Positions 1 to 59,395 of a stretch of DNA of 59,395 bases are shown piece after piece (positions within the stretch are counted from its first letter, which is position 1; each line of letters begins with the position of its first letter). The stretch is from a virus (taxonomy: Duplodnaviria; Caudoviricetes). Below the pieces are notes generated by a model. The model saw only the letters and a program-made list of their open reading frames with translations, had not been told where the DNA came from and did not search any database. The position numbers and the translations under genes were made by a program. The stretch spans positions 1-59,395 of IMG/VR virus record IMGVR_UViG_3300046693_000004; one strand, given 5' to 3'.

Positions 1-103
1 CTACTAATCTGCATTCCTTTACCATAAACAAATTCAACTTCATATAAAGAGCCATCATCTAACACTATTACACATTTTCCTTTATACATAAAGCATTGTA
101 ATA

Positions 104-316
104 TCATGGTTGATACAATCCCTTACTATTCTTAATATGAATTGCATAATGCTTACCTGCACTTTCAGCATTAGTGAATGCCTCAAAATCTCTATGCGAA
201 CAATCACCATAGCTGTAGGTCTTACCATTCTGAAAAATAATGTGCATTACATTCTTTTCATCATCATGTTCGCATGACTTAAGAAAGGAGTGGTCGGAGA
301 AATGGTGAGTTTTCAT
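104..316 (-). CDS. KTSC domain protein
   Basis: 70 aa; pattern S-x-x-HD...MHIIFQNGKTYSY...FEAFTNAESAGKHYAIHIK typical of KTSC. Confidence 0.85.
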   Translation of the reverse strand: MKTHHFSDHSFLKSCEHDDEKNVMHIIFQNGKTYSYGDCSHRDFEAFTNAESAGKHYAIHIKNSKGLYQP

Positions 317-499
317 GATTCTAACCTTTTGTAAAATTCATACACATTTGTTTCAGGTTCACATTTAACGAGTACATTAGTAAACCAATTTTGTACATAT
401 CGATAGCGCAACATTCCTTCTTCCATGTCGCTGCACTCTTTCATTTCCTTAAGAGCTATTACAATCGCTTCTTCTAACTTAGTCATTCTAACTCCTATT

Positions 500-576
500 T
501 GGTGCCCGTGGTCAGATTCGAACTGACAAACACAAAATTTTAAGTTTTGCTGCGTGACCAGTTAGCATACACGGGC
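500..576 (-). tRNA. tRNA-Leu(TAA), short variable arm
   Basis: Reverse complement folds as GCCCGTG/CACGGGC acceptor, TGC/GCA D stem, CAAAA-CT-TAA-AA-TTTTG anticodon arm, 5-nt variable loop, GTCAG-TTCGAAT-CTGAC T arm, A73 and encoded CCA. Confidence 0.92.
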
Positions 577-581
577 AATTT

Positions 582-836
582 TTATCTCTTCCAATGCTCT
601 ATTTCAACATGAAAGCCCATCATTTCAAACTTGTCAATATTAAATTTAGATTGCATATTCAAATCATAAAATATTTCCTTACAATCCATTTTCAATCCAG
701 CTTTGAAATGCTCACTATCACGTTGATTTGCAAATGTTAACTTCATAGTCATAGGGCCAATAACATGATATCTATCGGCAAATCTACGTATGAATTGTAG
801 ACCATTCACAAAGTCGTCATTCCAATCGGTTCTCAT
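582..836 (-). CDS. hypothetical protein
   Basis: 84 aa ORF coupled (ATGA overlap) to the upstream ORF. Confidence 0.6.
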   Translation of the reverse strand: MRTDWNDDFVNGLQFIRRFADRYHVIGPMTMKLTFANQRDSEHFKAGLKMDCKEIFYDLNMQSKFNIDKFEMMGFHVEIEHWKR

Positions 837-1090
837 TTAAAATGCCTCTCCCAATCACTAACCGACATTATCTCAGTTGATCTACCATTATTCAAACACC
901 AGAAGCTAACTTTTCCAACGAATTGTCGATCTTCTTTCTTACCATAGTCTAACCTAAACTCACGCTCAATCACATCTTTATCTAAATTGTGAATGATTAA
1001 GACTACAGCTTTGTGAGTAATGAAAGCACTTAGCTTGTTATCCCAAGGACCAGACTTAGCTACATCAATGTCTTGATTTATTTCTGTCAT
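833..1090 (-). CDS. hypothetical protein
   Basis: 85 aa ORF in the minus-strand operon. Confidence 0.6.
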   Translation of the reverse strand: MTEINQDIDVAKSGPWDNKLSAFITHKAVVLIIHNLDKDVIEREFRLDYGKKEDRQFVGKVSFWCLNNGRSTEIMSVSDWERHFK

Positions 1091-1189
1091 TCTTATTTAC
1101 CTATTGTTATTATTAGTTATTCTAACACCAAGGGGTAGAGCCATCAATTGCCCTACCCCTTAGCCCCGTCCAATTATCAGGTACTTAAA

Positions 1190-1837
1190 TCAGACTTCGC
1201 GTGCAATCAATGCACCGTCATCAGGAGCAGTCCAATTACCCAACACCTGACCCTTAGTAATCGGCCGCAAGACAAACTTACGCACCGGCTTACGAATGGG
1301 ACGAGTAACGGTTTCCTTGATCTTATTACCAGCGGCATCAAGTTCTGCCTTGTTACCCTTACCACGCTTGGTAACTTCAACAGTTTCAGTCTCGCCAGTA
1401 GCTTCACTGTACTTATGGTTCTGAGCACTAACCGTTGACTGCAACTTCTTAGCAGCATCAGCCTTATCGGAATTGGGCACGAAAAATGAACCGCCAACAG
1501 GCATATCAGCAAACGGATAGACAGTAGGAGCACCAGCGCCCTTACGATTACCGCGATTAGACGCAGGAACCGGAATATCAGTCATAATACCATACATAGG
1601 CTTACCTTTATTTTCTTCAGTTGGATTTGAAATATTTTTCAAGTATGCGATACCAGCATCGGTAACACGAGCCAATGCCTTGCCTTCAACAATATCAGCA
1701 GTATTAACTTCAATCAAGCCTTCAAGTGAAGCTGCTTCATTCTGCGTAACGCGATAAGCAGCCGTTTCAGGAGCCGACGCAATAGCAGTCAGCAAAACAA
1801 CATTCACAGAGCTAGACTTAGCGGGCTTCTTAGCCAT
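1190..1837 (-). CDS. putative DNA-binding protein (YPF..VG.SF family)
   Basis: Motif YPFADMPVGGSFFVP; basic C-terminus; AAGGAA RBS; upstream TTGACA promoter; downstream hairpin at about 1130-1165. Confidence 0.6.
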   Translation of the reverse strand: MAKKPAKSSSVNVVLLTAIASAPETAAYRVTQNEAASLEGLIEVNTADIVEGKALARVTDAGIAYLKNISNPTEENKGKPMYGIMTDIPVPASNRGNRKGAGAPTVYPFADMPVGGSFFVPNSDKADAAKKLQSTVSAQNHKYSEATGETETVEVTKRGKGNKAELDAAGNKIKETVTRPIRKPVRKFVLRPITKGQVLGNWTAPDDGALIAREV

Positions 1838-2261
1838 TTCAAGTTTCCTTTTTGTTTGTTCTAAATTCGTTCGTCATTGAACGCTTGCATTAACAACATC
1901 AAGATAAGGGATTGGTTTCAGGTGTCAACCTACTTTTTGAAAATTTCTTTCATGTTGTTATAGAAGCTCATTTCGATAGCCGCCTCTTGCAACGGTGTAA
2001 GAACATACTCACCGGGGCACGGACCAGCTAAATCATAATCATGCCCACAAACTTGACAGAACGTCACATTCTTGTACGCATCATCGCGATATGTCGATAG
2101 TTTGTGGGCATATGGCATTAAACAACACTCTTGTGTAAATAATTTCCAGCTAGAGGCAGTATTGCAGCAATAAACATAGCAGGATGCATCATTACACCAG
2201 TTACTAAACATACTCCAAACATTGTCCCCCACATAAAACCCATCGTACGTGAATAATTCAT

Positions 2262-2459
2262 TTATTTCCAGCCTTTCGCAGCATCTATGTCAAGTGCTCT
2301 ATCAATAGCTGACATTTCTTCTTTAACTTGGTAGCTGCCGTCATTGGTATTTAAATAAGAACTAGCGCCATTTTCATCACTAGGTCCGTAGGCTTCTACA
2401 GCATTTGAATTAATTCTGATAGGTTCATTGTTCGGCATTTGGGTTAGTTTTAGCCACAT
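2262..2459 (-). CDS. FlbD-like small protein
   Basis: MWLKLT...PIRINSNAVE...YQVKE..SAI pattern resembles FlbD-type small beta proteins. Confidence 0.4.
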   Translation of the reverse strand: MWLKLTQMPNNEPIRINSNAVEAYGPSDENGASSYLNTNDGSYQVKEEMSAIDRALDIDAAKGWK

Positions 2460-2561
2460 ATTTCAGCCCCTATAGATTGTTGCTAGTCGCGAATGATGCA
2501 TCACTCCACTAGCATTATGCCTAGCCTAGCCATTAGGGGAAGCACAACAGCTAAATTAAAA

Positions 2562-2813
2562 TTATTCCTTCTTTTCAGGTGCTTCCTTCGGCACTGGAAT
2601 AGCATCAGGCGCCTTAGCTTGCTGTGCTGTAAATTGCTCGCGTAGCTTCTGCAACAGCGGTACAACATCTTTGTAGGGTTGGGTTTCCAATCCCTTAGCA
2701 ATTACATCCACTTCAGCAGGAGTAACCTTGAATGTAAATTCGCTAGGCTGCTGTGCATAAACAGGAACAACAAAAGCAGCAATGAAAGCGATAGGCCAGA
2801 TAAGTTTATGCAT
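2562..2813 (-). CDS. small secreted protein (Sec signal) with a helical-hairpin phage domain
   Basis: Start moved to MHKLIWPIAFIAAFVVPVYA|QQ after AAGGAA RBS; mature part FKVTPAEVDVIAKGLETQPYKDVVPLLQKLREQ. Confidence 0.7.
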   Translation of the reverse strand: MHKLIWPIAFIAAFVVPVYAQQPSEFTFKVTPAEVDVIAKGLETQPYKDVVPLLQKLREQFTAQQAKAPDAIPVPKEAPEKKE

Positions 2814-3530
2814 TTTTAGTTTCCTTTTCGTTACAAATAACGATAACAAGAGATGTCCAAACAGGCTCATTATCAGTAAGAATTTTTACAGCCTCGTCAA
2901 TACTGTTCATTTCCATATCAATTTCATATTCGTGTTTGTCTGTGTTAACAGTTAAATGAATTTTCATTCCTTTAGCTCCATTGGATACATTTTCATTAGC
3001 ACATTCAGCGGCAATGCGCGTTCAATCTCTACCTTGAATACCACATCACTGTCAACATTCTTTCCATGTCCATCAGTCTTAAGCTGATGCTGAATTGATG
3101 GACACAAGCGACCATTGACTTTTGTGTAGAGGAACATCATTCGTCGTCTTCTTCCTCTTCATTTTCAGCTTCATAGCAGTCATCGCAGATAAAATCTTCA
3201 TAGCAGCAGTTATCATCGTCAATAAGTTCACAGCCGCACTTGCAGCATTTGTCTGTTTCTTTCATGTCATCACCATTTGTAATGTGATTACAATAAGCCA
3301 GATTGAGCCGATAACGCAAATGCCTTTGGCTGCTTCAGCTATCATAACCGTAATCCATGATCGCAATTTTAAACTTATCTCTGCGAGGTGAGCTAATTTT
3401 AAGTCTAATAAAAGACCAAATTAGCCCCCACGTAAGATTGTAAACAGGTTTTGGTGAGCTACTGAGATATAAACCACCATCCCAATAACCGTCAATGGGG
3501 CTATCAGTGTGGTAAGGCGGTGCTTTCATA

Positions 3531-3686
3531 TCACTTCCCATTAATACGATTGTTAAGATTGACAATCCTAGTTGCACTCATACTGTCCCTAGGATGCCGT
3601 TCAAGGTGCTCTTTAATTCCAACAACAGCACGATGCAACTTGGCGATTGAGCGCGGCTTAGCAGTGTTCTTCTTTTTCGTGGTCAT
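3531..3686 (-). CDS. small basic protein resembling the ribosomal uS15 (S15/S13) RNA-binding helices
   Basis: 51 aa; KLHRAVVGIKEHLERHPRDSMSATRIVNLNNRI aligns without gaps to the uS15 H-x3-[HN]-x2-D segment. Confidence 0.45.
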   Translation of the reverse strand: MTTKKKNTAKPRSIAKLHRAVVGIKEHLERHPRDSMSATRIVNLNNRINGK

Positions 3687-3690
3687 TCTA

Positions 3691-4008
3691 TTAACTCGCA
3701 AACTTAACTGATGCATCCATAGCAGGTGATGGCTTACTAACCCAATACTTCTCAACAGCGTCCTTAGCTTCCTTCAAACCAGTACCAGTAAGAGTACGGT
3801 AAGACTTAATTGCCTCAATCTTAAGACAGCCGCCATTCATAAGGCGCATAAGATTATTAATCTCTTCTTCAGTAGCAGAAACCTTAGCTGGCTCAAAACA
3901 AGCATTCACCAAATTACCAATATCTTCAACCTGATAGCTATCATAGCTATCATTCTTCCTGAGTGACGTAAGATACGAAATCAGGACTGCAAACTTAATA
4001 TTATTCAT
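3691..4008 (-). CDS. protein with a ribosomal L7/L12 C-terminal-like domain
   Basis: KIEAIKSYRTLTGTGLKEAKDAVE matches the bL12 CTD signature. Confidence 0.85.
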   Translation of the reverse strand: MNNIKFAVLISYLTSLRKNDSYDSYQVEDIGNLVNACFEPAKVSATEEEINNLMRLMNGGCLKIEAIKSYRTLTGTGLKEAKDAVEKYWVSKPSPAMDASVKFAS

Positions 4009-4113
4009 CTTTCATTCTCCATTCATGTTCATTTGTGGGTATTGACTGGCGGGAAGCTATCGGAGTGAACCTACACACTTCCCGCCGCATGGTTAGGTGC
4101 ACCTAGAGCCATG

Positions 4114-4908
4114 TCACAGTTTAAACGCTTCCTTAACCTTATCAAACCATTCTGTAGGCATTCTGATAACCACTTCGGTTGGGTCATCGTCATCAACGCT
4201 AGCATACTCGAATGCCTCTAGCAATAGCTTTTTATGATTTACTTTATTCAACCCCTCAACATCACCCGGTTTAAGTTTCTTGCCGGTCTTCTTAGCCTTC
4301 TCTAGCCCCTCGCGCAATGCCTGTTCAGCCGCGCTGCCAAGCTCTTTGGTGGCTTCCAGCACCAGCGAAGCACTCGCCTGCCCATTCAAAACCGCGTCCT
4401 TACCGACTTTCCCAATTGTGTTGTGCTCAAGAATGCGAATGACTTGAGCTTTAGAGATAAGACACTTAAGCGCAATCTGTTCTTCAGTCAATCCCATTTC
4501 CAACAGCCGCATAAAGTGTTTTGCATCTTCAAACACACTGAAAGGCTTAGACGAATTACGCAGGCGTTGATTAATCAATTCATCTTCAGGACTTGCATAA
4601 CGATCTTCAGCGCGAACAGGCACCAGCTTGATATCATGACCGCGCGAGATAGCCAGAAGCGCAGCTTTGTGACGACACTCACCATCACGAATGAATGCCT
4701 CACCATCTTGCCACTTAACGATAATCGGCTGCTTGACGCCACCTACAGCAATAATATTAGCGCAAAGGTCTTCAATGTATTGGGAATTTTCAGGATCATT
4801 AAAATCCCGGCTATTCCAGCCATCTTGAACCTTGAGCTTACGAGGATCAATCATATGACCTTCAAAGCCACGTTCGGCGATTGAAGCAAGTCCAGTTGTT
4901 TTAGCCAT
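4114..4908 (-). CDS. ParB/Srx-like N-terminal domain protein with HTH
   Basis: WNSRDF...GVKQPIIV...IRDGECRHKAA ParB-box-like motif, then HTH region (GLTEEQIALKCLISKAQV). Confidence 0.8.
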   Translation of the reverse strand: MAKTTGLASIAERGFEGHMIDPRKLKVQDGWNSRDFNDPENSQYIEDLCANIIAVGGVKQPIIVKWQDGEAFIRDGECRHKAALLAISRGHDIKLVPVRAEDRYASPEDELINQRLRNSSKPFSVFEDAKHFMRLLEMGLTEEQIALKCLISKAQVIRILEHNTIGKVGKDAVLNGQASASLVLEATKELGSAAEQALREGLEKAKKTGKKLKPGDVEGLNKVNHKKLLLEAFEYASVDDDDPTEVVIRMPTEWFDKVKEAFKL

Positions 4909-4961
4909 GTTAGCTCCCCTTTAGAGTGGTTAGGGTAGCATTTGCGCTACCCACAGATTAA

Positions 4962-5174
4962 TTAATGTAGTTGGTTCCAAGTTTTGTGCCCATCTGCAAA
5001 TTCTACAAGAGCACTACCGCGCCAGCCCCAATTACGTTTAGCACAGCTTTCATGTGAAAAACCAATAATAGTCGCTGTTTCTGACTTTGATACGTATTCG
5101 CCGCGCTTTGTAGGGTGAGGTTCTGCACGAAAACCAGTGATGACATCACCATAATTATAGGACTTGTTAGACAT
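4962..5174 (-). CDS. hypothetical protein
   Basis: 70 aa, AGGGGAAG RBS, downstream of a TTGACA promoter. Confidence 0.6.
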   Translation of the reverse strand: MSNKSYNYGDVITGFRAEPHPTKRGEYVSKSETATIIGFSHESCAKRNWGWRGSALVEFADGHKTWNQLH

Positions 5175-5329
5175 CTTACTTCCCCTCTAGGTGCAATGGT
5201 TGGAGGGGCGTTACCCCTCCTGTTGCCATTGTCTTACCCCTGTGTTGCTCGTCTTCAGTGACTACACATTAGCACAGCCATAACCTATGTCAATCCAACT
5301 TGCGATAATTATATTGCTATTTGCACCCC

Positions 5330-5677
5330 CTATTTTGTAATTTTATGTCGCTCCATATATTCATATAAACCATCAAGCCTTTCACTTTCTATTTCAAGAT
5401 GACCTAGAGTAGTATTGCAACCATTACAAAGCAATTCTCTTACTTTTCCAGTAGTGTGACAATGATCTACTGCTATTTTACTTATTTGACTCCAATTCAA
5501 ATATTTATTACACTTTAGATTACCACACTTCCAATTTTGTTTCTTGGCCATTTCAAGTTTTTGTTCTGGTGTAATTCCATAGGCATGTTTTAAAGATTAC
5601 CTATACTGATATTCTCTAGCTTTTGCATTTAATTTTCTTGTATGCTCAATACGCTCTTGCAATGTTCTAGATACCAT
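5330..5677 (-). pseudogene. Endonuclease VII-type HNH nuclease with an in-frame TAA at 5597-5599
   Basis: GGAGGA then MVSRT...YQYR*SLKHAYGITPEQKLEMAKKQNWKC...VDHCHTTGKVRELLCNGCN; the YGIT..Q motif lies upstream of the called 73-aa ORF, in the same frame. Confidence 0.8.
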
Positions 5678-5756
5678 AAATCCTCCATAACAAAATTACC
5701 CGCCTATGCTGCATTGCAACATAAACGGGTAATTGAGTAATGATTAAACTATAGTT

Positions 5757-6266
5757 CTATTTATTTTCTACATATTTCAAAAGCTTTTCTAGCATCTTAA
5801 AATGCTCACCAATAATACTAAAAGCTTCCTCTTTAGAATACGGCTTAACACGACAATCATCAATATATTTGCGAGCTTCAATGACAATTAAATCAGGAAC
5901 AGGATTAACCCAACTCTTCCACTTAATTTCACCACCTACCCATAAAACAAGTCCTTCTGGCCATTGTTCAAGGCGGATTATACCGTATCTATCAGCTACA
6001 CCTTTCACATATCCATTAGGTAAATCAATTCTTTCATTATCTAGCTCAAATATTTTTCGAATTTGCTCCTTCTTCGGCTCATCAAACTTAAGCAGTCCGA
6101 GTGCAGCTAGTACATCAATAATGCTGCCACTTGTAGACATAGGAGCGCCATAAGCTTTACTAGCAATCTTAACAGCCTCTTCTCTCGTCATTTTAGGTTG
6201 TTCCTTTTTGAAATACTCTTCATATTGTTTATCAATTTTATTTATCCAATCTTGCGAGTTCTTCAT
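5757..6266 (-). CDS. hypothetical protein
   Basis: ORF with GAGGGG RBS before MKNSQ. Confidence 0.6.
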   Translation of the reverse strand: MKNSQDWINKIDKQYEEYFKKEQPKMTREEAVKIASKAYGAPMSTSGSIIDVLAALGLLKFDEPKKEQIRKIFELDNERIDLPNGYVKGVADRYGIIRLEQWPEGLVLWVGGEIKWKSWVNPVPDLIVIEARKYIDDCRVKPYSKEEAFSIIGEHFKMLEKLLKYVENK

Positions 6267-6270
6267 TCCT

Positions 6271-6690
6271 TTACCCCTCCGACAAATATTCCACAATCGT
6301 CTTCACTGCGTCTTCCCAACCATAACACACCTTTACAGCATAACCTTGTGAAGTTAGAAAAGTCAACCATTCGCGTTGGTCATCAGCTACACCACCATTC
6401 TTTTCTGTTCGCCGCTTAGGAATTTTAAGCTCAATGTATAGACCGCAGTATAATATTCCATTTCCTATGCGTTGTATAACTATCGGCAAACAAATATCAG
6501 GCACACCATTCTTTAACCCTGCTGCCTTCTCTTTACCCTTCTGACCACTAGTAGAGAAGAAGCCATTAGCACTAGAAAATAGCCATTTAGTTAATGGATA
6601 TTTAGCAGCATTAATTTGGAAATAGCAGAAAATTGCTGCCTGATGCCCATGCTCAGTACCAGAAGCGGCAAGCTGTTCAGGAGATATCAT
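6271..6690 (-). CDS. VRR-NUC domain nuclease
   Basis: TEHGHQ...GLKNGVPDICLP...GLYIELK...QREWL...GYAVKV. Confidence 0.9.
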   Translation of the reverse strand: MISPEQLAASGTEHGHQAAIFCYFQINAAKYPLTKWLFSSANGFFSTSGQKGKEKAAGLKNGVPDICLPIVIQRIGNGILYCGLYIELKIPKRRTEKNGGVADDQREWLTFLTSQGYAVKVCYGWEDAVKTIVEYLSEG

Positions 6691-7208
6691 TCCTCCCCAT
6701 CCTCTTCTAATGAATTAGTAGCTGATTCGAGTATGTCTAGCATGTCATTCTTTGGTAAGTCCTTGCGCCATTCTTTAATCAGCTTAGCAAGTTCAATTTC
6801 AAATGCTTCTTTATCAGTCATGTCATAAAACCCTTTACTGCATATTTATTTCCAACATAATTATACATCTTCTCTTTTTCATACTTTGGCTTAGGCTCTT
6901 TCATCTTAACATGAATGCGATATTTTACTTGTTTCGTTTTATAAGCTCCTTTATTCCAATCAATACAATTATTTTTACTATCATATAGGGCGCTACATCC
7001 CCATTCATAAACATTCACCCAATATTCTTTCATTGTTTATTTCCATATCTTTTATGATAGCTAGCCCAACGCTTAGCTTCATCCTTTTCAAATAAGCTAT
7101 GTTGGCAACAAGAAAAATCAGGGCAATATTCATCATCAATTAAATTATGATAGCATCTTCCTTGCGCCCAAGCAAGAGTTTGAGCTTTAACCCGCTCTTG
7201 ATAGCTAT

Positions 7209-7340
7209 TCATTTTCCCTTAGCTTTCCTCTTAACCGAATACGCAATTGCAACTGCTTGTTTAACTGGCTTACCAGCTTTCACTTCAGCTTTGATATTAG
7301 ATTTAAAAGCCTTTTGAGAAGCTGATTTCTTAAGTGGCAT
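7209..7340 (-). CDS. small basic phage protein
   Basis: MPLKKSASQKAFKSNIKAEVKAGKPVKQAVAIAYS, a common phage mini-protein; AAGGAG RBS. Confidence 0.75.
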   Translation of the reverse strand: MPLKKSASQKAFKSNIKAEVKAGKPVKQAVAIAYSVKRKAKGK

Positions 7341-7574
7341 AATATTATACTCCTTTGGATATTGTGAATAACCTTCGGCTAAATATTTTCCCATATGAAT
7401 CCAATAAAATTCATTCATTCTTCCATCTTCGTATAAAGAGGAATTAAATTTCTAATAGCTGCTTCTGGAACACAAGGTTTAGAAAAAGTTACATAGCGTG
7501 TCCAGCATGAATATTTTTCCTTAGCATCTTTATCATAAAAACTTGCTAATTCATACATCCAAGCAACAGGAATA

Positions 7575-7859
7575 TTATTCGTCATTCTCTATTCCCCACT
7601 CAATATACTGTCTAACTTTTTCAGAAGCACTAACACCATCACGAGCAGCTACAGCTTTCACCTTATCCCATTCCTCACTCGAAATAGCAATAGACTGACG
7701 AGTGTCATATTGCTTTACAGGGCCACCGCGACCAAGTTTATTTATTGTCCAACCATTATTGCGACGACCAAGAGAATCAAGTTTAACACCCTGCTCCTTT
7801 AATCTTGCTTGTTGCCCATACCACAATTCGTCATCATGAGCACTACCCATTTTTAACAC
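7575..7859 (-). CDS. ribbon-helix-helix (CopG/Arc-like) DNA-binding protein
   Basis: C-terminal RQSIAISSEEWDKVKAVAARDGVSASEKVRQYIE. Confidence 0.65.
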   Translation of the reverse strand: MLKMGSAHDDELWYGQQARLKEQGVKLDSLGRRNNGWTINKLGRGGPVKQYDTRQSIAISSEEWDKVKAVAARDGVSASEKVRQYIEWGIENDE

Positions 7860-8208
7860 CTAAAAATCTATTCAAACCACTTCTATCAGTCTCGTAACGA
7901 GCTAAACCATGCTTTTTACCCAATTGACTAACAAATCCAGCACTAACACCATACTGCCCACAAATATCTTTCTGCGGTACTCCAGCCTTAAGCTTAGCAA
8001 TAATTACAGCACGAGTATCATCACTAATCAATTGTTTAGGACGCTTAGGCAAGCTAAATTGTCTAGCATAACGTAATACAGTTGTTCTGCTCATATCAAA
8101 TGCTGCTGCTATTTCTTCAACATTCTGACCACTTTCATATTTATTTAACATTTGTGTTGTGCGCTCAAAGCGGCGCATATGGTCAACTTGAACAGATAAG
8201 AAGCGCAT
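7843..8208 (-). CDS. tandem HTH DNA-binding protein
   Basis: Two HTH-like segments: VEEIAAAFDMSRTTVLRY and QKDICGQYGVSAGFVSQL. Confidence 0.75.
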   Translation of the reverse strand: MRFLSVQVDHMRRFERTTQMLNKYESGQNVEEIAAAFDMSRTTVLRYARQFSLPKRPKQLISDDTRAVIIAKLKAGVPQKDICGQYGVSAGFVSQLGKKHGLARYETDRSGLNRFLGVKNG

Positions 8209-10963
8209 TATTCCTCACTTGTTCCAGGTATAAGCCAGCAGGATTCATTAACAGCCCATTGACAGAATTTCCCGTCAAATCTTTTACAAATTATACAATA
8301 ATTATTTGCTTTATAGTACCAAATATACATATTCATTTTCCATTCTTATGCATACCAAACAAGATGCTTATATATCTATAAGACAAATACCAATTATATT
8401 CAGTAGTCATCGTGGCAACACCACATAGCTACACCATCCCTTGCTGATAATATTATTAACAACTGGCTCGTATTGAGCTACGAAATAGTGCTTTGTAATG
8501 TATTTAAAGAAGCGATGATAGAAGGAATTATAAGTCATTTGAATCCACCATCTAGCAATACTCTTACGAGGAAATAAATTGTTATAACGATTAATACTAT
8601 TTGAATAATGTTTAGATTTGGTATCTCGTTAGTCATTGTATGTTCCCGGTATTAGCCATTCGCTATCAGACGGCCTATTATCCCATGATGTATAATCACC
8701 AGTTATAGCGATTATACCAACATGTGTTTCATCACTGCTATTATCATACCAAGCAGGCACAGTGTTATAAATCACAAACATTTCACAAATCCTGCCATCT
8801 ATGCCCACAAAGAGGCTGCTTGTCCAATCCGTAAGCTAGTACACCAACTATGATCATTGGAGCAAATATAAGTAATATCATTGCGGCAACACCACGTAGG
8901 AATACCAATACGGTGCTCTACTAGAAATAATTACAATAGGCTCCCAATTTTGACACCAGAACATTTAAACCTCCCAAAACCAGAGTGGATTTAAAAACGG
9001 CTCTTCAATCCACGTAATTTTAGCGCCATCACTAATTGCAAACTTATTATTTAGACCCATCCAAATTATCATTACTCAATCTCCCCAAAACCATACACCA
9101 CTACGGCCAAAATAATATCTTACGCCATGAAAGTCAACGTATTTTAGTTTGCTCCAACGTGACATATCGTTCTCCCGAATTTAAATGAATTAGGACAACA
9201 TTAAGCTGATAAGTCAAGTGACGCATTACACGTAGCTCTTGCTCTTTAGTCATATCACACACTCACTTAAAACAAATAGCTGCGGCGATTAGGAATAGTG
9301 CAATAGCTTGAAAATTGCTAGCTGGAAAATCTTTCTCTTGAAATGAAATAATTAAGATTACAGGCGCAAGTATCAAGCTAATTCCACCAATCGCATTCAC
9401 AATCATTTGCTATTCCTTTCCAATTCCGTAGCTACTAATGTGGGTATTCTATTAATAATAATTCTAGAACCTTTCAAACTCGGCGCAACAGGCTGAAACT
9501 CAACGCGACCTTCAGCATAGATATTAAACCATTTATCATCATAGCTAAATTTGAATACAGGTATGTCATTCATTATTTATTCCTTCCAAATACATATGGC
9601 GAGATAAACCATCCTAAAGCGAAGAACGCAATATACCACATTGCAAACAAAGCACATTCCATTTACATATTCCTTATCTTCTCTTCTGTTACCACTTCAC
9701 AGAAGCGTTCATATTTATTATGCAAGTAAGCTCGTTCCTCCGCAGTCATATGGTCAAGCATAGCACCCTGAGCAATCAAAGGCCACAAATCTTTATTTAC
9801 CACAAGATTGGAGATAAAGAAATGTACAATTGGGTCAGGATGACGCTTAACCATTATCGCGCTTCCATAACTCATATTCAATTCTAGCACCAATACAGAT
9901 ACCAATCAATAGACCAATTATGAGTAATTTCAAGTCCATATCATTCCACCTTCACACTAAGGCACCATTTTTGAATAATTTCTTTAGCAGCATGACCATT
10001 ATCAAGATAAGTATCTGGTGTCAATAGTCGTAATACTTGCCAACTAGTCGGGTAGTTCTCTTGCACGCGAGCCATCCATCGCAGTAGTTCGGGTTTGTCA
10101 TATTCACAAGATTTACCTTGAACCCCAATCAAGTAAGAAGGCACAACACTACTAAAACCAGCTAATGTAGGCAGATGATAAATATTCCAACCTTCATCCT
10201 TTTCCCCCGGCTCGCAAAAGTCAAGCCCCAAGTCACCAACTACGATAACAGGAATTGTTTTATTACCTAGTTTGATTGGACGGATTTCCCTTGTGCTTCC
10301 ATCAGATATTATATCTACACCATACATAATAACTGACTTGCCCACACTTACAGGCGCCATCCAAGGTGTTTTAGTTTTAAGCCTCTCTAGCCCCGGAGGT
10401 TCAGGTAATTCATCATCAGGCTTCCAATTTTCAATCTTCGGCTTATCACCCCATTCCTTTGACCAATTCATTTGAACCTCCTGCTACAGCAGACAATACT
10501 AATGCCCAAAATCCATAAAATAACAAACATAGTATTATTTTCTTTATGGGCATTTATAGAAGCCATCATGAACATTAAAAGGCTACAACGATAAATACCA
10601 TTCATATCTATACCTCATTCCTTTGCTGAATGCCCCGCAGTATGTAGCATCATTCATTTTGCGAAATCCTTTAAGATAAGACACATACCAATTCCAATAC
10701 AAAATCCAAAGCTAATAGCACTCCATATATCAGAGTTATTAAATTTATCGTAGATATAAGGAAGGTTAACTAGACCAGCGGCTATTGTTACAACACCATA
10801 TATCATCACTTATACCCCTTCATCTTCATATATCCCACCCATACCACAATCCAAGCGATTGGCAATAGCAAGACCAGAAGCAAATAATACATTTTTACCT
10901 CCCTAATGCTAGATAAATTAATACAGCAGCTATAATAATTAAAACAAATATTGCAAACTCCAT
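8208..10963 (-). other. array of translationally coupled micro-ORFs (about 20-55 aa), many single-TM
   Basis: Read by hand: 8208-8336, 8407-8538, 8535-8636, 8629-8781, 8878-8964, 8965-9072, 9076-9165 and further hydrophobic ORFs up to about 10960, with overlapping or abutting stop and start codons. Confidence 0.6.
9941..10471 (-). CDS. hypothetical protein
   Basis: 176 aa, GGAGG RBS. Confidence 0.65.
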   Translation of the reverse strand: MNWSKEWGDKPKIENWKPDDELPEPPGLERLKTKTPWMAPVSVGKSVIMYGVDIISDGSTREIRPIKLGNKTIPVIVVGDLGLDFCEPGEKDEGWNIYHLPTLAGFSSVVPSYLIGVQGKSCEYDKPELLRWMARVQENYPTSWQVLRLLTPDTYLDNGHAAKEIIQKWCLSVKVE

Positions 10964-10964
10964 T

Positions 10965-11249
10965 TTATTCCTCCTTCAATGCTGCGTCAACTGCACATTC
11001 CCATACAGCGAATGGAAAGCAAGACTGCATCTTTCCATGTCCTGTAGCCATTCTCATTTCATAATAATCATTCTGCATCTTAGATGTAGGCTCGCGCATT
11101 GCTTTAATAACGAGCTTAGCCATATCGATATGAATCTGTTTTTGCAAATCACTCATAGTACCTATTTCATAATTATCCCATTGTAAACCAGATTCGCCGC
11201 ATTCATTATAATCCCATAAAGCCCTAGCCACCTTCTCAATCATATTCAT
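10965..11249 (-). CDS. conserved phage hypothetical protein
   Basis: MIEKVARAL...AMREPT...W...DAALKEE pattern, recalled from alphaproteobacterial phages. Confidence 0.65.
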   Translation of the reverse strand: MNMIEKVARALWDYNECGESGLQWDNYEIGTMSDLQKQIHIDMAKLVIKAMREPTSKMQNDYYEMRMATGHGKMQSCFPFAVWECAVDAALKEE

Positions 11250-11587
11250 TATCTCTTCTCCATGCTATCTACTACACCATCAGCATATTCAAGCCGTTGC
11301 ATAATCAGCGGCTTAATGCGTTCATAAATTTCTTCATATTCATTAGCACATTCTTGCATAGTTTCCTCTCTACTCTTTTGCTTAGGAAGTAGCGTCATCA
11401 TCATATCTGCCATCAAAGCAGAAATAAAATAATCTTTCGCTTGATCGCATATATGCATTCTCTGTGCTGAAATAACAACAGCAGTACAAATCATTGCTGA
11501 TAGATTATCTATATTATCATTCATCACTGTCAATCTCTCCTGAAAGCAATGACACTCAGGTATTGTTAGGCCAATTGGTTTAATCAT
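11249..11587 (-). CDS. hypothetical protein
   Basis: 112 aa, AGGAG RBS. Confidence 0.6.
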   Translation of the reverse strand: MIKPIGLTIPECHCFQERLTVMNDNIDNLSAMICTAVVISAQRMHICDQAKDYFISALMADMMMTLLPKQKSREETMQECANEYEEIYERIKPLIMQRLEYADGVVDSMEKR

Positions 11588-11738
11588 TCGCCCTTCTCCT
11601 TAAATACCTTCACCATATCCAATATAATTTCTGCTCTATTCAAGCAAGCTTGCCCCATTTAACTATCAGGACCAAACTTACCAACAGCTTCTAGCAATCC
11701 ATTAACATACTTCTTAATCCAATCAATAGGAATAGCAT

Positions 11739-12137
11739 TCATTCATCCTTCTCCTTCTCAAATCCAAAATTAGTTTTAGTATCCGCAACAGTTATACTAT
11801 TAGGATTGGCAGGATGACCCATCTTATTCAAAGTGTCAACAATGCCGGTGCTTGAAGCAATAGCTGCTTGCTCGTCTAGTGGCTTGCAGGCTACCTCATA
11901 ACCAACTTCAGGTCCGTGGTCTACTACTCGAAATTTCTTACCATACTTCTTACCCATTCGATTAGCAAATGGACGTAAGCTGGTAATCTTCATTTCATTA
12001 TGTGCGACAATGAAGCTCTTACCAATTGGCACAGTTGCCCACGGATATTTAGGTGTAAAGGCGTGTCGCTTGATTGGCTCGCTGGATTGTGGCGAGCTAT
12101 CGACTATGCCACGCAACTTTGCGTTCTCGTCTTGCAT
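11739..12137 (-). CDS. putative DNA-binding protein (YPF..VG.SF family)
   Basis: PKYPWATVPIGKSFIV...GKKYGKKFRV; first gene after a leftward TTGACA promoter at about 12209-12214. Confidence 0.6.
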   Translation of the reverse strand: MQDENAKLRGIVDSSPQSSEPIKRHAFTPKYPWATVPIGKSFIVAHNEMKITSLRPFANRMGKKYGKKFRVVDHGPEVGYEVACKPLDEQAAIASSTGIVDTLNKMGHPANPNSITVADTKTNFGFEKEKDE

Positions 12138-12339
12138 TTTCAGCTTGTCCCTTTGTTACTTCTGCTAGCGATCTAACAGCGCATGAAGGTACTCGCCACT
12201 AGTCACTGTGTCAAGCTAGAATGAGACTAAGGTGAAAACAAAATTGAGAGAACAAAACGTGAATATTTGTAGCTTCATTGTATACCCACACATAGGCTGT
12301 TTACGGGCTTTTTCTGCGAAAAGTCCCTCTCTCACTTAC

Positions 12340-12445
12340 TTATCTATTAATATAATATAATATATTATTATTTATTATTATTACATACATATAGGTACAA
12401 TGATACAAGCAGTTACAATTGTACCGACTTGCATCGTTGTACCGC
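12340..12445. repeat. AT-rich tract plus 16-bp imperfect inverted repeat (candidate origin)
   Basis: Near-pure A/T run at about 12345-12393; GGTACAATGATACAAG (12394-12409) and CTTGCATCGTTGTACC (12428-12443) match at 14/16; lies at a divergence of transcription. Confidence 0.55.
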
Positions 12446-12646
12446 CCTCCCTTCCCCCTCCAGAGCCCTAAACATTATACAACATTAAACTCATTGAAAT
12501 CGTTGAAGAAAATCATTATACTTGTGAGTTAATGTCGACTTTTGCAATAGATTTTGACATTTTTGTGGGCACAAAATGCTTGACACACTCACAAGCATGA
12601 GTTATCGTTCGCGTTCCAATATGAAAGACAACATGAGGAACATCTA

Positions 12647-12871
12647 GTGTCAAAGCTTGACGATGAAATTGAAGAGTTGAAGCGCAATGTGCGTGACATC
12701 ACGCCACAAAATATACAACGTCTTAGACAACTGCGTACAAAGGGCGAACGGCCTACAGCAGGCAAGCGAATAGCTAAGTTAGAAAATCGTATGAAAGAAC
12801 TTGAAATTGAAGTTGAGCGGTTACGTAGTATGGTCAATCACATGATGCCTGATAAGTCAGATGATGATTGA
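12647..12871 (+). CDS. small coiled-coil protein
   Basis: 74 aa; GAGGA RBS; upstream TTGACA at about 12580. Confidence 0.6.
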   Translation: MSKLDDEIEELKRNVRDITPQNIQRLRQLRTKGERPTAGKRIAKLENRMKELEIEVERLRSMVNHMMPDKSDDD

Positions 12872-12989
12872 TTTGTGGTGATGATAGGGCACAAGGCAAG
12901 CTAACGTGACGATACAAACGATACAATTTAGCTATTGCAATTGTTATTCGATGGAGTTAGATTATTGAAGTCAACCAAGGGGAATGGAC

Positions 12990-13139
12990 ATGGAACTCAC
13001 CATCAGCGAAATGATTGCAATTGTGAATGCAATGAAGCATTACAATCCAAAAGCTTTATGTCTCAAAGAGCAAAAGGAAGCGTTGCTAAAGAAGCTGAAT
13101 GAGGAAATTGACAATCAGATGGATAAAGTTCAAATCTAG
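12990..13139 (+). CDS. small early protein (49 aa, not in the ORF track)
   Basis: MELTISEMIAIVNAMKHY...; AAGGGGAA RBS; own promoter-like TTGCAA...TAGATT. Confidence 0.6.
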   Translation: MELTISEMIAIVNAMKHYNPKALCLKEQKEALLKKLNEEIDNQMDKVQI

Positions 13140-13142
13140 GGA

Positions 13143-13171
13143 TTGACAACCTCATCAGCTTAACTTAGATT
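13143..13171 (+). promoter_or_regulatory. sigma70-like early promoter
   Basis: TTGACA-N17-TAGATT; similar elements near 1923, 5288, 12209, 12580, 12935, 13948 and 17533. Confidence 0.65.
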
Positions 13172-13197
13172 ACTGTATCGAAGCAAGGGGAAGTGAA

Positions 13198-13401
13198 ATG
13201 ATTACCACTAGCCAAATCCTTAAGCAAATTGACTGCAAGCACCTTTCGCTTATGAATGGAAAGGGCTACTGGTACTTTATCTTCGATAATAACATCGCTT
13301 ATGAAACACACAGTATCTATACAATGCGTCTGAATGATCTTCGCATTGAAGAATGGATAGCAGAAGGTAAAGAATTTGTTGACGCAATGAAGGGGAGATA
13401 A
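13198..13401 (+). CDS. hypothetical early protein
   Basis: 67 aa, AAGGGGAAG RBS. Confidence 0.65.
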   Translation: MITTSQILKQIDCKHLSLMNGKGYWYFIFDNNIAYETHSIYTMRLNDLRIEEWIAEGKEFVDAMKGR

Positions 13402-13405
13402 ATAA

Positions 13406-13672
13406 ATGAGCTACACTGTCATCAACTTTAGAAGTAAGAAGGCGTTGAAGGAGGCTGTTAAGAACTGGAATGAACGGACTGAAATTGGTATGATGGCTGC
13501 TTATCAAAAGCATGGCACCGTTCGCCCGATAGCTTGCTACCAACCCGGCCTTGGTCCTGACTTGTCCAACTATACAGGACGTGTTAGCTTGGAGGGACCG
13601 CATTACCCCAAGGCTCATTCGTGGTATGCTGAAGGTGAATTGGTGAATGGAATATTGGTGAAGGTGAAGTGA
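13406..13672 (+). CDS. conserved phage hypothetical protein
   Basis: NFRSKKALKEAV...YQPG...LEGPHYPKAHSWYA...VKVK. Confidence 0.7.
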   Translation: MSYTVINFRSKKALKEAVKNWNERTEIGMMAAYQKHGTVRPIACYQPGLGPDLSNYTGRVSLEGPHYPKAHSWYAEGELVNGILVKVK

Positions 13673-14011
13673 TAATCGGAAGGTATGGATAGTTAATTCG
13701 GGGCTACTAAAGTGTTAGTCGGAATTAATGAAAAGGCTATCGGCCGTAAGGCTTTCCATACCTTCCAATTAACATAGGGGAATAAAATGCTTGAATATGA
13801 CCTATTGATAATTGAAATAGTTGAAAGTGACGACGAATGGTATGAAAAGAAATTAGACGAGCAATGGGAATCAGATTGTGACACTTAACACCATCAAACT
13901 CATTGTAGGCATCACAGCCGGGTATGGTTACGCAATCACAACCTTACTTGACATGATGCCTACAGTTAAGCTAGGATTAGTCAACTTAATTGTTATGGGG
14001 AGGTTGTAATT

Positions 14012-14209
14012 ATGGCACGATTTCTTAAGACGCGCGCACGTAAGCCGCTAGCTGAAGAAAGTATTTCAACTGGCGTAACAAACTATCGCGATGATGGGGG
14101 ACTTAGATTTACTATCTCTTGTGGAGATTATAAAATTTCTCTTACTCACATGGAAAAAGATCATGTAATTGAGCAATGGAATAAGATGCAACAGGAGCAT
14201 GAAAAATGA
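14012..14209 (+). CDS. hypothetical early protein
   Basis: GGAGG RBS. Confidence 0.6.
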   Translation: MARFLKTRARKPLAEESISTGVTNYRDDGGLRFTISCGDYKISLTHMEKDHVIEQWNKMQQEHEK

Positions 14210-14394
14210 ATGAGCCACGCAAGCTAACTCGCCGCGATTACAACTGGTATCCTGATGTAGATGACGACAACGATTATGTGTGGCGTCATGGTGCTTGGGA
14301 AGTTGATAACCGCGATGAAGAGGTTGACGAAGATGCATTAGAGGAATGGGAAGAGAAAAGGCGCGAGCGCATTGCAAGACAGAATGAATATTAA
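14206..14394 (+). CDS. acidic small protein
   Basis: 62 aa, D/E-rich, coupled to the upstream ORF. Confidence 0.6.
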   Translation: MNEPRKLTRRDYNWYPDVDDDNDYVWRHGAWEVDNRDEEVDEDALEEWEEKRRERIARQNEY

Positions 14395-14637
14395 ATGACT
14401 GAAATTCAAGTACGTCCCAAAGCTGATAAGCGCATTGCATGGCAGTTTACAGGTGAACGCTATGTATGGCCAGATTGGGTATGTAATTGTACCAAGTGGA
14501 TTGGTGATGAATTATTTCTTGGTCGCCAGTCAGGACTTCAATTAGTTAAACCAACAGAATGGTTAATTAAAGATCTTGATGGCGGAATTAGCTGGTGTAG
14601 AAATGATGACATGTGGAATGTATGGGAGAAGGTGTGA
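14395..14637 (+). CDS. PGDYG-like phage protein
   Basis: AWQFTG...PTEWLIKDLDGGISWCRNDDMWNVWEKV resembles the GDW+IK...C..D.F..TYE family. Confidence 0.5.
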   Translation: MTEIQVRPKADKRIAWQFTGERYVWPDWVCNCTKWIGDELFLGRQSGLQLVKPTEWLIKDLDGGISWCRNDDMWNVWEKV

Positions 14638-14936
14638 TGCGATATCATGGTGCTAATCGCTACTCAGTCTACCAACTCTACGCATTTGTAGTCTGTAGGC
14701 AGCATGATAAATATGGTGAAAGTGTACATAGCTATTGGAGCTATTGCGTCTACCCACAGGAGAAGAAATGAAGCATTCTGTACAACGTCAATATATACTA
14801 AGCCAAGATGAAGTTAAATGTGCTATTTATGATTATCTTAAGAAAATGGATAAGCCTATCCCTGAAAATTTTAATAAACTTGAGTATGCTTGGAATGGGC
14901 ATAAAGAATGTCATGTGGATTACAATGACGTAATTA

Positions 14937-17237
14937 TTACTCCCTAAGCAAACTCAAATCCTTCAACACATAGCTCTTCTGCGTTGTCCCATATTTACTA
15001 CCTAATTCCATCTTCCCAATCTCTCTAATTGTATCAGCATCGCAAAGGGTGCTGATACATCTTTTTATGGCTATAGTGCTACCCATCTTGTCATTCTTGA
15101 ATGATGCTTGTGCCACTAGCCGTCTATTCAGATAGCTACCAGTCAATATCTTATCATCATAGAGCTTCTGTGGCACCTTGTATTTAGTTATCACTTCTGG
15201 ATTATTGTAGTATTCTCGTATCATTCGCTTCATTTCATCTAGCTGCTTAAGCTCCCCTGTGTTGGCGCCAATTTCGCCCATTTCAAACCGTGAGCTAAGC
15301 ACTCGAATATCGTTGGACACTAGCTCCATTGCCCATTGAACGTACTCAGGTGTCACTACAGGCTCAATGGGGTTCACTCCTACAGCTATCAAGGCAGAAA
15401 TCTTCAACGTCTTCATGTGGGCACGGTTCCACAACTGTCTGATGAAATCTTTATCGTTGGCATTCACTTTATCTGTTGCAAATATTTGATATTGGCGTAG
15501 AAGCTTGTCCGCAGCTTCATTGCATTGGACATTCACAACTCTGTTAGCGTGCATTATGCTTTCAGATTGAGCACATAGCGATGAAAACTGATCTACAAGC
15601 TGAAAGTTAGGCTCTACGTTGATAGCATTTTCATTAAGATAGGGAACTTTTCCCTTGTATTCGATTATTAAGAACCTAGGTAGTAAGCCAGCGGAAACCA
15701 TATCCTCATTGAGAACGTTGTAGAACGTCTCAGGAGTGCTTTCAGCAAGGATAGTAAACGCGGGTGCTCTAGTTTCGCTGATGTTCTTTTCTTTATCGGA
15801 GTAGATTGACGGTCGGAAGGATTGGTGATGTCCAGATTTATTGTACAAATCGAGCATGATCCGCAGCAAGTTCTTCTCACTGCCATTAGCATGAGGGTTG
15901 CTAATGCTTTGAAGACGAATGCCAAACTCGCCCAATATGCTCACAAAGCAGGGGTGAGTATTAATATACTTGACAAGAGCTTGACCGCTGGCGATTTCGG
16001 CCGGGCCTAAAAATCCGGCTGAAGTTGGCACCTGTAGCTTTACGCTGTTCATTAACTTATCAATGCCGCTAGCCATTGTCTCTTTACCGGCACCAGTTTG
16101 AGCAATCAGAATAACGTACTGATTAAGTCCTGTGCCTGAAATATTATAAGCCTTACCGCAAATTCCAGCCATCAAGCCAATAGCACCAGCGATAGCAATT
16201 TCTGGTACTTGACGTGGTGAGCTATCGTAGATGAATTGAGCTATCACTCCCATTAAGCCGGGCGGAAGTGATATGGTTGATTTATAATATGTGGGTATAG
16301 CTGGAACCATATGTTCATTAACAGACACAGGAACAGTAATGTTTTCAATTTGTTTCGGCTTTGTCCTGAACTGTTCTAGCGCCACCTTAAATCCATCAAT
16401 ATCAATAGGTGGCAACATTTGATCAAATGATTTTCTAATCATCCAATTTACATAATCATTACGCTTAGCCTTCGGTCTAGCTCCTAATGGAGATTGACGA
16501 AACATCCTAGCAATCTGTGTTTCATTTTGTGTATAGAATGCAAACATATTAATTAGTGCAAGATCAGCTTCGGATTGTGATTGATACAAATCCTGCCAAT
16601 GACCTTTATACAGTAAATTAAATTTATCACCATTCACAGCACCTTTAGCCATATCAACAATGGCAACATCAGTAGCTAATTCAGGTGCGTTACCATTATA
16701 TTGAATTGTTTGCGGAGTGCCAGCACCCATTTGCTCATAGAGCATTGTAAGCTTGTCTTGATGATCGCGAATAGGAGCCGAATTATATACATTCCCTGTC
16801 ATAGTAGCATAGCGACCAGATGAATATAATTCAATCTTTGATCGCCTACGACCTTGTGGTATCTGCCCACGAATAATAATATGCAAGCCTATGCCTGAAG
16901 GTGAGACTTCAGCATAGCTATCAAACTCACGGAAGATTTTTAATTGACGTTCGGTAACAGTAGGATCGCCCAAAGGGTCATCGAGATCAATAAAAGTATA
17001 TGGGTCATTTTCCGAAAAGACGAATCCAATGCCTGAATAAGAAAAACGGCTGGCAAGTGCGCCGTCAAAAGTAGTCCAAGTGTCTGGATTGTTAACATTT
17101 GCCATTTCTCCACTCACGGAGTACGGTACTTTAGTTGGTTTGGCAGCACCAATATCTTCATAACGCCATAAGACAAATTGCTTAAGTTGGCGCAATTCTT
17201 CAGGTATATTATAGTATGGACGTAGAATATCGTTCAT
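14937..17237 (-). CDS. NrS-1-like primase-polymerase with C-terminal ATPase/helicase-like (DUF3987-type) domain
   Basis: KVPY, FIDLDD, YAEVSPSGIGLHII, IELYSSGRYATMTG, QSEADLAL; Walker A AQTGAGKE. Confidence 0.85.
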   Translation of the reverse strand: MNDILRPYYNIPEELRQLKQFVLWRYEDIGAAKPTKVPYSVSGEMANVNNPDTWTTFDGALASRFSYSGIGFVFSENDPYTFIDLDDPLGDPTVTERQLKIFREFDSYAEVSPSGIGLHIIIRGQIPQGRRRSKIELYSSGRYATMTGNVYNSAPIRDHQDKLTMLYEQMGAGTPQTIQYNGNAPELATDVAIVDMAKGAVNGDKFNLLYKGHWQDLYQSQSEADLALINMFAFYTQNETQIARMFRQSPLGARPKAKRNDYVNWMIRKSFDQMLPPIDIDGFKVALEQFRTKPKQIENITVPVSVNEHMVPAIPTYYKSTISLPPGLMGVIAQFIYDSSPRQVPEIAIAGAIGLMAGICGKAYNISGTGLNQYVILIAQTGAGKETMASGIDKLMNSVKLQVPTSAGFLGPAEIASGQALVKYINTHPCFVSILGEFGIRLQSISNPHANGSEKNLLRIMLDLYNKSGHHQSFRPSIYSDKEKNISETRAPAFTILAESTPETFYNVLNEDMVSAGLLPRFLIIEYKGKVPYLNENAINVEPNFQLVDQFSSLCAQSESIMHANRVVNVQCNEAADKLLRQYQIFATDKVNANDKDFIRQLWNRAHMKTLKISALIAVGVNPIEPVVTPEYVQWAMELVSNDIRVLSSRFEMGEIGANTGELKQLDEMKRMIREYYNNPEVITKYKVPQKLYDDKILTGSYLNRRLVAQASFKNDKMGSTIAIKRCISTLCDADTIREIGKMELGSKYGTTQKSYVLKDLSLLRE

Positions 17238-17271
17238 TAACCCCAGCCCGTGCCCGAATTAGTATGAAGGG

Positions 17272-17451
17272 TTATGAATTGATTAATTCTGCTAATCGCT
17301 TATCAGATACTCTTGTTACTAATACAGCTTTTAAAACATCAGACAACGAAAGTCTTTTGCCTGTCATATTCTCTAAATTCTTACGCAATTGAATTAGATC
17401 AGGAACAATATTCTCGCCGATCAAAGAAACATTAATACGATTTGTGGGCAT
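17272..17451 (-). CDS. small RHH-like regulator (59 aa, not in the ORF track)
   Basis: MPTNRINVSL...RLSLSDVLKAVL; sits between divergent TTGAC promoters. Confidence 0.5.
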   Translation of the reverse strand: MPTNRINVSLIGENIVPDLIQLRKNLENMTGKRLSLSDVLKAVLVTRVSDKRLAELINS

Positions 17452-17532
17452 TGTGATTAGTTTCCCATTCTTGGATTTAATCCTATAAGAGCGTAGCTTA
17501 GAGCCATCAATCCGTCAATGACAAAATGACGC

Positions 17533-17717
17533 TTGACACCGCTTTAGGCCATGGCTAAGGTCCGAGTAACGGATTGCAGGGTGATGACAGCCCCAAATGG
17601 TTCTAAGTCTACCATGCTCTTGTCAAGTATGGTGTTTTCGGAACCGAGAAAGCAATACCGAGATAAGGTGCTGGACTAACAGAAAACGGCACCGCATAAT
17701 TTATAAAGGAATAGTAA
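17533..17717 (+). promoter_or_regulatory. promoter and structured 5' leader of the replication operon
   Basis: TTGACA at 17533; stems ACCATGCT/AGTATGGT enclosed by GGTTC/GAACC, and GGTGCTG/CGGCACC. Confidence 0.5.
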
Positions 17718-18029
17718 ATGAAAGATGACCACGAAGATTTGAAAGATAGAAGCACCACACCTTTCAATGAAACTAAGGAATATAAAGAAAAGATTGCTGA
17801 AGGCATGGAGGCAATTAATAGACGTAGCAGCGTTGCCCAACTTGTACCCACAAAATCAGATGCTGAATTAGCTAATGAGCTTAAGGAAAAGGTAGCCGAA
17901 GCTTATAAGCCTTTCCTTGAACTTTTAAATGAATATGATAAGCATGGCTTAAATGTGCAAGCTGGTGTCGGTAAGAACGCATTTGGTAAATATGCAATTG
18001 TGCAGTTGCAAGTGATTAAGGTGTTTTAG
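17718..18029 (+). CDS. hypothetical protein
   Basis: 103 aa, AAGGAA RBS. Confidence 0.65.
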   Translation: MKDDHEDLKDRSTTPFNETKEYKEKIAEGMEAINRRSSVAQLVPTKSDAELANELKEKVAEAYKPFLELLNEYDKHGLNVQAGVGKNAFGKYAIVQLQVIKVF

Positions 18030-18104
18030 CCGGTTTAGCTCAGTTGGTAGAGCAATTCATTTGTAACGAATAGGTCGCAGGTTCAATTCCTGCAATCGGC
18101 ACCA
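18029..18104 (+). tRNA. tRNA-Thr(TGT)
   Basis: GCCGGTT/AATCGGC acceptor, GCTC/GAGC D stem, anticodon loop TT-TGT-AA (A-C mismatch closing the stem), GCAGG-TTCAATT-CCTGC T arm, encoded CCA. Confidence 0.92.
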
Positions 18105-18120
18105 AATAAAGGAATAAATT

Positions 18121-18603
18121 ATGCCTGATGAATGGACTAACCCAACTCCTGCTGATCCCCGTGATTTGCTTGACCGCGATACTGTGCTGCTATCATGGCA
18201 GCAAGCTAAAGATGTTTTAGAGGCGGCTAAAACTACTGAAATGGAATGGCGCAAATACGTTGTAAAACGCGCTTTCCCTACACCTAACGAGGGTGTTAAT
18301 ACTCTTTCTCTTGGTGGTGGATATGAGCTTAAAGGTACGGTAAAATACAATTATAAGCTTGATAAAGATATTAGCAAAGTGTGGGCTGTTCAAAATCGAA
18401 TTGCTGCGCTTGGCAATCGTGGCGCTTTTCTAGCCGATAAATTCTTTAGCTGGAAAGTTGACTTTCTGACTACTGAGTATAAGGCACTGCTAAAAGAAAA
18501 AGATGAAAGCGAAGAGGCTAAGCAAATACTTGGTTTGATTAATGAGGTTCTGACCATTGATGAAGCTGCGCCGACGCTTAGTATCAAGGAGCCTAAGAAA
18601 TGA
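18121..18603 (+). CDS. conserved phage protein of the recombination module
   Basis: 160 aa, upstream of the Sak4-like ATPase. Confidence 0.7.
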   Translation: MPDEWTNPTPADPRDLLDRDTVLLSWQQAKDVLEAAKTTEMEWRKYVVKRAFPTPNEGVNTLSLGGGYELKGTVKYNYKLDKDISKVWAVQNRIAALGNRGAFLADKFFSWKVDFLTTEYKALLKEKDESEEAKQILGLINEVLTIDEAAPTLSIKEPKK

Positions 18604-18799
18604 CACCCGGCGATGCAAATGTAGTATCAAATCTAAGGCGTCAATTAAAAGAAGCTGTGGCTATTTATACAGATAAGCAGCTTGCTGATGCTTGGCGAAA
18701 TTTTAGTCAGTCTGAAGACTATCCTGAAATGGAAAAATTTATAGACTGGATTGAACCCACGGAAGACCAAGGCGAAGATGTACTAGGACTTAAGCCAGA

Positions 18800-19465
18800 A
18801 TGAACCTCTCTGACCTTAAACCAGCTTCAACATACGCTAATATGAGTGGATTAAAAGCCATTGTATATGGTCCTCCGGGTAGTGGAAAAACGCCTGTGTT
18901 CAACACAGCCACTAGACCATTACTGTTAGCTTGCGAGCCGGGTCTATTATCAATGCGAGGCTCGCAAGTACCTACCTTTCAAGCTCATACACCAGAAGCG
19001 CTAGATGATTTTTTTAAATGGTTATTCTCTAGCGCAGAGACTAAAAATTTTGATACTGTTGGTGTTGACAGTGTAAGCCAATTAGCTGATGTATATTTAC
19101 AGGCTGCTTTAAAAAAGCATAAGCATGGTTTGCAGGCATATGGAGAAATGGCAGAAAAGGTTATGGATATTCTACGTCCATTATTCTTTTTAAAAGAAAA
19201 ACATTGTTATTTAATCTGCAAGCAAACTATTGAAGCTGGAGTAATGAAGCCTTACTTTTTAGGAAAACAATTACCTACAGAAGTACCTCATTTATATGAT
19301 GCTATTTTGCATCTTGGGCTTCATAACGTGCCTCAAGTTGGACAAGTGCAGAGCTTCCAAACTAAACAAAGTTATGATATACTCGCGCGAGATAGAAGCG
19401 GTAGATTAGCTGAATTTGAACAACCTGATTTCGGTGCAATTATTAGAAAGGCGATGCAGACATGA
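18800..19465 (+). CDS. Sak4-like AAA ATPase / recombinase
   Basis: YGPPGSGKT, EPGLLS, VDSVSQ, ARDRSG. Confidence 0.85.
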   Translation: MNLSDLKPASTYANMSGLKAIVYGPPGSGKTPVFNTATRPLLLACEPGLLSMRGSQVPTFQAHTPEALDDFFKWLFSSAETKNFDTVGVDSVSQLADVYLQAALKKHKHGLQAYGEMAEKVMDILRPLFFLKEKHCYLICKQTIEAGVMKPYFLGKQLPTEVPHLYDAILHLGLHNVPQVGQVQSFQTKQSYDILARDRSGRLAEFEQPDFGAIIRKAMQT

Positions 19466-19692
19466 ATAGCTTAGAAGAAGCACAGCAAACTATGTATGAT
19501 CTTATCAAAAAGCTTGAACTTAAAATTAATTCTCTAGATGAAAATCAGAGTGTAAGAGCTAAAGCACTTGAATTTGCTAGCTGCATGTACATTAATGATA
19601 ATGGAAACAAGGGAGATACCAAAGCAGAAGGGTTTATTGCTTTTGCTAATGAAGTTTACAAATATCTTAAGGAAGGAAAGTCAAATGCCTAA
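19462..19692 (+). CDS. hypothetical protein
   Basis: 76 aa, coupled ORF. Confidence 0.6.
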   Translation: MNSLEEAQQTMYDLIKKLELKINSLDENQSVRAKALEFASCMYINDNGNKGDTKAEGFIAFANEVYKYLKEGKSNA

Positions 19693-19882
19693 AGGAGTTT
19701 ATAAGCGAAAGAAAGCTGGTAGGTCAAATGGAAGTAGGGATAAGCTGAAAGAGCTTATGCAACACACTCCACTATGGTCAACACCTACCGAACCTCCTAC
19801 TTTCCTATCTCGTCTTGAGGCAGCTACAGTTAAATATGAGCAAGCAATCAACGATACTATTACAGCTTTGAAAGGACAGTAG
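19685..19882 (+). CDS. hypothetical protein
   Basis: Start moved to MPKGVYKRKK. Confidence 0.6.
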   Translation: MPKGVYKRKKAGRSNGSRDKLKELMQHTPLWSTPTEPPTFLSRLEAATVKYEQAINDTITALKGQ

Positions 19883-20182
19883 ATGAATGATGATGAAATT
19901 GAAAAAGAAATTCAAGCTAAGGGTTTGAATGCGCCGCGCCTTAATCCTGCAAAAATTATGGCTACAATTCTTGCAGAACAATATTATGTATTTCCCGGAA
20001 CCGTAATGACAGTTTGTTGTCTTACACTTCAAAATGGCTATAATGTTGTGGGTACAAGTGCACCCGCCTCTCCTGAAAATTTTGATAAAGAAATGGGAGA
20101 AAAGATTTCTAAAACCAAGGCTCAGGACCAGATTTGGGCACTTGAAGGTTACTTGTTGAAATCAAAGCTGAAAGGACAGTAA
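19883..20182 (+). CDS. N4 gp49 / Sf6 gp66 family protein (candidate Acb4-type nucleotide sponge)
   Basis: IEKEIQAKGLNAPRL...TVCCLTLQNGYNVVGTSA..SPENFD.EMG...IWALEGYLL. Confidence 0.85.
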   Translation: MNDDEIEKEIQAKGLNAPRLNPAKIMATILAEQYYVFPGTVMTVCCLTLQNGYNVVGTSAPASPENFDKEMGEKISKTKAQDQIWALEGYLLKSKLKGQ

Positions 20183-20183
20183 A

Positions 20184-20399
20184 ATGCATCCATCAACATT
20201 CGAGTATCTGAAGCCTACTGATGAACAGATTAAGCAAATGGCTGTTGTCCGTGAAGCAGCAAAAGCTTATTGTGAAATTCTGGAAAGAATGCTTCCAGAT
20301 GGACCAGATAAAACTTATATGATTCGCAATCTTCGCAGTAACGCAATGTGGGCGAATATCGCAATTACTCGTTTGCCTGATGGCACTCCCCGTTCATAA
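20184..20399 (+). CDS. Acb2/Tad1-like helical hairpin protein
   Basis: FEYLKPTDEQ...R.AA......LPDGPDK...L..NAMWANIAITR. Confidence 0.6.
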   Translation: MHPSTFEYLKPTDEQIKQMAVVREAAKAYCEILERMLPDGPDKTYMIRNLRSNAMWANIAITRLPDGTPRS

Positions 20400-20416
20400 C
20401 AAAAGGAACTAATTAA

Positions 20417-21094
20417 ATGCAACCCTATAACTTTGATGCTACTAATATCACACCGCAACAAGGTGCTGGCGCACATCCAGCCGGTATGTTTCCATTTGTA
20501 ATTACTAATACATTTGGACAAGATACCAAGGCTAAGGATGGTGCTATGCTTTGTGTAGTGATGACTTCCAATGTTGGGAGTATCACCAATCGCTACAATA
20601 TTTTCAATGCTAGCGAAGCTGCAATGGAGATTGCCAAGAAAGAGCTTAGCGCATTGTGCCATGCAACTGGTGTATTTGTGTTGACTATTGTTGATGGTAA
20701 TAACCAGTTGCTTCCTTATGACCAATGGGCACGTGAAATTCGTAACGCTCGCGGTGTGATGGAAATTGGGCCGCAAGCCAACGACCCAAAATACATGGAA
20801 GTTAAAAAGGTTTATGACCAAGCCGGTAATGAACCCGGTAAATCTCCCGGTGCAGCACCACAGCCACAGGGGCAAGGTGGTGGCGGTAGTTGGGGTGCTG
20901 GTGCTCCTGCTCAGAATAACCCGCCAGCCTCTACAGGCGGTCAGGGAGGGGCTTGGGCACCTAATTCGGGTAGCAATCCTCCAGCCAATAATCCCCCTGC
21001 TCAGGGAGGCTGGCAACCCGGCCCAACTGGCGGTGCTCCTGCTAGTGGTGGCGCTCCCGGCAATCCGCCTTGGGCTGGTGGTGGTCAGAAGTAG
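20417..21094 (+). CDS. DUF669-like ssDNA-binding protein
   Basis: FDAT...HPAG...RYNIFN...IAKKELSALCHATG; G/P/Q-rich tail ending PPWA. Confidence 0.75.
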   Translation: MQPYNFDATNITPQQGAGAHPAGMFPFVITNTFGQDTKAKDGAMLCVVMTSNVGSITNRYNIFNASEAAMEIAKKELSALCHATGVFVLTIVDGNNQLLPYDQWAREIRNARGVMEIGPQANDPKYMEVKKVYDQAGNEPGKSPGAAPQPQGQGGGGSWGAGAPAQNNPPASTGGQGGAWAPNSGSNPPANNPPAQGGWQPGPTGGAPASGGAPGNPPWAGGGQK

Positions 21095-21156
21095 CTTTCA
21101 ACCCTGTTCATAAATAAGGCAGGGAAAATAAAAATAACCGTATAAGCTAACTTAAC

Positions 21157-21184
21157 AGCAGGGGTGAAGTAGCCCCTGCTTTTT
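21157..21184 (+). terminator. Rho-independent terminator
   Basis: AGCAGGGG-N8-CCCCTGCT followed by a T run. Confidence 0.8.
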
Positions 21185-21197
21185 AGGAGTTGAAGGG

Positions 21198-21401
21198 ATG
21201 ATTAAATATATTTTAATAGTGTTGTATATAATTGCCATACCTTTTAGTTATAGTGGTTGCTTAGGATATTTTATGACTAAATACCCTTCTTCTATTATTC
21301 AGGAAGAAAGAGCTTTTTGTACTATGATAACCATATGGCCTCTTGGTCCATTTATTGTGCCATTTCACACTGGTTTTTATTATAGAGGCTTTATGCTGTA
21401 A
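21198..21401 (+). CDS. small membrane protein
   Basis: Two hydrophobic segments; AGGAG RBS. Confidence 0.55.
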   Translation: MIKYILIVLYIIAIPFSYSGCLGYFMTKYPSSIIQEERAFCTMITIWPLGPFIVPFHTGFYYRGFML

Positions 21402-22309
21402 TGCCCACAATCACCCTCAATTCAGATGGCTCATTTCCACTTCAGGAAATAACAGCAGAGCTATATAAGCTCACTGATGAATATAGCATTGAAACTTATC
21501 CAGCAAAGCATCGTGAACATTTAGGTGCGTCGGCTATTGGTGAAGAGTGTTATCGTAAGCTCTATTATGATTTCCGTTGGGTTAAACTTCAGAATGCCGA
21601 ACCTCGAATGCGTCGATTGTGGGCAAGGGGACATAGTGAAGAAGAGAAAATTGATAAGATATTAACTTGGATGGGTTTCTTTGTTCGCGAGATTGATCCT
21701 GTAACTAATAAACAATATAAATTTAGTGCTGTAGAGGGTCACTATGGAGGGTCGGGGGATGGCATTGCATTGCTACCTTGGTTTAGGGAAGATGATAGTA
21801 AGCGAATATTAGTTGAAAAGAAAACGTTTAAAAATGATTTATTTAATAAGCTAAAGGGTGCCTACAATCAAGAGAAGACTAAAGGAATTGGTGAAGGATT
21901 AATTACGAGCAATCCGAAATATTGGGCACAGCAATGTGCATATGGCCGCGCTTTCAAGCTAAACTATTCATTATTCATCGCAGTCAATAAAGACAATGAC
22001 GAAATTCATTATGAATTAAACAAACTGGATTGGGATTATGCTTTACTATTGGAGAATAAAGCTAGGGATGTTATTTACGCGAAAGAGCCACCAGCTAGGA
22101 TTTCAGAGAACCCCGTATTTTATAAATGTAAATGGTGTCATCATCAGGACGTATGTCACCACGGAGAAGTTGTAGAGACTAATTGCCGATCTTGTAAGAT
22201 GGCAGTACCGGCTCCTAATGGGGAATGGGGGTGCAATAAGTTTAATATGTTGATACCGGAAGACTTCATCAAGGTTGGTTGTGAGCACCATCAGAGTGTA
22301 AATGAATAG
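21401..22309 (+). CDS. Cas4-like / PD-(D/E)xK exonuclease
   Basis: HLGASAIGEEC.R, GSGDG, VEKKT, YWAQ, C-terminal CKWC/CRSC cysteines. Confidence 0.85.
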   Translation: MPTITLNSDGSFPLQEITAELYKLTDEYSIETYPAKHREHLGASAIGEECYRKLYYDFRWVKLQNAEPRMRRLWARGHSEEEKIDKILTWMGFFVREIDPVTNKQYKFSAVEGHYGGSGDGIALLPWFREDDSKRILVEKKTFKNDLFNKLKGAYNQEKTKGIGEGLITSNPKYWAQQCAYGRAFKLNYSLFIAVNKDNDEIHYELNKLDWDYALLLENKARDVIYAKEPPARISENPVFYKCKWCHHQDVCHHGEVVETNCRSCKMAVPAPNGEWGCNKFNMLIPEDFIKVGCEHHQSVNE

Positions 22310-22316
22310 GTGATTT

Positions 22317-22637
22317 ATGGACGATAAGGACATTCCAGTTACAGCATTAAATCCTTGGCATCCTGTAACTAATGCCATAGACTTAAAAATTCTAGGAAAG
22401 CTTGGTGAAGAAGTAAATGAATTAGGTTCCGCTATTTCACGCTGCATTATTCAAGGTGTAGATGAATGCGAGCCAGTTACTAAAAAGCCTAATAAGGAAT
22501 GGTTAGAGAACGAAATTGCTGATGTTAAAGCAGGAATATTCTTGACCGAAGAACGCTTTGCTTTAGATAAGGAACGAATTACAGCTAGAGCAAGAGCTAA
22601 GATTAGTGCGCTTAGGCAGTGGCATTACATGGCATGA
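22317..22637 (+). CDS. MazG-like NTP pyrophosphohydrolase
   Basis: KLGEEVNEL...ENEIADV. Confidence 0.7.
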   Translation: MDDKDIPVTALNPWHPVTNAIDLKILGKLGEEVNELGSAISRCIIQGVDECEPVTKKPNKEWLENEIADVKAGIFLTEERFALDKERITARARAKISALRQWHYMA

Positions 22638-24241
22638 TTGAATTAAGACCATACCAAGCAGAAGGATTAACCGCTTTGTGGGATTATTTCGCACAAGGGA
22701 ATAAAGGTAATCCTCTCATAGCTTGGCCTACAGGAACAGGGAAGAGCATAGTACCTGCAATCTGGATTCGCTACGTAATGGGCCAATGGCCTAATCAGCG
22801 TTTCTTAATGATAACGCATGTGAAGGAGCTTATTCAGCAGAATTATGATGTTCTTAGAATGGTGTGGCCTAACGCACCAGTCAGTATTTATTCAGCAGGA
22901 TTAGGCTTAAAAAATCCTGCAATGCCGATTGTGTTTGGTGGCGTGCAGTCAATGTGCAAACACCCTGCTATATTCGGTTGGCGGGATATTATTTTTATTG
23001 ACGAAGCTCATTTAATTAATCAGCATGATACAAGCATGTATAAAACATTCTTGTCTACAATGAAGTTGATTAACCCAAATGTAAAAATCATAGGAATGTC
23101 TGCAACTCCCTTCAGAATGGGTTGGGGACTGATTACCGATCCATTGGTAGATGAACATGGAAACGATGGACGACTATTTACCGATATTGTTCACGATATT
23201 ACTGAAATGGAATCATTCAATCGTCTTATCGCAGAAGGATATATATCGCCACTTATTCCTGTTCGCACTCATGAAGAGTTAGACATTACAGGAGTAGGTG
23301 TTAATGGTGGTGAATATATTCAAAGTCAGCTTCAAGCGGCTGTTGATAAGCAAGACCTTAATTATAAAATCTGCCAAGAAATAACAGCAGTAGGAGCTAA
23401 TAGACGTTGCTGGTTAACGTTTGCATCAGGTATTGATCATGCAGAGCATTTAGCAGAAAATTTTAGAAGTTTTGGTATTAGTGCTGCTGCCATTCACTCA
23501 AAGCAGAAATCAGAATACAATGACGAAGCTATCAAGGATTTTAAGAACTTCAAGCTTCGCTGTATTATCAATTATGGTAAGCTGACTACAGGATTTAATC
23601 ATCCTCAAATAGATTATATCCCGATGGTGCGCGCTACACTCTCTGTTCCTTTGTGGGTACAGATGCTAGGACGTGGCACTAGACCAGCAGAAGGCAAAAT
23701 TAACTGCTTGGTAGGCGATTATGCGCGAAATACGCCTCGTCTAGGGCCTATCAATGACCCTGTAATTCCTAGAAAAAAAGGTGAGGGTGTTGGCGATGTG
23801 CCCGTCAAGTTGTGTGATAGTTGTGGCGCTTATAATCATACTCGTGTACAATTCTGTTGCCAATGCGGGAATGAATTTCAATTTAGGAATAAGCTTGTCG
23901 CTAAAGCTGGTACACAAGCGTTATTAAAAAGTGACATTCCAGAAATTATAGATTATAATGTCACCTATCCTACGTATGCGAAGAAGATGGGTAAAAGTGG
24001 TGGCGAATATATACTAGTAACTTACCATTGCGGCGCACATGCATTTAAGGAATTTATTTTTCCTGAAGGCAAAGGATCGCTAAAGCATAAATATCACCTA
24101 TGGTGGAGGCAGCGCGCAAATATCCCGCCTCCTGAGACTGTAGATGGTGTAATTAGTCATGCTAAGGAATTAATGAAGCCTAAGACTATATCGGTATGGG
24201 CGAATAAAAAATTTCCTGAAGTTATGAGAAGTGAGTTTTGA
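22634..24241 (+). CDS. SF2 (DEAH-type) helicase with C-terminal zinc ribbon
   Basis: LRPYQ, PTGTGKS, DEAH, SATP, LTTGFN, QMLGRG.R, CDSC/CCQC. Confidence 0.92.
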   Translation: MIELRPYQAEGLTALWDYFAQGNKGNPLIAWPTGTGKSIVPAIWIRYVMGQWPNQRFLMITHVKELIQQNYDVLRMVWPNAPVSIYSAGLGLKNPAMPIVFGGVQSMCKHPAIFGWRDIIFIDEAHLINQHDTSMYKTFLSTMKLINPNVKIIGMSATPFRMGWGLITDPLVDEHGNDGRLFTDIVHDITEMESFNRLIAEGYISPLIPVRTHEELDITGVGVNGGEYIQSQLQAAVDKQDLNYKICQEITAVGANRRCWLTFASGIDHAEHLAENFRSFGISAAAIHSKQKSEYNDEAIKDFKNFKLRCIINYGKLTTGFNHPQIDYIPMVRATLSVPLWVQMLGRGTRPAEGKINCLVGDYARNTPRLGPINDPVIPRKKGEGVGDVPVKLCDSCGAYNHTRVQFCCQCGNEFQFRNKLVAKAGTQALLKSDIPEIIDYNVTYPTYAKKMGKSGGEYILVTYHCGAHAFKEFIFPEGKGSLKHKYHLWWRQRANIPPPETVDGVISHAKELMKPKTISVWANKKFPEVMRSEF

Positions 24242-24449
24242 AGATGTATGACACCGGATTTGATTATCATTGTTCTATTTATGTAGATAATGAAGACGAT
24301 AAGCCAAGTAAAGAAGCTATTGCCATAATGAAAAATAATTTACAAGGTGTTAAAAATAGAGACAATGTGAATACATCACGGCCTAAGGAAAAATGGTTTT
24401 TTTGATAAAGAGGCTAATAAGTGGATATATATTTTAGGCGTTATTAAAA

Positions 24450-24671
24450 ATGCCTAAGCTACGAATGGAACAATACTATGACTTACGCTCGCTAATCCGC
24501 GATGCTGTGCTAAAAACAATTCAAACAGATTGTGCATACGAATCCTGCTTAGTCTGTGAAAAATTCGATGAAGCCAATGAGCTATGCAAGCTAGCTAACC
24601 AGCGTCCACCAGCAAGAGTAATTGCTTATGGGTGTCCTAGCTTTACAGATAAAGAGCAACCACCTTTTTAG
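24450..24671 (+). CDS. Cys-rich small protein
   Basis: SCLVC...C...RPPARVIAYGC. Confidence 0.6.
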   Translation: MPKLRMEQYYDLRSLIRDAVLKTIQTDCAYESCLVCEKFDEANELCKLANQRPPARVIAYGCPSFTDKEQPPF

Positions 24672-24909
24672 GAATTGATAATGCAAATAATTAAAATTAA
24701 TCAGTATGATGCAGTTACAAATAGTTACGTAAGAATAACTATTAAAGGCGAGCTTGTTTCTATTGAGCAAGAAAGAAGTTTACAAGGTAAAATTAACGAG
24801 GCTATTTGGAGTAATCTTTGGCCTAATCTAGCTAAAGATGCTAGATTTGCACCAATGGAAATTGTAGATGCCTTAGAAAAAGGCGGCTTAAAGATAGTAG
24901 ATAAATAAC

Positions 24910-25923
24910 ATGGGCCGTAAACCAAATAAAATCAAAACTACAAACCCTTTCCTTGAGGCTATTCAATTTGTTGGTACTGCTTTAAAAGAAACTGGCACAG
25001 CCTACGAGACACACATCTATCTCAACAACAATTGGGCTATAGCTAACAACGGTGTTCTAGCTGTAGGATGTCCTATTAGCTGGCCTAACATCGCCACGCC
25101 TAATTATAGCTTATTCGCTGCTGCCTTGTCTAAGTGTGGGTCAGATTGGGAAATAGCTGTTATAGCACCACCGCTTGATGCTGACCCAACATTAAAACAC
25201 ACGTCCAAATTACGAATTAGCCAAGGTAAATTTCGCGCCTTCATTCCTTGCTGCGATCCAATCACTATTGTTTTGCCCACAATTGACCAGCCGATAGCGG
25301 CTATCAATAACAATTTTCGCACTGGAATTGAAAAAGTTTCGATGCTTGCTAATGACAATGGTCAATCTGTAATTGAAGCATCTATTTTAATGAATGGTCA
25401 ATCGCTTATAGGTACAGACAGAACTATTATTATTGAATATTGGCATGGATGCAACTTACCGCCCGGTTTAGCTCTACCTAAAGCTTTTGCTGTAGCATTG
25501 TGTAAGATATCTAAAAATCTTGTATCTTTTGGATTTAGCGCAAATAGCGCCACTTTCTACTTTGAGGATAATAGTTGGATTAAGACACAGCTGTTTAGTG
25601 AAAGCTGGCCAGATGTAAATGCAATCATGGCTAGAGGCTCAAATCCTCAACCTATTCCGAAGGGATTATTTGATGCAGTTAAAACTATTGAATCTTTCTC
25701 ACCGGATAATTTGGTTCACTTTGATGCTGGCATACTGCGCTCCCATTCTAATTCTGATACTGGCGCTAGCTTTGAAGTATCAGGGTTGCCTAAAGGGCCT
25801 ATTTTCAACATCAAATATTTAAAGCTAATTGAAAATCTAGCTACTAGCATTGATTTCTTTGCTGGTAATGCTACGTTGTTTTTTGGTGAATCGGTCAGGG
25901 GCGCTATCGCAAATAGGGTGTAG
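24910..25923 (+). CDS. DNA sliding clamp (beta-clamp-like)
   Basis: 337 aa, next to the polymerase; GTDRT, WIKTQLFSESWPDV, FNIKYL resemble beta-clamp motifs. Confidence 0.6.
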   Translation: MGRKPNKIKTTNPFLEAIQFVGTALKETGTAYETHIYLNNNWAIANNGVLAVGCPISWPNIATPNYSLFAAALSKCGSDWEIAVIAPPLDADPTLKHTSKLRISQGKFRAFIPCCDPITIVLPTIDQPIAAINNNFRTGIEKVSMLANDNGQSVIEASILMNGQSLIGTDRTIIIEYWHGCNLPPGLALPKAFAVALCKISKNLVSFGFSANSATFYFEDNSWIKTQLFSESWPDVNAIMARGSNPQPIPKGLFDAVKTIESFSPDNLVHFDAGILRSHSNSDTGASFEVSGLPKGPIFNIKYLKLIENLATSIDFFAGNATLFFGESVRGAIANRV

Positions 25924-26085
25924 GGAAATGAAGGGTGATAAAACTAAGCAACCAACAGAATGTAGAATAGATGAAGAAAATAAATGCTTAAATATGAAAT
26001 GCAGTTATGAAGGATACGATAAAGAAACTTATCGCTGCGATATTTGCGGCGAAAGTTATAATTTATATTACTATGATATGCAGTA

Positions 26086-28017
26086 ATGCCCACACTTAAT
26101 GCTGATGGCTTCCTAACAACTTCGCGCAAGGTTGAACTACAGCCATATCAACCACGCGAGCTAATCCTGTGGCAGGAAATGACAGATGAAGATATTCGTA
26201 GCAATTCTGGCGATCTTATTTTTGATTCTGAGTGCTACACTAACTATTATTTGGCCGCGTTTAAACATATTACCACAAACAAAATTATCAAGCTTGTACC
26301 GCCTTTTGATCCTAGGAAGCTTAGCTATATTCTTCATTCTTACAATTGCATTGGCTTTAATTCGATAAAGTATGATTTACCTTTATTGTGGGCAGCATAT
26401 AAAAATCAGAATTTAGGCTTCTTAAAGCAAGTTTCTAATGATCTAGTGCGCGGCGAATGGTATCAGGAAGTTTGCAAGGTTCACGGAATAGTAGTTCATC
26501 AAACTCCTAATATTGACCTTATTGAGGTTTGTCCAAATAAAGGTAGCCTTAAGCTCTATGCAGCACGTTTGCATGTACAACGTATTCAAGAGCTTCCATA
26601 TCATCATATGGATATTCTTGACGAGCAACAAAAATTAGTTGTAGCAGATTATTGTATTAATGGGGATTTACCAGCTACAGAATTGATATTTAAATTCAAT
26701 AAAGATCGCTTAGAACTTCGCCGCTATCTTGGTATAAAGTATCAAGATAATCTTATGAGCAAATCAGACGCTCAGATGGCAGAAGCAATTGTTGTTAAGG
26801 AGTTGACGCGAAAGACTGGCAAGCGACCGAAGAAAGCAGACTTAACGGAAGAATATAATTTTTACTATCAACCTCCTACATACCTACAATTCAGGACACC
26901 ACAGCTACAAGAATTGTTAGCCTCGATCACTACCCATAAATTCACTCTTGACGACATAGCCAGAATTAAGGTTCCTGAGTTTCTTAAGAGTAGTGAGGGT
27001 AAAGGAGTTACATTAAGCATTAAAGATTTCTCTTGTACATTTGGAATTGGTGGACTTCATAGTAAGGAAAAGACAGTAGCTTATAAAGCAGAAAACAGTT
27101 ATTTTATTTCAGATAATGATGCTGCGAGTTACTACCCGGCTATCATTCGAAATCTTGGTTTATATCCTGAGCACCTAGGACCAATTTTCCTAGATGTTTT
27201 TAACGGAATGACTGAAGACCGCTTGCGCGCTAAAGCTCTTAAGCAATTTGCTGAAGACAAAGGGTTGAAGATCGCCATTAACGGCATTAGTGGAAAATAT
27301 AATTCAGAACACAGCGTAGTATTTTCGCCGCGATGCTATGTGCAGATGACACTTACCGGGCAGCTATCTATTCTGCTGCTCATAGAATATTTAGAGCATG
27401 AAGGTTTAAAAGTTATCAATGCTAATACAGATGGAATTGTTATTTACGGAAATAATTATGAATTATTAAGGCAAATTATAGCATATTGGGAAAGTCAAGT
27501 TAACTTCAAAACAGAAGAGACTTTTTATAAGGCGTATTACGCACGAGATGTGAATGCATATTTTGCTGTTAAGGAAACTGGTGAAGTCAAAGTTAAAGGT
27601 CCATACTCTGAAGTTGGTTCACAGACTGGAACACAGCTAGATAACAATCCAATTATGCTTATTTGCTCTGATGCTATTAAGAAGATGTTAAATGAAGGTG
27701 TGGAGATAGAGAAGACGATTATAGAATGTAAGGACATTACTCGATTTGTAACGGTGCGAAATGTCAAAGGTGGTGCCCACAAATCAGGACATTACTTAGG
27801 CAAAGTCATTCGCTGGTACTATGGCAAAGGTGAGCTAGGAACAATCAATTATGTTGAGACTAATAACAAAGTGCCAATGACTGAAGGCGCTATACCACTT
27901 ATGGACCTAGGAGATTTCCCAAGCGATCTAGATCACCAACGATACATTGATGAAGCTAAGGCGATCCTATATGATGTTGGATACCTAAAGCGATCACAGG
28001 AGGTTAAATTTTTCTGA
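26086..28017 (+). CDS. family B DNA polymerase with 3'-5' exonuclease
   Basis: ExoI FDSE, ExoII FNSIKYD, ExoIII YCINGD; polymerase motifs DAASYYP, KIAING, NTDG. Confidence 0.9.
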   Translation: MPTLNADGFLTTSRKVELQPYQPRELILWQEMTDEDIRSNSGDLIFDSECYTNYYLAAFKHITTNKIIKLVPPFDPRKLSYILHSYNCIGFNSIKYDLPLLWAAYKNQNLGFLKQVSNDLVRGEWYQEVCKVHGIVVHQTPNIDLIEVCPNKGSLKLYAARLHVQRIQELPYHHMDILDEQQKLVVADYCINGDLPATELIFKFNKDRLELRRYLGIKYQDNLMSKSDAQMAEAIVVKELTRKTGKRPKKADLTEEYNFYYQPPTYLQFRTPQLQELLASITTHKFTLDDIARIKVPEFLKSSEGKGVTLSIKDFSCTFGIGGLHSKEKTVAYKAENSYFISDNDAASYYPAIIRNLGLYPEHLGPIFLDVFNGMTEDRLRAKALKQFAEDKGLKIAINGISGKYNSEHSVVFSPRCYVQMTLTGQLSILLLIEYLEHEGLKVINANTDGIVIYGNNYELLRQIIAYWESQVNFKTEETFYKAYYARDVNAYFAVKETGEVKVKGPYSEVGSQTGTQLDNNPIMLICSDAIKKMLNEGVEIEKTIIECKDITRFVTVRNVKGGAHKSGHYLGKVIRWYYGKGELGTINYVETNNKVPMTEGAIPLMDLGDFPSDLDHQRYIDEAKAILYDVGYLKRSQEVKFF

Positions 28018-28253
28018 TGAATGTCCTTAAAGCCATGCAAGATACTACAAGAATTGCTTTTGAACGATGCATGAAAGGTGAGGGTAGTTTAAGCTATGAA
28101 CACATAGCTGGAATGCAGATTACAATGCAGGAATCGGAAATGTCTTATGGTAAAATGTGCCGCTGGTTAGGTTGGGCACAATGTGCCGTTGTAGCTTCAG
28201 GAGTAGCTACATTAGATGATATGAAGGCAATTAACACACTCAATAAAGCATAG
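28017..28253 (+). CDS. hypothetical protein
   Basis: 78 aa, K.CRWLGW.Q motif. Confidence 0.6.
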   Translation: MNVLKAMQDTTRIAFERCMKGEGSLSYEHIAGMQITMQESEMSYGKMCRWLGWAQCAVVASGVATLDDMKAINTLNKA

Positions 28254-28809
28254 CCATTCTACTACCCGGATTAACAATCGTAAATCCAGCAATGGAACGG
28301 TTATGAATCCTTATGCGTCCACCACCCGAATTAGCATCCCATGATTTCCAAATATTTCCGCTAGTGTGACTTACCAATTGAAATACATGACCACGCCTAG
28401 CAGCTACCATTCCCGGTGCCGCTTCAGCCCTAGGGAAGCGTAGCCAGTTAGCAGCTAGCCATAGATCGCGCTTGGCCGTGCCGAAAATTTTAATCGCCAG
28501 AGCACAGCCACAGAACCGATGGGGGCAACCCTGTGGCCTTCCCCCGATAACCTCACCCACGCCTCGCGCTACGCGCCTAGCGACCCATTGAACAGGGTCA
28601 GAGGCATAGGTTTCGCCAGCATAGCGGGGAACAGAAACCCGGTTCCTATGTTGGCGTTGTGCGTAATGCCGTACCTTCACTCTTTTGTGAGCATAAGAAA
28701 GTGCGCGAGCAGTTGAATAATTTTTTCGACTATCAAAATAACGATCATCAGATTGAGCATTGGCGTTAGTAATGAAAAGTAAGCTAATAATAACAAGCAA
28801 ATATTTCAT
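28240..28809 (-). CDS. secreted CHAP/NlpC-P60-like cysteine peptidase (putative cell-wall hydrolase)
   Basis: Sec signal MKYLL...ANA|Q; FCGC, LAANW, PGMVAARRGHV, DANSGG. Confidence 0.6.
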   Translation of the reverse strand: MKYLLVIISLLFITNANAQSDDRYFDSRKNYSTARALSYAHKRVKVRHYAQRQHRNRVSVPRYAGETYASDPVQWVARRVARGVGEVIGGRPQGCPHRFCGCALAIKIFGTAKRDLWLAANWLRFPRAEAAPGMVAARRGHVFQLVSHTSGNIWKSWDANSGGGRIRIHNRSIAGFTIVNPGSRMAMLY

Positions 28810-29213
28810 TCTTTAATCCTTGGTGGAGCAACATCACTTTCAATTAGACGTGCTGTGTTATGTAATGCGTCTAAGCGTCTATGAAGTCCTTGCATGTCTT
28901 CTTTTCGTTCAATCCTTAACTCATCATATTGTTTTTTAACTTCATCTCTAAACTCTTTTAAATGTTCAAGAACAACTAATGTACCAGCGTTGAAAACTTC
29001 AATGGCATTTAATCTTTTTTCAATGCCACCCATAAGTAAATCTACTTTATCATCTAAACCTTGAGTACGTTGGTCAAAAGCTGTTCTAGTAGCATGACGC
29101 TCTTTAGCTAAGTGAACTTGTATTCGCCATGCTACTATAAACGAAGCTACGCTTATTGTAACTATAAGAGTTACAATAAAGATTATCTGTTCCCATGATG
29201 CGCCACCACTCAT
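28806..29213 (-). CDS. N-terminal TM plus coiled-coil protein (i-spanin-like or lysis accessory)
   Basis: One N-terminal TM then a long amphipathic helix; in the lysis cluster. Confidence 0.45.
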   Translation of the reverse strand: MSGGASWEQIIFIVTLIVTISVASFIVAWRIQVHLAKERHATRTAFDQRTQGLDDKVDLLMGGIEKRLNAIEVFNAGTLVVLEHLKEFRDEVKKQYDELRIERKEDMQGLHRRLDALHNTARLIESDVAPPRIKE

Positions 29214-29500
29214 TACGTCTTATCTTCTTCCTGCACTCGCGCCCAAGCAGCATCAAAAGCGTCATCTGCTTGTTTTTCTAATGCATCAAGGCGTGCAAGC
29301 TGTTCTGGAGTAACTTCAGCGTTATCCTTAAGAGCAGAAATGATATTTAGAACAAAAGGTTTAACGTCCTGATACTCTTTAATTGCTAGTGGTACAATTT
29401 CTTCTAGAGTATCAATTACCATACCAATGGTAGAACCACCGGGAACTAATGGAAGTAAATTTTCAACAAGCTTTAAAAGTCCTGTTACAACTGAGTTCAT
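29213..29500 (-). CDS. hypothetical lysis-region protein
   Basis: 95 aa, amphipathic, coupled to the lipoprotein gene. Confidence 0.5.
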   Translation of the reverse strand: MNSVVTGLLKLVENLLPLVPGGSTIGMVIDTLEEIVPLAIKEYQDVKPFVLNIISALKDNAEVTPEQLARLDALEKQADDAFDAAWARVQEEDKT

Positions 29501-29892
29501 TGCACTGTTCCAATATGATAGGTGTCCATAATTCCAGTTAACGTTGTCACTGCAAGCTGCAATGCATCATACAAGCCTGCTGTACCTAATTCACCCGGAT
29601 GACTGCGTTGAAATGCAACTAAATCATTGCGAGCTTTACGAGCATTAATAACAGCAGGACCAAGAACAGCAGATACTTCTTTAGTTCGGCAAACCTTACT
29701 AGTCGTCTTATCGCAACGAGTAAGATTAAGATAATTGGTTGCAGTAACTTCAATAGAAGCAAAACTATTTCTAGCAATAGTAATTTGCTGTTCTGTAACT
29801 GTTACAGAGCTTGCTGAATCAACTAATCGAGTGATACCAGCACAACCACTTACAGAAAATGCTAGAACTAAAATTAAAAGAATTTTTTTCAT
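29497..29892 (-). CDS. lipoprotein (spanin-like)
   Basis: MKKILLILVLAFSVSG|C lipobox; internal Cys pair. Confidence 0.7.
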   Translation of the reverse strand: MKKILLILVLAFSVSGCAGITRLVDSASSVTVTEQQITIARNSFASIEVTATNYLNLTRCDKTTSKVCRTKEVSAVLGPAVINARKARNDLVAFQRSHPGELGTAGLYDALQLAVTTLTGIMDTYHIGTVQ

Positions 29893-30022
29893 CGCTTGAT
29901 CCTCATTTCGTTATAAATAAATGCCAGTCTATTAAAATTAGCAAACCAATTGCTAACTAACTTTTCAGCTTCTAAGGATAGCTGTTTATAGCTCATAGCT
30001 TTATAATTTAGCTCCCATGTAC

Positions 30023-30373
30023 TCACGGCGAAGCTCCTGTTGCAATATCGATTACTTGTGCGCGATCTTCTTGATTAGTTCCGACTTTAGGCTGTTGTGG
30101 GTCAGTTGCCACTTGAGCCAATGTTTGATTAGCTTGGGTATTAACTTGAATCCTTTCAACACCCGGCATTGCAGCAACTTCTTTTACTAATGAGCCTTGT
30201 GTTGATAATGCTACGGTTATTGAGTTAAGAATCATATTGGTTAATCCGGCAACAGATATAATACTTTTTGTAATACCGGGACCAAATAAATCTGTAAGCT
30301 GCGCTGTTGATACCATCAGCACACTTAAGATTGCTCCACAAATCGCTAGAATTGTTTTTCCGTTTAAGTTCAT
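30023..30373 (-). CDS. holin-like membrane protein
   Basis: Start MNLNGK after AAGGA; two hydrophobic segments and a hydrophilic tail. Confidence 0.55.
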   Translation of the reverse strand: MNLNGKTILAICGAILSVLMVSTAQLTDLFGPGITKSIISVAGLTNMILNSITVALSTQGSLVKEVAAMPGVERIQVNTQANQTLAQVATDPQQPKVGTNQEDRAQVIDIATGASP

Positions 30374-30384
30374 AATATTTCCTT

Positions 30385-33240
30385 TTAACAAGTTGTAACT
30401 AATGCATTTCCAAGCATTCCGCAAGTATTAGTCGATCCTATACTATCTGCTGCACCCCAAGTACCAATTTTAGAAGAAGTCGGTTGCCAAATAGTTACTT
30501 TATCAACTGTTGATGCTAATAACAATGCTCTACCTGCTGTACATGTACCATTGCATTTAATTAAATTATTAGAAACACTAATACCAGAACTATCGTTAAT
30601 GGTAATTGAGTTGGTTGAGGAATTATTATCAGAGCTAATTGCATTATTAGAGTATATCATATTATAGTTAAAAGTACCTCCTGTATTAGAAGATACTAAT
30701 AAGGCTCTAGGTGCATTATCATTAATGTTCCCATCAATGATTAATTCAGTCATAATAAAAGTAGATTTACAAGCAGCCGCAGCAGCAGTACCAGCTAATG
30801 TAGTGACATAAACGCCAGCACCACCGGGAGTTCCGCTAGTTTGACTAGCAATTGTAGTACCTGCTGCTACACCAGTTCCTGTTACAGTTTGACCTAAAGC
30901 AGCAACACCACCAGTAACTATTGTACCTGTAACACCTGTTACAGTCATATTAGTACCGGATTGTGTACAAGTAAAACTAGCAGAAACGCTATCTAACTGA
31001 ATTGATGCTGTTGGAGTACCAGTTCCAACTAACAAATTATGGTGAATATGTAATTCTGAGGTTTGGCCTCCAATATTTAAATAAACAGGTCGCGGGGCAA
31101 ATATCTGATTATTAGTTAAATTAAAAGCACCACCTGATTGCCAAAGTAATCCAATAGTATTTGAAGTAATAGGTGCAAAAACCTGAAAATAATTATCCCG
31201 AATAATATTACCTCCGCTATCTGGTGCAAGAGGATTAGAAACTTTAACACCATAATTATAATATGGCGACACAGTGCTATTTTTAATTGTACCGTTTAAA
31301 GAATTAAGCAAATTAATTCCAGAAGTACCATTTGTTACATTAACGCTATCTATTACTCCACCAATATTATTATATGTATTGTTACCATATTGTATTCCAA
31401 CTACTCCAGTTGTAGAAAGAGAAGGATACGAGCAGGTTAAATTTTTAACATTAAGTGTTTTATTAGCACTAGATGGATTAAAGTTAATACAATTTATGGT
31501 ACTTGTAGTTGGAAAAATAAATGTAGAATTTGCTCCATCACCTTCAATTGATACATTTGTTTGTACATTAATAGCACTAGATGAAATAATACATCTACCA
31601 GAAAGTAAAAGTGTATTGCCGGGGCCAGTTAAGCTTTGTACATAAATAGAAGCGTTATTTAATTCTAAAGTATCATCATTTGAACCGTCACATACTGCAC
31701 CAAAAATACTTGCCGGAACGCGAGCTTGCTTAACTAAAATCCAACGCCCGCTACCTACACTTGGCGCTATACAAGACCCACCATCATCCGTACAAGATGC
31801 TCCACTATCCCAATAATAAATTGTGGATGGTGAATCACCATTTGCATAATAGCCTGTCCTAGTAGCCCAACTATATAACCCAGAACCCAAAGCCTTTAAA
31901 GCTGCATTTGTAGCAACTGTAATAGTTGGTGCAGTTACCGTAGGAGCTAAAGAAATGATATTACCAGTACATAAAAGTCCTGTTCCGCAAGCTATGTCAC
32001 CAACCATTAAACCCAATGAAGTAACACCGCTAGCATCTGCGCTATTTTGGTCAGGTGTAATCTTAATAATATAATTTAAAGTTTGTGTAGATTGAACAAT
32101 ACCAAAAGGTGTAGATATTCCACCTTGAGCAGTTCCAGTAAACGTACCTCCACCTCCTAAATGTGCTACTACATCAATTCCTGTAACAGCAACATTATTT
32201 GTAACAACAACTGTTGCCCCCACACCACCTCCACCAAATGAAGTACCTGCTGCACTATTAATAAGATTACCTGCATTATTTAACGTATGTGTGTGACCCG
32301 GATCACCTATGCTAATGCCTCCATTACCCACAGTTAAATTACCACCAAGATTACCAGCAGGAGTATAAGGAGGCAAATTAGATGCAAGTAATGTTTTAGT
32401 TTGTCCGCCACCTTTAGCACCTGTGGCGCTTGCAGTGACACCTAATCCAGTAGAAGTTAAATTAGTACAATCTGTGCCGCCCATGTTACATCTACCAGCA
32501 ACTACATAACCTCTTAAATCAGGAACATTAAATGTAGTAGAACCATTACCGTTCCCGTAAAGAAAAAATACTCCAGTTGTAGCTGTAGTTAAACTAGCAT
32601 TAGTATTCATAGTAACAGTAGTAGAAGTTTTAGAAAGAACAGTAGAGCCTGCTGCAATACAAGTAGTTTCTAAAACAGCACCAGCAGGAATTTGAGATGT
32701 ATCAGACAATCCTGTTAAAATAGGACTACCCGAAGTGCAATTAACATTCTGATTTAAAGTTACAGCAGTATAAAAAGCAGCATAAGTAATGCGTGAAATT
32801 TCTTGCCCATATGCGAATACATATTGATTAGGAGCAACCAAACCAGCCCAAGACTTGACAGTACCAACTAAATCACCATCGCCCGTACCTGTAGTAGAAC
32901 CACCTGTACCAGCAGAAGCGGTTACAGCATCAAAAATAGTAACATTTGCAGATGTGCGGACTAATTGACGGTAAGTACCATCACCATAAATAATAGCTCT
33001 TCCACCAGCATCTAAAATAACCGGATTAGTGTTAGGCGTAGTTTTAGCAGCATCCTGCCATGTCGTCTTAAAAGTAGTGGTCGAGGGGATATAGAAAAAA
33101 ACTTTACCGCTTGAAAGCGGATTGCCATTATTGTCTAGAAATTGGGTCTTACCCTGTGGCAATATAGCGGCGTTCTGCGCAAGAGCAGGATTTAATAAAA
33201 GAAAAGAAAAAAAGAGGAAGTTGATGATAGTTTTCATCAT
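30385..33240 (-). CDS. tailspike / tail fibre with N-terminal Sec signal peptide
   Basis: MMKTIINFLFFSFLLLNPALA|Q; podovirus attachment domain (QFLD.NGNPL..GK...NTNPVILD..GR); tail-collar motif (GNGSTTFNVPDLRG); GHTH; beta-helix start (FGAVCDGSNDDT); 18 Cys. Confidence 0.88.
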   Translation of the reverse strand: MMKTIINFLFFSFLLLNPALAQNAAILPQGKTQFLDNNGNPLSSGKVFFYIPSTTTFKTTWQDAAKTTPNTNPVILDAGGRAIIYGDGTYRQLVRTSANVTIFDAVTASAGTGGSTTGTGDGDLVGTVKSWAGLVAPNQYVFAYGQEISRITYAAFYTAVTLNQNVNCTSGSPILTGLSDTSQIPAGAVLETTCIAAGSTVLSKTSTTVTMNTNASLTTATTGVFFLYGNGNGSTTFNVPDLRGYVVAGRCNMGGTDCTNLTSTGLGVTASATGAKGGGQTKTLLASNLPPYTPAGNLGGNLTVGNGGISIGDPGHTHTLNNAGNLINSAAGTSFGGGGVGATVVVTNNVAVTGIDVVAHLGGGGTFTGTAQGGISTPFGIVQSTQTLNYIIKITPDQNSADASGVTSLGLMVGDIACGTGLLCTGNIISLAPTVTAPTITVATNAALKALGSGLYSWATRTGYYANGDSPSTIYYWDSGASCTDDGGSCIAPSVGSGRWILVKQARVPASIFGAVCDGSNDDTLELNNASIYVQSLTGPGNTLLLSGRCIISSSAINVQTNVSIEGDGANSTFIFPTTSTINCINFNPSSANKTLNVKNLTCSYPSLSTTGVVGIQYGNNTYNNIGGVIDSVNVTNGTSGINLLNSLNGTIKNSTVSPYYNYGVKVSNPLAPDSGGNIIRDNYFQVFAPITSNTIGLLWQSGGAFNLTNNQIFAPRPVYLNIGGQTSELHIHHNLLVGTGTPTASIQLDSVSASFTCTQSGTNMTVTGVTGTIVTGGVAALGQTVTGTGVAAGTTIASQTSGTPGGAGVYVTTLAGTAAAAACKSTFIMTELIIDGNINDNAPRALLVSSNTGGTFNYNMIYSNNAISSDNNSSTNSITINDSSGISVSNNLIKCNGTCTAGRALLLASTVDKVTIWQPTSSKIGTWGAADSIGSTNTCGMLGNALVTTC

Positions 33241-33331
33241 TTTGACTTTAACCTTAATCTTCTTTCACGAATATATAAACTGGCAAATAATTATATATAC
33301 TGTACCCACAACTATAATAATCTTCTTAGCT

Positions 33332-35425
33332 TTAGAATTTGCCCGATTTCTCTCTAAGATAGTCCGTCAATGGTGTGCCAGTCAATACCGGCAATTTAGA
33401 CGTGATATCTTTAGCAGTAGTTATCTTACTACTTTGGACTTTCTCAATCTTGCCAAGCGCAGTCAACGCACTATCTCGCATAAGACCACTACGCGAAAAT
33501 AAATCAGCAGAACTTACAGCAAGATTATCACTTCCAATTTCCATTAATCTTTTCTTACCACCAATACCTATATTTCTAAGAGCCATAACACCAGAAGCAA
33601 CACCCGGACTACCAGTTGCTAAATCAGTAGCGAATCCCTTTACAGCGTCAGTAACAAAACCACTACTATCATTACGTTCGCCATACTTGCGTTGATAAGC
33701 TTGGCGTTCTGCTGTTTGAGCACCATGTCTAATTTCATTTTCTACTGCCCTAAATGTAATTGCTTTATGCAAATCATCTAAAACAGATTCAGCACTAGGG
33801 CCGAATGCATGTTTGAATATTTCTCTATTGGTGTCTTTCTTACCAAACAGTCTAGCTGCACCGCTCAATTGACCTTGTGCAGATTGCTCCATTAAATTAC
33901 CAGCAGCCGCAAGAATACCTTTCTTAATGCTTTCCTGTACTTCTGGAGTAGCAGCATCGAAAGTTCTAATAAACTCTGCCTTATTAACATTTTTAGCAAT
34001 TGCATCATGACCAATTACTAAACCGTCCTTAATTTTCATTTTTTCGGAAAATTTAGTATCAGCAGCTAACATTTGAGGATTGGTTTTAATTTCAGCGTCC
34101 AATAGCTTACGTGTATTCTCTACAGAGGCTAAAGCCTTTGGAGGTAACTTATCCGCAGTTTTATTGATTATATCGTCTATGCCTTCTCTTACCTCATGTA
34201 AGTCTTTCACACTAGTTTTTAATGATCCATCTTTTTTGTAAAAGAATCCTTTAATCTTTTCTAAAACAGCAGCCTTATCACCAACAGCAGTTTCTAAATT
34301 GTCATCAATATGACTGAGTACACCAGAAGCATCTAGCTTTTGAGGAGATGTGTGGGCAGCACTATAATCAGCTTTTGTTAAAGTTCTAGCTTCAGTAGTA
34401 ATATTATCCGCTTCTGTACCTTTAGCCTTACCGCGTTCTACATAAACATCAGGCTTTGCACCAAATTTATTTTCAAATATTTTTACAGCATCAACATTAG
34501 CAGTAGCAGCGCGATCAGCAAAAGCACCTTTTAATATTGCTGTAGGCTTGCCACCAAATGAAGCTAATCCGCTTGCTTCAGCAGATAAGGAAGGGTCTAA
34601 ATCTGCAATAGTGGCTTTTGATCCCATTTGCCTTAAAGCAATAGCTGCTTCTTCTGGTGTATAACCAGCATCTTTTAAAGAACCAATAATATTTTTAGCA
34701 GCACTAGGGGGCATTCCAACTTCATTGGCTAATCTGGACACTGATAAATTAGCCCAAGAATTACCCATTGCAGATAAGGCTTTAGAAATACCAACTACTG
34801 CACCATGAGTAAGCGGACCAGCTACAACGCCAGTAGCAGCACCAATACCAATATCTACAGGTAATGAAGTTTCAGGACGCGCCGAATTGGTTAAGGCGTT
34901 AAATTCACCACCAGCAATACCACCTTGTAACCCCATTGCACCAACACGATTAATCAATGGTGCAGCAATTTTCTCACCGCTAGAAAGCATTGTAGGTAAA
35001 GCACGTGCTACTACATTTGCGCCTTGCATTATCCTAGCTGGCACTAAAGGCGCTGTAGCTGCGATTTGACCACCAATGCGGCCTATATCCGCTGTTGTGC
35101 TATCTGGATAAGTATTTTTATAGTCTTCCTGTTCTTTAACTACACGCTTATCAAAATTAGCCGCCCTTTCCTCACCACCGAGAGCTAATTTTCTATCAAC
35201 ATAACCGATTCCTTTACCCACAGTATTAAGAACGTCATTGACACCTTGGGTAAATCCACCAACAGCTTTATTAGTAAAACTAGGTTCTACAGCAGCAGCT
35301 TCAACTGCTTGAGTTTTAGGCGTAGAGAATTGCTTATATAACGATTCTACATCAACGCCAGATTTATCAGGCGATTTAGTAGAATTACCACTAAAATAAT
35401 TATATAAGTCATCAACTTCAGCCAT
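33332..35425 (-). CDS. ejection / internal virion protein (P22 gp16-like position)
   Basis: 697 aa, Ala/Gly-rich, third of three ejection-type genes, no Cys. Confidence 0.7.
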   Translation of the reverse strand: MAEVDDLYNYFSGNSTKSPDKSGVDVESLYKQFSTPKTQAVEAAAVEPSFTNKAVGGFTQGVNDVLNTVGKGIGYVDRKLALGGEERAANFDKRVVKEQEDYKNTYPDSTTADIGRIGGQIAATAPLVPARIMQGANVVARALPTMLSSGEKIAAPLINRVGAMGLQGGIAGGEFNALTNSARPETSLPVDIGIGAATGVVAGPLTHGAVVGISKALSAMGNSWANLSVSRLANEVGMPPSAAKNIIGSLKDAGYTPEEAAIALRQMGSKATIADLDPSLSAEASGLASFGGKPTAILKGAFADRAATANVDAVKIFENKFGAKPDVYVERGKAKGTEADNITTEARTLTKADYSAAHTSPQKLDASGVLSHIDDNLETAVGDKAAVLEKIKGFFYKKDGSLKTSVKDLHEVREGIDDIINKTADKLPPKALASVENTRKLLDAEIKTNPQMLAADTKFSEKMKIKDGLVIGHDAIAKNVNKAEFIRTFDAATPEVQESIKKGILAAAGNLMEQSAQGQLSGAARLFGKKDTNREIFKHAFGPSAESVLDDLHKAITFRAVENEIRHGAQTAERQAYQRKYGERNDSSGFVTDAVKGFATDLATGSPGVASGVMALRNIGIGGKKRLMEIGSDNLAVSSADLFSRSGLMRDSALTALGKIEKVQSSKITTAKDITSKLPVLTGTPLTDYLREKSGKF

Positions 35426-36798
35426 TACTGACCACCAGTAATATCAATTAAGCCCTGATTTCTAACAATAGCTAATGATTTCCAAAACTTTTTGCCTTCA
35501 AAAGTATTAGCTTTCTTTTTCATTTCATCTAATAAATCTTGGCGCTCTTTTGGTTCCATCATATCAATACCAAAAGCTCTAGCGTCAGCCCTAGCTGGAA
35601 AAGTAGAACGATGTTCCCCATATTTATTATAATCATTACCTTCAAATGCACCTGCTCTAGCAGCTTGTATTCTATCCTGTACAATAGCATCTTTAGTTAA
35701 CTTAACTAAAGCTTGATTAATTTGCCCTTTAGGGTCTGGATTACTAGCTTGAGCTAAAGCCTGTCCTGCATCTGATCTACCTGCTAAAGGACTTTGACCA
35801 ACATAGGCAGCTAATTTCTTATTAACCTCTTGTCTTAATGCAACAGGATCATTTGGAGTAGTTGGAGAAATACCTAATACTTTAGCTACTGCTAAAGCTT
35901 TATTATATTGGTCAGTTAGTGGGCCTGTTGTCATACCTTTCATTAAAGGTATCGCCTGTAAAGCAGGTTGAATTTGAGTTAGTTTTGCAGTTGCTAAATT
36001 CTGATCTTCAACAAGCTGTTTGCGCCCTTCTTCAAACATAGGAGGCATAGCAGCAGCACCACCGGGAAAACGTTGGGCTACCGATTGCGCTGGCGTAGGA
36101 GCTTCTACAGGTAACGGATTGTCGCGCACCATAGGTGGTGCTGTGTTCGGCCCTGTAGTTATCGTAGAGCCATCAGGAGCTTTTCTAGTGCCTACAGGAA
36201 GTGGCCTAGTGTCAACCGGAGGGGTAACTAAGGGGCCGCTACTAGGTGCTGTATAGCGAGGCTGGCCACGGTTCGGGCCTTCTTCAACTACCTCTTGTGT
36301 AGTAACTGGTAATTTAGTGGTTGCAATCGGGTTAGGATTAATTTGAACACCAAATCCGGGGCGCGGGGATGATCTAGTTTGATAAATATTACGATTATCT
36401 GTAGTTGTGCCTTGTTGGCCAGCATAATATTCTAATGCTTCTTTCGCATGTAATGCGCGAGCAATGTAGCGATCTTTAAAAGCTTGAATATCTTTCTGAT
36501 CGGTAGGAATTTCCTTTACAGCCTGAGAATACATTTCAGGAGTTAAATATTTTTGATTAACAGCACCTTGAAGCACTTTAAAAATATGCTGTGGTGTCGC
36601 ATCAGGAGGTAATGAATTAATTTCCTTGGTCATATAATCCAAGCCTTGATTAACTAATTCAAGCTTGGATTTATCAATATTAATTTTACCTTGCTCAATA
36701 GCTTGCGCACCTTGCTGCAAGCCTTGAAGCTTACCAACCATATCTAATGCACCCGGTTGTGTGGGTAAACGATAACTAGAGGTATCAACTTCGGCCAT
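35425..36798 (-). CDS. ejection protein (P22 gp20-like position)
   Basis: 457 aa, Q/P-rich, no Cys. Confidence 0.7.
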   Translation of the reverse strand: MAEVDTSSYRLPTQPGALDMVGKLQGLQQGAQAIEQGKINIDKSKLELVNQGLDYMTKEINSLPPDATPQHIFKVLQGAVNQKYLTPEMYSQAVKEIPTDQKDIQAFKDRYIARALHAKEALEYYAGQQGTTTDNRNIYQTRSSPRPGFGVQINPNPIATTKLPVTTQEVVEEGPNRGQPRYTAPSSGPLVTPPVDTRPLPVGTRKAPDGSTITTGPNTAPPMVRDNPLPVEAPTPAQSVAQRFPGGAAAMPPMFEEGRKQLVEDQNLATAKLTQIQPALQAIPLMKGMTTGPLTDQYNKALAVAKVLGISPTTPNDPVALRQEVNKKLAAYVGQSPLAGRSDAGQALAQASNPDPKGQINQALVKLTKDAIVQDRIQAARAGAFEGNDYNKYGEHRSTFPARADARAFGIDMMEPKERQDLLDEMKKKANTFEGKKFWKSLAIVRNQGLIDITGGQ

Positions 36799-36809
36799 GT
36801 TAAACTAAC

Positions 36810-37616
36810 CTAATAAATTGCTGTAGAGCTAGCAAAATTACTACCACTAGAGGGAGTTCCATACAATCCTTTATATGCAGCATAGCCACCAATATCACTA
36901 GCAGCTTTACCTATAGCACTTCCTGTAGCATTATAAGCAGCAGCTTGTGCATTACCGCCTCCAATAGTATTAGCTGCAACACCTTGACCAGTAGCAGTAT
37001 TGACACCAGCTTGAGTAGTTGCTGCTTTATTGCCGATAGTAGCAGTTTGAGCAGCAGCATTACCGCCAACAGTCACAAGTCCCATAAGTCTATCAAAAGC
37101 ATTTTGACGATTGGTATTTTCTAAGGCGAATTGATCTTTATATGTCTGATTAGCTAAGCCTGTAGTGAATGAAGCAGCACCTTTTAACGCTGCACCAGAA
37201 ACACCTAACCCGCGAGCAGCGGCAGAATTTTGAACTGCTTTCAAACCTTGATCTTTAGTAAACTGATAACCGGGAGTCTTTTCTAGTGCAGCTTGATCCA
37301 TTTCAATTGGAGAAGTTAAGAAGGGTAGACGCTTTTGTAATTCAGCAAGATTTTCATTACCAGCAGTGCGATATGGTGCAAGGTCTTCACGGGTTTGCCC
37401 GTATTGGTCAGCTAAAAGCTTATTAGATTCACGACCTAATGTAAGTTGAGTATCTGAAGCCTTGTTAGTAGCTGCTACTTGAGCATCAGCAGCTTTACTA
37501 GATGTATAAGCCGTAGTCGCTGCACCAATAACAGCAGAACCAACAATAGCAGTAGCTACCCATGCATTACAGTATGCAGATGGATAGTCTTCAAAGTCAA
37601 ATAGTTCTCGGATCAT
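36810..37616 (-). CDS. DNA transfer / ejection protein (P22 gp7-like)
   Basis: TPGYQF..DQG.KAVQNSAAARG...SGAALK. Confidence 0.85.
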   Translation of the reverse strand: MIRELFDFEDYPSAYCNAWVATAIVGSAVIGAATTAYTSSKAADAQVAATNKASDTQLTLGRESNKLLADQYGQTREDLAPYRTAGNENLAELQKRLPFLTSPIEMDQAALEKTPGYQFTKDQGLKAVQNSAAARGLGVSGAALKGAASFTTGLANQTYKDQFALENTNRQNAFDRLMGLVTVGGNAAAQTATIGNKAATTQAGVNTATGQGVAANTIGGGNAQAAAYNATGSAIGKAASDIGGYAAYKGLYGTPSSGSNFASSTAIY

Positions 37617-38086
37617 GGCAATGGTAAATCCAATTGCATATCTGAAGTCTTCAACTCTTCAACAAATCTCTGAAATTCATCTTCATCTTGAGCAATAAAA
37701 TGAGTTTCAATTTCATCAACATCAGTAAGATTTGTGCCGTGTACCGTTACCCACAAACAATCGGTTAAAGCATGTGCGATACGCTTAGTACCAGCAGGAG
37801 AATTAACAATAAAAGGTGCTTCAATTTGCTTAACTTCCTCACCAACTAAAACTTGCATCGCACCTTGCATAAGTAAATTCAATTGTGGATATTTATGTAT
37901 CTTGCCTGTAAGAATGGTATCTTTAGGAATGTACAGCGCGCGGGCATAGACACCAAGAGAAAAATAGTTTTCGTGCCGTAGCTCTAATTGAGGCTGCTTT
38001 TTCATTTCAGCTTCAAAGGAGTTTACTACCGCTCTTGTTGAATTTAAAGCGCCTGTACCGAATAGAGCTAATTCCAGCATACTCAT
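37613..38086 (-). CDS. cupin-fold phage protein
   Basis: YFSLGVYAR...GKIHK...SPAGTKR...WVTVH. Confidence 0.7.
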   Translation of the reverse strand: MSMLELALFGTGALNSTRAVVNSFEAEMKKQPQLELRHENYFSLGVYARALYIPKDTILTGKIHKYPQLNLLMQGAMQVLVGEEVKQIEAPFIVNSPAGTKRIAHALTDCLWVTVHGTNLTDVDEIETHFIAQDEDEFQRFVEELKTSDMQLDLPLP

Positions 38087-38206
38087 TCTTCTATTCCTCC
38101 ACTACAAACCATTCGCCATTTATTTCGTGTCTGTAACTAACTCCTGCCATCATAATTATTTGTGATATTTCTGGATTATAGTAGCTGTCTAGAATTTGTT
38201 TTGTGC

Positions 38207-38422
38207 TCATGCTGTTTTACCTTCCAAAAGGTCTATAAGCTCTTGCTCTGCATAACCATAGTTATGATAGAAATCTTGACTATTTTGATAGCGCAAAGCA
38301 GATTTAGCTAATTTAGCTGTACCTTTAGTAATAGTCACATATCCATTGTCTTCAGCGTCAGCACCACCACAGCCAGTCATTACTTTAGTCCAGTCAGGGC
38401 GATTAGCAGCCATAGGATACAT
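38207..38422 (-). CDS. hypothetical protein
   Basis: 71 aa, inserted in the tail operon. Confidence 0.5.
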   Translation of the reverse strand: MYPMAANRPDWTKVMTGCGGADAEDNGYVTITKGTAKLAKSALRYQNSQDFYHNYGYAEQELIDLLEGKTA

Positions 38423-38767
38423 TTATTGCGCTCCTGTATTTTGTCCATAGTTAGCTAAGAACTTTATTGTAGGCAGCACCGAATAAGTTACAGTTATAGT
38501 ATCTTCAATAGCTACAGGAATTAGCTTCATCCCCGTCACATCTATAGTTATTTGACCGCGCGTGAGCGTTATTGCTGAAACTGTTCCTCCTGTAACCGAT
38601 ACGTTTCCCGGTTCTTTTGAAGTGTAAGAAAATGGTGAAGCACTTAATGTAACATCAGCAATGTTAGGAGGGGCTTGTGTAAATTGCTGTAAATAAAAAT
38701 TCCAAGGCGATGCGAGGTTTAAACCTTTTGTAACAAACTGCTGTACTAGATTTGGAAGGGGGATCAT
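38423..38767 (-). CDS. small virion tail protein (needle/plug position)
   Basis: SPW..YLQ...SASPFSY...V.VTGGTVS; directly follows the gp10-like gene. Confidence 0.55.
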   Translation of the reverse strand: MIPLPNLVQQFVTKGLNLASPWNFYLQQFTQAPPNIADVTLSASPFSYTSKEPGNVSVTGGTVSAITLTRGQITIDVTGMKLIPVAIEDTITVTYSVLPTIKFLANYGQNTGAQ

Positions 38768-38868
38768 TTATAATCCAACCCAGATACATATATTATTCCA
38801 CCATCTGCTGAAACTAGTTCCAGGTTTGCAAGCCCCATCATGGCCGGGAGGTAATATGCAAGTCCATT

Positions 38869-40323
38869 TCATGTCTTACTTGCTTTCACTTCAGCAAATC
38901 CACCAAGCAAACTTGTTTTTAAAGCTACTGACCATTCAAGTTTAAAGATTCTATCTCTTGCCATACCTAATCTATTCCAAGATACTGTAGTTAAATACTC
39001 GCCTTGTAATCCAAAACCCTGCTGAATGCCGTTACCATAAGTCCTACCGCGATCATCAGAAAAATATAAAGTCATCATAGGTTCTAAATCAGGATCGTCA
39101 ATATCAGTTGTTCCAACTTCAATATCAGCATCAAAAGAATTATAAATTATTCTATTATATTCAGGTCCAACCATATGCATAAAAGTTTTTCGACGCAAAA
39201 TCGGGCCTTCAAAATCAGTGTAAACCTCTGGGTCTAAAATGTAAATCCGCCCTGTTTCCCAATCACCAATCATGTTTTGATTATTAAAAAACATAAACGT
39301 ATTAGCACGATGGCGATTAATATTACCGTTTTCATCAAGCCATGACCAACGAAACCACTCTTCAGTAGTTAAATCATAAACCCAAGTAACATTAGCTGTA
39401 GGGAAAATTATAACATAAAAAGCATGATTTTCTTGTGCCCATACTCCACCAATAGCATCAGCTACAGTTTCATAGCCTTCCATTTCATTAGTAAGAAATG
39501 ATGTAGCTATGTTCTTAGTCTGATATCCAAAGCCCATCAATATTTGAAATTGACCTTGCCTATCCTGCATAAGCCAAAATACAATTACATCTTGCGAGGC
39601 AATTGAATATTGTGCTCCACATCCATGATCGATAAAGGCACCTTGAACAAGCTGAAAATAAAAATCAGCCGCACCTGTACCAATCCAAATTTCAGTAGTA
39701 AGAGCACCAATTAACCAAAGCTCTTTATGAACTGTAGCAATACCCACAATTGGGTCAGCAGAACCACTTTTAGCAGCTATGTCTAATGGATCAAACGCCG
39801 TCATAGCTACGATTTGAGTATAGTCTATCATAGAGCCAGAAATATAAAATTGATTAGTATCAGGCCGATTGAATACGAAAAATGTATCCAAAAAGACCAC
39901 AAAATCCGCGCCATAAAATGCAGGGTCGATAATTTGTGTAAAGGAGTTGTCAGACATATTAATCGCCCAACCTTCAACACCGTCAACTAAGACAATGATT
40001 AAGCCATTGTCTGACATTGACACTTGGCTAGCGCGATCAGGAATAGCGCCAACAAATACCATAGCACCATTAGTTGCTATGGCATAAACTCTTGTGCCAA
40101 CAACTTCATAAGCAGTACCAAGAGTAGTCCTATAAAGACAACGTGAATTATCCTCTTGGTCAGGAGTACCAAATAAGGTGGAACCGGGAGTTTGATAATA
40201 AGTGGTTTGTGCAGGAGCTTGCTTATTACTATTAACTTCCATATATAAGTTAATAGTTTCCTGTGCCGATGCTATCGGACTTCTATCACGATAAGCACCA
40301 CCTAGGCACGGAACACGAGACAT
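38869..40323 (-). CDS. tail hub / packaged DNA stabilisation protein (P22 gp10-like)
   Basis: 484 aa; INLY.E, TPG, SMSDNG, WVYDL, SDDRG.T, W.RLG..RDR. Confidence 0.88.
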   Translation of the reverse strand: MSRVPCLGGAYRDRSPIASAQETINLYMEVNSNKQAPAQTTYYQTPGSTLFGTPDQEDNSRCLYRTTLGTAYEVVGTRVYAIATNGAMVFVGAIPDRASQVSMSDNGLIIVLVDGVEGWAINMSDNSFTQIIDPAFYGADFVVFLDTFFVFNRPDTNQFYISGSMIDYTQIVAMTAFDPLDIAAKSGSADPIVGIATVHKELWLIGALTTEIWIGTGAADFYFQLVQGAFIDHGCGAQYSIASQDVIVFWLMQDRQGQFQILMGFGYQTKNIATSFLTNEMEGYETVADAIGGVWAQENHAFYVIIFPTANVTWVYDLTTEEWFRWSWLDENGNINRHRANTFMFFNNQNMIGDWETGRIYILDPEVYTDFEGPILRRKTFMHMVGPEYNRIIYNSFDADIEVGTTDIDDPDLEPMMTLYFSDDRGRTYGNGIQQGFGLQGEYLTTVSWNRLGMARDRIFKLEWSVALKTSLLGGFAEVKASKT

Positions 40324-40496
40324 TATGATCTACTCTTAATTTCAGCCTTAACCTGCCTAATAGTAGGCACCATTGAATTTTTATAAATCTCTCTTGTTTC
40401 TTTATCTCTATTACGCCAATTTAATTCTTTAAGCCAAGCTTTTAACTCTGACATTTTCCAAAAGCATAAAAAAGTGTTAGGTGGGTTAAGTATCAC

Positions 40497-41474
40497 CTAA
40501 CCCACTCCATAGCCATCAGGATTATACAATGAAAATGCATGTCCCTTACGAATACCGGGAGGCATTCCAAGTGTTGGCACTTGTGTATTAGCAGAACGAA
40601 CAGTATTAAGAGCACTCTTGGCTAGTCGTTGTGTTTGCTCACCAACAGGAAGATTATATGCAGAGCATAAACGAATAGCTAAATTATAATGAATAGCTTC
40701 CTCATACTCTTCAGGCATATCAAATTCACTATCCAAGCTGATAGTGGTATTAGTTACAGTATAAACAAATCCAGAGCCACCACCTAAAGCCGCGTCATCA
40801 ATACCTAAAACATCATTAATAACGTAGTTTTGTCCTGCATTCTGAATAGTAGCAACTGTAACAATACCACCAGCTACAGTAATATCTACAGCCGCACTAT
40901 TTTGATTTTCACCGCCACCAACTAAAGGTGTAGCAGGATATAAACCATCTGTATAACCAGTACCGCCAACAAACCTACCAGCACTAATTCGCTGTTGCCA
41001 GTTAGCAGAACCTTTAACAATTAAATGAAGTTCATAAGTAGCATCTGGAACTGGCCAGAAATAGACATTTCCATACGGATAAGCAGCATCATAAAACACC
41101 CTATATGGAAATGAGCTTAATTCTTTAAGAGCAATTAAAGCATAATCTTCATAACTAAAGATTAATTTACATGGAATAGATACAGGAGTGCTAACATCAG
41201 ACTGCAACAAGATCATATAAGCTGATTGTATCTTATCTGGCCTAGCTGCATTCCAGTATTGACCGGGGCCAATCTTATTAGATTTTAATCCATTACCCAC
41301 AACTGAGATATCAATAAGATTGGGCACAAGCCAGCGTTTTTTCTGCCAAGCCGCCATCATGCGCTTAAGATATGTAAACCCATCATCAGTATCTTGAGCA
41401 AGTAGCGTTTGGCCAACGCCTAAGACGCCAGCCTCACGCATTGCTAGATTGATGAAGTCTCTAGCTGTAGGCAT
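40497..41474 (-). CDS. head-tail adaptor (P22 gp4-like) with an internal beta-rich insertion
   Basis: TARDFI..AM...GV...GQ; FWPVP; P.EYEEA..YNLA.RL; insert GGTGYTDG...GSGFVYTV. Confidence 0.8.
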   Translation of the reverse strand: MPTARDFINLAMREAGVLGVGQTLLAQDTDDGFTYLKRMMAAWQKKRWLVPNLIDISVVGNGLKSNKIGPGQYWNAARPDKIQSAYMILLQSDVSTPVSIPCKLIFSYEDYALIALKELSSFPYRVFYDAAYPYGNVYFWPVPDATYELHLIVKGSANWQQRISAGRFVGGTGYTDGLYPATPLVGGGENQNSAAVDITVAGGIVTVATIQNAGQNYVINDVLGIDDAALGGGSGFVYTVTNTTISLDSEFDMPEEYEEAIHYNLAIRLCSAYNLPVGEQTQRLAKSALNTVRSANTQVPTLGMPPGIRKGHAFSLYNPDGYGVG

Positions 41475-41479
41475 TTAAA

Positions 41480-41701
41480 TTACTGCTGTGCCCAACCGGG
41501 TTTCTTCTCTTCCTTTGGTTCTTTAGCTTCAGGATTATTCTTAAGCCATTTCTTATGTTCATCTGGACTATTAACAATTACACCAGCCACAACTTTATTG
41601 TTTTCAATCTTCTGACCAACAATTTGTGGGTATTGTTTTCTACCATCAATTTCAAGCGGAAATTCATCAACAACTTTTTCAGTCTGAGCTTCTTCAGCCA
41701 T
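41480..41701 (-). CDS. hypothetical virion-region protein
   Basis: YP..V...IVNS.DE motif. Confidence 0.55.
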   Translation of the reverse strand: MAEEAQTEKVVDEFPLEIDGRKQYPQIVGQKIENNKVVAGVIVNSPDEHKKWLKNNPEAKEPKEEKKPGWAQQ

Positions 41702-41893
41702 TTTTCTTAACCTTCATTTTTTCATCGGTTGAATTAAGAAATGATAGATACTGCTCACTAGATAATGTAGCAAAAGGTTTACCAGAAATGTCTAAGCCTT
41801 TTTCTAAATTGGTAAAATAAAGCCTAGCTAAATTTTGGTCAACCTTATCACTTAAGAAATAAAGGTGGTTTTCAATATCCATATCACACCTTT

Positions 41894-41920
41894 AAAAAGT
41901 AGGGGCATTTGCGCCCCTAT
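41894..41920 (-). terminator. Rho-independent terminator after the coat gene
   Basis: TAGGGGC/GCCCCTA stem with a T run on the minus strand. Confidence 0.75.
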
Positions 41921-41937
41921 AAGTTGGAGGAAACCAA

Positions 41938-43161
41938 TTAAACCTTATCCGCCACTACGCAAAGCCACTCAGGACGGATATACCTAAAGCCAAATAACAC
42001 GTCCACACGAGTAGCTAACTGATCGCTATTCGGCAGATAGTCAGTAAGCACGCGCATGGAAATACCATTGTATTCCGAACGCGCACACTCCACAACGGCA
42101 CCAGTGACCAACACAAGGTCAGCGGTTGCCATCGTAACAGCCTTCTGAGTGTAGGCAATAGACTTGCGGAACACTTCACCCGGCTTAGTCACCATAAGCA
42201 CCGCACCACCAGCAGGAGCGGGAACAGAAACAGTCTGAAACTGCTGATTAACACCAGCAATAGGAGCAATCAAATCAGGGTAAATAGGAATGCTAGTATC
42301 GTTAATCGCAACATCAGCAGTAACAACAAACTGCTGAAGCGTTCCTAAATCCTGCTTATTGACACGGTTAACCTGATTAACCGTAGCAACTGTAATAAAG
42401 TCACCCTTCTTAAGAGTGGTAGCAATTGCAGTAACAGTGAGTGCAGAAACGTTATTCTGCGCACCGTTAATGGTAGATGTACCTGCGTAAGTGCCAGAAG
42501 TGTGCTTAATAACAGTCTGATCTTCAAACCAACGCTCATAGCCTAAACCAGACTTCATGCTACCAGAACGAAATTGAGCACTAATTTCAGGAGTAGGATT
42601 AAACTGACCAGCCATAGTAGCGACGGCGCGAGCATTGGAAGTAGGATCAAGAACAATTCGGCGGCTGTTCATATCCGCTGAATTTTGAGTAAGAGTTGCA
42701 TTACCTAAAAGGTACTGTTCAATACCGGGGGAAATAATATTACCACCAGCATCAACGTTAGAAACGAAGTTACTGACGCCACCTTCAGAACCATTCATAA
42801 TGGTAACGGCAACCTCACCAGCAAGGTTGTTAATAATAGGCGCCATCACCAATTCTGAGTAGTTGTCAATATCCATCGTGCGTTCAGCAGAAGTGAACGG
42901 CACTGCGATATTAACCTGATCGGAAACGGTTAAAGTGGTGTATTTCTGTTGCGTAGGCTGCAACTGCATTGCAGGACCACGGGTAGGCACATAATCGCTA
43001 GGCAGACGAATACGCAACGTCTCACCAATTTTTGCACCATCAATGGCAAATTGAGGGTCATACTGAGTATCCATGTTCATAATGAACAGGTTAGAGTTTT
43101 TGAATAATCGTACTGCTTCAGCAGTAATCATGTCGATGGTTAATAAAGTATTACCGGGCAT
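41938..43161 (-). CDS. major capsid protein (P22 coat family)
   Basis: N.LLTIDMIT.EA...AKIG.TLRIRLP...R.DVLFG...IRPEW. Confidence 0.93.
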   Translation of the reverse strand: MPGNTLLTIDMITAEAVRLFKNSNLFIMNMDTQYDPQFAIDGAKIGETLRIRLPSDYVPTRGPAMQLQPTQQKYTTLTVSDQVNIAVPFTSAERTMDIDNYSELVMAPIINNLAGEVAVTIMNGSEGGVSNFVSNVDAGGNIISPGIEQYLLGNATLTQNSADMNSRRIVLDPTSNARAVATMAGQFNPTPEISAQFRSGSMKSGLGYERWFEDQTVIKHTSGTYAGTSTINGAQNNVSALTVTAIATTLKKGDFITVATVNQVNRVNKQDLGTLQQFVVTADVAINDTSIPIYPDLIAPIAGVNQQFQTVSVPAPAGGAVLMVTKPGEVFRKSIAYTQKAVTMATADLVLVTGAVVECARSEYNGISMRVLTDYLPNSDQLATRVDVLFGFRYIRPEWLCVVADKV

Positions 43162-43440
43162 AACTTAGAATCCTTAAGTGAACTAATTGGTTAATCAAAT
43201 GCCAATAATGGCGCGAATGCTTTTTAGCTAAAAAGATTTTTGGGAAGGTGCTCTAACGAGCAGCAGGGTTGTTAAGGGACAACCGAGAAACCAGACAGGT
43301 GCGGTTAAGCCAGCACCAGAAGGCGAATGCTGCAATCTACCCACAAATGATTAGCCCCTGCAAGCGGAATTTTTGCTTACAGGGGCTAAGTTGCGAGTGT
43401 GCCGTAGGATAGTCCTTAGGCAAGTGGAATCACCTACCTT
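43162..43440 (-). promoter_or_regulatory. large hairpin, possible internal promoter and multi-hairpin leader of the coat gene
   Basis: TTAGCCCCTG...CAGGGGCTAA stem (43351-43389); three stems with TTA-containing loops at about 43249-43317. Confidence 0.55.
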
Positions 43441-43887
43441 TCACTTATACCTTGTTAAAAACTGACTTTGTTCTGTAGTTCTACGTCCAATTATTTCCTT
43501 TGGAATCTTCCAATCCATAATGTGTTTAGCGCAGCCTGCTTTATCGCCAGCGTTAAACAATTTTATTGCTGTTGATTTAGCAAATTTTTCTACATTGAAT
43601 GTAATTGAAACGAATGCATCAAATTCATGATCTTCAGCAGGCACTTTTAATGCATTGTTTACAAGCCTTTCATATTTCACAAGATCATGCATTAGAATTT
43701 CATCACATTCCTGTGCAGTAAATTTTTTGTTCTTAGTGTCTTTATAGAAAGGTTGACCTGCATTATCAGTGTGACCAACGCAACAAGTCCATACGCCTTG
43801 TGTGTCTTTATACCATTTTAAAATCTTACCTTCTCTATCAGTAAGCCTTTGTCTACCTCTTAATGTCATCTTGTAATTTGTGGGCAT
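43441..43887 (-). CDS. endolysin, GH24 (T4/P21-type) lysozyme
   Basis: E-x8-D-x5-T triad: REGKILKWYKDTQGVWT; EFDAFVS.TFN; RR..E. Confidence 0.9.
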   Translation of the reverse strand: MPTNYKMTLRGRQRLTDREGKILKWYKDTQGVWTCCVGHTDNAGQPFYKDTKNKKFTAQECDEILMHDLVKYERLVNNALKVPAEDHEFDAFVSITFNVEKFAKSTAIKLFNAGDKAGCAKHIMDWKIPKEIIGRRTTEQSQFLTRYK

Positions 43888-43972
43888 GATTATATCCTTT
43901 AATTAGGCCCTCATGTATATCATGAGCTAACAATCTTTCAGAAAGGGCACGGTCAACCCGCCCGGCCATTAA

Positions 43973-44836
43973 TTAATTCAACCCCATCTTGCGCTTTCTA
44001 TATGCTTCAGATTGTGCAGCACGAATACGAGCAAATTCAGCCATATTTTTAGGGTCTAGAACATCAGGAGTAACGCCGCGTCCCTTAAGACCTTCATTAG
44101 GAGCAGGTACTTTAGAAATAGGCTTAGGCGGCTTCTTAAGCTTATTAGAAATGTCATTTAACCTTAAAGCCATCTTAGCAGGACTAAGAACATGAATTTC
44201 TTCATACTCGTCTTCATGCTTAGTAAGATACATTAATACATCACCGCCATGATTAGGAAGGTCATCAAGAATACCAATCATAGTACCCGGAATCATACCA
44301 TTATTATAATCTTCAGCCATAGCTTCAATTTTAGTTTTGAAGTCCTTATCGATTTTCTTAGCTTCTTCTGCAATACGATTAACAGAAGCTTCAAACTCAT
44401 TTTTAGTTATCTCTTCTTTAGCAAATTCTTTAGCACGCTTAACAACTTCTTCTTCAGTAAATACCTTTTCATCATCAGGACGTGCAGCAAGCTGCTTATT
44501 AGCTTCTTCTAATTCCTTACGCAAATCACGGTTCTTTTTACGCTCTTTCTCAATACGATTTTTAAGCCTTTCTCGCTCCTTAGCAGTTAAAGTTTTATCT
44601 TCTAATTCTTCCTCTAATTCTTCAACCTTCTCTTCAGAGGCTTCAATTTTTTCCTCTACATCTTCAGGCTCTTTTACTTCTTCTTCCTTAACTTCCTCTT
44701 CCTTCTTAACGCCATCCTCTTCAGCAATCTTTGCTTCGGCATCCGCCTTAGCTTTAACAGCATCGGCTTCAGTCTTAATAATAGCAATGGAATCGCGTTC
44801 GGCTTGTGCCGCCTTCTTCTGTTCTTCGGTAGCCAT
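43973..44836 (-). CDS. scaffolding protein
   Basis: Acidic/coiled-coil, ISKVPAP, basic C-terminus; upstream of the coat gene. Confidence 0.8.
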   Translation of the reverse strand: MATEEQKKAAQAERDSIAIIKTEADAVKAKADAEAKIAEEDGVKKEEEVKEEEVKEPEDVEEKIEASEEKVEELEEELEDKTLTAKERERLKNRIEKERKKNRDLRKELEEANKQLAARPDDEKVFTEEEVVKRAKEFAKEEITKNEFEASVNRIAEEAKKIDKDFKTKIEAMAEDYNNGMIPGTMIGILDDLPNHGGDVLMYLTKHEDEYEEIHVLSPAKMALRLNDISNKLKKPPKPISKVPAPNEGLKGRGVTPDVLDPKNMAEFARIRAAQSEAYRKRKMGLN

Positions 44837-45152
44837 GTTAGGATTTCCTTTTCTTTATCTCTTGTTTGATTTCATTACGAAGTGCTTTAAAACTTGGATT
44901 TATTTCTGGCTTAGGCTTCAGCTTTTCAAATTTAGGATGCTTTAACGATTCTAAATAATTTTCTTCAACTCCTGAAAGTTCCCAATCAGCAGCTTGAAGT
45001 TCCTTTAGGGTCATGCCCACAATATCAGCGCCTTTAAATTTTGCCATATGCTTTCATAATCTCTTCAAATGATTTGTCATCATCTTTCTTATAATCAGGC
45101 ACTTCTTTAGGTGGTTTTTCCTTAGCTAATATTTTAGTTGGTAATTTCTTTG

Positions 45153-45371
45153 TCATAGCTTACTCACAATCTTAGCTTGCTCTTTAACGTAAGATTTTAC
45201 ATCTTTCATTAAAGCCTTATCGCTACGGACTTCATCGGCACGCTGAATACTTCTCAGTGCGTCTTCAGCCCTATAACGTCTTTCGCGCTCTACATCAGCT
45301 TTATTTGGCTTATATGACACACATGAGGCAGTAGAAGGCATTTCAACTGGCAGCTTTGGTTTCTTAGCCAT
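45153..45371 (-). CDS. conserved small head-region protein
   Basis: RYRAEDALR.I.RA.E...DK.LM. Confidence 0.6.
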   Translation of the reverse strand: MAKKPKLPVEMPSTASCVSYKPNKADVERERRYRAEDALRSIQRADEVRSDKALMKDVKSYVKEQAKIVSKL

Positions 45372-45783
45372 TTGCATTTCCTTTCATTAAAGCAGCAGTG
45401 TCACCACTATTAACATGCTCAAATCTCTTAGTATTCACAATAATTGGAGGCTCTGGCTTACAGTCTAGAACCTTGGTCAAATCAATGTCAGGCAACTTAT
45501 TATCAAACAATGCTGTAGTGTCATCATCGTGAATACGCTCTTGCAACGCAGTCCAAATTTCATGCTTCATTGCAGGACTAGCGTTAGGTTGATTTAGAAT
45601 ATCGATTAAGTGCGATACTGCGCGCGGGATAAATTTAATGAAATTGTGAGCAGCGTAATACCTAGCTGATTTGTGTTTTGAAGTGAGACCTTGAGAACGT
45701 CCAACGTCGTAGAAGACGGCTGCAAATTCTAACGCGGTGCGTTCAATAAGTGTGGTGCGCGGGGAGGCGAGTTTTTTATTCAT
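45364..45783 (-). CDS. hypothetical protein
   Basis: 139 aa, coupled. Confidence 0.6.
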   Translation of the reverse strand: MNKKLASPRTTLIERTALEFAAVFYDVGRSQGLTSKHKSARYYAAHNFIKFIPRAVSHLIDILNQPNASPAMKHEIWTALQERIHDDDTTALFDNKLPDIDLTKVLDCKPEPPIIVNTKRFEHVNSGDTAALMKGNANG

Positions 45784-47831
45784 TCTGTATTCTCAAACGG
45801 GTTGTGGTCAACTTTAACGAGGCGCGGCTTGCGCTTGAATGGGTCATCTGACACCGGGGTAAAAGTTGGTACACCACTTGAGTACAACGGAAATCCCTTG
45901 TTAGCAATAGTTTCGCGCATTTGTGGTGTGATTTTGATTATTGGGATTTTATCACCTTTTAAGTTTTCAATCATTCTACCAACAGTTTCTTCTACCATTA
46001 AATCATGAATACCATCGCGTTCGCTTTCTAATGCTTTAACTTCGTTTGATTTAATAGCTTCGCTATTTCTACCGTTATTAGTCAGTTTGTTAATTTCTTT
46101 AGTATATTCGTCCCAAGCTTTAGCATATTTAGTTTGTGCCTCTTCATCCGGCCTAATTTCATTCTTTTTAATCTTGCTCTTATCTGCAGGTAAATTTTCA
46201 TACTCCACCTTCCCGCCCATCTTTTTAATTAACGCATTAGCTTTAGCTGGCAACATGGTGTCATAAAAGGCTTTCATGCCTTCACCGCCTACTTTGAGCT
46301 CAACTCCACTATATTCTATTGCTCCTGTTAAACCTTCCTTATTATCTTTTATTATTTTTTCAGCTAACTCTTTACCTACAGTATCAGCAAGCTTATCCTC
46401 TGTAACTCTATCTGCTAAAGCATTAGAGGTTTTATGACCCTTTTGAGTACCAGATATATTGTAACTTCCATCTTGCCGCTTAGTAGCTGTTATGTTGTCA
46501 TAATGCTTACTCAAATCATACCTAGCTGCCTGTGCCTCCCCCGGAGTCCAAGACACAGCATCATAACCCTTAGTAGCTGCCTCTGATAACACACGCTTTA
46601 ATGCAAGTTCATCCCAAGTCTTTTTAAATGGTGCATTGGGTACGCCACTTTTAGCATTCCTAACGGCCTCTTGAGCTAATCTGTATTCTTCCTGTAATGG
46701 AATTAATATGCGATCAATCTCAGGCATATCAGGAAATTCTTTGCGATTTCTTAATTCTGCTCTAGCATCTTCTAATTTAGTGTAAGCTGTATCTAATCTA
46801 CTTGTTAAAGCCTTTTCAGCTTCAGGATTAAAATATCCTTGCTTCCTCCCTGCCTGATGCCAATCACTTTGAATTTCTTCAACATGCAATGTCTTACCAA
46901 CTCCGGGTACTTCTCTATCATTCATACGAATATGGGCTAATACATTAGGTTCATCCCAATGGGAGGATTTGTAGTCAGGCATTCCTTTATATCTAGATAA
47001 TCCTTCGATATCTCTATTTTCAGGTTGAATTTTATTCATTATGTCAACCCATTCTGCTTTTTGTTCTGGTGTAGCTTCCCTACCCAAAGCCTCAAGTTCA
47101 CGCCTTCTAGCATCTAATTTTTCGGCCTTATTAGGTACATTTAAAGTTAACTCTCTGTAATTTTCTCCACCCGGCAATTGCCATTGAGAATAGCTATTTG
47201 TCTTACCTTGATAAGTTGGATTTAAATTTTCATTAAACTTAATCCCATTATCCGCAACATGCTGTGCTAATTGTTCCTTAGTTAACGGCTTATCGCCAAG
47301 TCCAGTTAAACTAAATTCCAATTCTTCAGGCTTAACACCCGGTTGATTTTTTAAGTAGCTAGTCCATTGCTCAGGAGTAGCTTTCTGTACCTTTGAACCT
47401 GCAATAGTATTTTCTAAGGTAGAATAAAACTTACCACCAATAGCACCTAGAGCACCTTTTTCAGCTAAAGGAATAGAAGACATTCCAGCTAAGCCAGCCA
47501 TGTCCTGTACACGTTCGATAACAGGCTGTGAGGTATGTCCGCTATCATCAGTGATAGGCACAGCACCAGAATAAACATCACCAGCAATGGTGCTACCGCT
47601 TCTAACCATTCGTTCTGGCCAAGTCTGATAGCGTTCCTCACCACCAGTGCCAAATAACTTATTACCAATCTTACTACCTGCACTTACCTGAAAATCATCA
47701 ATTAAGCGATTATCTGGTAATTCCGGTATTGTAGGCAAAGCTAATTCTTTACGCTTGATAGTGTTAGTTTCAGGATCAATAAAATAATCCTTTGGTGAAA
47801 CTCCAAACTGAGCATAAAGATCATCAGCCAT
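45780..47831 (-). CDS. EEIQSD-motif protein (domain usually embedded in large phage polyvalent/internal proteins)
   Basis: FYSTLE, GVKPEEL, GGENYRE, SHWDEPNVLAHIR, EEIQSDWHQ, PFKKTW, GMKAFYD. Confidence 0.65.
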   Translation of the reverse strand: MADDLYAQFGVSPKDYFIDPETNTIKRKELALPTIPELPDNRLIDDFQVSAGSKIGNKLFGTGGEERYQTWPERMVRSGSTIAGDVYSGAVPITDDSGHTSQPVIERVQDMAGLAGMSSIPLAEKGALGAIGGKFYSTLENTIAGSKVQKATPEQWTSYLKNQPGVKPEELEFSLTGLGDKPLTKEQLAQHVADNGIKFNENLNPTYQGKTNSYSQWQLPGGENYRELTLNVPNKAEKLDARRRELEALGREATPEQKAEWVDIMNKIQPENRDIEGLSRYKGMPDYKSSHWDEPNVLAHIRMNDREVPGVGKTLHVEEIQSDWHQAGRKQGYFNPEAEKALTSRLDTAYTKLEDARAELRNRKEFPDMPEIDRILIPLQEEYRLAQEAVRNAKSGVPNAPFKKTWDELALKRVLSEAATKGYDAVSWTPGEAQAARYDLSKHYDNITATKRQDGSYNISGTQKGHKTSNALADRVTEDKLADTVGKELAEKIIKDNKEGLTGAIEYSGVELKVGGEGMKAFYDTMLPAKANALIKKMGGKVEYENLPADKSKIKKNEIRPDEEAQTKYAKAWDEYTKEINKLTNNGRNSEAIKSNEVKALESERDGIHDLMVEETVGRMIENLKGDKIPIIKITPQMRETIANKGFPLYSSGVPTFTPVSDDPFKRKPRLVKVDHNPFENTE

Positions 47832-50179
47832 TATTCAACTCTATAATGTTGGTTATTCTGTTCCACATACCAAGCTCCATCAGGGGCCTTGCGCGCACCG
47901 GGTACAGGAGGCTCATCCGCCCCTTCCCCCTCACCACCAGCCGCTACAGGCTCAATAGGCGTACCTCCATCACCTATCCCTGCCTCGTCAATATCAGGCA
48001 TTCCTAGAGCTTCAGCAACAGCCTGTTTAATAAGAGGTTGGACTTGTTCAAGACTAAATGCAGGTCCAGCATTACCAACAGCAGCAATACGCCTACTGAT
48101 AGCGTCCCAATCATCTCTAGTCTCACCAACTTTAGCTTTTCTAAAGTTAAGTTCTAGCTCATGCTCCTTACGCTCTAAATCCTTAGCCTTTAATTCAAGT
48201 TCTGCATTTTTATCTTTCAATTGCTGTGCTTGTTCTGTAACAAGTCCTGTCAATTGCTCAATCTTATCTGCTGCCTGATGCATAGCTTGCTCAACTTGCG
48301 GGTCAGGACCATCATTGGCAATATTGGGCGGTAAGAATTTCTTCCAACGCTTTGAAAGAGCTTGCGACTTCGGGAAGTCTGCCATTTCAAAATAAATATC
48401 GCCAGCACGTTCCATAAACTCTTTAGAACTTGCTGCAAGCTGCGACATAGCACTAAACGATTCCATACGCTTAGTAGCATAAGAAGGTCCAGTATCAGCT
48501 TGAATATCATATGTACCGATATTAGGATTAAAAATTAACTCTTTAATCTTCTCATCATTATCAGTTTCATTTGTGGGCATTTCTTTTACAGCATCAGGCG
48601 CATTAGGATCAATAGTCATATTAATGATAGTACCGTCACTAGCTGTAATACGCTGCACCCGCTTTGTATCGTAAATTTTTGGAATAAGATCAATAATCTG
48701 CTTTCCAGTGTTACGAATAGCCATAGCCTGATTATCTAAGAAATGATAAGTAGCGCGATCACCTTGACGTTGCCTTGCATTAATTGCAACACCAGACTTA
48801 GCATTTTCATTTTCACCAGTCTGCGATTGATACTGCCCAGTAGTCATCATCATTTCTTGAATAGAAATCTGCATACGTTGAACATATGCAGGTGATGCTT
48901 GTGGAGCAGCAGGACGAGTAGGGGGAGGAATAGGATCGCCATTCTCATCAATATGATTATATGGTAAATAAGAGTGATTAACAGTATTAGCTGTTTTATA
49001 ATACTCTTCAAATCCTTCAATAGCAGCAGCAGGAGCTAACCACGGCACTTTAGTTTGAAGTGCGCCGTATTCAACATCAGCAGAGGCATTCCAGTTATAC
49101 ATACGCTGTGGGTCAATTAATTGACGTGTGTGCCCCTTACGATCTAACACACCATTAATAACCGTCTCTGTACCAACAAGGCGTACAATTGGAACATATT
49201 TCCCAAGCCACGGACCACGATCAATAATGCGATCACCGGCAATCTTAAACCATTGCACATCGTCAATTAAAAGTTTGCGCTCCTGATATTGATAAGCTTC
49301 TCTGTTTTCTTTATTTGTATGGATTTCTTTATATTCTAATTTCTCTTGCTCGTCTAGATCATCGATCTTCTTTAAAACCTGTCCACCATTAGCATTAATC
49401 CAAGTAACAAGCTTACTTTTCTTTTGAGTTTTGCGATAGTATTCACAAACTCTAACAGTATTTTGCGTCATCCATCCATCAGGACTATTACCACCTAAAA
49501 CACTATTACTCACAATTGACGCATATTCAGGATACTTAGATTTAAACAAATCCTTAGGTTCATCATCAAAAATAAAACCAAACCATGCATCTGAGCCGTC
49601 AACTTCATTAATATTAGGGTCTAAATAGACAGAACGAGGGTCTTTAATACGACGAATATAAATCTCTTGGTCAAATGATTCATCATCAGGATATTCAACT
49701 TGAATACGCCAATAACCTATACCAGCCTCAACTTGGAAGGTTAGTGCACTATCATAGATACTTTCTGCATTGGAAATATATTCAATATGATAGACAATTT
49801 CCTGAAACAATTGAGCAGCGTCATATGAGGCTTCATCACCTACAGGACGAATACGAACACCCGGCTTATTTTGCTTAGCATCATTAATAACCATCAGATT
49901 GTGCTGATTGGTTTTATTGATAGTGAGGCAAGGGCGATTTACACCAGTACGATCATTATATAAAACATCATCCCATTGAAAATGATTGTGCGTATCGGCA
50001 TTGGCAAATTTATAATCATACTCAAAATTAACGCGAGCTTGTGCTTCCCAAGCTACGCAAATACGAAACCTATTCTTAGCTTCAATAACTATATCGTCGT
50101 CTTCTTTAGTTGGTGGTGGTACTGGTTTATTAACCGTCACATCCCAATTTAAAGACCAATTGTTGTCATCTGTGGGCAT
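47831..50179 (-). CDS. portal protein (P22 gp1-like)
   Basis: RPCLTINK, G.GYWR, DPQRMYN, SGVAI.ARQ.QG, GPSYATKR. Confidence 0.93.
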   Translation of the reverse strand: MPTDDNNWSLNWDVTVNKPVPPPTKEDDDIVIEAKNRFRICVAWEAQARVNFEYDYKFANADTHNHFQWDDVLYNDRTGVNRPCLTINKTNQHNLMVINDAKQNKPGVRIRPVGDEASYDAAQLFQEIVYHIEYISNAESIYDSALTFQVEAGIGYWRIQVEYPDDESFDQEIYIRRIKDPRSVYLDPNINEVDGSDAWFGFIFDDEPKDLFKSKYPEYASIVSNSVLGGNSPDGWMTQNTVRVCEYYRKTQKKSKLVTWINANGGQVLKKIDDLDEQEKLEYKEIHTNKENREAYQYQERKLLIDDVQWFKIAGDRIIDRGPWLGKYVPIVRLVGTETVINGVLDRKGHTRQLIDPQRMYNWNASADVEYGALQTKVPWLAPAAAIEGFEEYYKTANTVNHSYLPYNHIDENGDPIPPPTRPAAPQASPAYVQRMQISIQEMMMTTGQYQSQTGENENAKSGVAINARQRQGDRATYHFLDNQAMAIRNTGKQIIDLIPKIYDTKRVQRITASDGTIINMTIDPNAPDAVKEMPTNETDNDEKIKELIFNPNIGTYDIQADTGPSYATKRMESFSAMSQLAASSKEFMERAGDIYFEMADFPKSQALSKRWKKFLPPNIANDGPDPQVEQAMHQAADKIEQLTGLVTEQAQQLKDKNAELELKAKDLERKEHELELNFRKAKVGETRDDWDAISRRIAAVGNAGPAFSLEQVQPLIKQAVAEALGMPDIDEAGIGDGGTPIEPVAAGGEGEGADEPPVPGARKAPDGAWYVEQNNQHYRVE

Positions 50180-50407
50180 TTATAAATCGCCTTGAATATA
50201 CATGTTTGGGTTATTAAAGAGCTTTACAGCCTCGTTAACCCACTCAGGCTTAATCTTTAAAGAACCATACAAAACATCTACACTTCCACTATATGCAGGT
50301 ACATAATCACTTATAACTCGCATTGAAATAGTATTAGCAATAGGCAAAGAAATAGCCGGTAGAGCTACGCTGCTTAATAAACCTTTTAAGAAGCCACGCC
50401 TATTCAT
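50180..50407 (-). CDS. Tat-signal protein carrying a coat-protein C-terminus homologue
   Basis: GGAGG RBS; MNRRGFLKGLL twin-arginine motif; ISMRVISDYVP...VDVLYG..IKPEW. Confidence 0.75.
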   Translation of the reverse strand: MNRRGFLKGLLSSVALPAISLPIANTISMRVISDYVPAYSGSVDVLYGSLKIKPEWVNEAVKLFNNPNMYIQGDL

Positions 50408-50408
50408 A

Positions 50409-51104
50409 CTACCCTCCCATCCAATTCGTTCCAGGCCTAAATGCTGGCCTAATAACTCCAGCACCAACAGTTTTAATAGGCTTTTTCATTTGTGTTTCTG
50501 ACTTTAAGCTAGTCGCAAATGTTTGAAATGCATCCGCACCGTGGCTAAATTCATTGTGTAATGGTTCTCTACTAAATGTACCTGTATCCTCATCAACCTT
50601 ATATTGATAGTTACAGAGACATTGCCAACCATCGGCCGTTGCCTCTTCATCGAAATTACAAAGATCAAAGATAACACGAGCAGCCCGAATACCATGCACC
50701 TTTTTAGCAACACGAGGAACAATTTTCACCTTCCCCGGATAGCTATCGCGCAAGATTTTTGCAGTAGAGCGTCCTGCAAGCGTTTCATTATCACCATCAT
50801 GTGGCAAATAATGATAACCATAGTTATAACCCAATGACTGTAAGTGCTGAATATAAAAAGGTATTTTCTTTAATCGATCCTGATAAAAGGCAATTAGATT
50901 ATACTCAATACCAACCTGTTGTACAAACCAAATTGAAGTATAGTCATCATGACCCAAGTCCCAAAAAGTATGAACAACACGCGAAGAGTCATAACGAACT
51001 TCACCCCTACGCTTATCTTTTAAGACTTTCTTAATCTCTTCAGCGTAAATAGCACCATCTAAAACCTGTTTAGTGTTGCCTTCCCACACATGTAAATAAT
51101 CAAT
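50409..51104 (-). CDS. terminase large subunit, C-terminal nuclease part (separate frame)
   Basis: YLHVWEG, WDLG..D, LPHD, HGADAF. Confidence 0.85.
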   Translation of the reverse strand: MDYLHVWEGNTKQVLDGAIYAEEIKKVLKDKRRGEVRYDSSRVVHTFWDLGHDDYTSIWFVQQVGIEYNLIAFYQDRLKKIPFYIQHLQSLGYNYGYHYLPHDGDNETLAGRSTAKILRDSYPGKVKIVPRVAKKVHGIRAARVIFDLCNFDEEATADGWQCLCNYQYKVDEDTGTFSREPLHNEFSHGADAFQTFATSLKSETQMKKPIKTVGAGVIRPAFRPGTNWMGG

Positions 51105-51862
51105 ATCATTTCACGCCTTAGATCGGGCGGGAAAAATTTATTATCATCATGATTGACTTTAACAACAAATGCATATCGCTTGTTGCGAATATGCTGATAA
51201 CGTTGTTTCTCTAATGCAGTAAGATAATCAATATCAATGCTATTATCTAACTTCTCTTTAACAGAATAATAAAATTTTTGGTCTTCTAGGTCAACTTCAC
51301 CGTTAATAAAATCAGGTGCATATTGTTGACGTTTAATTACATAACGTTTATAAATTTCATCATCTTCTAATTCAGGATTAAATGTAAACCACAACTCAGG
51401 ACCAAGCCCAAATGGTCCGCCCATTCCAGCAGGATCATTTTCATGGCGACCACGAATAGTAGGGCCAAGTTTATCTAATGAAGTCTTAGAAATATTTCTA
51501 GCTTCATCAGTCCAGTTAATATCAATTTTAGCTAGTGATTTAATTGATTCAATGTTATGCCGTAAACCAGCAAATAAAAATTCAGAACCAGTGAGCTTAG
51601 AAACTATTCTAGTAGCTTGAATTTGAAAAGTATCTGCTAGACTAGCAGAGTTAATACAATTAACTAATGTTTGATAGGATGATTGCGCGAGTGAATTTTG
51701 AAATTCACGACTACATAAAATACGCAGCTTCTTATGATTAGCGAAAACAGGTAAGGCTGTAGAAGCACCTTCAGTCTTACCTGCTCCACGACCACCATAG
51801 ATAATTTTTAAGCGTGCTGGTTCAAATAAGAATGCAAGCTTTCTGAGAAATTCGATTGCCAT
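51059..51862 (-). CDS. terminase large subunit, N-terminal ATPase part (PBSX-type)
   Basis: YGGRGAGKT, REFQNS, SIKS, WTDEA, PTIR, FNP, VN..DN..FP. Confidence 0.88.
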   Translation of the reverse strand: MAIEFLRKLAFLFEPARLKIIYGGRGAGKTEGASTALPVFANHKKLRILCSREFQNSLAQSSYQTLVNCINSASLADTFQIQATRIVSKLTGSEFLFAGLRHNIESIKSLAKIDINWTDEARNISKTSLDKLGPTIRGRHENDPAGMGGPFGLGPELWFTFNPELEDDEIYKRYVIKRQQYAPDFINGEVDLEDQKFYYSVKEKLDNSIDIDYLTALEKQRYQHIRNKRYAFVVKVNHDDNKFFPPDLRREMILIIYMCGKATLNRF

Positions 51863-51928
51863 AAAATCATTTCATAATTAGCCAAACAGTGAAAATGTTA
51901 AAAATTGCCCACAATTTAAGGAATGTCA

Positions 51929-54355
51929 TCATGGAGGAATAACCACACCTTGATTAGTCAGCATTTGTATTGTCACTCCAGGACTGCCAGCAGTATTGGC
52001 ACTGTACACCGGACCGCTGTTGGCGGCCTTGCCTACCCACAGAGCAAAACCGGGGGCGGTCAGATCATCCAAGCTCTTCGCGCCAGTTACCGCTGACTGC
52101 GTCACGGTGCGTGTCCCGGCGATCATTTCGTTTATGACAGCCCGAGGAAAGGTCGACACGCTCCCATCCGACTGTTTAATCATGCTCCAGTTGTCCAAGA
52201 CAGACAGAGACCATGAAAGCGCCCCCGCTCCAGCGTAGACCGGGTTTGGGGTCGCTGTTAGAGACGAGAACTTGCCCCATAGCAAAAATGTAGACGCGGG
52301 GGTAGTGCCAGCAGCACCGCCCAAATAAGTAGCCGTGTGGCATGACCACAATGGCAAATTGGCAGTGCACCCCGACAACGAAACAGCGTTCTCGTTCCCG
52401 GAGCTATTGACGAAGGTAGCTTGGGGTGCGGGGTGCGGCCGGATGCTAACCGGAGTTATCCCGGCCGGAAATCCGCTCGTTGCGCTCGTTTGGATGTACG
52501 TATTATTAAAGTCCTGTGTCACATCCGTGACTTGAAACAGCCCGGCAGTCTGGCCTGCTATGGCTATAAACGAATTCGCCCCCGGAACGGCCCAACGCGC
52601 TTGGCTTTCGAGTATCCCATAACTCTGCCAGTTCGGGATTGTGATGATCCCGGTCGCACCAAATGTCCAATTCGAAGTTACAGGATGATCGTACCCCCCT
52701 GACGCTATGTCACTCGCAATCACGCAACTGGTGCAAGATACCGAATCCGACCGACCATAAGCATACGCGCCGGGAGACAACCCTGTGCCGGTACTACCCG
52801 TGTCCTGTATCGTGACGTTGGTGCCAACAAATACCTTTGGTGTTCCAAAAATATGCCCGGTAACGGTCGTGCCGGATATGTTGACCCGGTTGATCGACGA
52901 GCTTTGAAAATCAAGAGTTCGGAAGGTGCCGCCCGTAATGTTGATCGTGCCTATCATCTTGTCGATTTCGACAACGCAATTTGAGGCGGTCACGTTCGTG
53001 TAGTAGAAAGTCTCATTCTGCGATGGGATAGAGCATAGGCCGCCTATGAGAGTCGCGTCGGTGAATTTGATCGTCCTGCCATTAGTCGCGAGCGAATTAT
53101 TTGTGGTGTCAGTGATGGTGACACCCTGATAGTCCTGCACCGTCTCCCATGAGTCTTGCAGAAGGTACAAGGTTGCGGGACCACCGTCGTCAACCTCGAA
53201 CTCATTCCCGGTACTAAACTGCGGCCAAGTCGATTTGTATGTGATCGCCAACGGAGCATCGAAACAAACCTGATGCGTGCCTGAATCCGAACTGACGACC
53301 GTCCTGTATTCAAAGAAATGCTGGTTGCTCGGAAATCCGTAAGGGGTGCCCCATATATACTGGATGTTATATCCAGTCATCTGCACCTTGGCGCCGACCG
53401 GGAACAGCGAGGTTCGATCCCCGCCAACAGTGCCGCCACTCGTGTATGTACCCGCAAATAGCGAATGAAAAAGATCAAGGTGCGTGCCGTCGACCTTGCG
53501 GGACCACCAGAGCCCGTTCGTGCTATTGTCCAAGCCACCTGTAGCGACAACGCCCTGAACGAATACCGCGTCTCCATCCGTGTACCCAGTCGTGGAGTTG
53601 ACTGTGAGCCGTACAACGCCGGTTCCGGTTAATGCTTGGCTGGAAAGTGTTTGCGTTGCATTGACAGTGTATGTGCCTGCACCCCCACTGCCGCTCCCGA
53701 ACGCTGTGATGGTCGTGTACGTAATGGGCGTGTTGACGCCGATGGTGGAACCTGACCCTCGAACGATTTGGCCGATCGCAATCGTGCCCGTAACCGATGA
53801 AGCGGTTAGCGTCGTTCCGGAAATGCCTCCGGTGAACGAGGCGTCCCCAACACTGTTGGAAACATTGGAGACCGTCGCAAGCGGCTGCGTGATCAGCGTG
53901 ACGCAGCTATCGCCCGCCGTTGCCGTTGCCGTTCGGACGCTATGTTTGTTGTCCTGATATTGCCCGCGACCGCCGAGCCGTAGCGGAGTTGAGCTGGTGT
54001 TCGTGAGCGCCCCGCCGGAATATCCAGAATAAATGAAATTCTTGATGCCATCGAAGATAAAGAAATTGCCGGATGTTAGTGTCGTTAGTTTGCAATTAAG
54101 CCCATCCGCCAACAGCTTGACTTGGCTCGATCCCTGATTAGCCAGCGCCCACGTCCTGAACGACACAAACGAAGCTGTGTCGTCGGCCACGCCATTGCAC
54201 GTAGCCAATGGAGACGTACAAGGCCCCGATGCTCCCACCGTAACCCCCGTGACAGGGTTGCATGTGATCTGTGGCGTAACAACAGCCGAACCGTGTGTCC
54301 ATCCTGCAACGACCAATAGTATGAAAATAAGAAAGGGTAGTTTTTTCACACTCAC
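51929..54355 (-). CDS. secreted tailspike-like beta protein (808 aa)
   Basis: Signal-like N-terminus KKLPFLIFILLVVAG; CNGVADDT beta-helix start; module shared with the tailspike; FCCH-like insert; 12 Cys; high GC. Confidence 0.7.
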   Translation of the reverse strand: MSVKKLPFLIFILLVVAGWTHGSAVVTPQITCNPVTGVTVGASGPCTSPLATCNGVADDTASFVSFRTWALANQGSSQVKLLADGLNCKLTTLTSGNFFIFDGIKNFIYSGYSGGALTNTSSTPLRLGGRGQYQDNKHSVRTATATAGDSCVTLITQPLATVSNVSNSVGDASFTGGISGTTLTASSVTGTIAIGQIVRGSGSTIGVNTPITYTTITAFGSGSGGAGTYTVNATQTLSSQALTGTGVVRLTVNSTTGYTDGDAVFVQGVVATGGLDNSTNGLWWSRKVDGTHLDLFHSLFAGTYTSGGTVGGDRTSLFPVGAKVQMTGYNIQYIWGTPYGFPSNQHFFEYRTVVSSDSGTHQVCFDAPLAITYKSTWPQFSTGNEFEVDDGGPATLYLLQDSWETVQDYQGVTITDTTNNSLATNGRTIKFTDATLIGGLCSIPSQNETFYYTNVTASNCVVEIDKMIGTINITGGTFRTLDFQSSSINRVNISGTTVTGHIFGTPKVFVGTNVTIQDTGSTGTGLSPGAYAYGRSDSVSCTSCVIASDIASGGYDHPVTSNWTFGATGIITIPNWQSYGILESQARWAVPGANSFIAIAGQTAGLFQVTDVTQDFNNTYIQTSATSGFPAGITPVSIRPHPAPQATFVNSSGNENAVSLSGCTANLPLWSCHTATYLGGAAGTTPASTFLLWGKFSSLTATPNPVYAGAGALSWSLSVLDNWSMIKQSDGSVSTFPRAVINEMIAGTRTVTQSAVTGAKSLDDLTAPGFALWVGKAANSGPVYSANTAGSPGVTIQMLTNQGVVIPP

Positions 54356-55275
54356 CCGCCAATAATCTTGCCGCCACCGCCACCAATCGCTGGTGGTGTT
54401 ATAGTCGCGGAATTACCTCCGAAATTAAACGAATTGGTAACGGTCGGTTGCGTGCCGGTGAAGATAATGTTGTGCAAACCACTCCACTGGATCGTTGAAC
54501 CAGACGCAGATACTATCGTGGCAACTCCGCTATTCACACTGCCTGGGGCGATTAGAATCTGATTTGTCGACGTTCCGACCCAATTAAAGGCGTTTGTGAC
54601 TGTTTGCGTCCCGCCTTGAGGAAAGAAAACTGAATTAGGGGCACCGATATTGAGCGTAGCGAATGTGTTGTTGCTAAAAACATTGATCGCTCCACCGCTA
54701 CTGTTCGCGCTAAACGTAACGGTATTGTAGGTTTTTCCACCCCCGTCAAATTGAAGAAAGCCAGTTCCGACACCTGTATAAGCGATTGTCGATCCATTAG
54801 CATTCAGTGTTAGCGTACCGCCGCCTGCGCTGGCATCCCATAATGTGCCGTTGTTCGAATTGTCGGAAAGAGTCCACGTTCCATTTCCAAGATTGACCGT
54901 TTTAGTACCAGACCCGCTACATCCCATTGAAGGACTGGCAGTCAACGTAACGTTTTTATTATTTGCGCTCCAGTCCAGGGTGCCACCAAACGTCCCACAT
55001 ACAATCCTCTGAAGGTTAATAAGATCAATCGTAACAGTGACGGTCCCTCCTCCCGAGGCGCTGTCAAATGTTGCGATATCTCCAGTATTCATCGGAATAC
55101 TACTAGTAGCTGCACAGGTTCCGGGAACTCCACCAGTAGAACTAGCCCATGACGAAATATTAATAGCTGTAAAACTACCTGTTCCACCTACCCAAAAACA
55201 GTTAGCAGCCGCGTTTGCTTTAGTAATAAATAAAGATACAAGAAAAAGAAGTGCAACACGCATAATAATTTTCAT
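54352..55275 (-). CDS. secreted beta-helix / fibre-like protein
   Basis: MKIIMRVALLFLVSLFITKANA|A; FWVGGTG...W.SSTGG motif; 4 Cys. Confidence 0.7.
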   Translation of the reverse strand: MKIIMRVALLFLVSLFITKANAAANCFWVGGTGSFTAINISSWASSTGGVPGTCAATSSIPMNTGDIATFDSASGGGTVTVTIDLINLQRIVCGTFGGTLDWSANNKNVTLTASPSMGCSGSGTKTVNLGNGTWTLSDNSNNGTLWDASAGGGTLTLNANGSTIAYTGVGTGFLQFDGGGKTYNTVTFSANSSGGAINVFSNNTFATLNIGAPNSVFFPQGGTQTVTNAFNWVGTSTNQILIAPGSVNSGVATIVSASGSTIQWSGLHNIIFTGTQPTVTNSFNFGGNSATITPPAIGGGGGKIIGG

Positions 55276-56183
55276 TGCTGCACCCATGCAATATGTCCTG
55301 CTAGCGGTGTTGCTGCCGAAGTGATTAAGCATAAATCTACATTAGTTCCTGCTGTAGCAGCTACAGCGAAACCACCATTACCCATAGAAACACCACCATT
55401 TGCTGCAAAATTAGGACCATTAGCAGCAGTAGTACCGCCAACTACACCAGCAGTGCCACTACCACAAGTACCGCCTGTACCTTCCACTATACCCACATTA
55501 TCAGCAGCAGCCGAAGTTAGAAGCATATAACAAACATATGTCTTTTTTGACGCCGCTGGAGCTACAATGCGCGTTGTAGTGACTGTAGTAATACTAATTG
55601 GTGTATAAGTTTTAGCTACAGTCTGACAAGGATCGCCAATTTGACCAACTAAATTGCCACCAACATTTAAACCATTATAGCTTGCATTAGCAGGAACAGC
55701 AGCGGCCGTAGCACCAACCCCAACTTGTGAGGATGTAAGAGCTACTAAATTTGTAGTACCGGGCGTAGTTTGATCTATTCCAACTTTACCAATAATAGCA
55801 GAACCGGCAGTTAATGAACCAATAGCATTAGTTCCTGCTGGAATAGCACCAGCAGTGTTAGAAATAATAGTATCTAATTTAGTTAATTCAGAAGTCTGGT
55901 TAGCTGCTGTAGCGACACCTGTAACTGTAATAGTGCCGCTTACTGGAACAACTGTACCACTTGCAATACCTTGAATAGTAATCACATTAGTATTAGCAGT
56001 ACCAGCAGTACCTAAAATACTAGCTCCTGTAGAGCCTACTAAATTAACACCCTGAGATTGAACACCAGCACCAATATCGATTGTACGCATCGTAACTCCC
56101 GTACCGGGAGTTAAAATGACTGCATTATCTGCTGCTTGTGCTAATGTGGGTAAAAGGAATAATAAAGCTAATAGCTTTTTCAT
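55272..56183 (-). CDS. secreted Gly/Thr-rich protein with C-terminal beta-sandwich-like domain
   Basis: MKKLLALLFLLPTLAQA|A; 4 Cys; C-domain paralogous to 56336-56776. Confidence 0.75.
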   Translation of the reverse strand: MKKLLALLFLLPTLAQAADNAVILTPGTGVTMRTIDIGAGVQSQGVNLVGSTGASILGTAGTANTNVITIQGIASGTVVPVSGTITVTGVATAANQTSELTKLDTIISNTAGAIPAGTNAIGSLTAGSAIIGKVGIDQTTPGTTNLVALTSSQVGVGATAAAVPANASYNGLNVGGNLVGQIGDPCQTVAKTYTPISITTVTTTRIVAPAASKKTYVCYMLLTSAAADNVGIVEGTGGTCGSGTAGVVGGTTAANGPNFAANGGVSMGNGGFAVAATAGTNVDLCLITSAATPLAGHIAWVQQ

Positions 56184-56351
56184 TTAAATTACCGTGATAT
56201 ATTGGCTGTTACAAGCATCTGTAAAATCTAATGAATTAGAACAACTAGGACCAACACCAGTAGCACCTTTACCAGCTTTTAAAAGTGGTAGAAATCCTGC
56301 AAAAGCAGCAGTTGAAAGAATTACAAAAGCAATGATTAAAATTGTGCGTAT
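56184..56351 (-). CDS. small secreted peptide, no ATG start
   Basis: (I)RTILIIAFVILSTAAFA|G...CSNSLDFTDACNSQY; fills the gap between coupled genes; start inferred at ATA. Confidence 0.55.
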   Translation of the reverse strand: MRTILIIAFVILSTAAFAGFLPLLKAGKGATGVGPSCSNSLDFTDACNSQYITVI

Positions 56352-56776
56352 GACACAGCACCGGACATTTGAACAGCAGCCGAAGTAGTAGCGCAAAGAG
56401 CATTACCTTGAGGAACTAAAATAACAATCCCCATACCATCACCCTTAGAAATACCTGCCTGAGCAGTTAGGGGATATGGTCCAGTTAAGCTAGTAGTACC
56501 TGTACCGCAATTAGTACCAGTGCCGTAAACTAATGTAAAATTACCTGTACCTCCTGAAATAACATCCCAAGAGGTAACAAAAATAGTTTTACCATTAACA
56601 AGAGCAACTAATTGAGTAGTTGTAGCTGTAGAAATATTAATCGGAACTGAAGTTGCTGCTTGCACAGCAGGAACACAATTAGTGCCATTAGTAGTATAAC
56701 AACTAGCTGTTCTACTTTGTGCTAAGGCAATTGTGGGCAAGAGTAATGCCCACAATAAGATTAGGAGCTTTTTCAT
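56336..56776 (-). CDS. secreted beta-sandwich-like protein
   Basis: MKKLLILLWALLLPTIALA|Q; 4 Cys. Confidence 0.75.
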   Translation of the reverse strand: MKKLLILLWALLLPTIALAQSRTASCYTTNGTNCVPAVQAATSVPINISTATTTQLVALVNGKTIFVTSWDVISGGTGNFTLVYGTGTNCGTGTTSLTGPYPLTAQAGISKGDGMGIVILVPQGNALCATTSAAVQMSGAVSYAQF

Positions 56777-57315
56777 TGAAGTGGCGCCAAGCAAACGGTA
56801 ACAGTAACGCCAACAGATGATTGAATTGCATCAGCAAAATCAACAGCTAATCGATTACCAGCCGCAAGATTAACAACACCAGCCGTAGTAACTAATGCAC
56901 CTGTTTGAGTAGTGTTGGCTGTAGCATTTAAGTTAAAAGCAGTAGATAACAAATCAGTACCAGCACCGGGAGCGGCAGTACCAGTATCTTTAGTTACCTG
57001 AAGTGTAGAGGTTCCGCCAGCAGCTACAGAATGAATTTCACTGATACTTATTACTCGCATTGCACGAGTAGCAATAAAAAATACTTGATCTACCGCAGTA
57101 GTAGGTGCAGCGGCAGTAGCTCCTGTAAAATAATAAGTGGGGCAAATAAGGCCACCATTAATAGCGTCAACCGTTTTATTAAGCTGATTGCCATTAGGGC
57201 TAATAAAACCATTTGGATATTTAAGAAGCAACTGAGAACTAGCATTAGCCTGTTGAGCATGGCTTAAGCTAGGAAAACAAGCCATCATTAAAGCCGCAAG
57301 CAATAATTTTTTCAT
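56773..57315 (-). CDS. secreted Ala/Thr-rich (decoration-like) protein
   Basis: MKKLLLAALMMACFPSLSHA|Q; 2 Cys in the mature part. Confidence 0.75.
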   Translation of the reverse strand: MKKLLLAALMMACFPSLSHAQQANASSQLLLKYPNGFISPNGNQLNKTVDAINGGLICPTYYFTGATAAAPTTAVDQVFFIATRAMRVISISEIHSVAAGGTSTLQVTKDTGTAAPGAGTDLLSTAFNLNATANTTQTGALVTTAGVVNLAAGNRLAVDFADAIQSSVGVTVTVCLAPLQ

Positions 57316-57333
57316 AATAATTTGTTCCTATAT

Positions 57334-57360
57334 AAAAATAAAAGGGGCTAAAAGCCCCTT
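57334..57360 (-). terminator. Rho-independent terminator after the first secreted-protein gene
   Basis: AAGGGGCT/AGCCCCTT stem followed by a T-rich run on the minus strand. Confidence 0.7.
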
Positions 57361-57362
57361 AA

Positions 57363-57944
57363 TTACTGTGTACGGTGCCAAATGCCAACAGTGGCGCTTG
57401 TCTTACTATAAATATATCCAAAACAAGAGGCGGCACCAGTAACAACAGGAACAAGCATTGCAGTTGGTGCTGTAGTGCTAAAAGTATTGCCAGTGCCAGC
57501 GCCGCTAGTAAGAGTAGTGACAATCTGAGTACCGCAGATGCCAATACGTTGACCATTAAGCATGGTGCTTGAAGCAGCAGGAAGATTAATGGTTAATGCT
57601 GCAATAGTACCAGCAGGAGTAACAATAAGTTGGCGCGTTTGAGCATCAACTGTAATAGTATCACCAGTAACAGGAGTAGTAACAATAAGCTTACCGCCAC
57701 CTAATGACTGAATATCAATTTTAGCACTCTGCACACCACTTGCGCCAATATTTGTATCAACTGGAAGAGTTTCGTTACCAGTTAATGCAGGACCGGCAGG
57801 AACAGTCAAAGTACAAACGTTATTGTTGGTACTGGCGCAATAAGACGGTCCATCAATCTGCGGAAAATTAGGCGCAAAAGTCTGAGCCATTGCGAGAGAA
57901 GGAAATGCAGCAACAGCAAGAACTAAAAGTAATTTCTTAAGCAT
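57363..57944 (-). CDS. secreted decoration-like protein
   Basis: MLKKLLLVLAVAAFPSLAMA|Q; PAGTIAALTINLP...W.R pattern; 4 Cys. Confidence 0.75.
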   Translation of the reverse strand: MLKKLLLVLAVAAFPSLAMAQTFAPNFPQIDGPSYCASTNNNVCTLTVPAGPALTGNETLPVDTNIGASGVQSAKIDIQSLGGGKLIVTTPVTGDTITVDAQTRQLIVTPAGTIAALTINLPAASSTMLNGQRIGICGTQIVTTLTSGAGTGNTFSTTAPTAMLVPVVTGAASCFGYIYSKTSATVGIWHRTQ

Positions 57945-57965
57945 GTAAATACGTCCTTTTGGGGT

Positions 57966-58544
57966 TTATCCGACTAGTTTAAGTTTAACAGGTGAATTTT
58001 CTAATATATCATCAACTTTAGATTCATGCTCAATGGTTTTAACCACTTCTTTCTTATCAGGTTCCACAAACTTAATTTCCATAAACCTAGGTTGATTGTT
58101 TATTGTTGTACTGATGGAGTCTTTAGCAATAAATCCTTGTATGTCTGCGTATAAGCGAAGTGCTGCAAGCCTATCTTTTGCTTCAGCAGCATATCGGTTT
58201 TCGCCATTAAAAATAATGCGCTCTTCTGAAAACTCCAGCAGCTTACGAGACAATGCAGCCTTGTCAAGCAATTCTTCCTTGACAGCAGTAATCGCTGAAT
58301 ATTCTTCTTTTGCTTTAATAACTACAGGGTCTTCAAGCCATTTGGTCGATGCCCACAATGCTTTATTAGTTTCTTTGCCAAATATTGAGCAAGCCGCCTC
58401 GAAACTATTCTTGAAATTTTGAGCTAATGCTATACCAAATGCTTGTTTTAATTCTTCATCATCTTTCCAAGATGGAATAACATTCGTAACTTGCGGGGGA
58501 GTTACGATAAAATTAGTGATAAATGTGTGCCAGTTAGGAACCAT
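57966..58544 (-). CDS. terminase small subunit (putative)
   Basis: AKDRLAALRLYADIQGFI helix followed by a beta tail (MEIKFV), typical of TerS; upstream of the terL region. Confidence 0.6.
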   Translation of the reverse strand: MVPNWHTFITNFIVTPPQVTNVIPSWKDDEELKQAFGIALAQNFKNSFEAACSIFGKETNKALWASTKWLEDPVVIKAKEEYSAITAVKEELLDKAALSRKLLEFSEERIIFNGENRYAAEAKDRLAALRLYADIQGFIAKDSISTTINNQPRFMEIKFVEPDKKEVVKTIEHESKVDDILENSPVKLKLVG

Positions 58545-58624
58545 ATACCCACACATAGCAAAGCCCGTTGGCACATTCAAGCACCAACGGGCCTCATTTC
58601 AGCTACCGGACTCCCATGCAGCAG

Positions 58625-59290
58625 CTAAAACACTCTCACAATCAAGGCACCATCATCATCAATCTGATCGTTGTCAACATCAGCCGTAACTGACTTAGCA
58701 ACATATTGACGAATTTGAATACGCCTAAGCAGTTGAGTAAAGTTTGCACCTTCAATCGGCTTATCATCTCCACCTAATTGAATAGTGTTATCTGAATTAC
58801 GCCTAAACTCCTTAACCGTGACTTGGTCTAAAATTTCCTCACCCCTATCATTGTGGGCAGGAACAGACCAATATTGGTTTAAACGTAAGACTTCGCTATT
58901 AACCTTAGCCATTAATTCATCAACAGTTTGATTTGGTTCAGTAACGATAAATAATCCGCTACCAATTTCAAGATCATCAATTTGTGGATAGGGAGATACA
59001 AAGTCATCCTTAAGTAATAAGTCGCTTATGTCGTGAATAACTTTAGGTTCAACATCCCATTTCTTTTTGCGTGCTTGCTGCGGCTTACTAGTGGAGTGAA
59101 CTGAAACAATATCTTCACTAGGACCACCTTCAACACGCTTGCCGCTATGCTTAAGCTTTTCCTGTGAGACTACAACAGGATGTGTTTCAGTAGTTTTATT
59201 AGACTGCGGCTGTTCAAATTTCTGATCCGGCTGATTGACGTTTACCGGCTTGTCATGATCCTTAGGATTATCAGCGGTGCGCTGTTCCAT
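58625..59290 (-). CDS. divergent YPF..VG.SF family protein
   Basis: SPYPQIDDLEIGSGLFIV ... DGALIVRV parallels the 1190-1837 protein. Confidence 0.55.
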   Translation of the reverse strand: MEQRTADNPKDHDKPVNVNQPDQKFEQPQSNKTTETHPVVVSQEKLKHSGKRVEGGPSEDIVSVHSTSKPQQARKKKWDVEPKVIHDISDLLLKDDFVSPYPQIDDLEIGSGLFIVTEPNQTVDELMAKVNSEVLRLNQYWSVPAHNDRGEEILDQVTVKEFRRNSDNTIQLGGDDKPIEGANFTQLLRRIQIRQYVAKSVTADVDNDQIDDDGALIVRVF

Positions 59291-59395
59291 AGCCCTAGTC
59301 CCTTTGTGTGGAAAGAATGGGCAGCTAACGCAGGAGCTTGAAAAGGGTTCCCCTGCCATCCGGGGGAAGATGGCAGGGGCGGGAGGGCACTTGGA

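Follow-up and report, generated by a model that had tools for sequence, protein, structure and literature searches.

Tailed-phage virions are taught to be assembled in the cytoplasm, and the tailspikes of P22, which are added last, can attach to spikeless heads in vitro. The tailspikes of P22, Sf6, and HK620 fold in the cytoplasm and carry no leader. Tailspikes of the Pam1 type (PDB 7eeq, 9vyg, and 9vyh; P26218 gp26, PAE2, and the P4282 'bacteriolytic protein') are leaderless as well and start directly at their attachment domain. WceF of the bacterium Pantoea stewartii is reported to be a Tat-exported, trimeric β-helix protein whose N-terminal domain resembles in structure the capsid-binding domain of P22 (PMC7949094). 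Bdellovibrio MAT fibres are described as having a signal peptide, a conserved β-rich N-domain of ~130 amino acids, a long trimeric fibre, and swappable tips (PMC10769870). In filamentous phages, the virion proteins are exported before assembly (PMC4823517). A literature search returned no report of a Sec-exported tailspike, tail fibre, or virion protein in a tailed phage.

The tailspike analysed here is encoded by a complete 59.4-kb podovirus genome with P22-like structural genes (portal, Ad3, and Hc3); the window is the whole stretch of 59,395 nucleotides. Like the Pam1-type tailspikes, it has a homologous attachment domain, a gene position after the ejection genes, and a variable C-terminal module, but the family to which it belongs adds a leader of ~21–24 residues and mostly has an even number of Cys. 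With the tailspikes of P22, Sf6, and HK620 it shares the right-handed β-helix fold and a P22-like structural module, whereas P22 gp9 has no sequence match here. WceF is likewise an exported tailspike-like β-helix protein with a capsid-binding-like N-terminal domain; however, it is chromosomal, exported in the folded state, and not part of a virion, whereas the tailspike here is phage-borne, has a Sec-type leader, and lies in a virion module. The MAT fibres, as described, have a comparable layout of signal peptide, N-domain, and swappable tips, but they serve a predatory cell as adhesins on its surface. Use of the host Sec system by phage proteins is known from filamentous-phage coat proteins and Sec-dependent endolysins; unlike the tailed phage here, filamentous phages are assembled at the membrane and extruded.

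The leader peptide

A reading of this gene made from the sequence alone had proposed that the tailspike carries a cleavable signal peptide and nine consecutive Cys pairs. Both features are borne out at the level of sequence (Table 1), and a leader and paired Cys recur in homologues. The positive charge of the n-region is provided by Lys3. The hydrophobic core spans residues 4–16 (13 residues), is uncharged, and reaches a KD mean of 2.35 in its best 10-residue segment. It is followed by a predicted cleavage motif, N-P-A-L-A/Q, with Pro as a helix breaker and small residues at −1 and −3. The leader fits neither a lipoprotein signal nor a Tat signal: position +1 is Gln instead of a lipobox Cys, and residues 1–21 contain neither a Cys nor the RR of a twin-arginine motif.

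Table 1 Positions of the tailspike gene, its predicted features, and adjoining elements in the window
Feature	Position (nt)	Strand	Remarks
Tailspike precursor ORF, 951 aa with leader	30385..33240	minus	stop codon 30385-30387; ATG-ATG start
Predicted Sec/SPI signal peptide, residues 1-21	33178..33240	minus	n-region MMK, hydrophobic core, c-region N-P-A-L-A
Gln22, predicted first mature residue	33175..33177	minus	Q in 96/120 aligned listed homologues
In-frame TTG, codon 27, possible internal start	33160..33162	minus	not conserved
AAGG Shine-Dalgarno-like motif, weak	33252..33255	minus	11 nt upstream of first ATG
Head-binding (tail-attachment) domain, residues 22-112	32905..33177	minus	7eeq, 9vyg, 9vyh; tblastn, leaderless phage tailspikes
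Conserved module with Collar domain, residues 113-430	31951..32904	minus	PF07484, phrog_8763; family identity 45-79%
Variable right-handed β-helix C-terminal module, residues 431-951	30388..31950	minus	AlphaFold2 and Foldseek
Small domain inserted in β-helix, residues 755-827	30760..30978	minus	flanked by Cys758 and Cys824
Cys168-Cys194	32659..32739	minus	both in 120/120 listed homologues
Cys251-Cys258	32467..32490	minus	pair complete in 8, absent in 112, half present in 0 (n=120 listed)
Cys418-Cys424	31969..31989	minus	pair complete in 118, absent in 1; 1 with a gap (n=120 listed)
Cys483-Cys490	31771..31794	minus	partner at 493 in P0123, at 477 in P0124
Cys517-Cys550	31591..31692	minus	P0121 lacks both
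Cys584-Cys603	31432..31491	minus	P0123 and P0125 lack both; shifted pair 580/608 in P0125
Cys758-Cys824	30769..30969	minus	gone with the insert in P0125; 758 and 788 in P0124
Cys896-Cys900	30541..30555	minus	7/7 C-terminal homologues
Cys940-Cys951	30388..30423	minus	7/7 C-terminal homologues; Cys951 is the last residue
Next gene, 117 aa, two hydrophobic stretches, putative holin-like	30023..30376	minus	AAGGA motif before ATG

The same design recurs in the homologues, of which the 120 listed among 468 at E ≤ 1e-3 were aligned. The n-region column is basic (K or R) in 87 of 109 sequences. Eight leader columns are hydrophobic (mean KD 2.8–3.6) yet variable in sequence. Column −3 holds A or V, and column −1 holds A, in 83 of the 120 each. 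A strong core (10-residue KD mean ≥1.8) is present in 112 of the 117 homologues assessed; the five with a weak core, and one without a site, begin within the leader and resemble truncated gene calls. Thus every full-length N-terminus among the listed homologues has the leader design. Searching representative sequences retrieved 554 proteins at E ≤ 1e-30, and among 74 further representatives the core is found in 62 of 63 anchored sequences and a leader is discernible by eye in all 11 unanchored ones. The cleavage-site calls are heuristic and partly presuppose A-x-A, whereas the alignment-column counts are free of that assumption. Export of the tailspike is therefore well supported at the level of sequence, and its actual export and the cleavage of its leader appear likely from the same evidence.

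Leaderless relatives, among them those from Rhodoferax phage P26218, Pseudomonas phage PAE2, and Ralstonia phage P4282, start with M-(T)-A-(T/S)-(I/L)-L-P, 3–5 residues ahead of the conserved Pro28. The predicted mature N-terminus coincides with this start to within a residue, and in one leader group cleavage would leave A-T-L-L-P, which is the leaderless M-A-T-L-L-P minus Met. The proposed cleavable export signal is thus backed by a conserved design, and cleavage would restore the leaderless N-terminus. Two Bdellovibrionales loci (L023 and L024) are leaderless, and on the domain tree the leader state changes at least twice and, by parsimony, at most nine times, suggesting that leaders have been gained or lost at least twice. 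A scan of genome contigs with the single protein gave no relative; alignment A1 as the query found relatives.

Domain organization and genomic context

From residue 34 onward, the tailspike matches residues 12–93 of PDB 7eeq_A, annotated 'Tailspike head-binding domain' (E = 7e-6). The family profile matches the same chain at E = 8e-8, and 9vyg and 9vyh are matched as well. In PMC13730344, 7EEQ is attributed to phage Pam1. Since the match begins at residue 34 of the tailspike and residue 12 of 7eeq_A, the precursor has ~22 extra N-terminal residues, and the head-binding domain lies at the extreme N-terminus only in the predicted mature form. The attachment domain is 44–52% identical to those of leaderless phage tailspikes (tblastn) and has many invariant residues across 39 sequences. 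Pfam at E ≤ 1 gave only Collar, phage_tail_N, and GSIII_N and none of the P22 families, and no P22 chain was found among the PDB sequence matches. The gene had been regarded as encoding a canonical podovirus tailspike. An attachment domain, a Collar domain, and a β-helix are indeed present, but the head-binding domain is, by sequence, of the cyanophage Pam1 type and not of the P22 gp9 type.

The Collar match (PF07484) scores 29.8 bits against a gathering threshold of 24. For the N-terminal 430 residues the fold was assigned from sequence matches alone. The β-helix was assigned from an AlphaFold2 model of residues 431–951 (pLDDT 75.3), for which Foldseek returned 76 matches at E ≤ 1e-3, including β-helix enzymes and the HK620, Sf6, and Depo32 tailspikes (AlgE6 5lw3, E = 1e-6; HK620 4avz, E = 3e-5; Sf6 2vbe, E = 1e-4), with TM values of 0.38–0.45 against the HK620 and Sf6 tailspikes. 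No Pfam β-helix family matches the query itself; PF13229 or PF12708 is annotated on the homologues P0004, P0034, and P0121. An ESM Atlas search gave scores of only 0.82, under its lead threshold. The β-helix module is probably the receptor-binding or depolymerase part. Its inserted domain is missing as one block in the homologue P0125. Local matches covering 14–22% of the query were also obtained to proteins with PF11863 or PF27114; they were not mapped to the insert.

The gene is the final large one in the structural module, preceded by the genes for the adaptor, Hc3, and the needle-like protein and then by the ejection genes. The products of these upstream genes contain 0–3 Cys each and have no leader. 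In 5 of 12 related loci, a homologue of the 697-aa protein encoded upstream here precedes the tailspike match. Elsewhere in the genome, neither a second gene for a head-binding domain nor a rival receptor-binding candidate bearing a tail-attachment domain was detected. The tailspike is probably a true virion component, as judged from its head-binding domain, from where its gene lies, and from the uniqueness of that gene in the genome.

Shine-Dalgarno-like motifs precede 28 of 55 genes of the phage, compared with 12.5% of random positions. Promoter-like and terminator-like sites around the tailspike gene occur at the level of shuffled sequence (15 vs 12.6 and 2 vs 2.2, respectively). The ATG of the 117-aa gene lies 8 nt past the tailspike stop codon, and this close spacing suggests co-transcription. 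A PHROG search with the 117-aa protein gave no match and lent no support to a lysis cassette past the tailspike gene. The sole recognizable endolysin is encoded at 43441-43887 and has no leader. A Pfam scan of 20 early and middle proteins revealed no phage-encoded Dsb protein or signal peptidase. Gln is at +1 in 6 of the 9 predicted SPI substrates of the phage. A Bacteroidota host, as the 'Q-rule' would have it, was not adopted, because it conflicts with the Shine-Dalgarno usage and with the portal, whose closest cultured match is from a Pseudomonas phage (47% identity).

Cysteine pairs

All 18 Cys are in the mature part of the tailspike and none is in the leader. They lie close together in consecutive pairs: the summed within-pair gaps are 179 residues, where random placement gives 441 ± 103 (P = 0.003; 100,000 draws). 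The pairs also behave as units. Cys251 and Cys258, for example, are never found one without the other among the listed homologues, and four C-terminal pairs vanish or shift together across homologues. The collar protein of the leaderless Bordetella phage PHB04 has neither Cys168 nor Cys194.

In the family, the number of Cys in the mature protein is even in 185 of 190 proteins (117/117 and 68/73); odd counts are confined to 5 of the 73 additional family proteins and to 3 of 25 leader-bearing loci in DNA. The other 22 of those loci have an even count and none has zero Cys, whereas the 72 leaderless loci are split into 35 even and 37 odd, with zero Cys in 10. The difference in parity between leader-bearing and leaderless loci is significant in a Fisher test of the non-zero counts only (p = 3.7e-5), and Cys density differs as well (p = 0.0013). 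A counter-example is PAE2, which is leaderless yet has 12 Cys. The consecutive pairing noticed at the outset thus holds up by spacing, by pairwise covariation, and by parity against leaderless relatives, and the comparison then suggested, of whether Cys gain co-varies with the signal, gave a positive answer. The Cys partners are likely to be disulfide-bonded in the mature tailspike, as judged from these sequence patterns.

Proposed assembly route and alternatives

The leader and the paired Cys together suggest that the tailspike is exported and folds outside the cytoplasm, away from head assembly. In the route that we propose, the host Sec machinery would move the precursor across the inner membrane, and signal peptidase I would cleave after A-L-A21 to give the Gln22 N-terminus. 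In the oxidizing periplasm, about nine short-range disulfides would form, and the exported chain would fold into the head-binding domain, collar, and β-helix and would presumably trimerize. Heads, filled with DNA and fitted with the tail hub, would be assembled in the cytoplasm and stay spikeless until lysis, which would merge the compartments and allow the spikes to dock, as P22 spikes can in vitro. Docking after lysis must compete against dilution. We consider this sequence of Sec export, SPI cleavage, periplasmic disulfide folding, and docking onto finished heads at lysis to be probable. Within the overall interpretation first put forward, the export signal and the disulfide pairing are strengthened by the sequence tests, and periplasmic retention and docking after inner-membrane rupture are conjectural still, as are the trimeric state and when and where docking would occur.

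It is rather unlikely that the exported protein acts mainly or only as a polysaccharide-degrading enzyme like WceF, soluble in the periplasm or secreted, with at most a minor fraction on the particle. Such an enzyme would remove receptor or capsule from the host cell under infection and so prevent superinfection or facilitate release. WceF, an exported β-helix protein with a capsid-binding-like domain, sets a precedent (PMC7949094), and the same β-helix module occurs behind a hydrophobic leader, with no head-binding domain, in proteins of 529–714 aa (P0121–P0125). The tailspike here, however, has a head-binding domain that is strongly conserved across the 39 sequences, its gene occupies the tailspike position, no other gene of the phage has such a domain, and no further candidate receptor-binding protein equipped with a tail-attachment domain turned up. 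Both roles could coexist, and the tailspike may in addition be secreted or have a second, soluble role.

Two other readings concern the leader itself. SAR endolysins have uncleaved Sec-dependent anchors, each a weakly hydrophobic, Gly/Ala/Ser-rich N-terminal helix. By analogy, an uncleaved leader might tether the spike to the periplasmic side of the inner membrane, or act as a releasable SAR-like signal anchor, until lysis frees it. Sequence cannot by itself prove cleavage, and uncleaved anchors of this kind exist in some phage proteins, but the core here abounds in F, L, and I, not in G, A, and S, and leads into a Pro and a small-x-small site that is conserved. In addition, this site coincides with the starts of leaderless proteins, which an anchor would not need. 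We regard such anchoring as quite improbable. Less probable still is that the leader is unused for export, with translation from the TTG at codon 27 or folding in the cytoplasm, ordinary assembly, and oxidation of the Cys after release. The sequence-only reading had seen no in-frame Met nearby; no internal start codon is conserved, but the TTG is in frame and could yield a leaderless form in this phage. Some start-type codon lies between +1 and the conserved Pro in 14 of 27 leader loci, and the motif upstream of the annotated start is weak. Against this, no ATG, GTG, or TTG is found in that interval in 6 of 11 family loci and in 13 of the 27 leader loci, no Shine-Dalgarno-like motif precedes the TTG, the upstream frame is open with the n-h-c design kept throughout the family, and Cys parity goes with leader presence.

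If the proposed periplasmic route is correct, assembly would gain a step that needs Sec, signal peptidase, and Dsb functions of the host, and a spikeless intermediate would be implied inside the cell. The route would also explain how a spike can come by many disulfides for its stability outside the cell, and producing such spikes or depolymerases in folded form would require expression in the periplasm or under oxidizing conditions. We give an even chance to a broader proposal, that tailed phages of an entire, widespread clade use two compartments to make the virion, with heads and tail hub formed in the cytoplasm and with spikes that are Sec-exported, cleaved by the host signal peptidase, disulfide-locked in the periplasm, and joined to the rest at lysis, and that leaders came and went several times in evolution, the cytoplasmic and periplasmic routes being interchangeable for the same organelle.

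Annotation pipelines that count a signal peptide against virion identity would misfile such tailspikes. The leader-bearing tailspike is common to hundreds of uncultured relatives. The phage collection searched contained no cultured relative of the leader-bearing family; among cultured bacteria, Methylobacterium persicinum NBRC 103628 carries a P22-like prophage (L006) whose tail fibre, encoded at 9950-11299 in the corresponding position, bears a leader.

Gene context and domains of the tailspike

In the complete virus record of 59,395 bp, the tailspike ORF has an ATG-ATG start, with an AAGG motif 11 nt before it and a gap of 91 nt to the preceding gene. Upstream on the same strand lie the genes for the portal, scaffold, major head protein, Ad3 adaptor, Hc3, needle-like protein, and ejection protein (PHROG E 1e-92 to 8e-7); the two large proteins after the ejection gene have no family matches. 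This structural gene order is P22-like, and the ORF is therefore at the position of the tailspike gene of a P22-like podovirus. Its N-terminal domain is unique in the genome (1 match). The gene 3' of the tailspike starts 8 nt past the tailspike stop, behind an AAGGA motif, and encodes a small protein with two hydrophobic stretches.

Residues 34-111 match residues 12-93 of PDB 7eeq chain A (E 7e-6), deposited as 'Tailspike head-binding domain' and assigned to cyanophage Pam1 in the available text of PMC13730344. With a 39-member family profile, the E value of 7eeq improves to 8e-8, and the tail spike chains of 9vyg and 9vyh are matched as well, from residue 13-15. Pfam Collar scores 29.8 bits (threshold 24), and phrog_8763 'tail protein' spans residues 108-400. 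No Pfam beta-helix family matches the query. In an AlphaFold2 model (11-row alignment, pLDDT 75.3), residues 431-951 form a right-handed beta-helix, for which Foldseek returns 76 matches at E<=1e-3, including AlgE6 (1e-6), polygalacturonases, and the HK620, Sf6, Dettilon, and Depo32 tailspikes. Pfam and PDB sequence searches give no sequence match to P22 gp9. Therefore, 'canonical tailspike', the term of the sequence-only reading, holds for architecture and gene position only and not for the P22 gp9 sequence family.

Five homologues of 529-714 aa (P0121-P0125) also contain the beta-helix module and the same Cys pairs. They lack the head-binding domain and have instead a hydrophobic leader of their own and another short N-terminal part. 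Matches at 44-64% identity, covering 14-22% of residues 431-951, come from ten proteins that have PF11863 (DUF3383) or PF27114 or a baseplate J-like name. These partial matches point to a small shuffled domain, which is probably the insert formed by residues 755-827.

The leader and the predicted mature N-terminus

Residues 1-21 contain the three parts of a Sec/SPI signal, namely MMK, a 13-residue F/L/I-rich core, and N-P-A-L-A before Gln22, and neither Cys nor a twin arginine is present. Among 5.8 billion clustered proteins, 468 homologues are found at E<=1e-3, of which the 120 listed form the first set; their N-termini differ in sequence and have a common design. A regular-expression anchor places 118 of the 120, and a hydrophobic core of mean KD >=1.8 is present in 112 of the 117 assessed. 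The five weak-core homologues and one without a site start inside a leader and look like truncated gene calls. Since the anchor heuristic partly presupposes A-x-A, plain alignment columns of the listed homologues were counted as a second measure. K/R occupies the n-region column in 87/109, and eight core columns have a mean KD of 2.8-3.6 with a top-residue frequency of only 0.31-0.62. At the cleavage site, A or V is found at -3 in 83/120, A at -1 in 83/120, and Q at +1 in 96/120. With residues 1-430 as the query, exhaustive HMMER searching gives 554 of 1.84 billion representatives at E<=1e-30 (14,310 at E<=1e-3, including other Collar and head-binding proteins). Among 74 further representatives, the core is present in 62 of the 63 anchored, and a leader is seen by eye in all 11 unanchored. 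The key result is that the leader is a family trait, in agreement with the cleavable-type signal peptide proposed earlier.

We compared 122 DNA loci with the head-binding domain, 42 from genome contigs and 80 kept of 557 confirmed on IMG/VR contigs. Sorted by eye from the upstream frames, 11 are window-family, 16 other leader-bearing, and 85 leaderless; 10 ambiguous loci (L005, L008, L028, L035, L042, L086, L099, L115, L116, and L118) were left out. Leaderless proteins, including those of the cultured Rhodoferax phage P26218, Pseudomonas phage PAE2, and Ralstonia phage P4282, start M-(T)-A-(T/S)-(I/L)-L-P, three to five residues ahead of a conserved Pro. The predicted cut in leader-bearing loci lies four to six residues ahead of the same Pro, and in one group it leaves A-T-L-L-P, which is the leaderless M-A-T-L-L-P minus Met. 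The predicted cut thus coincides with the leaderless start, indicating that cleavage would restore the native N-terminus of the attachment domain.

A possible internal start was overlooked in the sequence-only reading: the window tailspike has an in-frame TTG at codon 27. However, the seven codons from +1 to Pro contain no ATG, GTG, or TTG in 6 of the 11 family loci and 13 of the 27 leader loci, indicating that a downstream start is not a conserved feature.

Cysteine pairs and parity

All 18 Cys are in the mature part. The summed spacing within consecutive pairs is 179 residues, as compared with 441 +/- 103 for random placement (P=0.003). In the listed homologues, both Cys168 and Cys194 are present in 120/120; Cys251/258 occur together in 8 and are jointly missing from 112, and neither is ever found singly; Cys418/424 occur together in 118 and are jointly missing from 1. 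The C-terminal pairs were compared among seven proteins with the common beta-helix module. Cys517/550 are lost jointly in P0121 and Cys584/603 in P0123 and P0125, the latter having a shifted pair at 580/608. Cys758/824 are gone with the inserted domain in P0125 and are found as 758/788 in P0124, and the partner of Cys483 shifts to 493 or 477. Cys896/900 and Cys940/951, which include the final residue of the tailspike, are in 7/7. The nine consecutive pairs proposed earlier are thus borne out by spacing and by joint retention, loss, or movement, and the pairs behave as units.

With an anchor independent of the cleavage call (3/120 of the first set and 1/74 of the new set not anchored), the mature Cys count is even in 117/117 and 68/73, respectively, together 185/190. 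Among complete, distinct proteins of the DNA loci, leader-bearing ones have 22 even and 3 odd counts and none with zero Cys, whereas leaderless ones have 35 even (10 with zero Cys) and 37 odd (Fisher p=3.7e-5 for non-zero counts). Cys density is also higher with the leader (medians 1.49 and 1.10 vs 0.80 per 100 aa; Mann-Whitney p=0.0013). In accordance with the suggested link between Cys gain and signal presence, even parity and higher density go with the leader, although exceptions exist, including PAE2, which is leaderless yet has 12 Cys. Both Cys168 and Cys194 are lacking in a leaderless collar homologue, that of Bordetella phage PHB04. The ten proteins of the window that are predicted to be exported contain 1.74 Cys per 100 aa vs 1.04 for the rest, and each of the other virion proteins contains between 0 and 3 Cys, with mixed parity.

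Proposed maturation, alternatives, and distribution

The leader and the paired Cys are real; they exceed chance by a wide margin and extend to a large clade. That the tailspike is exported and disulfide-bonded is a prediction well supported by independent sequence tests. The precursor would be exported by Sec and cut by signal peptidase I between residues 21 and 22; the mature chain would be oxidised by the host periplasmic disulfide system and fold there into the spike. Heads with hub and needle would be made in the cytoplasm, and spikes would dock once lysis merges the compartments. In P22, the spikes are added last, and in vitro they can activate heads that lack them, indicating that docking at lysis is feasible. 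The only clear endolysin has no leader, which fits a putative holin opening the inner membrane. We infer export, cleavage, oxidation, and docking from sequence, and the best account available, though unproven, is maturation in the periplasm and then docking at lysis. There are two possible gains: spikes stabilised by disulfides, which could not be made in the reducing cytoplasm, and the positioning of a glycan-cutting enzyme on the route of newly made surface polysaccharide, where it could remove receptors from the dying cell.

The tailspike could instead be a purely soluble exported enzyme like the tailspike-like WceF of Pantoea, described as Tat-exported in the available text of PMC7949094. 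This reading is weakened by the conserved attachment domain, the gene at the tailspike position, and the lack of another spike gene in the genome. The leader could also be an uncleaved anchor, but the A-x-A site sits at the leaderless start, and with a retained leader the N-terminus match to leaderless relatives would be hard to explain. That the leader is unused is likewise weakened, by its universal conservation and by the Cys parity contrast with leaderless relatives. Searches of the full-text literature yield no published Sec signal on a tailed-phage tailspike or tail fibre (supplementary tables could still hold one), including the available text of PMC10975493, PMC10057805, PMC5587285, and PMC10367356. 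The nearest items, in the text available, are a Xanthomonas phage PBR31 esterase with a signal peptide, Q-rule proteins of unknown function in Porphyromonas phages, WceF, and the Bdellovibrio MAT fibres, in which a conserved N-domain comes after a signal peptide (available text of PMC10769870).

Via the loci, four relatives were reached, each a complete genome of 57-60 kb that has terminal repeats and a portal 56-59% identical to that of the window; the trait is therefore one of a clade of uncultured podoviruses. In a 50,697-genome phage collection, no record has more than the short domains in common with the window. On a poorly resolved head-binding-domain tree (103 rows, 88 columns), the leader state requires 9 changes, and at least 2 are forced by well-supported branches; label shuffles average 24.6 changes, with 0/500 as low as 9. 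The contigs that encode leader-bearing forms are labelled, among others, Methylobacterium, Hyphomicrobiales, and Acidobacteria. A P22-like prophage on contig L006 of Methylobacterium persicinum NBRC 103628 encodes, after Ad3, Hc3, and a lysozyme-bearing 882-aa protein, a tail fibre (9950-11299) with the same head-binding domain, a leader, and 2 Cys, and provides a tractable test system in a cultured bacterium.

Gln is the predicted +1 residue in 6 of the 9 SPI-type leaders of the window, as in the Bacteroidota 'Q-rule' (available text of PMC5837995). Contrary to this likeness, SD-like motifs precede 28 of the 55 window genes, and the closest cultured portal is from a Pseudomonas phage.

Coordinates of the tailspike and other features in the window (export and Gln +1 are predicted)
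Feature	Position	Strand	Observation
tRNA-Leu(taa)	500-576		
Exported protein, Gln +1	2562-2810		
105-aa protein	3691-4008	-	Matches ribosomal L7/L12 C-terminal domain (PF00542, 29.7 bits vs cut-off 25.9)
tRNA-Thr(tgt)	18029-18104		
189-aa protein, Gln +1	28240-28809	-	Leader ending N-A-N-A before Q; three Cys, two close together, then His-containing region; unmatched in Pfam and PHROG; possibly an exported hydrolase
Tailspike, Gln +1	30385-33240	-	951 aa
Residues 431-951 of tailspike	30388-31950	-	
Endolysin	43441-43887	-	phrog_7, E 2e-31; between scaffold and major head genes, not adjoining the membrane-protein genes downstream of the tailspike
683-aa protein	45780-47831	-	Between portal and scaffold genes; one stretch resembles an endolysin (phrog_7348, E 4e-13); possible wall hydrolase of the virion
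Large terminase region	50409-51862	-	Two ORFs overlapping by 31 nt; could be a split gene, frameshift or sequencing error
Large terminase ORF	50409-51089	-	phrog_2472
Large terminase ORF	51059-51862	-	phrog_3717 and phrog_2
Six consecutive genes	51929-57944	-	808, about 307, 303, about 146, 180, 193 aa; each has a leader resembling a signal peptide and an even number of mature Cys; between small and large terminase genes; no Pfam match; 808-aa gene in 55% GC stretch (genome 39%); partial homologue in only 1/5 related genomes
Exported protein, Gln +1	56336-56776		
Exported protein, Gln +1	56773-57315		
Exported protein, Gln +1	57363-57944		
Small terminase gene	57966-58580

Follow-up and report, generated by a model that had tools for sequence, protein, structure and literature searches.

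A 75-aa ORF in the head module of a P22-like phage was found to join a twin-arginine-type N-terminal module to two pieces of the phage's own coat protein, and the same construction recurs in many small proteins of otherwise unrelated phages. No family in Pfam, PHROG or NCBIfam covers this protein, and the abstracts of the papers returned by full-text searches describe no phage protein consisting of a signal plus a capsid fragment. We regard the gene architecture as new, and the family was previously undescribed. Our leading reading, to which we give somewhat less than an even chance, is that these proteins form a new family of envelope-targeted mimics of capsid proteins, for which superinfection exclusion or sensing would be a guessed role.

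Small phage ORFs are usually dismissed as orphans, and starting from this one, at least 3384 unannotated proteins were found. They follow a building rule, i.e. a conserved export-type address plus pieces of the own head protein, which was re-created for at least five sequence-unrelated head-protein families and points to a function depending on capsid recognition. Bacterial immunity is often set off by head proteins, and the way in which most phages control superinfection still lacks an explanation. With about 75 residues and two separable modules, the family is a clonable handle for finding what recognises conserved capsid segments and in which compartment of the cell. In addition, it shows an HK97-fold element that was circularly permuted and minimised in nature.

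Position of the ORF and its surroundings

The window, which is the whole stretch of DNA analysed, is a complete virus record of 59,395 bp. A P22-like head module on the minus strand comprises terL, portal, a scaffold-like gene and coat (Table 1). The 75-aa ORF (called mini ORF below) had been placed between terL and portal by the initial annotation, and it fits this gap to the base. Its frame is intact from the ATG (50407-50405) to the TAA (50182-50180); the stop TAG of terL (50411-50409) is 1 nt upstream of the ATG, and the TAA directly abuts the ATG of portal (50179-50177), by which the gap is filled exactly. The GGAGG ribosome-binding site proposed for it is present in GGGAGGG, 4 nt upstream of the ATG, and this is the strongest Shine-Dalgarno match of the 30 gene starts inspected. 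The same bases encode the end of terL (WMGG and the stop codon), which makes the site in part a consequence of what terL encodes.

Table 1. Positions of the mini ORF, its parts and the related genes in the window
Feature	Position	Strand	Description
Mini ORF (P0001)	50180-50407	minus	75 aa; signal-like module, coat C-terminal piece and coat N-arm piece
Signal-like module, residues 1-24 (MNRRGFLKGLLSSVALPAISLPIA)	50336-50407	minus	twin-arginine-type; possible signal-peptidase-type site A-I-S/L-P-I
Mini residues 25-57	50237-50335	minus	copy of coat 365-400 (two C-terminal strands); loop 3 residues shorter
Mini residues 59-71 (EAVKLFNNPNMYI)	50195-50233	minus	copy of coat 15-27 (N-arm)
GGGAGGG	50412-50418	minus	Shine-Dalgarno-like; overlaps last codons of terL
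Coat gene	41938-43161	minus	P22_CoatProtein, E 4.6e-27
Copied coat segment, residues 365-400	41962-42069	minus	
Copied coat segment, residues 15-27	43081-43119	minus	
Portal gene	47831-50179	minus	P22_portal, E 1.9e-140; start abuts mini ORF stop
terL	50409-51862	minus	two overlapping frames, 51862-51059 and 51089-50409

The mini gene was not found in any of 19 related portal loci examined. In 18 of these loci, which have sequence upstream of portal, the terL-portal gap was empty in 8 and contained unrelated ORFs of 25-72 aa in 9, L005 being ambiguous. The profile of the family matched at the coats only in four related records, one of which is complete. Contigs of relatives from four public soil-metagenome runs extend over both flanks and join position 50180 to position 50418 without the mini ORF, with 37 letters replacing it in X1 and X2 and about 593 in X4 (a 7131-nt contig). 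Since relatives join terL to portal without the ORF, the mini gene is a cassette in a hot spot and not a core assembly gene, and because close relatives lack it, an essential assembly role is unlikely. It is dispensable, lies in a hot spot for gene exchange, and is a real accessory (moron-like) gene in a variable slot.

The two frames of terL overlap at 51059-51115, and the relatives in the public runs have 22 extra bases at about 51096-51100. The terL genes of relatives are single ORFs of 455-487 aa. From these 22 bases and single ORFs, a frame-breaking deletion or an assembly error is deduced for terL of the window, and with an out-of-frame terL the window genome may be defective or misassembled.

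Directly upstream of terL, a run of genes with Sec-type signal peptides (808, 326, 152, 180 and 193 aa) occupies 51929-57944. The gene for 808 aa lies in an island of 55% G+C in a genome of 40% G+C. A signal-bearing protein of 412 aa is likewise encoded upstream of terL in another phage (G001). A 951-aa protein of the tail region (30385-33240) has a clear signal-peptide-like start, which is unusual for a virion protein. After portal, a 683-aa gene (45780-47831) partially matches a PHROG labelled as endolysin (E 3.7e-13), and it stands where an internal or ejection-type protein would be.

Coat pieces in the mini ORF

The likeness to the coat C-terminus, which had been read from the sequence in the initial annotation, is confirmed by pairwise significance. 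Mini residues 25-57 and coat residues 365-400 are identical at 18/36 positions (BLASTP, E 4e-9), with a local score of 84 compared with 24.2 +/- 3.7 for shuffled sequences, and none of 2000 shuffles reached 84. A second piece had been missed. Residues 59-71 match coat 15-27 at 8/13 positions (BLASTP, E 1e-3), with a score of 45 compared with 21.9 +/- 3.4 for shuffled sequences and 0/2000 shuffles reaching it. Residues 1-24 have no similarity to the coat, their score being reached by 770 of 2000 shuffles. The pieces follow each other as signal, coat C-terminal piece and coat N-terminal piece, and the junction of a tandem coat duplication would produce such a circularly permuted order.

The coat profile matched the mini at coat positions 367-402 only (domain i-Evalue 9.3e-8), and the 75-aa protein had no match to the whole domain of P22-type coats with HK97 fold (PF11651) even at E<=10. 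Compared with P22/Sf6-type coats (PF11651; solved relatives 8skg, 5l35 and 7sp4), the payload, i.e. the part behind the module, is homologous to the last two strands and the N-arm, and keeps R370, Y375, P377, D387, L389, G391 and P397-W399. Unlike these coats, the mini has only 46/407 residues in permuted order, its loop length is not conserved, and a full-domain match is absent.

In the DNA, the mini agrees with the coat at 31/46 first, 34/46 second and 19/46 third codon positions, so the copy is old and the likeness was kept at the protein level. The own coat ranks 22nd among 121 family coats, the mini being about equally distant from all of them, and both copied segments are nearly invariant in these 121 coats. 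The spacing from SMR to DxLxG is 16 in 118/118 coats, 13 in the window mini and 10-24 over 41 minis. Strand residues are conserved in the minis, and the loop, invariant in the coats, is free to change.

The N-terminal strand of the coat, LRIRLPSDYVP (residues 45-59; 42985-43029), resembles the coat's own C-terminal strand, ISMRVLTDYLP (residues 365-379; 42027-42069), and the mini matches both, with E 0.007 for the N-terminal one. The idea that the twin-arginine module comes from the coat strand preceding residue 365 was rejected, since against the coat profile the modules by themselves did not outscore shuffles. AlphaFold2 models were poor, with a mean pLDDT of 61 for the mini and also 61 for one longer member, and for this reason no fold is claimed for the mini. 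Co-folding of the coat with mini residues 22-75 scored 0.00, which speaks neither for nor against binding.

The N-terminal module and its family of small phage proteins

The twin-arginine motif named in the initial annotation is present, in that N-R-R-G-F-L-K (mini residues 2-8) fits the Tat consensus polar-R-R-x-hydrophobic-hydrophobic, whereas the curated profiles score the mini below their cut-offs, with 16.0 bits against 22.7 for TAT_signal of Pfam (PF10518) and 12.8 against 16.7 for TIGR01409. None of 29 relatives matched PF10518 at E<=0.01, and 2/10 relatives gave sub-threshold matches to TIGR01409. In a protein language-model atlas, taken as a lead only, the mini is near viral hypothetical clusters and Tat-signal proteins. 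Like Tat signal peptides, it combines NRRGFLK with a short, moderately hydrophobic stretch containing Pro, Ser and Ala, and with small residues two apart before a possible cleavage site.

The consensus of the module over the family is RRxFITGLxSLVAAPAIVRAxS/LMPVK, with the twin arginine, a short hydrophobic stretch and small residues at -3 and -1 (the slash marks the putative cleavage site). RR is found in 126/127 members and KR in one. Position -3 is A or V in 113/120 members (A in the window). Of the same 120 members, 103 have S, G or A at position -1, and 16 have N there, which does not fit signal peptidase I. Unlike ordinary signal peptides, the module is far more conserved, and the conservation extends beyond the putative cleavage site (LMPVK). 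Over 26 module codons in 28 loci, pS was 0.61 and pN 0.20, and identity by codon position was 0.74, 0.87 and 0.43; these values suggest protein-level constraint on the module, the pS/pN comparison being partly circular because the loci were chosen by an 8-residue protein pattern. Unlike bacterial Tat signals, the module occurs almost only in phage DNA. Of 40 pattern hits in 185,579 genomes of bacteria and archaea, 1 was confirmed as a relative, in an Acetobacteraceae MAG, so the module is essentially a phage feature.

A word-index search found only the mini itself, and when 50,697 phage records were searched with the mini by tblastn, a single chance match (E 8) came up. An exhaustive HMMER scan of 1.84e9 representatives returned 16 hits at E<=1e-3, 15 of which are small relatives of 63-137 aa, with the RR module followed by ISMRxhT[DE]YxP...DhLYG...PEW and with 29-58% identity to the window mini. 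The closest, P0123, is 58% identical and aligned over residues 1-71 (E 5e-19), and two others, P0124 and P0127, run on into about 55 residues of the coat N-terminus. The 16th hit (P0136) is a repeat protein and was dropped from the family.

In viral contigs, the module pattern matched 57 times, and 32 loci were confirmed, each with a small ORF that starts with RRxFITGLxSLVAAPAIVRAxSLMPVK and goes on with varied sequence. A module profile search found at least 3384 small proteins among 8000 candidates scored, and none of them had a name or a Pfam family. As defined here, members of the family are about 60-170 aa long and have a conserved RR module at the N-terminus and a payload homologous to the resident major head protein, and the window mini belongs to the family. 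A DNA pattern for short-loop minis matched 0 stretches in viral contigs; its match in a metagenome contig (L124) was a chance hit in a kinase-like gene. Another pattern gave 70 loci, and all 30 inspected were full coats and not minis.

In the search for such fusions in related phages, which had been proposed as a check, the fusion recurred as a family and was absent from all close relatives of the window examined. A one-off decayed duplication, the explanation that was initially set against a functional gene, is contradicted, because the architecture recurs in many small phage proteins and the payload behind the module follows the resident head-protein type.

Within 3.5 kb of the ORFs with the module (RR ORFs), the neighbours in 32 loci included terL of two types (9), portal (5), terS-like genes (3) and head proteins. 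The gene order in G001 is as in the window, but its RR ORFs are 5-8 kb upstream of terL. The majority of the family members belong to P22-like and T7-like podoviruses of Alphaproteobacteria.

For nine complete or near-complete records, the payload of each RR ORF was searched against the genome that carries it, and in 7/9 it matched the own major head protein (Table 2). In G005 and G011 this search gave no match of the payload to the own head protein, and neither did it for the fourth RR ORF of G001. The head proteins copied belong to five families that are unrelated in sequence; the head protein of G008 is 72% identical to that of G009. The G001 minis reached 116 and 165 against their own coat, compared with 80-101 and 127-145 against five other coats, and this closeness to the own coat points to repeated capture or gene conversion.

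Table 2. Matches of RR ORF payloads in the search against their own genomes
Genome and ORF	Part matched	Support
G000 (window)	coat	E 2.6e-6
G001 ORF	coat C-terminus, 55% over 38 aa	E 1e-10
G001 ORF	coat N-terminus, 52% over 64 aa	E 1e-18
G001 third ORF		suggestive, 5/2000 shuffles
G002	C-terminus of GP7-type head protein (PF20911)	E 1e-11
G007	residues 80-106 of phrog_371 head protein	E 3.6e-5
G008	head protein N-terminus, 72% over 25 aa	E 1.2e-8
G009	head protein N-terminus (phrog_9953)	E 4e-4
G010	head protein N-terminus (phrog_334)	E 0.01

With the coat profile, P22-type coat pieces were identified in 69/130 family proteins (domain i-Evalue<=0.01). Up to 62 proteins cover coat positions 361-409, 18 cover positions 91-130, which we take to be the long P-domain helix, 4-6 cover positions 1-70, and 2 cover positions 231-270. 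In members with two pieces, the C-terminal coat piece always comes first.

G001 (L128, L138) is a complete 62-kb phage with four RR ORFs (2850-3458, 47828-48190, 49498-49878 and 49875-50261). Two adjacent ones overlap by 4 nt, one with a coat N-terminal piece and the other with coat C-terminal and long-helix pieces. The tail of G001 ORF-B was considered as a copy of the portal N-terminus (7/2000 shuffles), and this was rejected since positions 96-127 of the coat profile match this stretch (P0195, i-Evalue 3.5e-4).

The short portal motif YGRSPxMxAL is contained in RR ORFs of L045 and L042, where 1 and 2 of 1000 shuffles did as well (Pfam E 2e-4). This is suggestive only, and it hints that a payload may combine pieces from several virion proteins. 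Both ORFs (L045:5998-6276 and L042:306-608) share the motif in the form YGRSPxMDAL with their own T7-type portal proteins, and in L045 it comes directly after the head-protein piece.

Possible functions of the mini protein

The joining of an export-signal-like N-terminus to a capsid-protein mimic, as initially annotated, is borne out by the sequence comparison, whereas the roles put forward with it (a defence decoy, a docking surface for secreted proteins or a prohead tether) are conjectural. For the leading reading, the envelope-targeted mimic, the module would be an export signal, most likely of the Tat type, because it has a twin arginine, a positive N-terminus and, some 20 residues on, a small-x-small site. 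As an export signal it would send the capsid-like peptide to the inner membrane or the periplasm, presumably late in infection and co-translated with terL and portal. The mimic might then meet incoming phage material of the same capsid type in the envelope, and it could serve to exclude superinfecting phage or, like T4 RI, to sense superinfection; we offer these two steps as guesses. We know of no precedent for a periplasmic use of capsid pieces.

The T4 antiholin RI and the T4 proteins Imm and Sp are small proteins that a signal or anchor at the N-terminus sends to the envelope, and they act on superinfecting phage or sense it. The mini is like them in being a small phage protein whose N-terminal signal would lead it to the envelope, whereas none of the three is built from capsid pieces and no similarity in sequence would be expected. 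An "address plus self-capsid peptide" scheme was also considered and appears unlikely. By this scheme, which would apply to phages of many lineages, the module would put a mimic of the conserved capsid surface in the envelope or at the Tat translocon, either for capture or sensing of what incoming phages of the same capsid type release, leading to kin-specific superinfection exclusion or lysis timing, or for baiting host capsid-recognising proteins out of the cytoplasm by Tat hitch-hiking. In either case a virus would be using re-addressed epitopes of its own capsid as weapon or sensor, and this would be a principle not seen before.

A mimic acting on the cytoplasmic face is the alternative that survives best, and we regard it as somewhat unlikely. 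The module would dock at the Tat receptor or the inner face of the membrane, and the payload in the cytoplasm would bind a recogniser of conserved capsid segments. This could be a host capsid-sensing immune protein (the mini being a decoy or bait, by which it is possibly dragged out), unassembled coat, or portal (as a tether or brake on assembly). Several results agree with this, since the payload tracks the type of the own head protein in 7/9 genomes and keeps residues invariant in coats, the genes belong to the head/packaging module, with the window copy coupled to portal translation, and the patchy, fast-changing distribution fits an arms race. The mini did not fold alone in models, as expected of a peptide that folds on its partner. 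Head proteins are, moreover, described in a review as frequent triggers of bacterial defence systems (PMC13728456), which also suits such a mimic. However, a hydrophobic twin-arginine module would be superfluous in a soluble decoy, yet no other part of the family is as conserved as this module, and the positive N-terminus with small residues at -3 and -1 points to translocation and cleavage. A cytoplasmic decoy fits poorly with the export-like signal. An assembly poison could not spare the own coat, since the N-arm and the C-terminus are nearly invariant in 121 coats.

Fv1 and enJS56A1 are capsid-derived restriction factors of mammals, which are host genes of retroviral origin and act in the cytoplasm. 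By analogy only, the mini is like them in that a fragment or copy of a capsid gene was kept for a new job in capsid recognition, and unlike them it is carried by the phage itself with an export-type signal. The Gol peptide of T4 gp23 activates the Lit protease, an example of how some 30 residues from a major head protein can be biologically active by themselves. Unlike the mini, Gol is part of the full head protein and not a separate gene, and has no signal.

It is quite improbable that the mini is a non-functional chimera, in which a mobile signal cassette and scraps of a coat duplication were left in a recombination hot spot and may be translated. Such an origin would agree with the slot being empty or filled by unrelated small ORFs in relatives, with the absence of the gene from all close relatives examined, with the poor structure models and with the broken terL beside it; the head-protein and portal pieces of L045, which are apparently joined at shared similar residues (AIR/AMR), fit it too. 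Against it, the intact frame fits its gap to the base, third codon positions are near saturation relative to the coat with the amino acids kept, and the architecture persists at 29-58% identity and, counted by the module, in at least 3384 proteins. Random scraps would not explain payloads that match the own head protein in 7/9 genomes, because the head gene makes up about 2% of each genome, and neither do they agree with the constant piece order of two-piece members.

Podovirus ejection proteins often carry hydrophobic segments, and a minor virion component, whose capsid-like piece would dock in the shell or portal vertex in place of a coat segment and whose hydrophobic N-terminus would act at the next infection (e.g. 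membrane insertion during DNA ejection), might agree with this, with the position between terL and portal and the probable expression with structural genes, and with payload elements that would make subunit contacts in the HK97 fold (judged from the general fold and the coat-profile positions), but it is very improbable, since the gene is dispensable in close relatives and the loop invariant in coats varies in the minis, which argues against a lattice position.

T4 internal proteins have a conserved capsid-targeting sequence and hypervariable bodies. The minis are like them in having a short conserved N-terminal address and in being small, fast-changing accessory proteins of the head-gene region. 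Unlike in the minis, the address of the T4 internal proteins is not hydrophobic or signal-like, and their bodies are not capsid copies.

Follow-up and report, generated by a model that had tools for sequence, protein, structure and literature searches.

A variable gene cluster between terS and terL of a soil podophage encodes fibre- and spike-like proteins with predicted Sec signal peptides

The window (the whole stretch of viral DNA analysed here, 59,395 nucleotides) carries a block of seven tightly coupled minus-strand open reading frames between terS and terL. The original prediction, that seven signal-bearing genes lie between the two terminase genes at 51929-57944, was confirmed. The features of this locus and the distant tailspike gene are listed below, the arrow marking predicted signal peptide cleavage.

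terS, 57966..58580, minus strand: small terminase, upstream border of the cluster (phrog_5334, E 9e-16)
g193, 57363..57944, minus strand: predicted signal peptide MLKKLLLVLAVAAFPSLAMA↓Q, 4 mature Cys
g180, 56773..57315, minus strand: predicted signal peptide MKKLLLAALMMACFPSLSHA↓Q, 2 mature Cys
g152, 56336..56776, minus strand: predicted signal peptide MKKLLILLWALLLPTIALA↓Q, 4 mature Cys
g70, 56184..56396, minus strand: small peptide with core ...ILSTAAFA↓G, 2 Cys in the mature part of about 37 aa
g303, 55272..56183, minus strand: predicted signal peptide MKKLLALLFLLPTLAQA↓A, N-terminal ADN... strand motif, helix 95-111, GSAIIGKVGIDQTTPGTTN motif, C-terminal jelly-roll knob of 120 aa
g326, 54352..55275, minus strand: predicted signal peptide MKIIMRVALLFLVSLFITKANA↓A, 4 mature Cys
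g808, 51929..54355, minus strand: predicted signal peptide, 12 Cys, predicted right-handed beta-helix, tailspike/depolymerase-like
terL, 50409..51862, minus strand: downstream border of the cluster (Terminase_3, E 1.5e-28; Terminase_6C, E 5e-5)
tailspike, 30385..33240, minus strand: 951 aa, 18 Cys, predicted signal peptide MMKTIINFLFFSFLLLNPALA↓Q directly before the head-binding domain

Genes of the cluster overlap by 4 nt at three junctions and the remaining gaps measure 21, 47 and 66 nt; the start of g70 extends into the end of g152, and there is no gap between g70 and g303. Some gene starts were corrected: g152 and g326 begin at internal ATGs overlapping the stop codon of the preceding gene (that of g180 in the case of g152), and for g70 the TTG at 56396, with AAGG 9 nt upstream, is the only standard in-frame start, so that its precursor has 4 extra Cys ahead of the hydrophobic core. 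GC3 is 0.60 in g808 compared to 0.17-0.25 in g193, g180, g152, g70 and g303, and is foreign in both g808 and g326. In this record, terL is split into two frames (51059-51862 with Terminase_3 and 50409-51089 with Terminase_6C); it is a single ORF in the relatives L008 (482 aa), L013 (456 aa), G008 (485 aa) and G001 (460 aa), and 22 nt behind position 51096 that are present in related soil-metagenome contigs are missing from the window.

Judged by the N-terminal pattern, all seven cluster genes start with a Sec-type signal peptide, as had been proposed. Six of the seven proteins combine a K/R n-region with a hydrophobic core of 10-14 residues and a small-x-small site, with predicted cleavage sites SLAMA↓Q, SLSHA↓Q, TIALA↓Q, TAAFA↓G, TLAQA↓A and TKANA↓A, and the signals are without twin arginine. 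The N-terminus of g808 is MSVKKLPFLIFILLVVAGWTHG, and its c-region (WTHG↓S) is atypical for a signal peptide. A crude rule (K/R, a 10-residue window with a mean Kyte-Doolittle value of at least 2.0, no D/E) was positive for 14 of 88 greedily chosen ORFs of the window, 5 in the cluster and 9 of 83 outside; g303 and g70 were left out of this control set through the overlap filter, and the nine outside include several true membrane/lipoprotein genes and the tailspike. The expectation that homologues keep the signal peptides was borne out by the same rule in 111 of 120 g303 family sequences, 34 of 42 for g808 and 73 of 120 for g326; most of the 9 failures in the g303 family start without Met or have residues ahead of the signal-like stretch. 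The signal peptides are conserved family features rather than chance, and Sec export of the cluster proteins is strongly indicated.

The even mature Cys counts noted earlier were found again both in the cluster (4, 2, 4, 2, 4, 4 and 12) and in the tailspike (18), as was the absence of Cys from the scaffold and from the 457-aa and 697-aa ejection proteins. Another signal-bearing protein of the window (28240-28809) has an odd count, 3. The conserved and paired Cys of the families described below fit predicted disulfides.

The AF2 model of g808 (pLDDT 92, pTM 0.89) is a right-handed beta-helix whose best Foldseek match was the depolymerase of Klebsiella phage P560 (E 2e-5), with further matches to K1 lyase, LKA1 gp49 and AP22 gp54 (E 2e-5 to 5e-4 for the set, at low TM-scores of 0.14-0.29). 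While sharing this fold with phage capsule/O-antigen depolymerases, g808 differs from them by its signal peptide, by the lack of sequence-family membership (a Pfam match was found in 0 of 41 family members) and by the lack of a recognisable virion-anchor domain, since the beta-helix begins right after the signal peptide; its N-terminus resembles the usual beta-helix cap motif. On inspection by eye, the N-terminus is hydrophobic in all 42 close homologues. C53 and C88 were found in 41 of 41 family members, C151 and C364 are gained or lost together (both in 33, neither in 7, a single one in 1), and C541 and C544 co-vary (both in 33, neither in 8).

For g303, 562 homologues were found, none of them with a Pfam domain, and the knob residues C186, C218, C240 and C285 were invariant in 93 of 93 homologues. 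Its C-terminal domain (AF2 pLDDT >90) gave jelly-roll matches in a fold search, including small virus proteins in BFVD (E ≤ 1e-3), two of which are named virion proteins. The homotrimer model reached a median ipSAE of 0.85 over three runs compared to 0.00 for the best of three controls, with at least 79% of contacts common to the runs and a partner pLDDT of at least 81; of the proteins solved as pairs of one chain, 20 of 30 reached the ipSAE mark, compared to 1 of 23 among those solved as single chains, counts which hold here only roughly because our own alignment and three copies were used. In the model, g303 is an intertwined trimeric fibre that ends in a C-terminal jelly-roll, so that the folds originally expected (beta-helix, jelly-roll and trimeric fibre) were all predicted. 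By its similarity to g303 residues 189-302 (36%, E 5e-9; BLASTP E 8e-4), g152 is a stand-alone paralogue of this jelly-roll domain. The mature part of g70 contains the conserved motif CSNSLDFTDACNSQYI, and g70-like peptides are encoded upstream of a g303 homologue in L004, L015 and L073/L074 and beside a g152 homologue in L081.

The cluster member most often found in relatives is g193: signal-bearing homologues with 48-60% identity lie directly after terS in L008, L081, G008 and G001, and among 379 relatives at E ≤ 1e-3 the full-length ones have a signal peptide and the N-terminal Cys pair. Its C-terminal half also occurs in signal-less virus proteins, small and long. For g180, a signal-bearing homologue (61% identical) is present in G001/L081, and no family match was obtained in Pfam, PHROG, NCBIfam or PADLOC. 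The repetitive, Gly/Thr-rich g326 (first CFWVGGTG, last GGGGGKIIGG) has 223 homologues, of which 64 are N-extended, with a mean of 4.4 mature Cys and even counts in 46, and 35 are signal-less, start with MA[NS]RFWVGG and have a mean of 1.7 Cys and even counts in 17. The Met of these 35 falls where the cleavage site would be, and so does that of a signal-less g303 homologue in L016 (M-ADN...). Accordingly, the virus families of g326, g193 and the N-terminal part of g303 include signal-bearing as well as signal-less members.

The 951-aa protein is the phage's only tailspike and, though encoded outside 51929-57944, belongs to the same phenomenon as the cluster. A match to the cyanophage Pam1 'Tailspike head-binding domain' (7eeq, residues 12-93) covers its residues 34-111 (E 7e-6), and a collar domain is also present. 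It resembles the P22/Sf6/Pam1-type tailspikes (gp9 class) in this domain, the collar motif, the YGA..DD..-type beta-helix start and the location of its gene after the ejection proteins, but differs from them by a 21-residue signal peptide before the domain and by its 18 Cys. To our knowledge, known tailspikes are cytoplasmic, and in the sources covered in part by our literature search we found no published report of a signal peptide on a tailspike. The signal is kept in L086, L087, L089, L090, L091 and L093 and absent from L092, whose Met occupies the position expected for cleavage. G001 and G008, both syntenic relatives, and the related record G003 likewise encode tailspikes with the signal directly before the head-binding domain. 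As only this tailspike is available and has a signal peptide, virions would have no spike without assembly after export, and the position of the signal directly before the head-binding domain makes the proposal that exported proteins join particles a serious reading.

The arrangement of terS, cluster and terL is kept in relatives, with terS homologues in the same position in L008, L013, L081, G008 and G001. Of the exported, disulfide-stabilised appendage set that had been envisaged, the signals, synteny, folds and conserved or co-varying Cys stood, but not the fixed 'system': the cluster is a variable module of 4 to 7 genes in relatives. Such differences in content among genome-wide syntenic relatives, together with the foreign GC3 of g808 and g326, are what one would expect in host-range modules. 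A signal on the tailspike and a g303-family gene do not always go together, since G008 has the former without the latter. The contig L105 carries a signal-less module in the same order (a fibre of 356 aa, a g326-like protein of 278 aa, a g808-like one of 810 aa and a 927-aa protein); its g808 homologue still has 11 Cys, which means that many Cys alone do not indicate export. Neither g808, g303 nor the DNA gave a match in 50,697 GenBank phage records, and we found no cultured phage with these genes. The other virion proteins (portal, scaffold, coat, gp4-like, gp10-like and ejection proteins) are ordinary and signal-less. The lysis genes, encoding a soluble Phage_lysozyme without SAR-like N-terminus, a lipoprotein, and membrane proteins after the tailspike, fit a diderm host and a canonical holin.

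We regard the cluster proteins as phage receptor-binding or appendage proteins, not cellular cargo. The best reading, to which we assign a probability of roughly 0.5, is a receptor-binding module that is exported by Sec, stabilised by disulfides and added to tailless heads once the holin has opened the membrane; that the exported proteins join the virion at all is, taken by itself, an even bet. The seven genes would be the variable host-recognition module of a lytic P22-like podophage, comprising fibres, a depolymerase-like beta-helix spike and small jelly-roll proteins, every member of which would be made, like the canonical tailspike, with a cleavable Sec signal peptide. We infer export, cleavage, disulfide formation and when and where docking takes place as follows. 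The proteins would be made late, with the terminase, and exported to the periplasm, where the signal peptide would be cut, leaving in g303, g326 and the tailspike about the N-terminus of signal-less homologues after Met loss. The host Dsb system would form the conserved disulfides and the proteins would trimerise, while DNA-filled, spike-less heads are built in the cytoplasm. Once the inner membrane has been opened by the holin to let the soluble lysozyme through, cytoplasm and periplasm would mix under the intact outer membrane, the tailspike, and likewise at least some cluster proteins, would dock, the tailspike on the tail hub via its head-binding domain, and the particles would be released by spanins. 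Canonical holins form very large lesions, and P22 heads without gp9 become infectious once purified tailspike is added in vitro. Once the membrane is open, assembly would need to be fast, as yield would otherwise be lost, which counts against this reading. We know of no tailed phage whose receptor-binding proteins are made with a cleavable Sec signal peptide, and in the partly covered sources of our search there was no published precedent for virion proteins of tailed phages maturing by export. The export signals and conserved Cys pairs of this soil podophage suggest an extracytoplasmic maturation of part of the particle, a route for which we know of no description in tailed phages.

A possible but rather doubtful alternative is that the cluster proteins are exported and never join the virion, the tailspike alone being part of the particle. 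Acting as free enzymes or binders, either in the periplasm or once released, they might help progeny to escape by cutting capsule, O-antigen or exopolysaccharide, or might remove or hide the receptor on the infected cell and its debris (superinfection exclusion, progeny protection). This would agree with the depolymerase-like g808 lacking an anchor domain, with the dispensable and variable content of the cluster among relatives, and with the g303 knob, which has 106 of 122 residues in common with a homologue although only 36% of the third codon positions agree. The knob is far more conserved than usual receptor-binding tips, and this counts against a virion module. The exported bacterial tailspike-like glycanase WceF of Pantoea stewartii, a trimeric beta-helix, is discussed as acting on its polysaccharide (PMC7949094); WceF is chromosomal and exported folded by Tat, whereas the proteins here are phage-encoded and have Sec-type signals and conserved Cys. 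Free enzymes would leave unexplained the signal peptide on a tailspike with a head-binding domain. Moreover, domains of the N-terminal part of g303, of g326 and of g193 recur in signal-less virus proteins, the signal-less module of L105 lies beside other fibre-like genes, and the intertwined g303 model is virion-fibre-like.

Export might also be partial, a cytoplasmic fraction (uncleaved precursor or internal start) entering virions and the exported fraction acting at the envelope. Signal-bearing and signal-less forms of the tailspike N-domain are 58-64% identical, so the domain can presumably fold in either place, and an in-frame TTG lies just behind the tailspike signal peptide. However, no Shine-Dalgarno-like sequence precedes this TTG, and the invariant knob Cys of g303 are almost confined to proteins with a signal peptide (111 of 120), which suggests that the knob needs oxidising conditions; we consider such dual use improbable. 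Still less probable are hydrophobic N-termini that are functionless or serve as uncleaved anchors parking appendage proteins at the inner membrane: the c-region of g808 would suit this, but six of the seven proteins have complete signal peptide patterns, the same pattern recurs in hundreds of homologues of diverged sequence, and the predicted cut position coincides with the Met of signal-less forms.

Among known exported phage proteins, g3p and g8p of filamentous phages (Inoviridae) are virion proteins with Sec signal peptides, g3p with disulfides and Gly-rich linkers. These phages are extruded at the membrane and lack a head, a terminase and lysis, whereas in the present case exported parts would be added to a classical head-tail virion. 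The late proteins of tailed phages known to use host export are Sec-exported or SAR endolysins and spanins (PMC6116005); these serve lysis and are neither virion components nor receptor-binding proteins.

A cellular adhesin or pilus operon carried as moron cargo unrelated to the virion is very improbable: the secreted, Gly/Thr-rich, Cys-paired small proteins are pilin-like and the g303 model weakly matches Ena spore-appendage subunits (9t3p, E 0.027; 8pdz, E 0.037; below significance), but the g303 domain was found in only 3 loci, all MAG contigs, in a set of 185,579 species with one genome each, no usher, chaperone, sortase or secretin and no match in Pfam, NCBIfam or PADLOC was detected, and the larger ORFs scanned contained no integrase gene. 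At least one of these three loci (L084) adjoins other signal-bearing proteins. No sequence similarity of g303 to Ena subunits was found; both are small jelly-rolls with structural disulfides (predicted ones in g303), but Ena forms a disulfide-linked stacked pilus, whereas g303 is modelled as a trimeric fibre.

The original prediction had described an operon of Sec-exported, structural-looking proteins with even numbers of cysteines between terS and terL of this P22-like podophage. Its layout proved correct: seven minus-strand ORFs (g193, g180, g152, g70, g303, g326 and g808) lie between the two terminase genes where they had been placed, with overlaps of 4 nt or small gaps between them. Some starts had to be corrected, as the true starts of g152 and g326 are internal ATGs overlapping the preceding stop, and g70 can start only at the TTG at 56396, giving a precursor with four more cysteines ahead of the core. 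The features of the genome to which we refer are the following:

57966-58580: terS (PHROG match)
50409-51862: terL (Pfam match)
43441-43887, minus strand: soluble lysozyme (Phage_lysozyme, E 5e-26)
30385-33240, minus strand: 951-aa tailspike
P22-like virion module: portal, scaffold, coat, gp4-like adaptor, gp10-like closure protein, ejection proteins and tail protein
Replication genes: own DNA polymerase, helicase and primase-like protein

The window is a 59,395-bp IMG/VR virus record of the linear class with 100% completeness (CheckV), a G+C content of about 39% and two encoded tRNAs, and no integrase was found among its larger ORFs scanned. It shows whole-genome synteny with two related virus records, G008 (58,169 bp, with terminal repeats) and G001 (59,658 bp). 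Sequencing runs sharing words with it (shares of 0.09-0.18) were all soil metagenomes of one study, the contigs of which were used for a terL indel only. In the window, terL is split into two frames (51059-51096), and in relatives it is a single ORF of 456-485 aa; in contigs of about 90-95% identity from two soil-metagenome runs of that study, 22 additional bases follow 51096, at the linker that connects the ATPase and nuclease domains. Either the broken terL is an assembly error or the large terminase of this genome is defective or split. A 75-aa ORF (50180-50407, minus strand), situated between terL and the portal gene, begins with MNRRGFLKGLLSSVALPAISLP and contains a near-perfect Tat motif (RRGFLK); no family match was obtained for it.

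As criteria for a Sec signal (signal peptidase I type) we took a positive n-region, a hydrophobic core of 7-15 residues and a small-x-small pattern before the cut, and all counts were made with a crude rule of our own. Direct reading of the N-termini showed that all seven cluster proteins and the tailspike have a K/R or two, then a hydrophobic core and then a small-x-small site, the c-region of g808 being atypical for a signal peptide. None of the eight n-regions contains the RR of the Tat motif (S/T-R-R-x-F-L-K). The rule flagged 14 of 88 window ORFs, five of them in the cluster, in a set from which an overlap filter had removed g303 and g70; outside the cluster it flagged 9 of 83, including a lipoprotein, membrane proteins and the tailspike. 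The predicted signal peptides are also retained by homologues: the rule was satisfied by 111/120 members of the g303 family (most of the nine exceptions have no starting Met or carry extra residues before the signal-like stretch), 34/42 of the g808 family (with a hydrophobic N-terminus in all 42 by eye), 73/120 of the g326 family and 74 of 150 listed relatives of g193, including nearly all full-length aligners. These counts mark the signal peptides as a family trait, and export of the cluster proteins and the tailspike by Sec is, judging from the sequences, very probable. Two further ORFs outside the cluster have signal-like N-termini, namely 28240-28809 (minus strand; MKYLLVIISLLFITNANA before a Q; 3 Cys), which matches no Pfam, PHROG or NCBIfam family, and 2562-2870 (minus strand; MHKLIWPIAFIAAFVVPVYA before a Q; 0 Cys), which has a signal-bearing homologue in G001.

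Signal-bearing and signal-less forms exist within the same protein families. Other viral contigs encode signal-less proteins that begin where mature g303 does (ADNAVILTPGTG...); in contig L016, the aligned ORF begins with M-ADN two codons past a stop (E 4e-15 over residues 7-155), and others begin with MADN or MSDN. In the g326 family, 35 of 120 members start with MA[NS]RFWVGG, their Met being at the cleavage-site position of the others. These 35 have on average 1.7 Cys with even counts in 17, compared to 4.4 mature Cys and even counts in 46 of the 64 N-extended homologues, the 21 sequences in neither class being excluded from the comparison; in 48 of the 64, Cys replaces the Arg before FWVGG. 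A whole module without signal peptides, in the same order, was found in locus L105, encoding a 356-aa fibre, a 278-aa g326-like, an 810-aa g808-like and a 927-aa protein. The last three were scored by tblastn (E 2e-29, 2e-25 and 2e-54), the 927-aa protein resembling a 959-aa protein of L008. The signal-bearing version is present in the high-G+C locus L004, where a g70-like peptide, g303-, g326- and g808-like proteins and a 970-aa protein are encoded downstream of terL.

Even cysteine counts had been part of the original prediction, and recounting gave the same numbers: 4, 2, 4, 2, 4, 4 and 12 in the mature cluster proteins, 18 in the tailspike and none in the scaffold or in either of the large ejection proteins. 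The four cysteines of the g303 knob, the C-terminal domain of about 120 aa, are invariant in 93/93 aligned sequences. Across 41 g808 sequences, C53 and C88 are always present, C151 and C364 occur together in 33, are both missing in 7 and occur singly in 1, and C541 and C544 are both present in 33 and both absent in 8. The invariance in g303 and the covariation in g808 are as expected for conserved, paired cysteines of putative disulfide-bonded extracytoplasmic domains.

Trimeric fibre, jelly-roll and beta-helix folds had been named as ones to look for, and structure prediction returned such models for g303 and g808. The g303 model has a confident C-terminal jelly-roll (residues 182-303, pLDDT >90) and a less certain shaft with one helix. 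When three mature copies were modelled together, a trimer intertwined along its length was predicted, its contacts extending over residues 18-303, with at least 79% of them common to the runs and a partner pLDDT of at least 81. Its ipSAE of 0.85 (median of three runs; best of three controls 0.00) is to be read against a benchmark that applies only roughly here, in which 20 of 30 proteins solved as same-chain pairs and 1 of 23 solved as single chains attained the mark. The prediction supports g303 as a trimeric fibre. Foldseek found no PDB structure at E<=0.001 for the g303 model, only generic jelly-rolls, and a g303 profile matched no PDB sequence; this includes the Ena/DUF3992 pili, with fold matches at E 0.027-0.037 only and no PDB sequence match. 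In BFVD, 32 virus proteins match the model at E<=1e-3, many of them of about 110 aa with TM-scores of 0.65-0.79, and two are named virion proteins. The g152 protein is a stand-alone paralogue of the knob.

Comparison of the g303 knob (55272-55640, residues 182-303) with its counterpart in locus L005 (8001-8366) revealed 106 of 122 shared residues (87%), a match of 36% at third codon positions (36/104 codons of identical residues) and saturated synonymous sites, between phages of 39% and 59% G+C. This pattern identifies the knob, at the level of sequence, as old and strongly constrained. Fibre tips are not usually conserved to this degree. The knob occurs almost only behind signal peptides. A separate motif, GSAIIGKVGIDQTTPGTTN, at g303 residues ~123-147 (55740-55815), shows almost no variation among dozens of viral proteins (L014-L082) that are otherwise unrelated, occurs with and without signal peptides and is repeated within one protein in L032, L048 and L077.

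For g808, AF2 gave a model with pLDDT 92 and pTM 0.89, which is predicted to be a right-handed parallel beta-helix: all 12 PDB matches at E<=0.001 (Foldseek) are phage depolymerases or tailspikes, save two GH110 enzymes. The beta-helix of the model matches those of the P560 depolymerase (E 2e-5), K1 lyase, LKA1 gp49 and AP22 gp54, with low TM-scores since the proteins are multi-domain. The nearest ESM Atlas clusters are viral fibre or pectate-lyase-like (0.87-0.89), to be taken as a lead only. Pectate_lyase_3 (PF12708) was matched by 0/41 family members at E<=0.01, and the similarity of a g808 profile to PDB sequences was confined to 50 residues resembling the P22 coat I-domain (E 3e-4). G+C climbs to 0.55-0.59 across g808, and GC3 is 0.60 in g808 and 0.42 in g326, compared to 0.17-0.25 in the other five cluster genes and 0.17-0.30 in the neighbouring genes. 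The higher GC3 suggests that both genes were recently imported from a high-G+C phage, e.g. one like those of L004 or L005.

The tailspike, located at the usual position after the ejection proteins, begins with MMKTIINFLFFSFLLLNPALA, followed behind the putative cleavage site by QNAAILPQGKTQFLDNNG. Its residues 34-111 align with residues 12-93 of the head-binding domain of cyanophage Pam1 (7eeq; E 7e-6), a shift of 22 that roughly equals the 21 residues of the signal peptide. No head-binding domain was found in the seven cluster proteins. We noticed nothing resembling a Shine-Dalgarno sequence ahead of the TTG that follows the signal peptide in frame, and no other spike or fibre free of a signal peptide was evident among the virion-module proteins scanned. 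In G001, G003 and G008, the tailspikes (874, 762 and 925 aa, respectively) also have a signal peptide, as do 4 of 5 further relatives of the N-domain, the one in L092 beginning with MAVPVLNGKQQFFD without one. The tailspike signal is not always paired with the g303 family, as none of five records with a relative of the N-domain (signal-bearing in four; four of the records being fragments and one complete) has a g303 relative.

The window, L008, L013 and G008 all have the cluster between terS and terL, and so does G001, in which it spans the ends of the record; the original prediction had proposed to check this synteny. The gene content varies:

G008: four genes, encoding a g193-like, a 134-aa signal-less and 130- and 234-aa signal-bearing proteins
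L013: five genes, including those of 1028- and 765-aa proteins
L008: seven genes
G001: a 1275-aa protein with a knob-like domain

Relatives of g193 were found in L008, L081, G008 and G001. A conserved signal-less protein of 134-137 aa lies inside the clusters of L008 (1366-1779), L013 (4558-4965) and G008 (G008:C1:7458-7862) and is absent from the window and G001; it resembles the C-terminal half of g193 by eye only, and relationship to g180 or g193 was rejected as BLASTP gave no match at E<0.01.

Searches yielded 562 homologues of g303 at E<=1e-3 among the candidates scored and 223 of g326, none with a Pfam domain in either case, 75 of g808 (about 42 full length) and, in an exhaustive search, 379 relatives of g193. 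An IMG/VR scan with g303 returned 147 stretches encoding a relative; in one genome each of 185,579 species, the g303 domain was found at 3 loci, all on MAG contigs. GenBank phages gave no match to window positions 51000-59395 by megablast and none to g808 and g303 by tblastn, where the low-complexity filter may hide matches. Against Pfam, PHROGs, NCBIfam and PADLOC, the seven proteins gave nothing above noise except a short match of g808 to phrog_21413; the sole PADLOC/NCBIfam row at E<=0.01 paired g70 with a permease model at 16 bits (cut-off 716 bits), which is no meaningful match. The cluster genes are real, conserved and viral.

We conclude that the cluster encodes a variable module of receptor-binding or appendage proteins, which carry Sec signals as the tailspike does. 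That the exported parts join the virus particle has, in our estimate, a probability of about 0.5, which derives mainly from the tailspike argument and from the signal-less homologues. The main rival is that the cluster proteins act as free exported enzymes and binders, in agreement with the missing anchor domain of g808 and the unusual conservation of the g303 knob; each of the two explanations could be true for different cluster members. Chaperone-usher or type IV pili were rejected since neither assembly genes nor a class III signal were found, and a lysogenic-conversion moron was likewise rejected, as the scanned larger ORFs contain no integrase and the phage encodes a DNA polymerase and a helicase of its own.

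If the exported parts join the particle, heads and tail hubs would be made in the cytoplasm, while the tailspike and the exchangeable fibres and depolymerase-like spikes, together the entire receptor-binding apparatus, would be routed through Sec and folded oxidatively in the periplasm, and docking would take place once the holin breaches the inner membrane and lets cytoplasm and periplasm mix. Such oxidative folding and docking would fit the soluble lysozyme and the spanin-like genes, and docking would also fit the in-vitro attachment of purified tailspikes to P22 heads. We tentatively propose, with slightly less confidence than for attachment itself, a tailed-phage lineage known from metagenomes only, the virions of which are built in two compartments and the families of which switch compartment by gain or loss of a signal at the exact N-terminus. 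Coat proteins of filamentous phages are exported by Sec. The accepted view of the tailed phages described so far is that all of them assemble wholly in the cytoplasm. In the literature that we searched, comprising few subscription journals and no supplements, no tailspike or fibre of a tailed phage was reported to have a signal peptide. Exported lysis proteins are known from tailed phages (PMC6116005), and the bacterial, tailspike-like WceF is exported by Tat (PMC7949094).

If the exported parts join the particle, virion assembly could span two compartments and rely on host Sec and Dsb, by which the phage would depend on the host in a new way and offer defence systems a new target. The robustness of soil phages could be explained by disulfide-stabilised receptor-binding proteins, which would also be useful scaffolds; pipelines discarding signal-bearing proteins as non-structural would misread host-range genes, and host prediction and phage engineering would have to handle such genes. 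Were the proteins free exported enzymes, they would represent a large virus-only family of secreted depolymerase-like or lectin-like proteins without family annotation.

Further observations concern the virion and lysis genes. The closest cultured relative of the window's portal is that of Pseudomonas phage PAE2 (47%), which was rejected as a model, being an ordinary temperate P22-like phage with no genes annotated between its terS and terL. The lysozyme gene lies between the scaffold and coat genes, apart from the membrane/lipoprotein genes (28806-30424) after the tailspike. G001 encodes, between its gp10-like and gp4-like tail genes, an extra signal-bearing protein of 594 aa with 11 Cys (G001:C1:41239-43023, inside L099), and the window has a short gap only at this site. 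After the portal gene, the window encodes a 683-aa protein (45780-47831, minus strand) with an endolysin-like segment (phrog_7348, E 4e-13) and 0 Cys; its homologues have 1018 aa in G008 and 1405 aa in G001, and it may be a wall-degrading or ejection protein carried in the virion.
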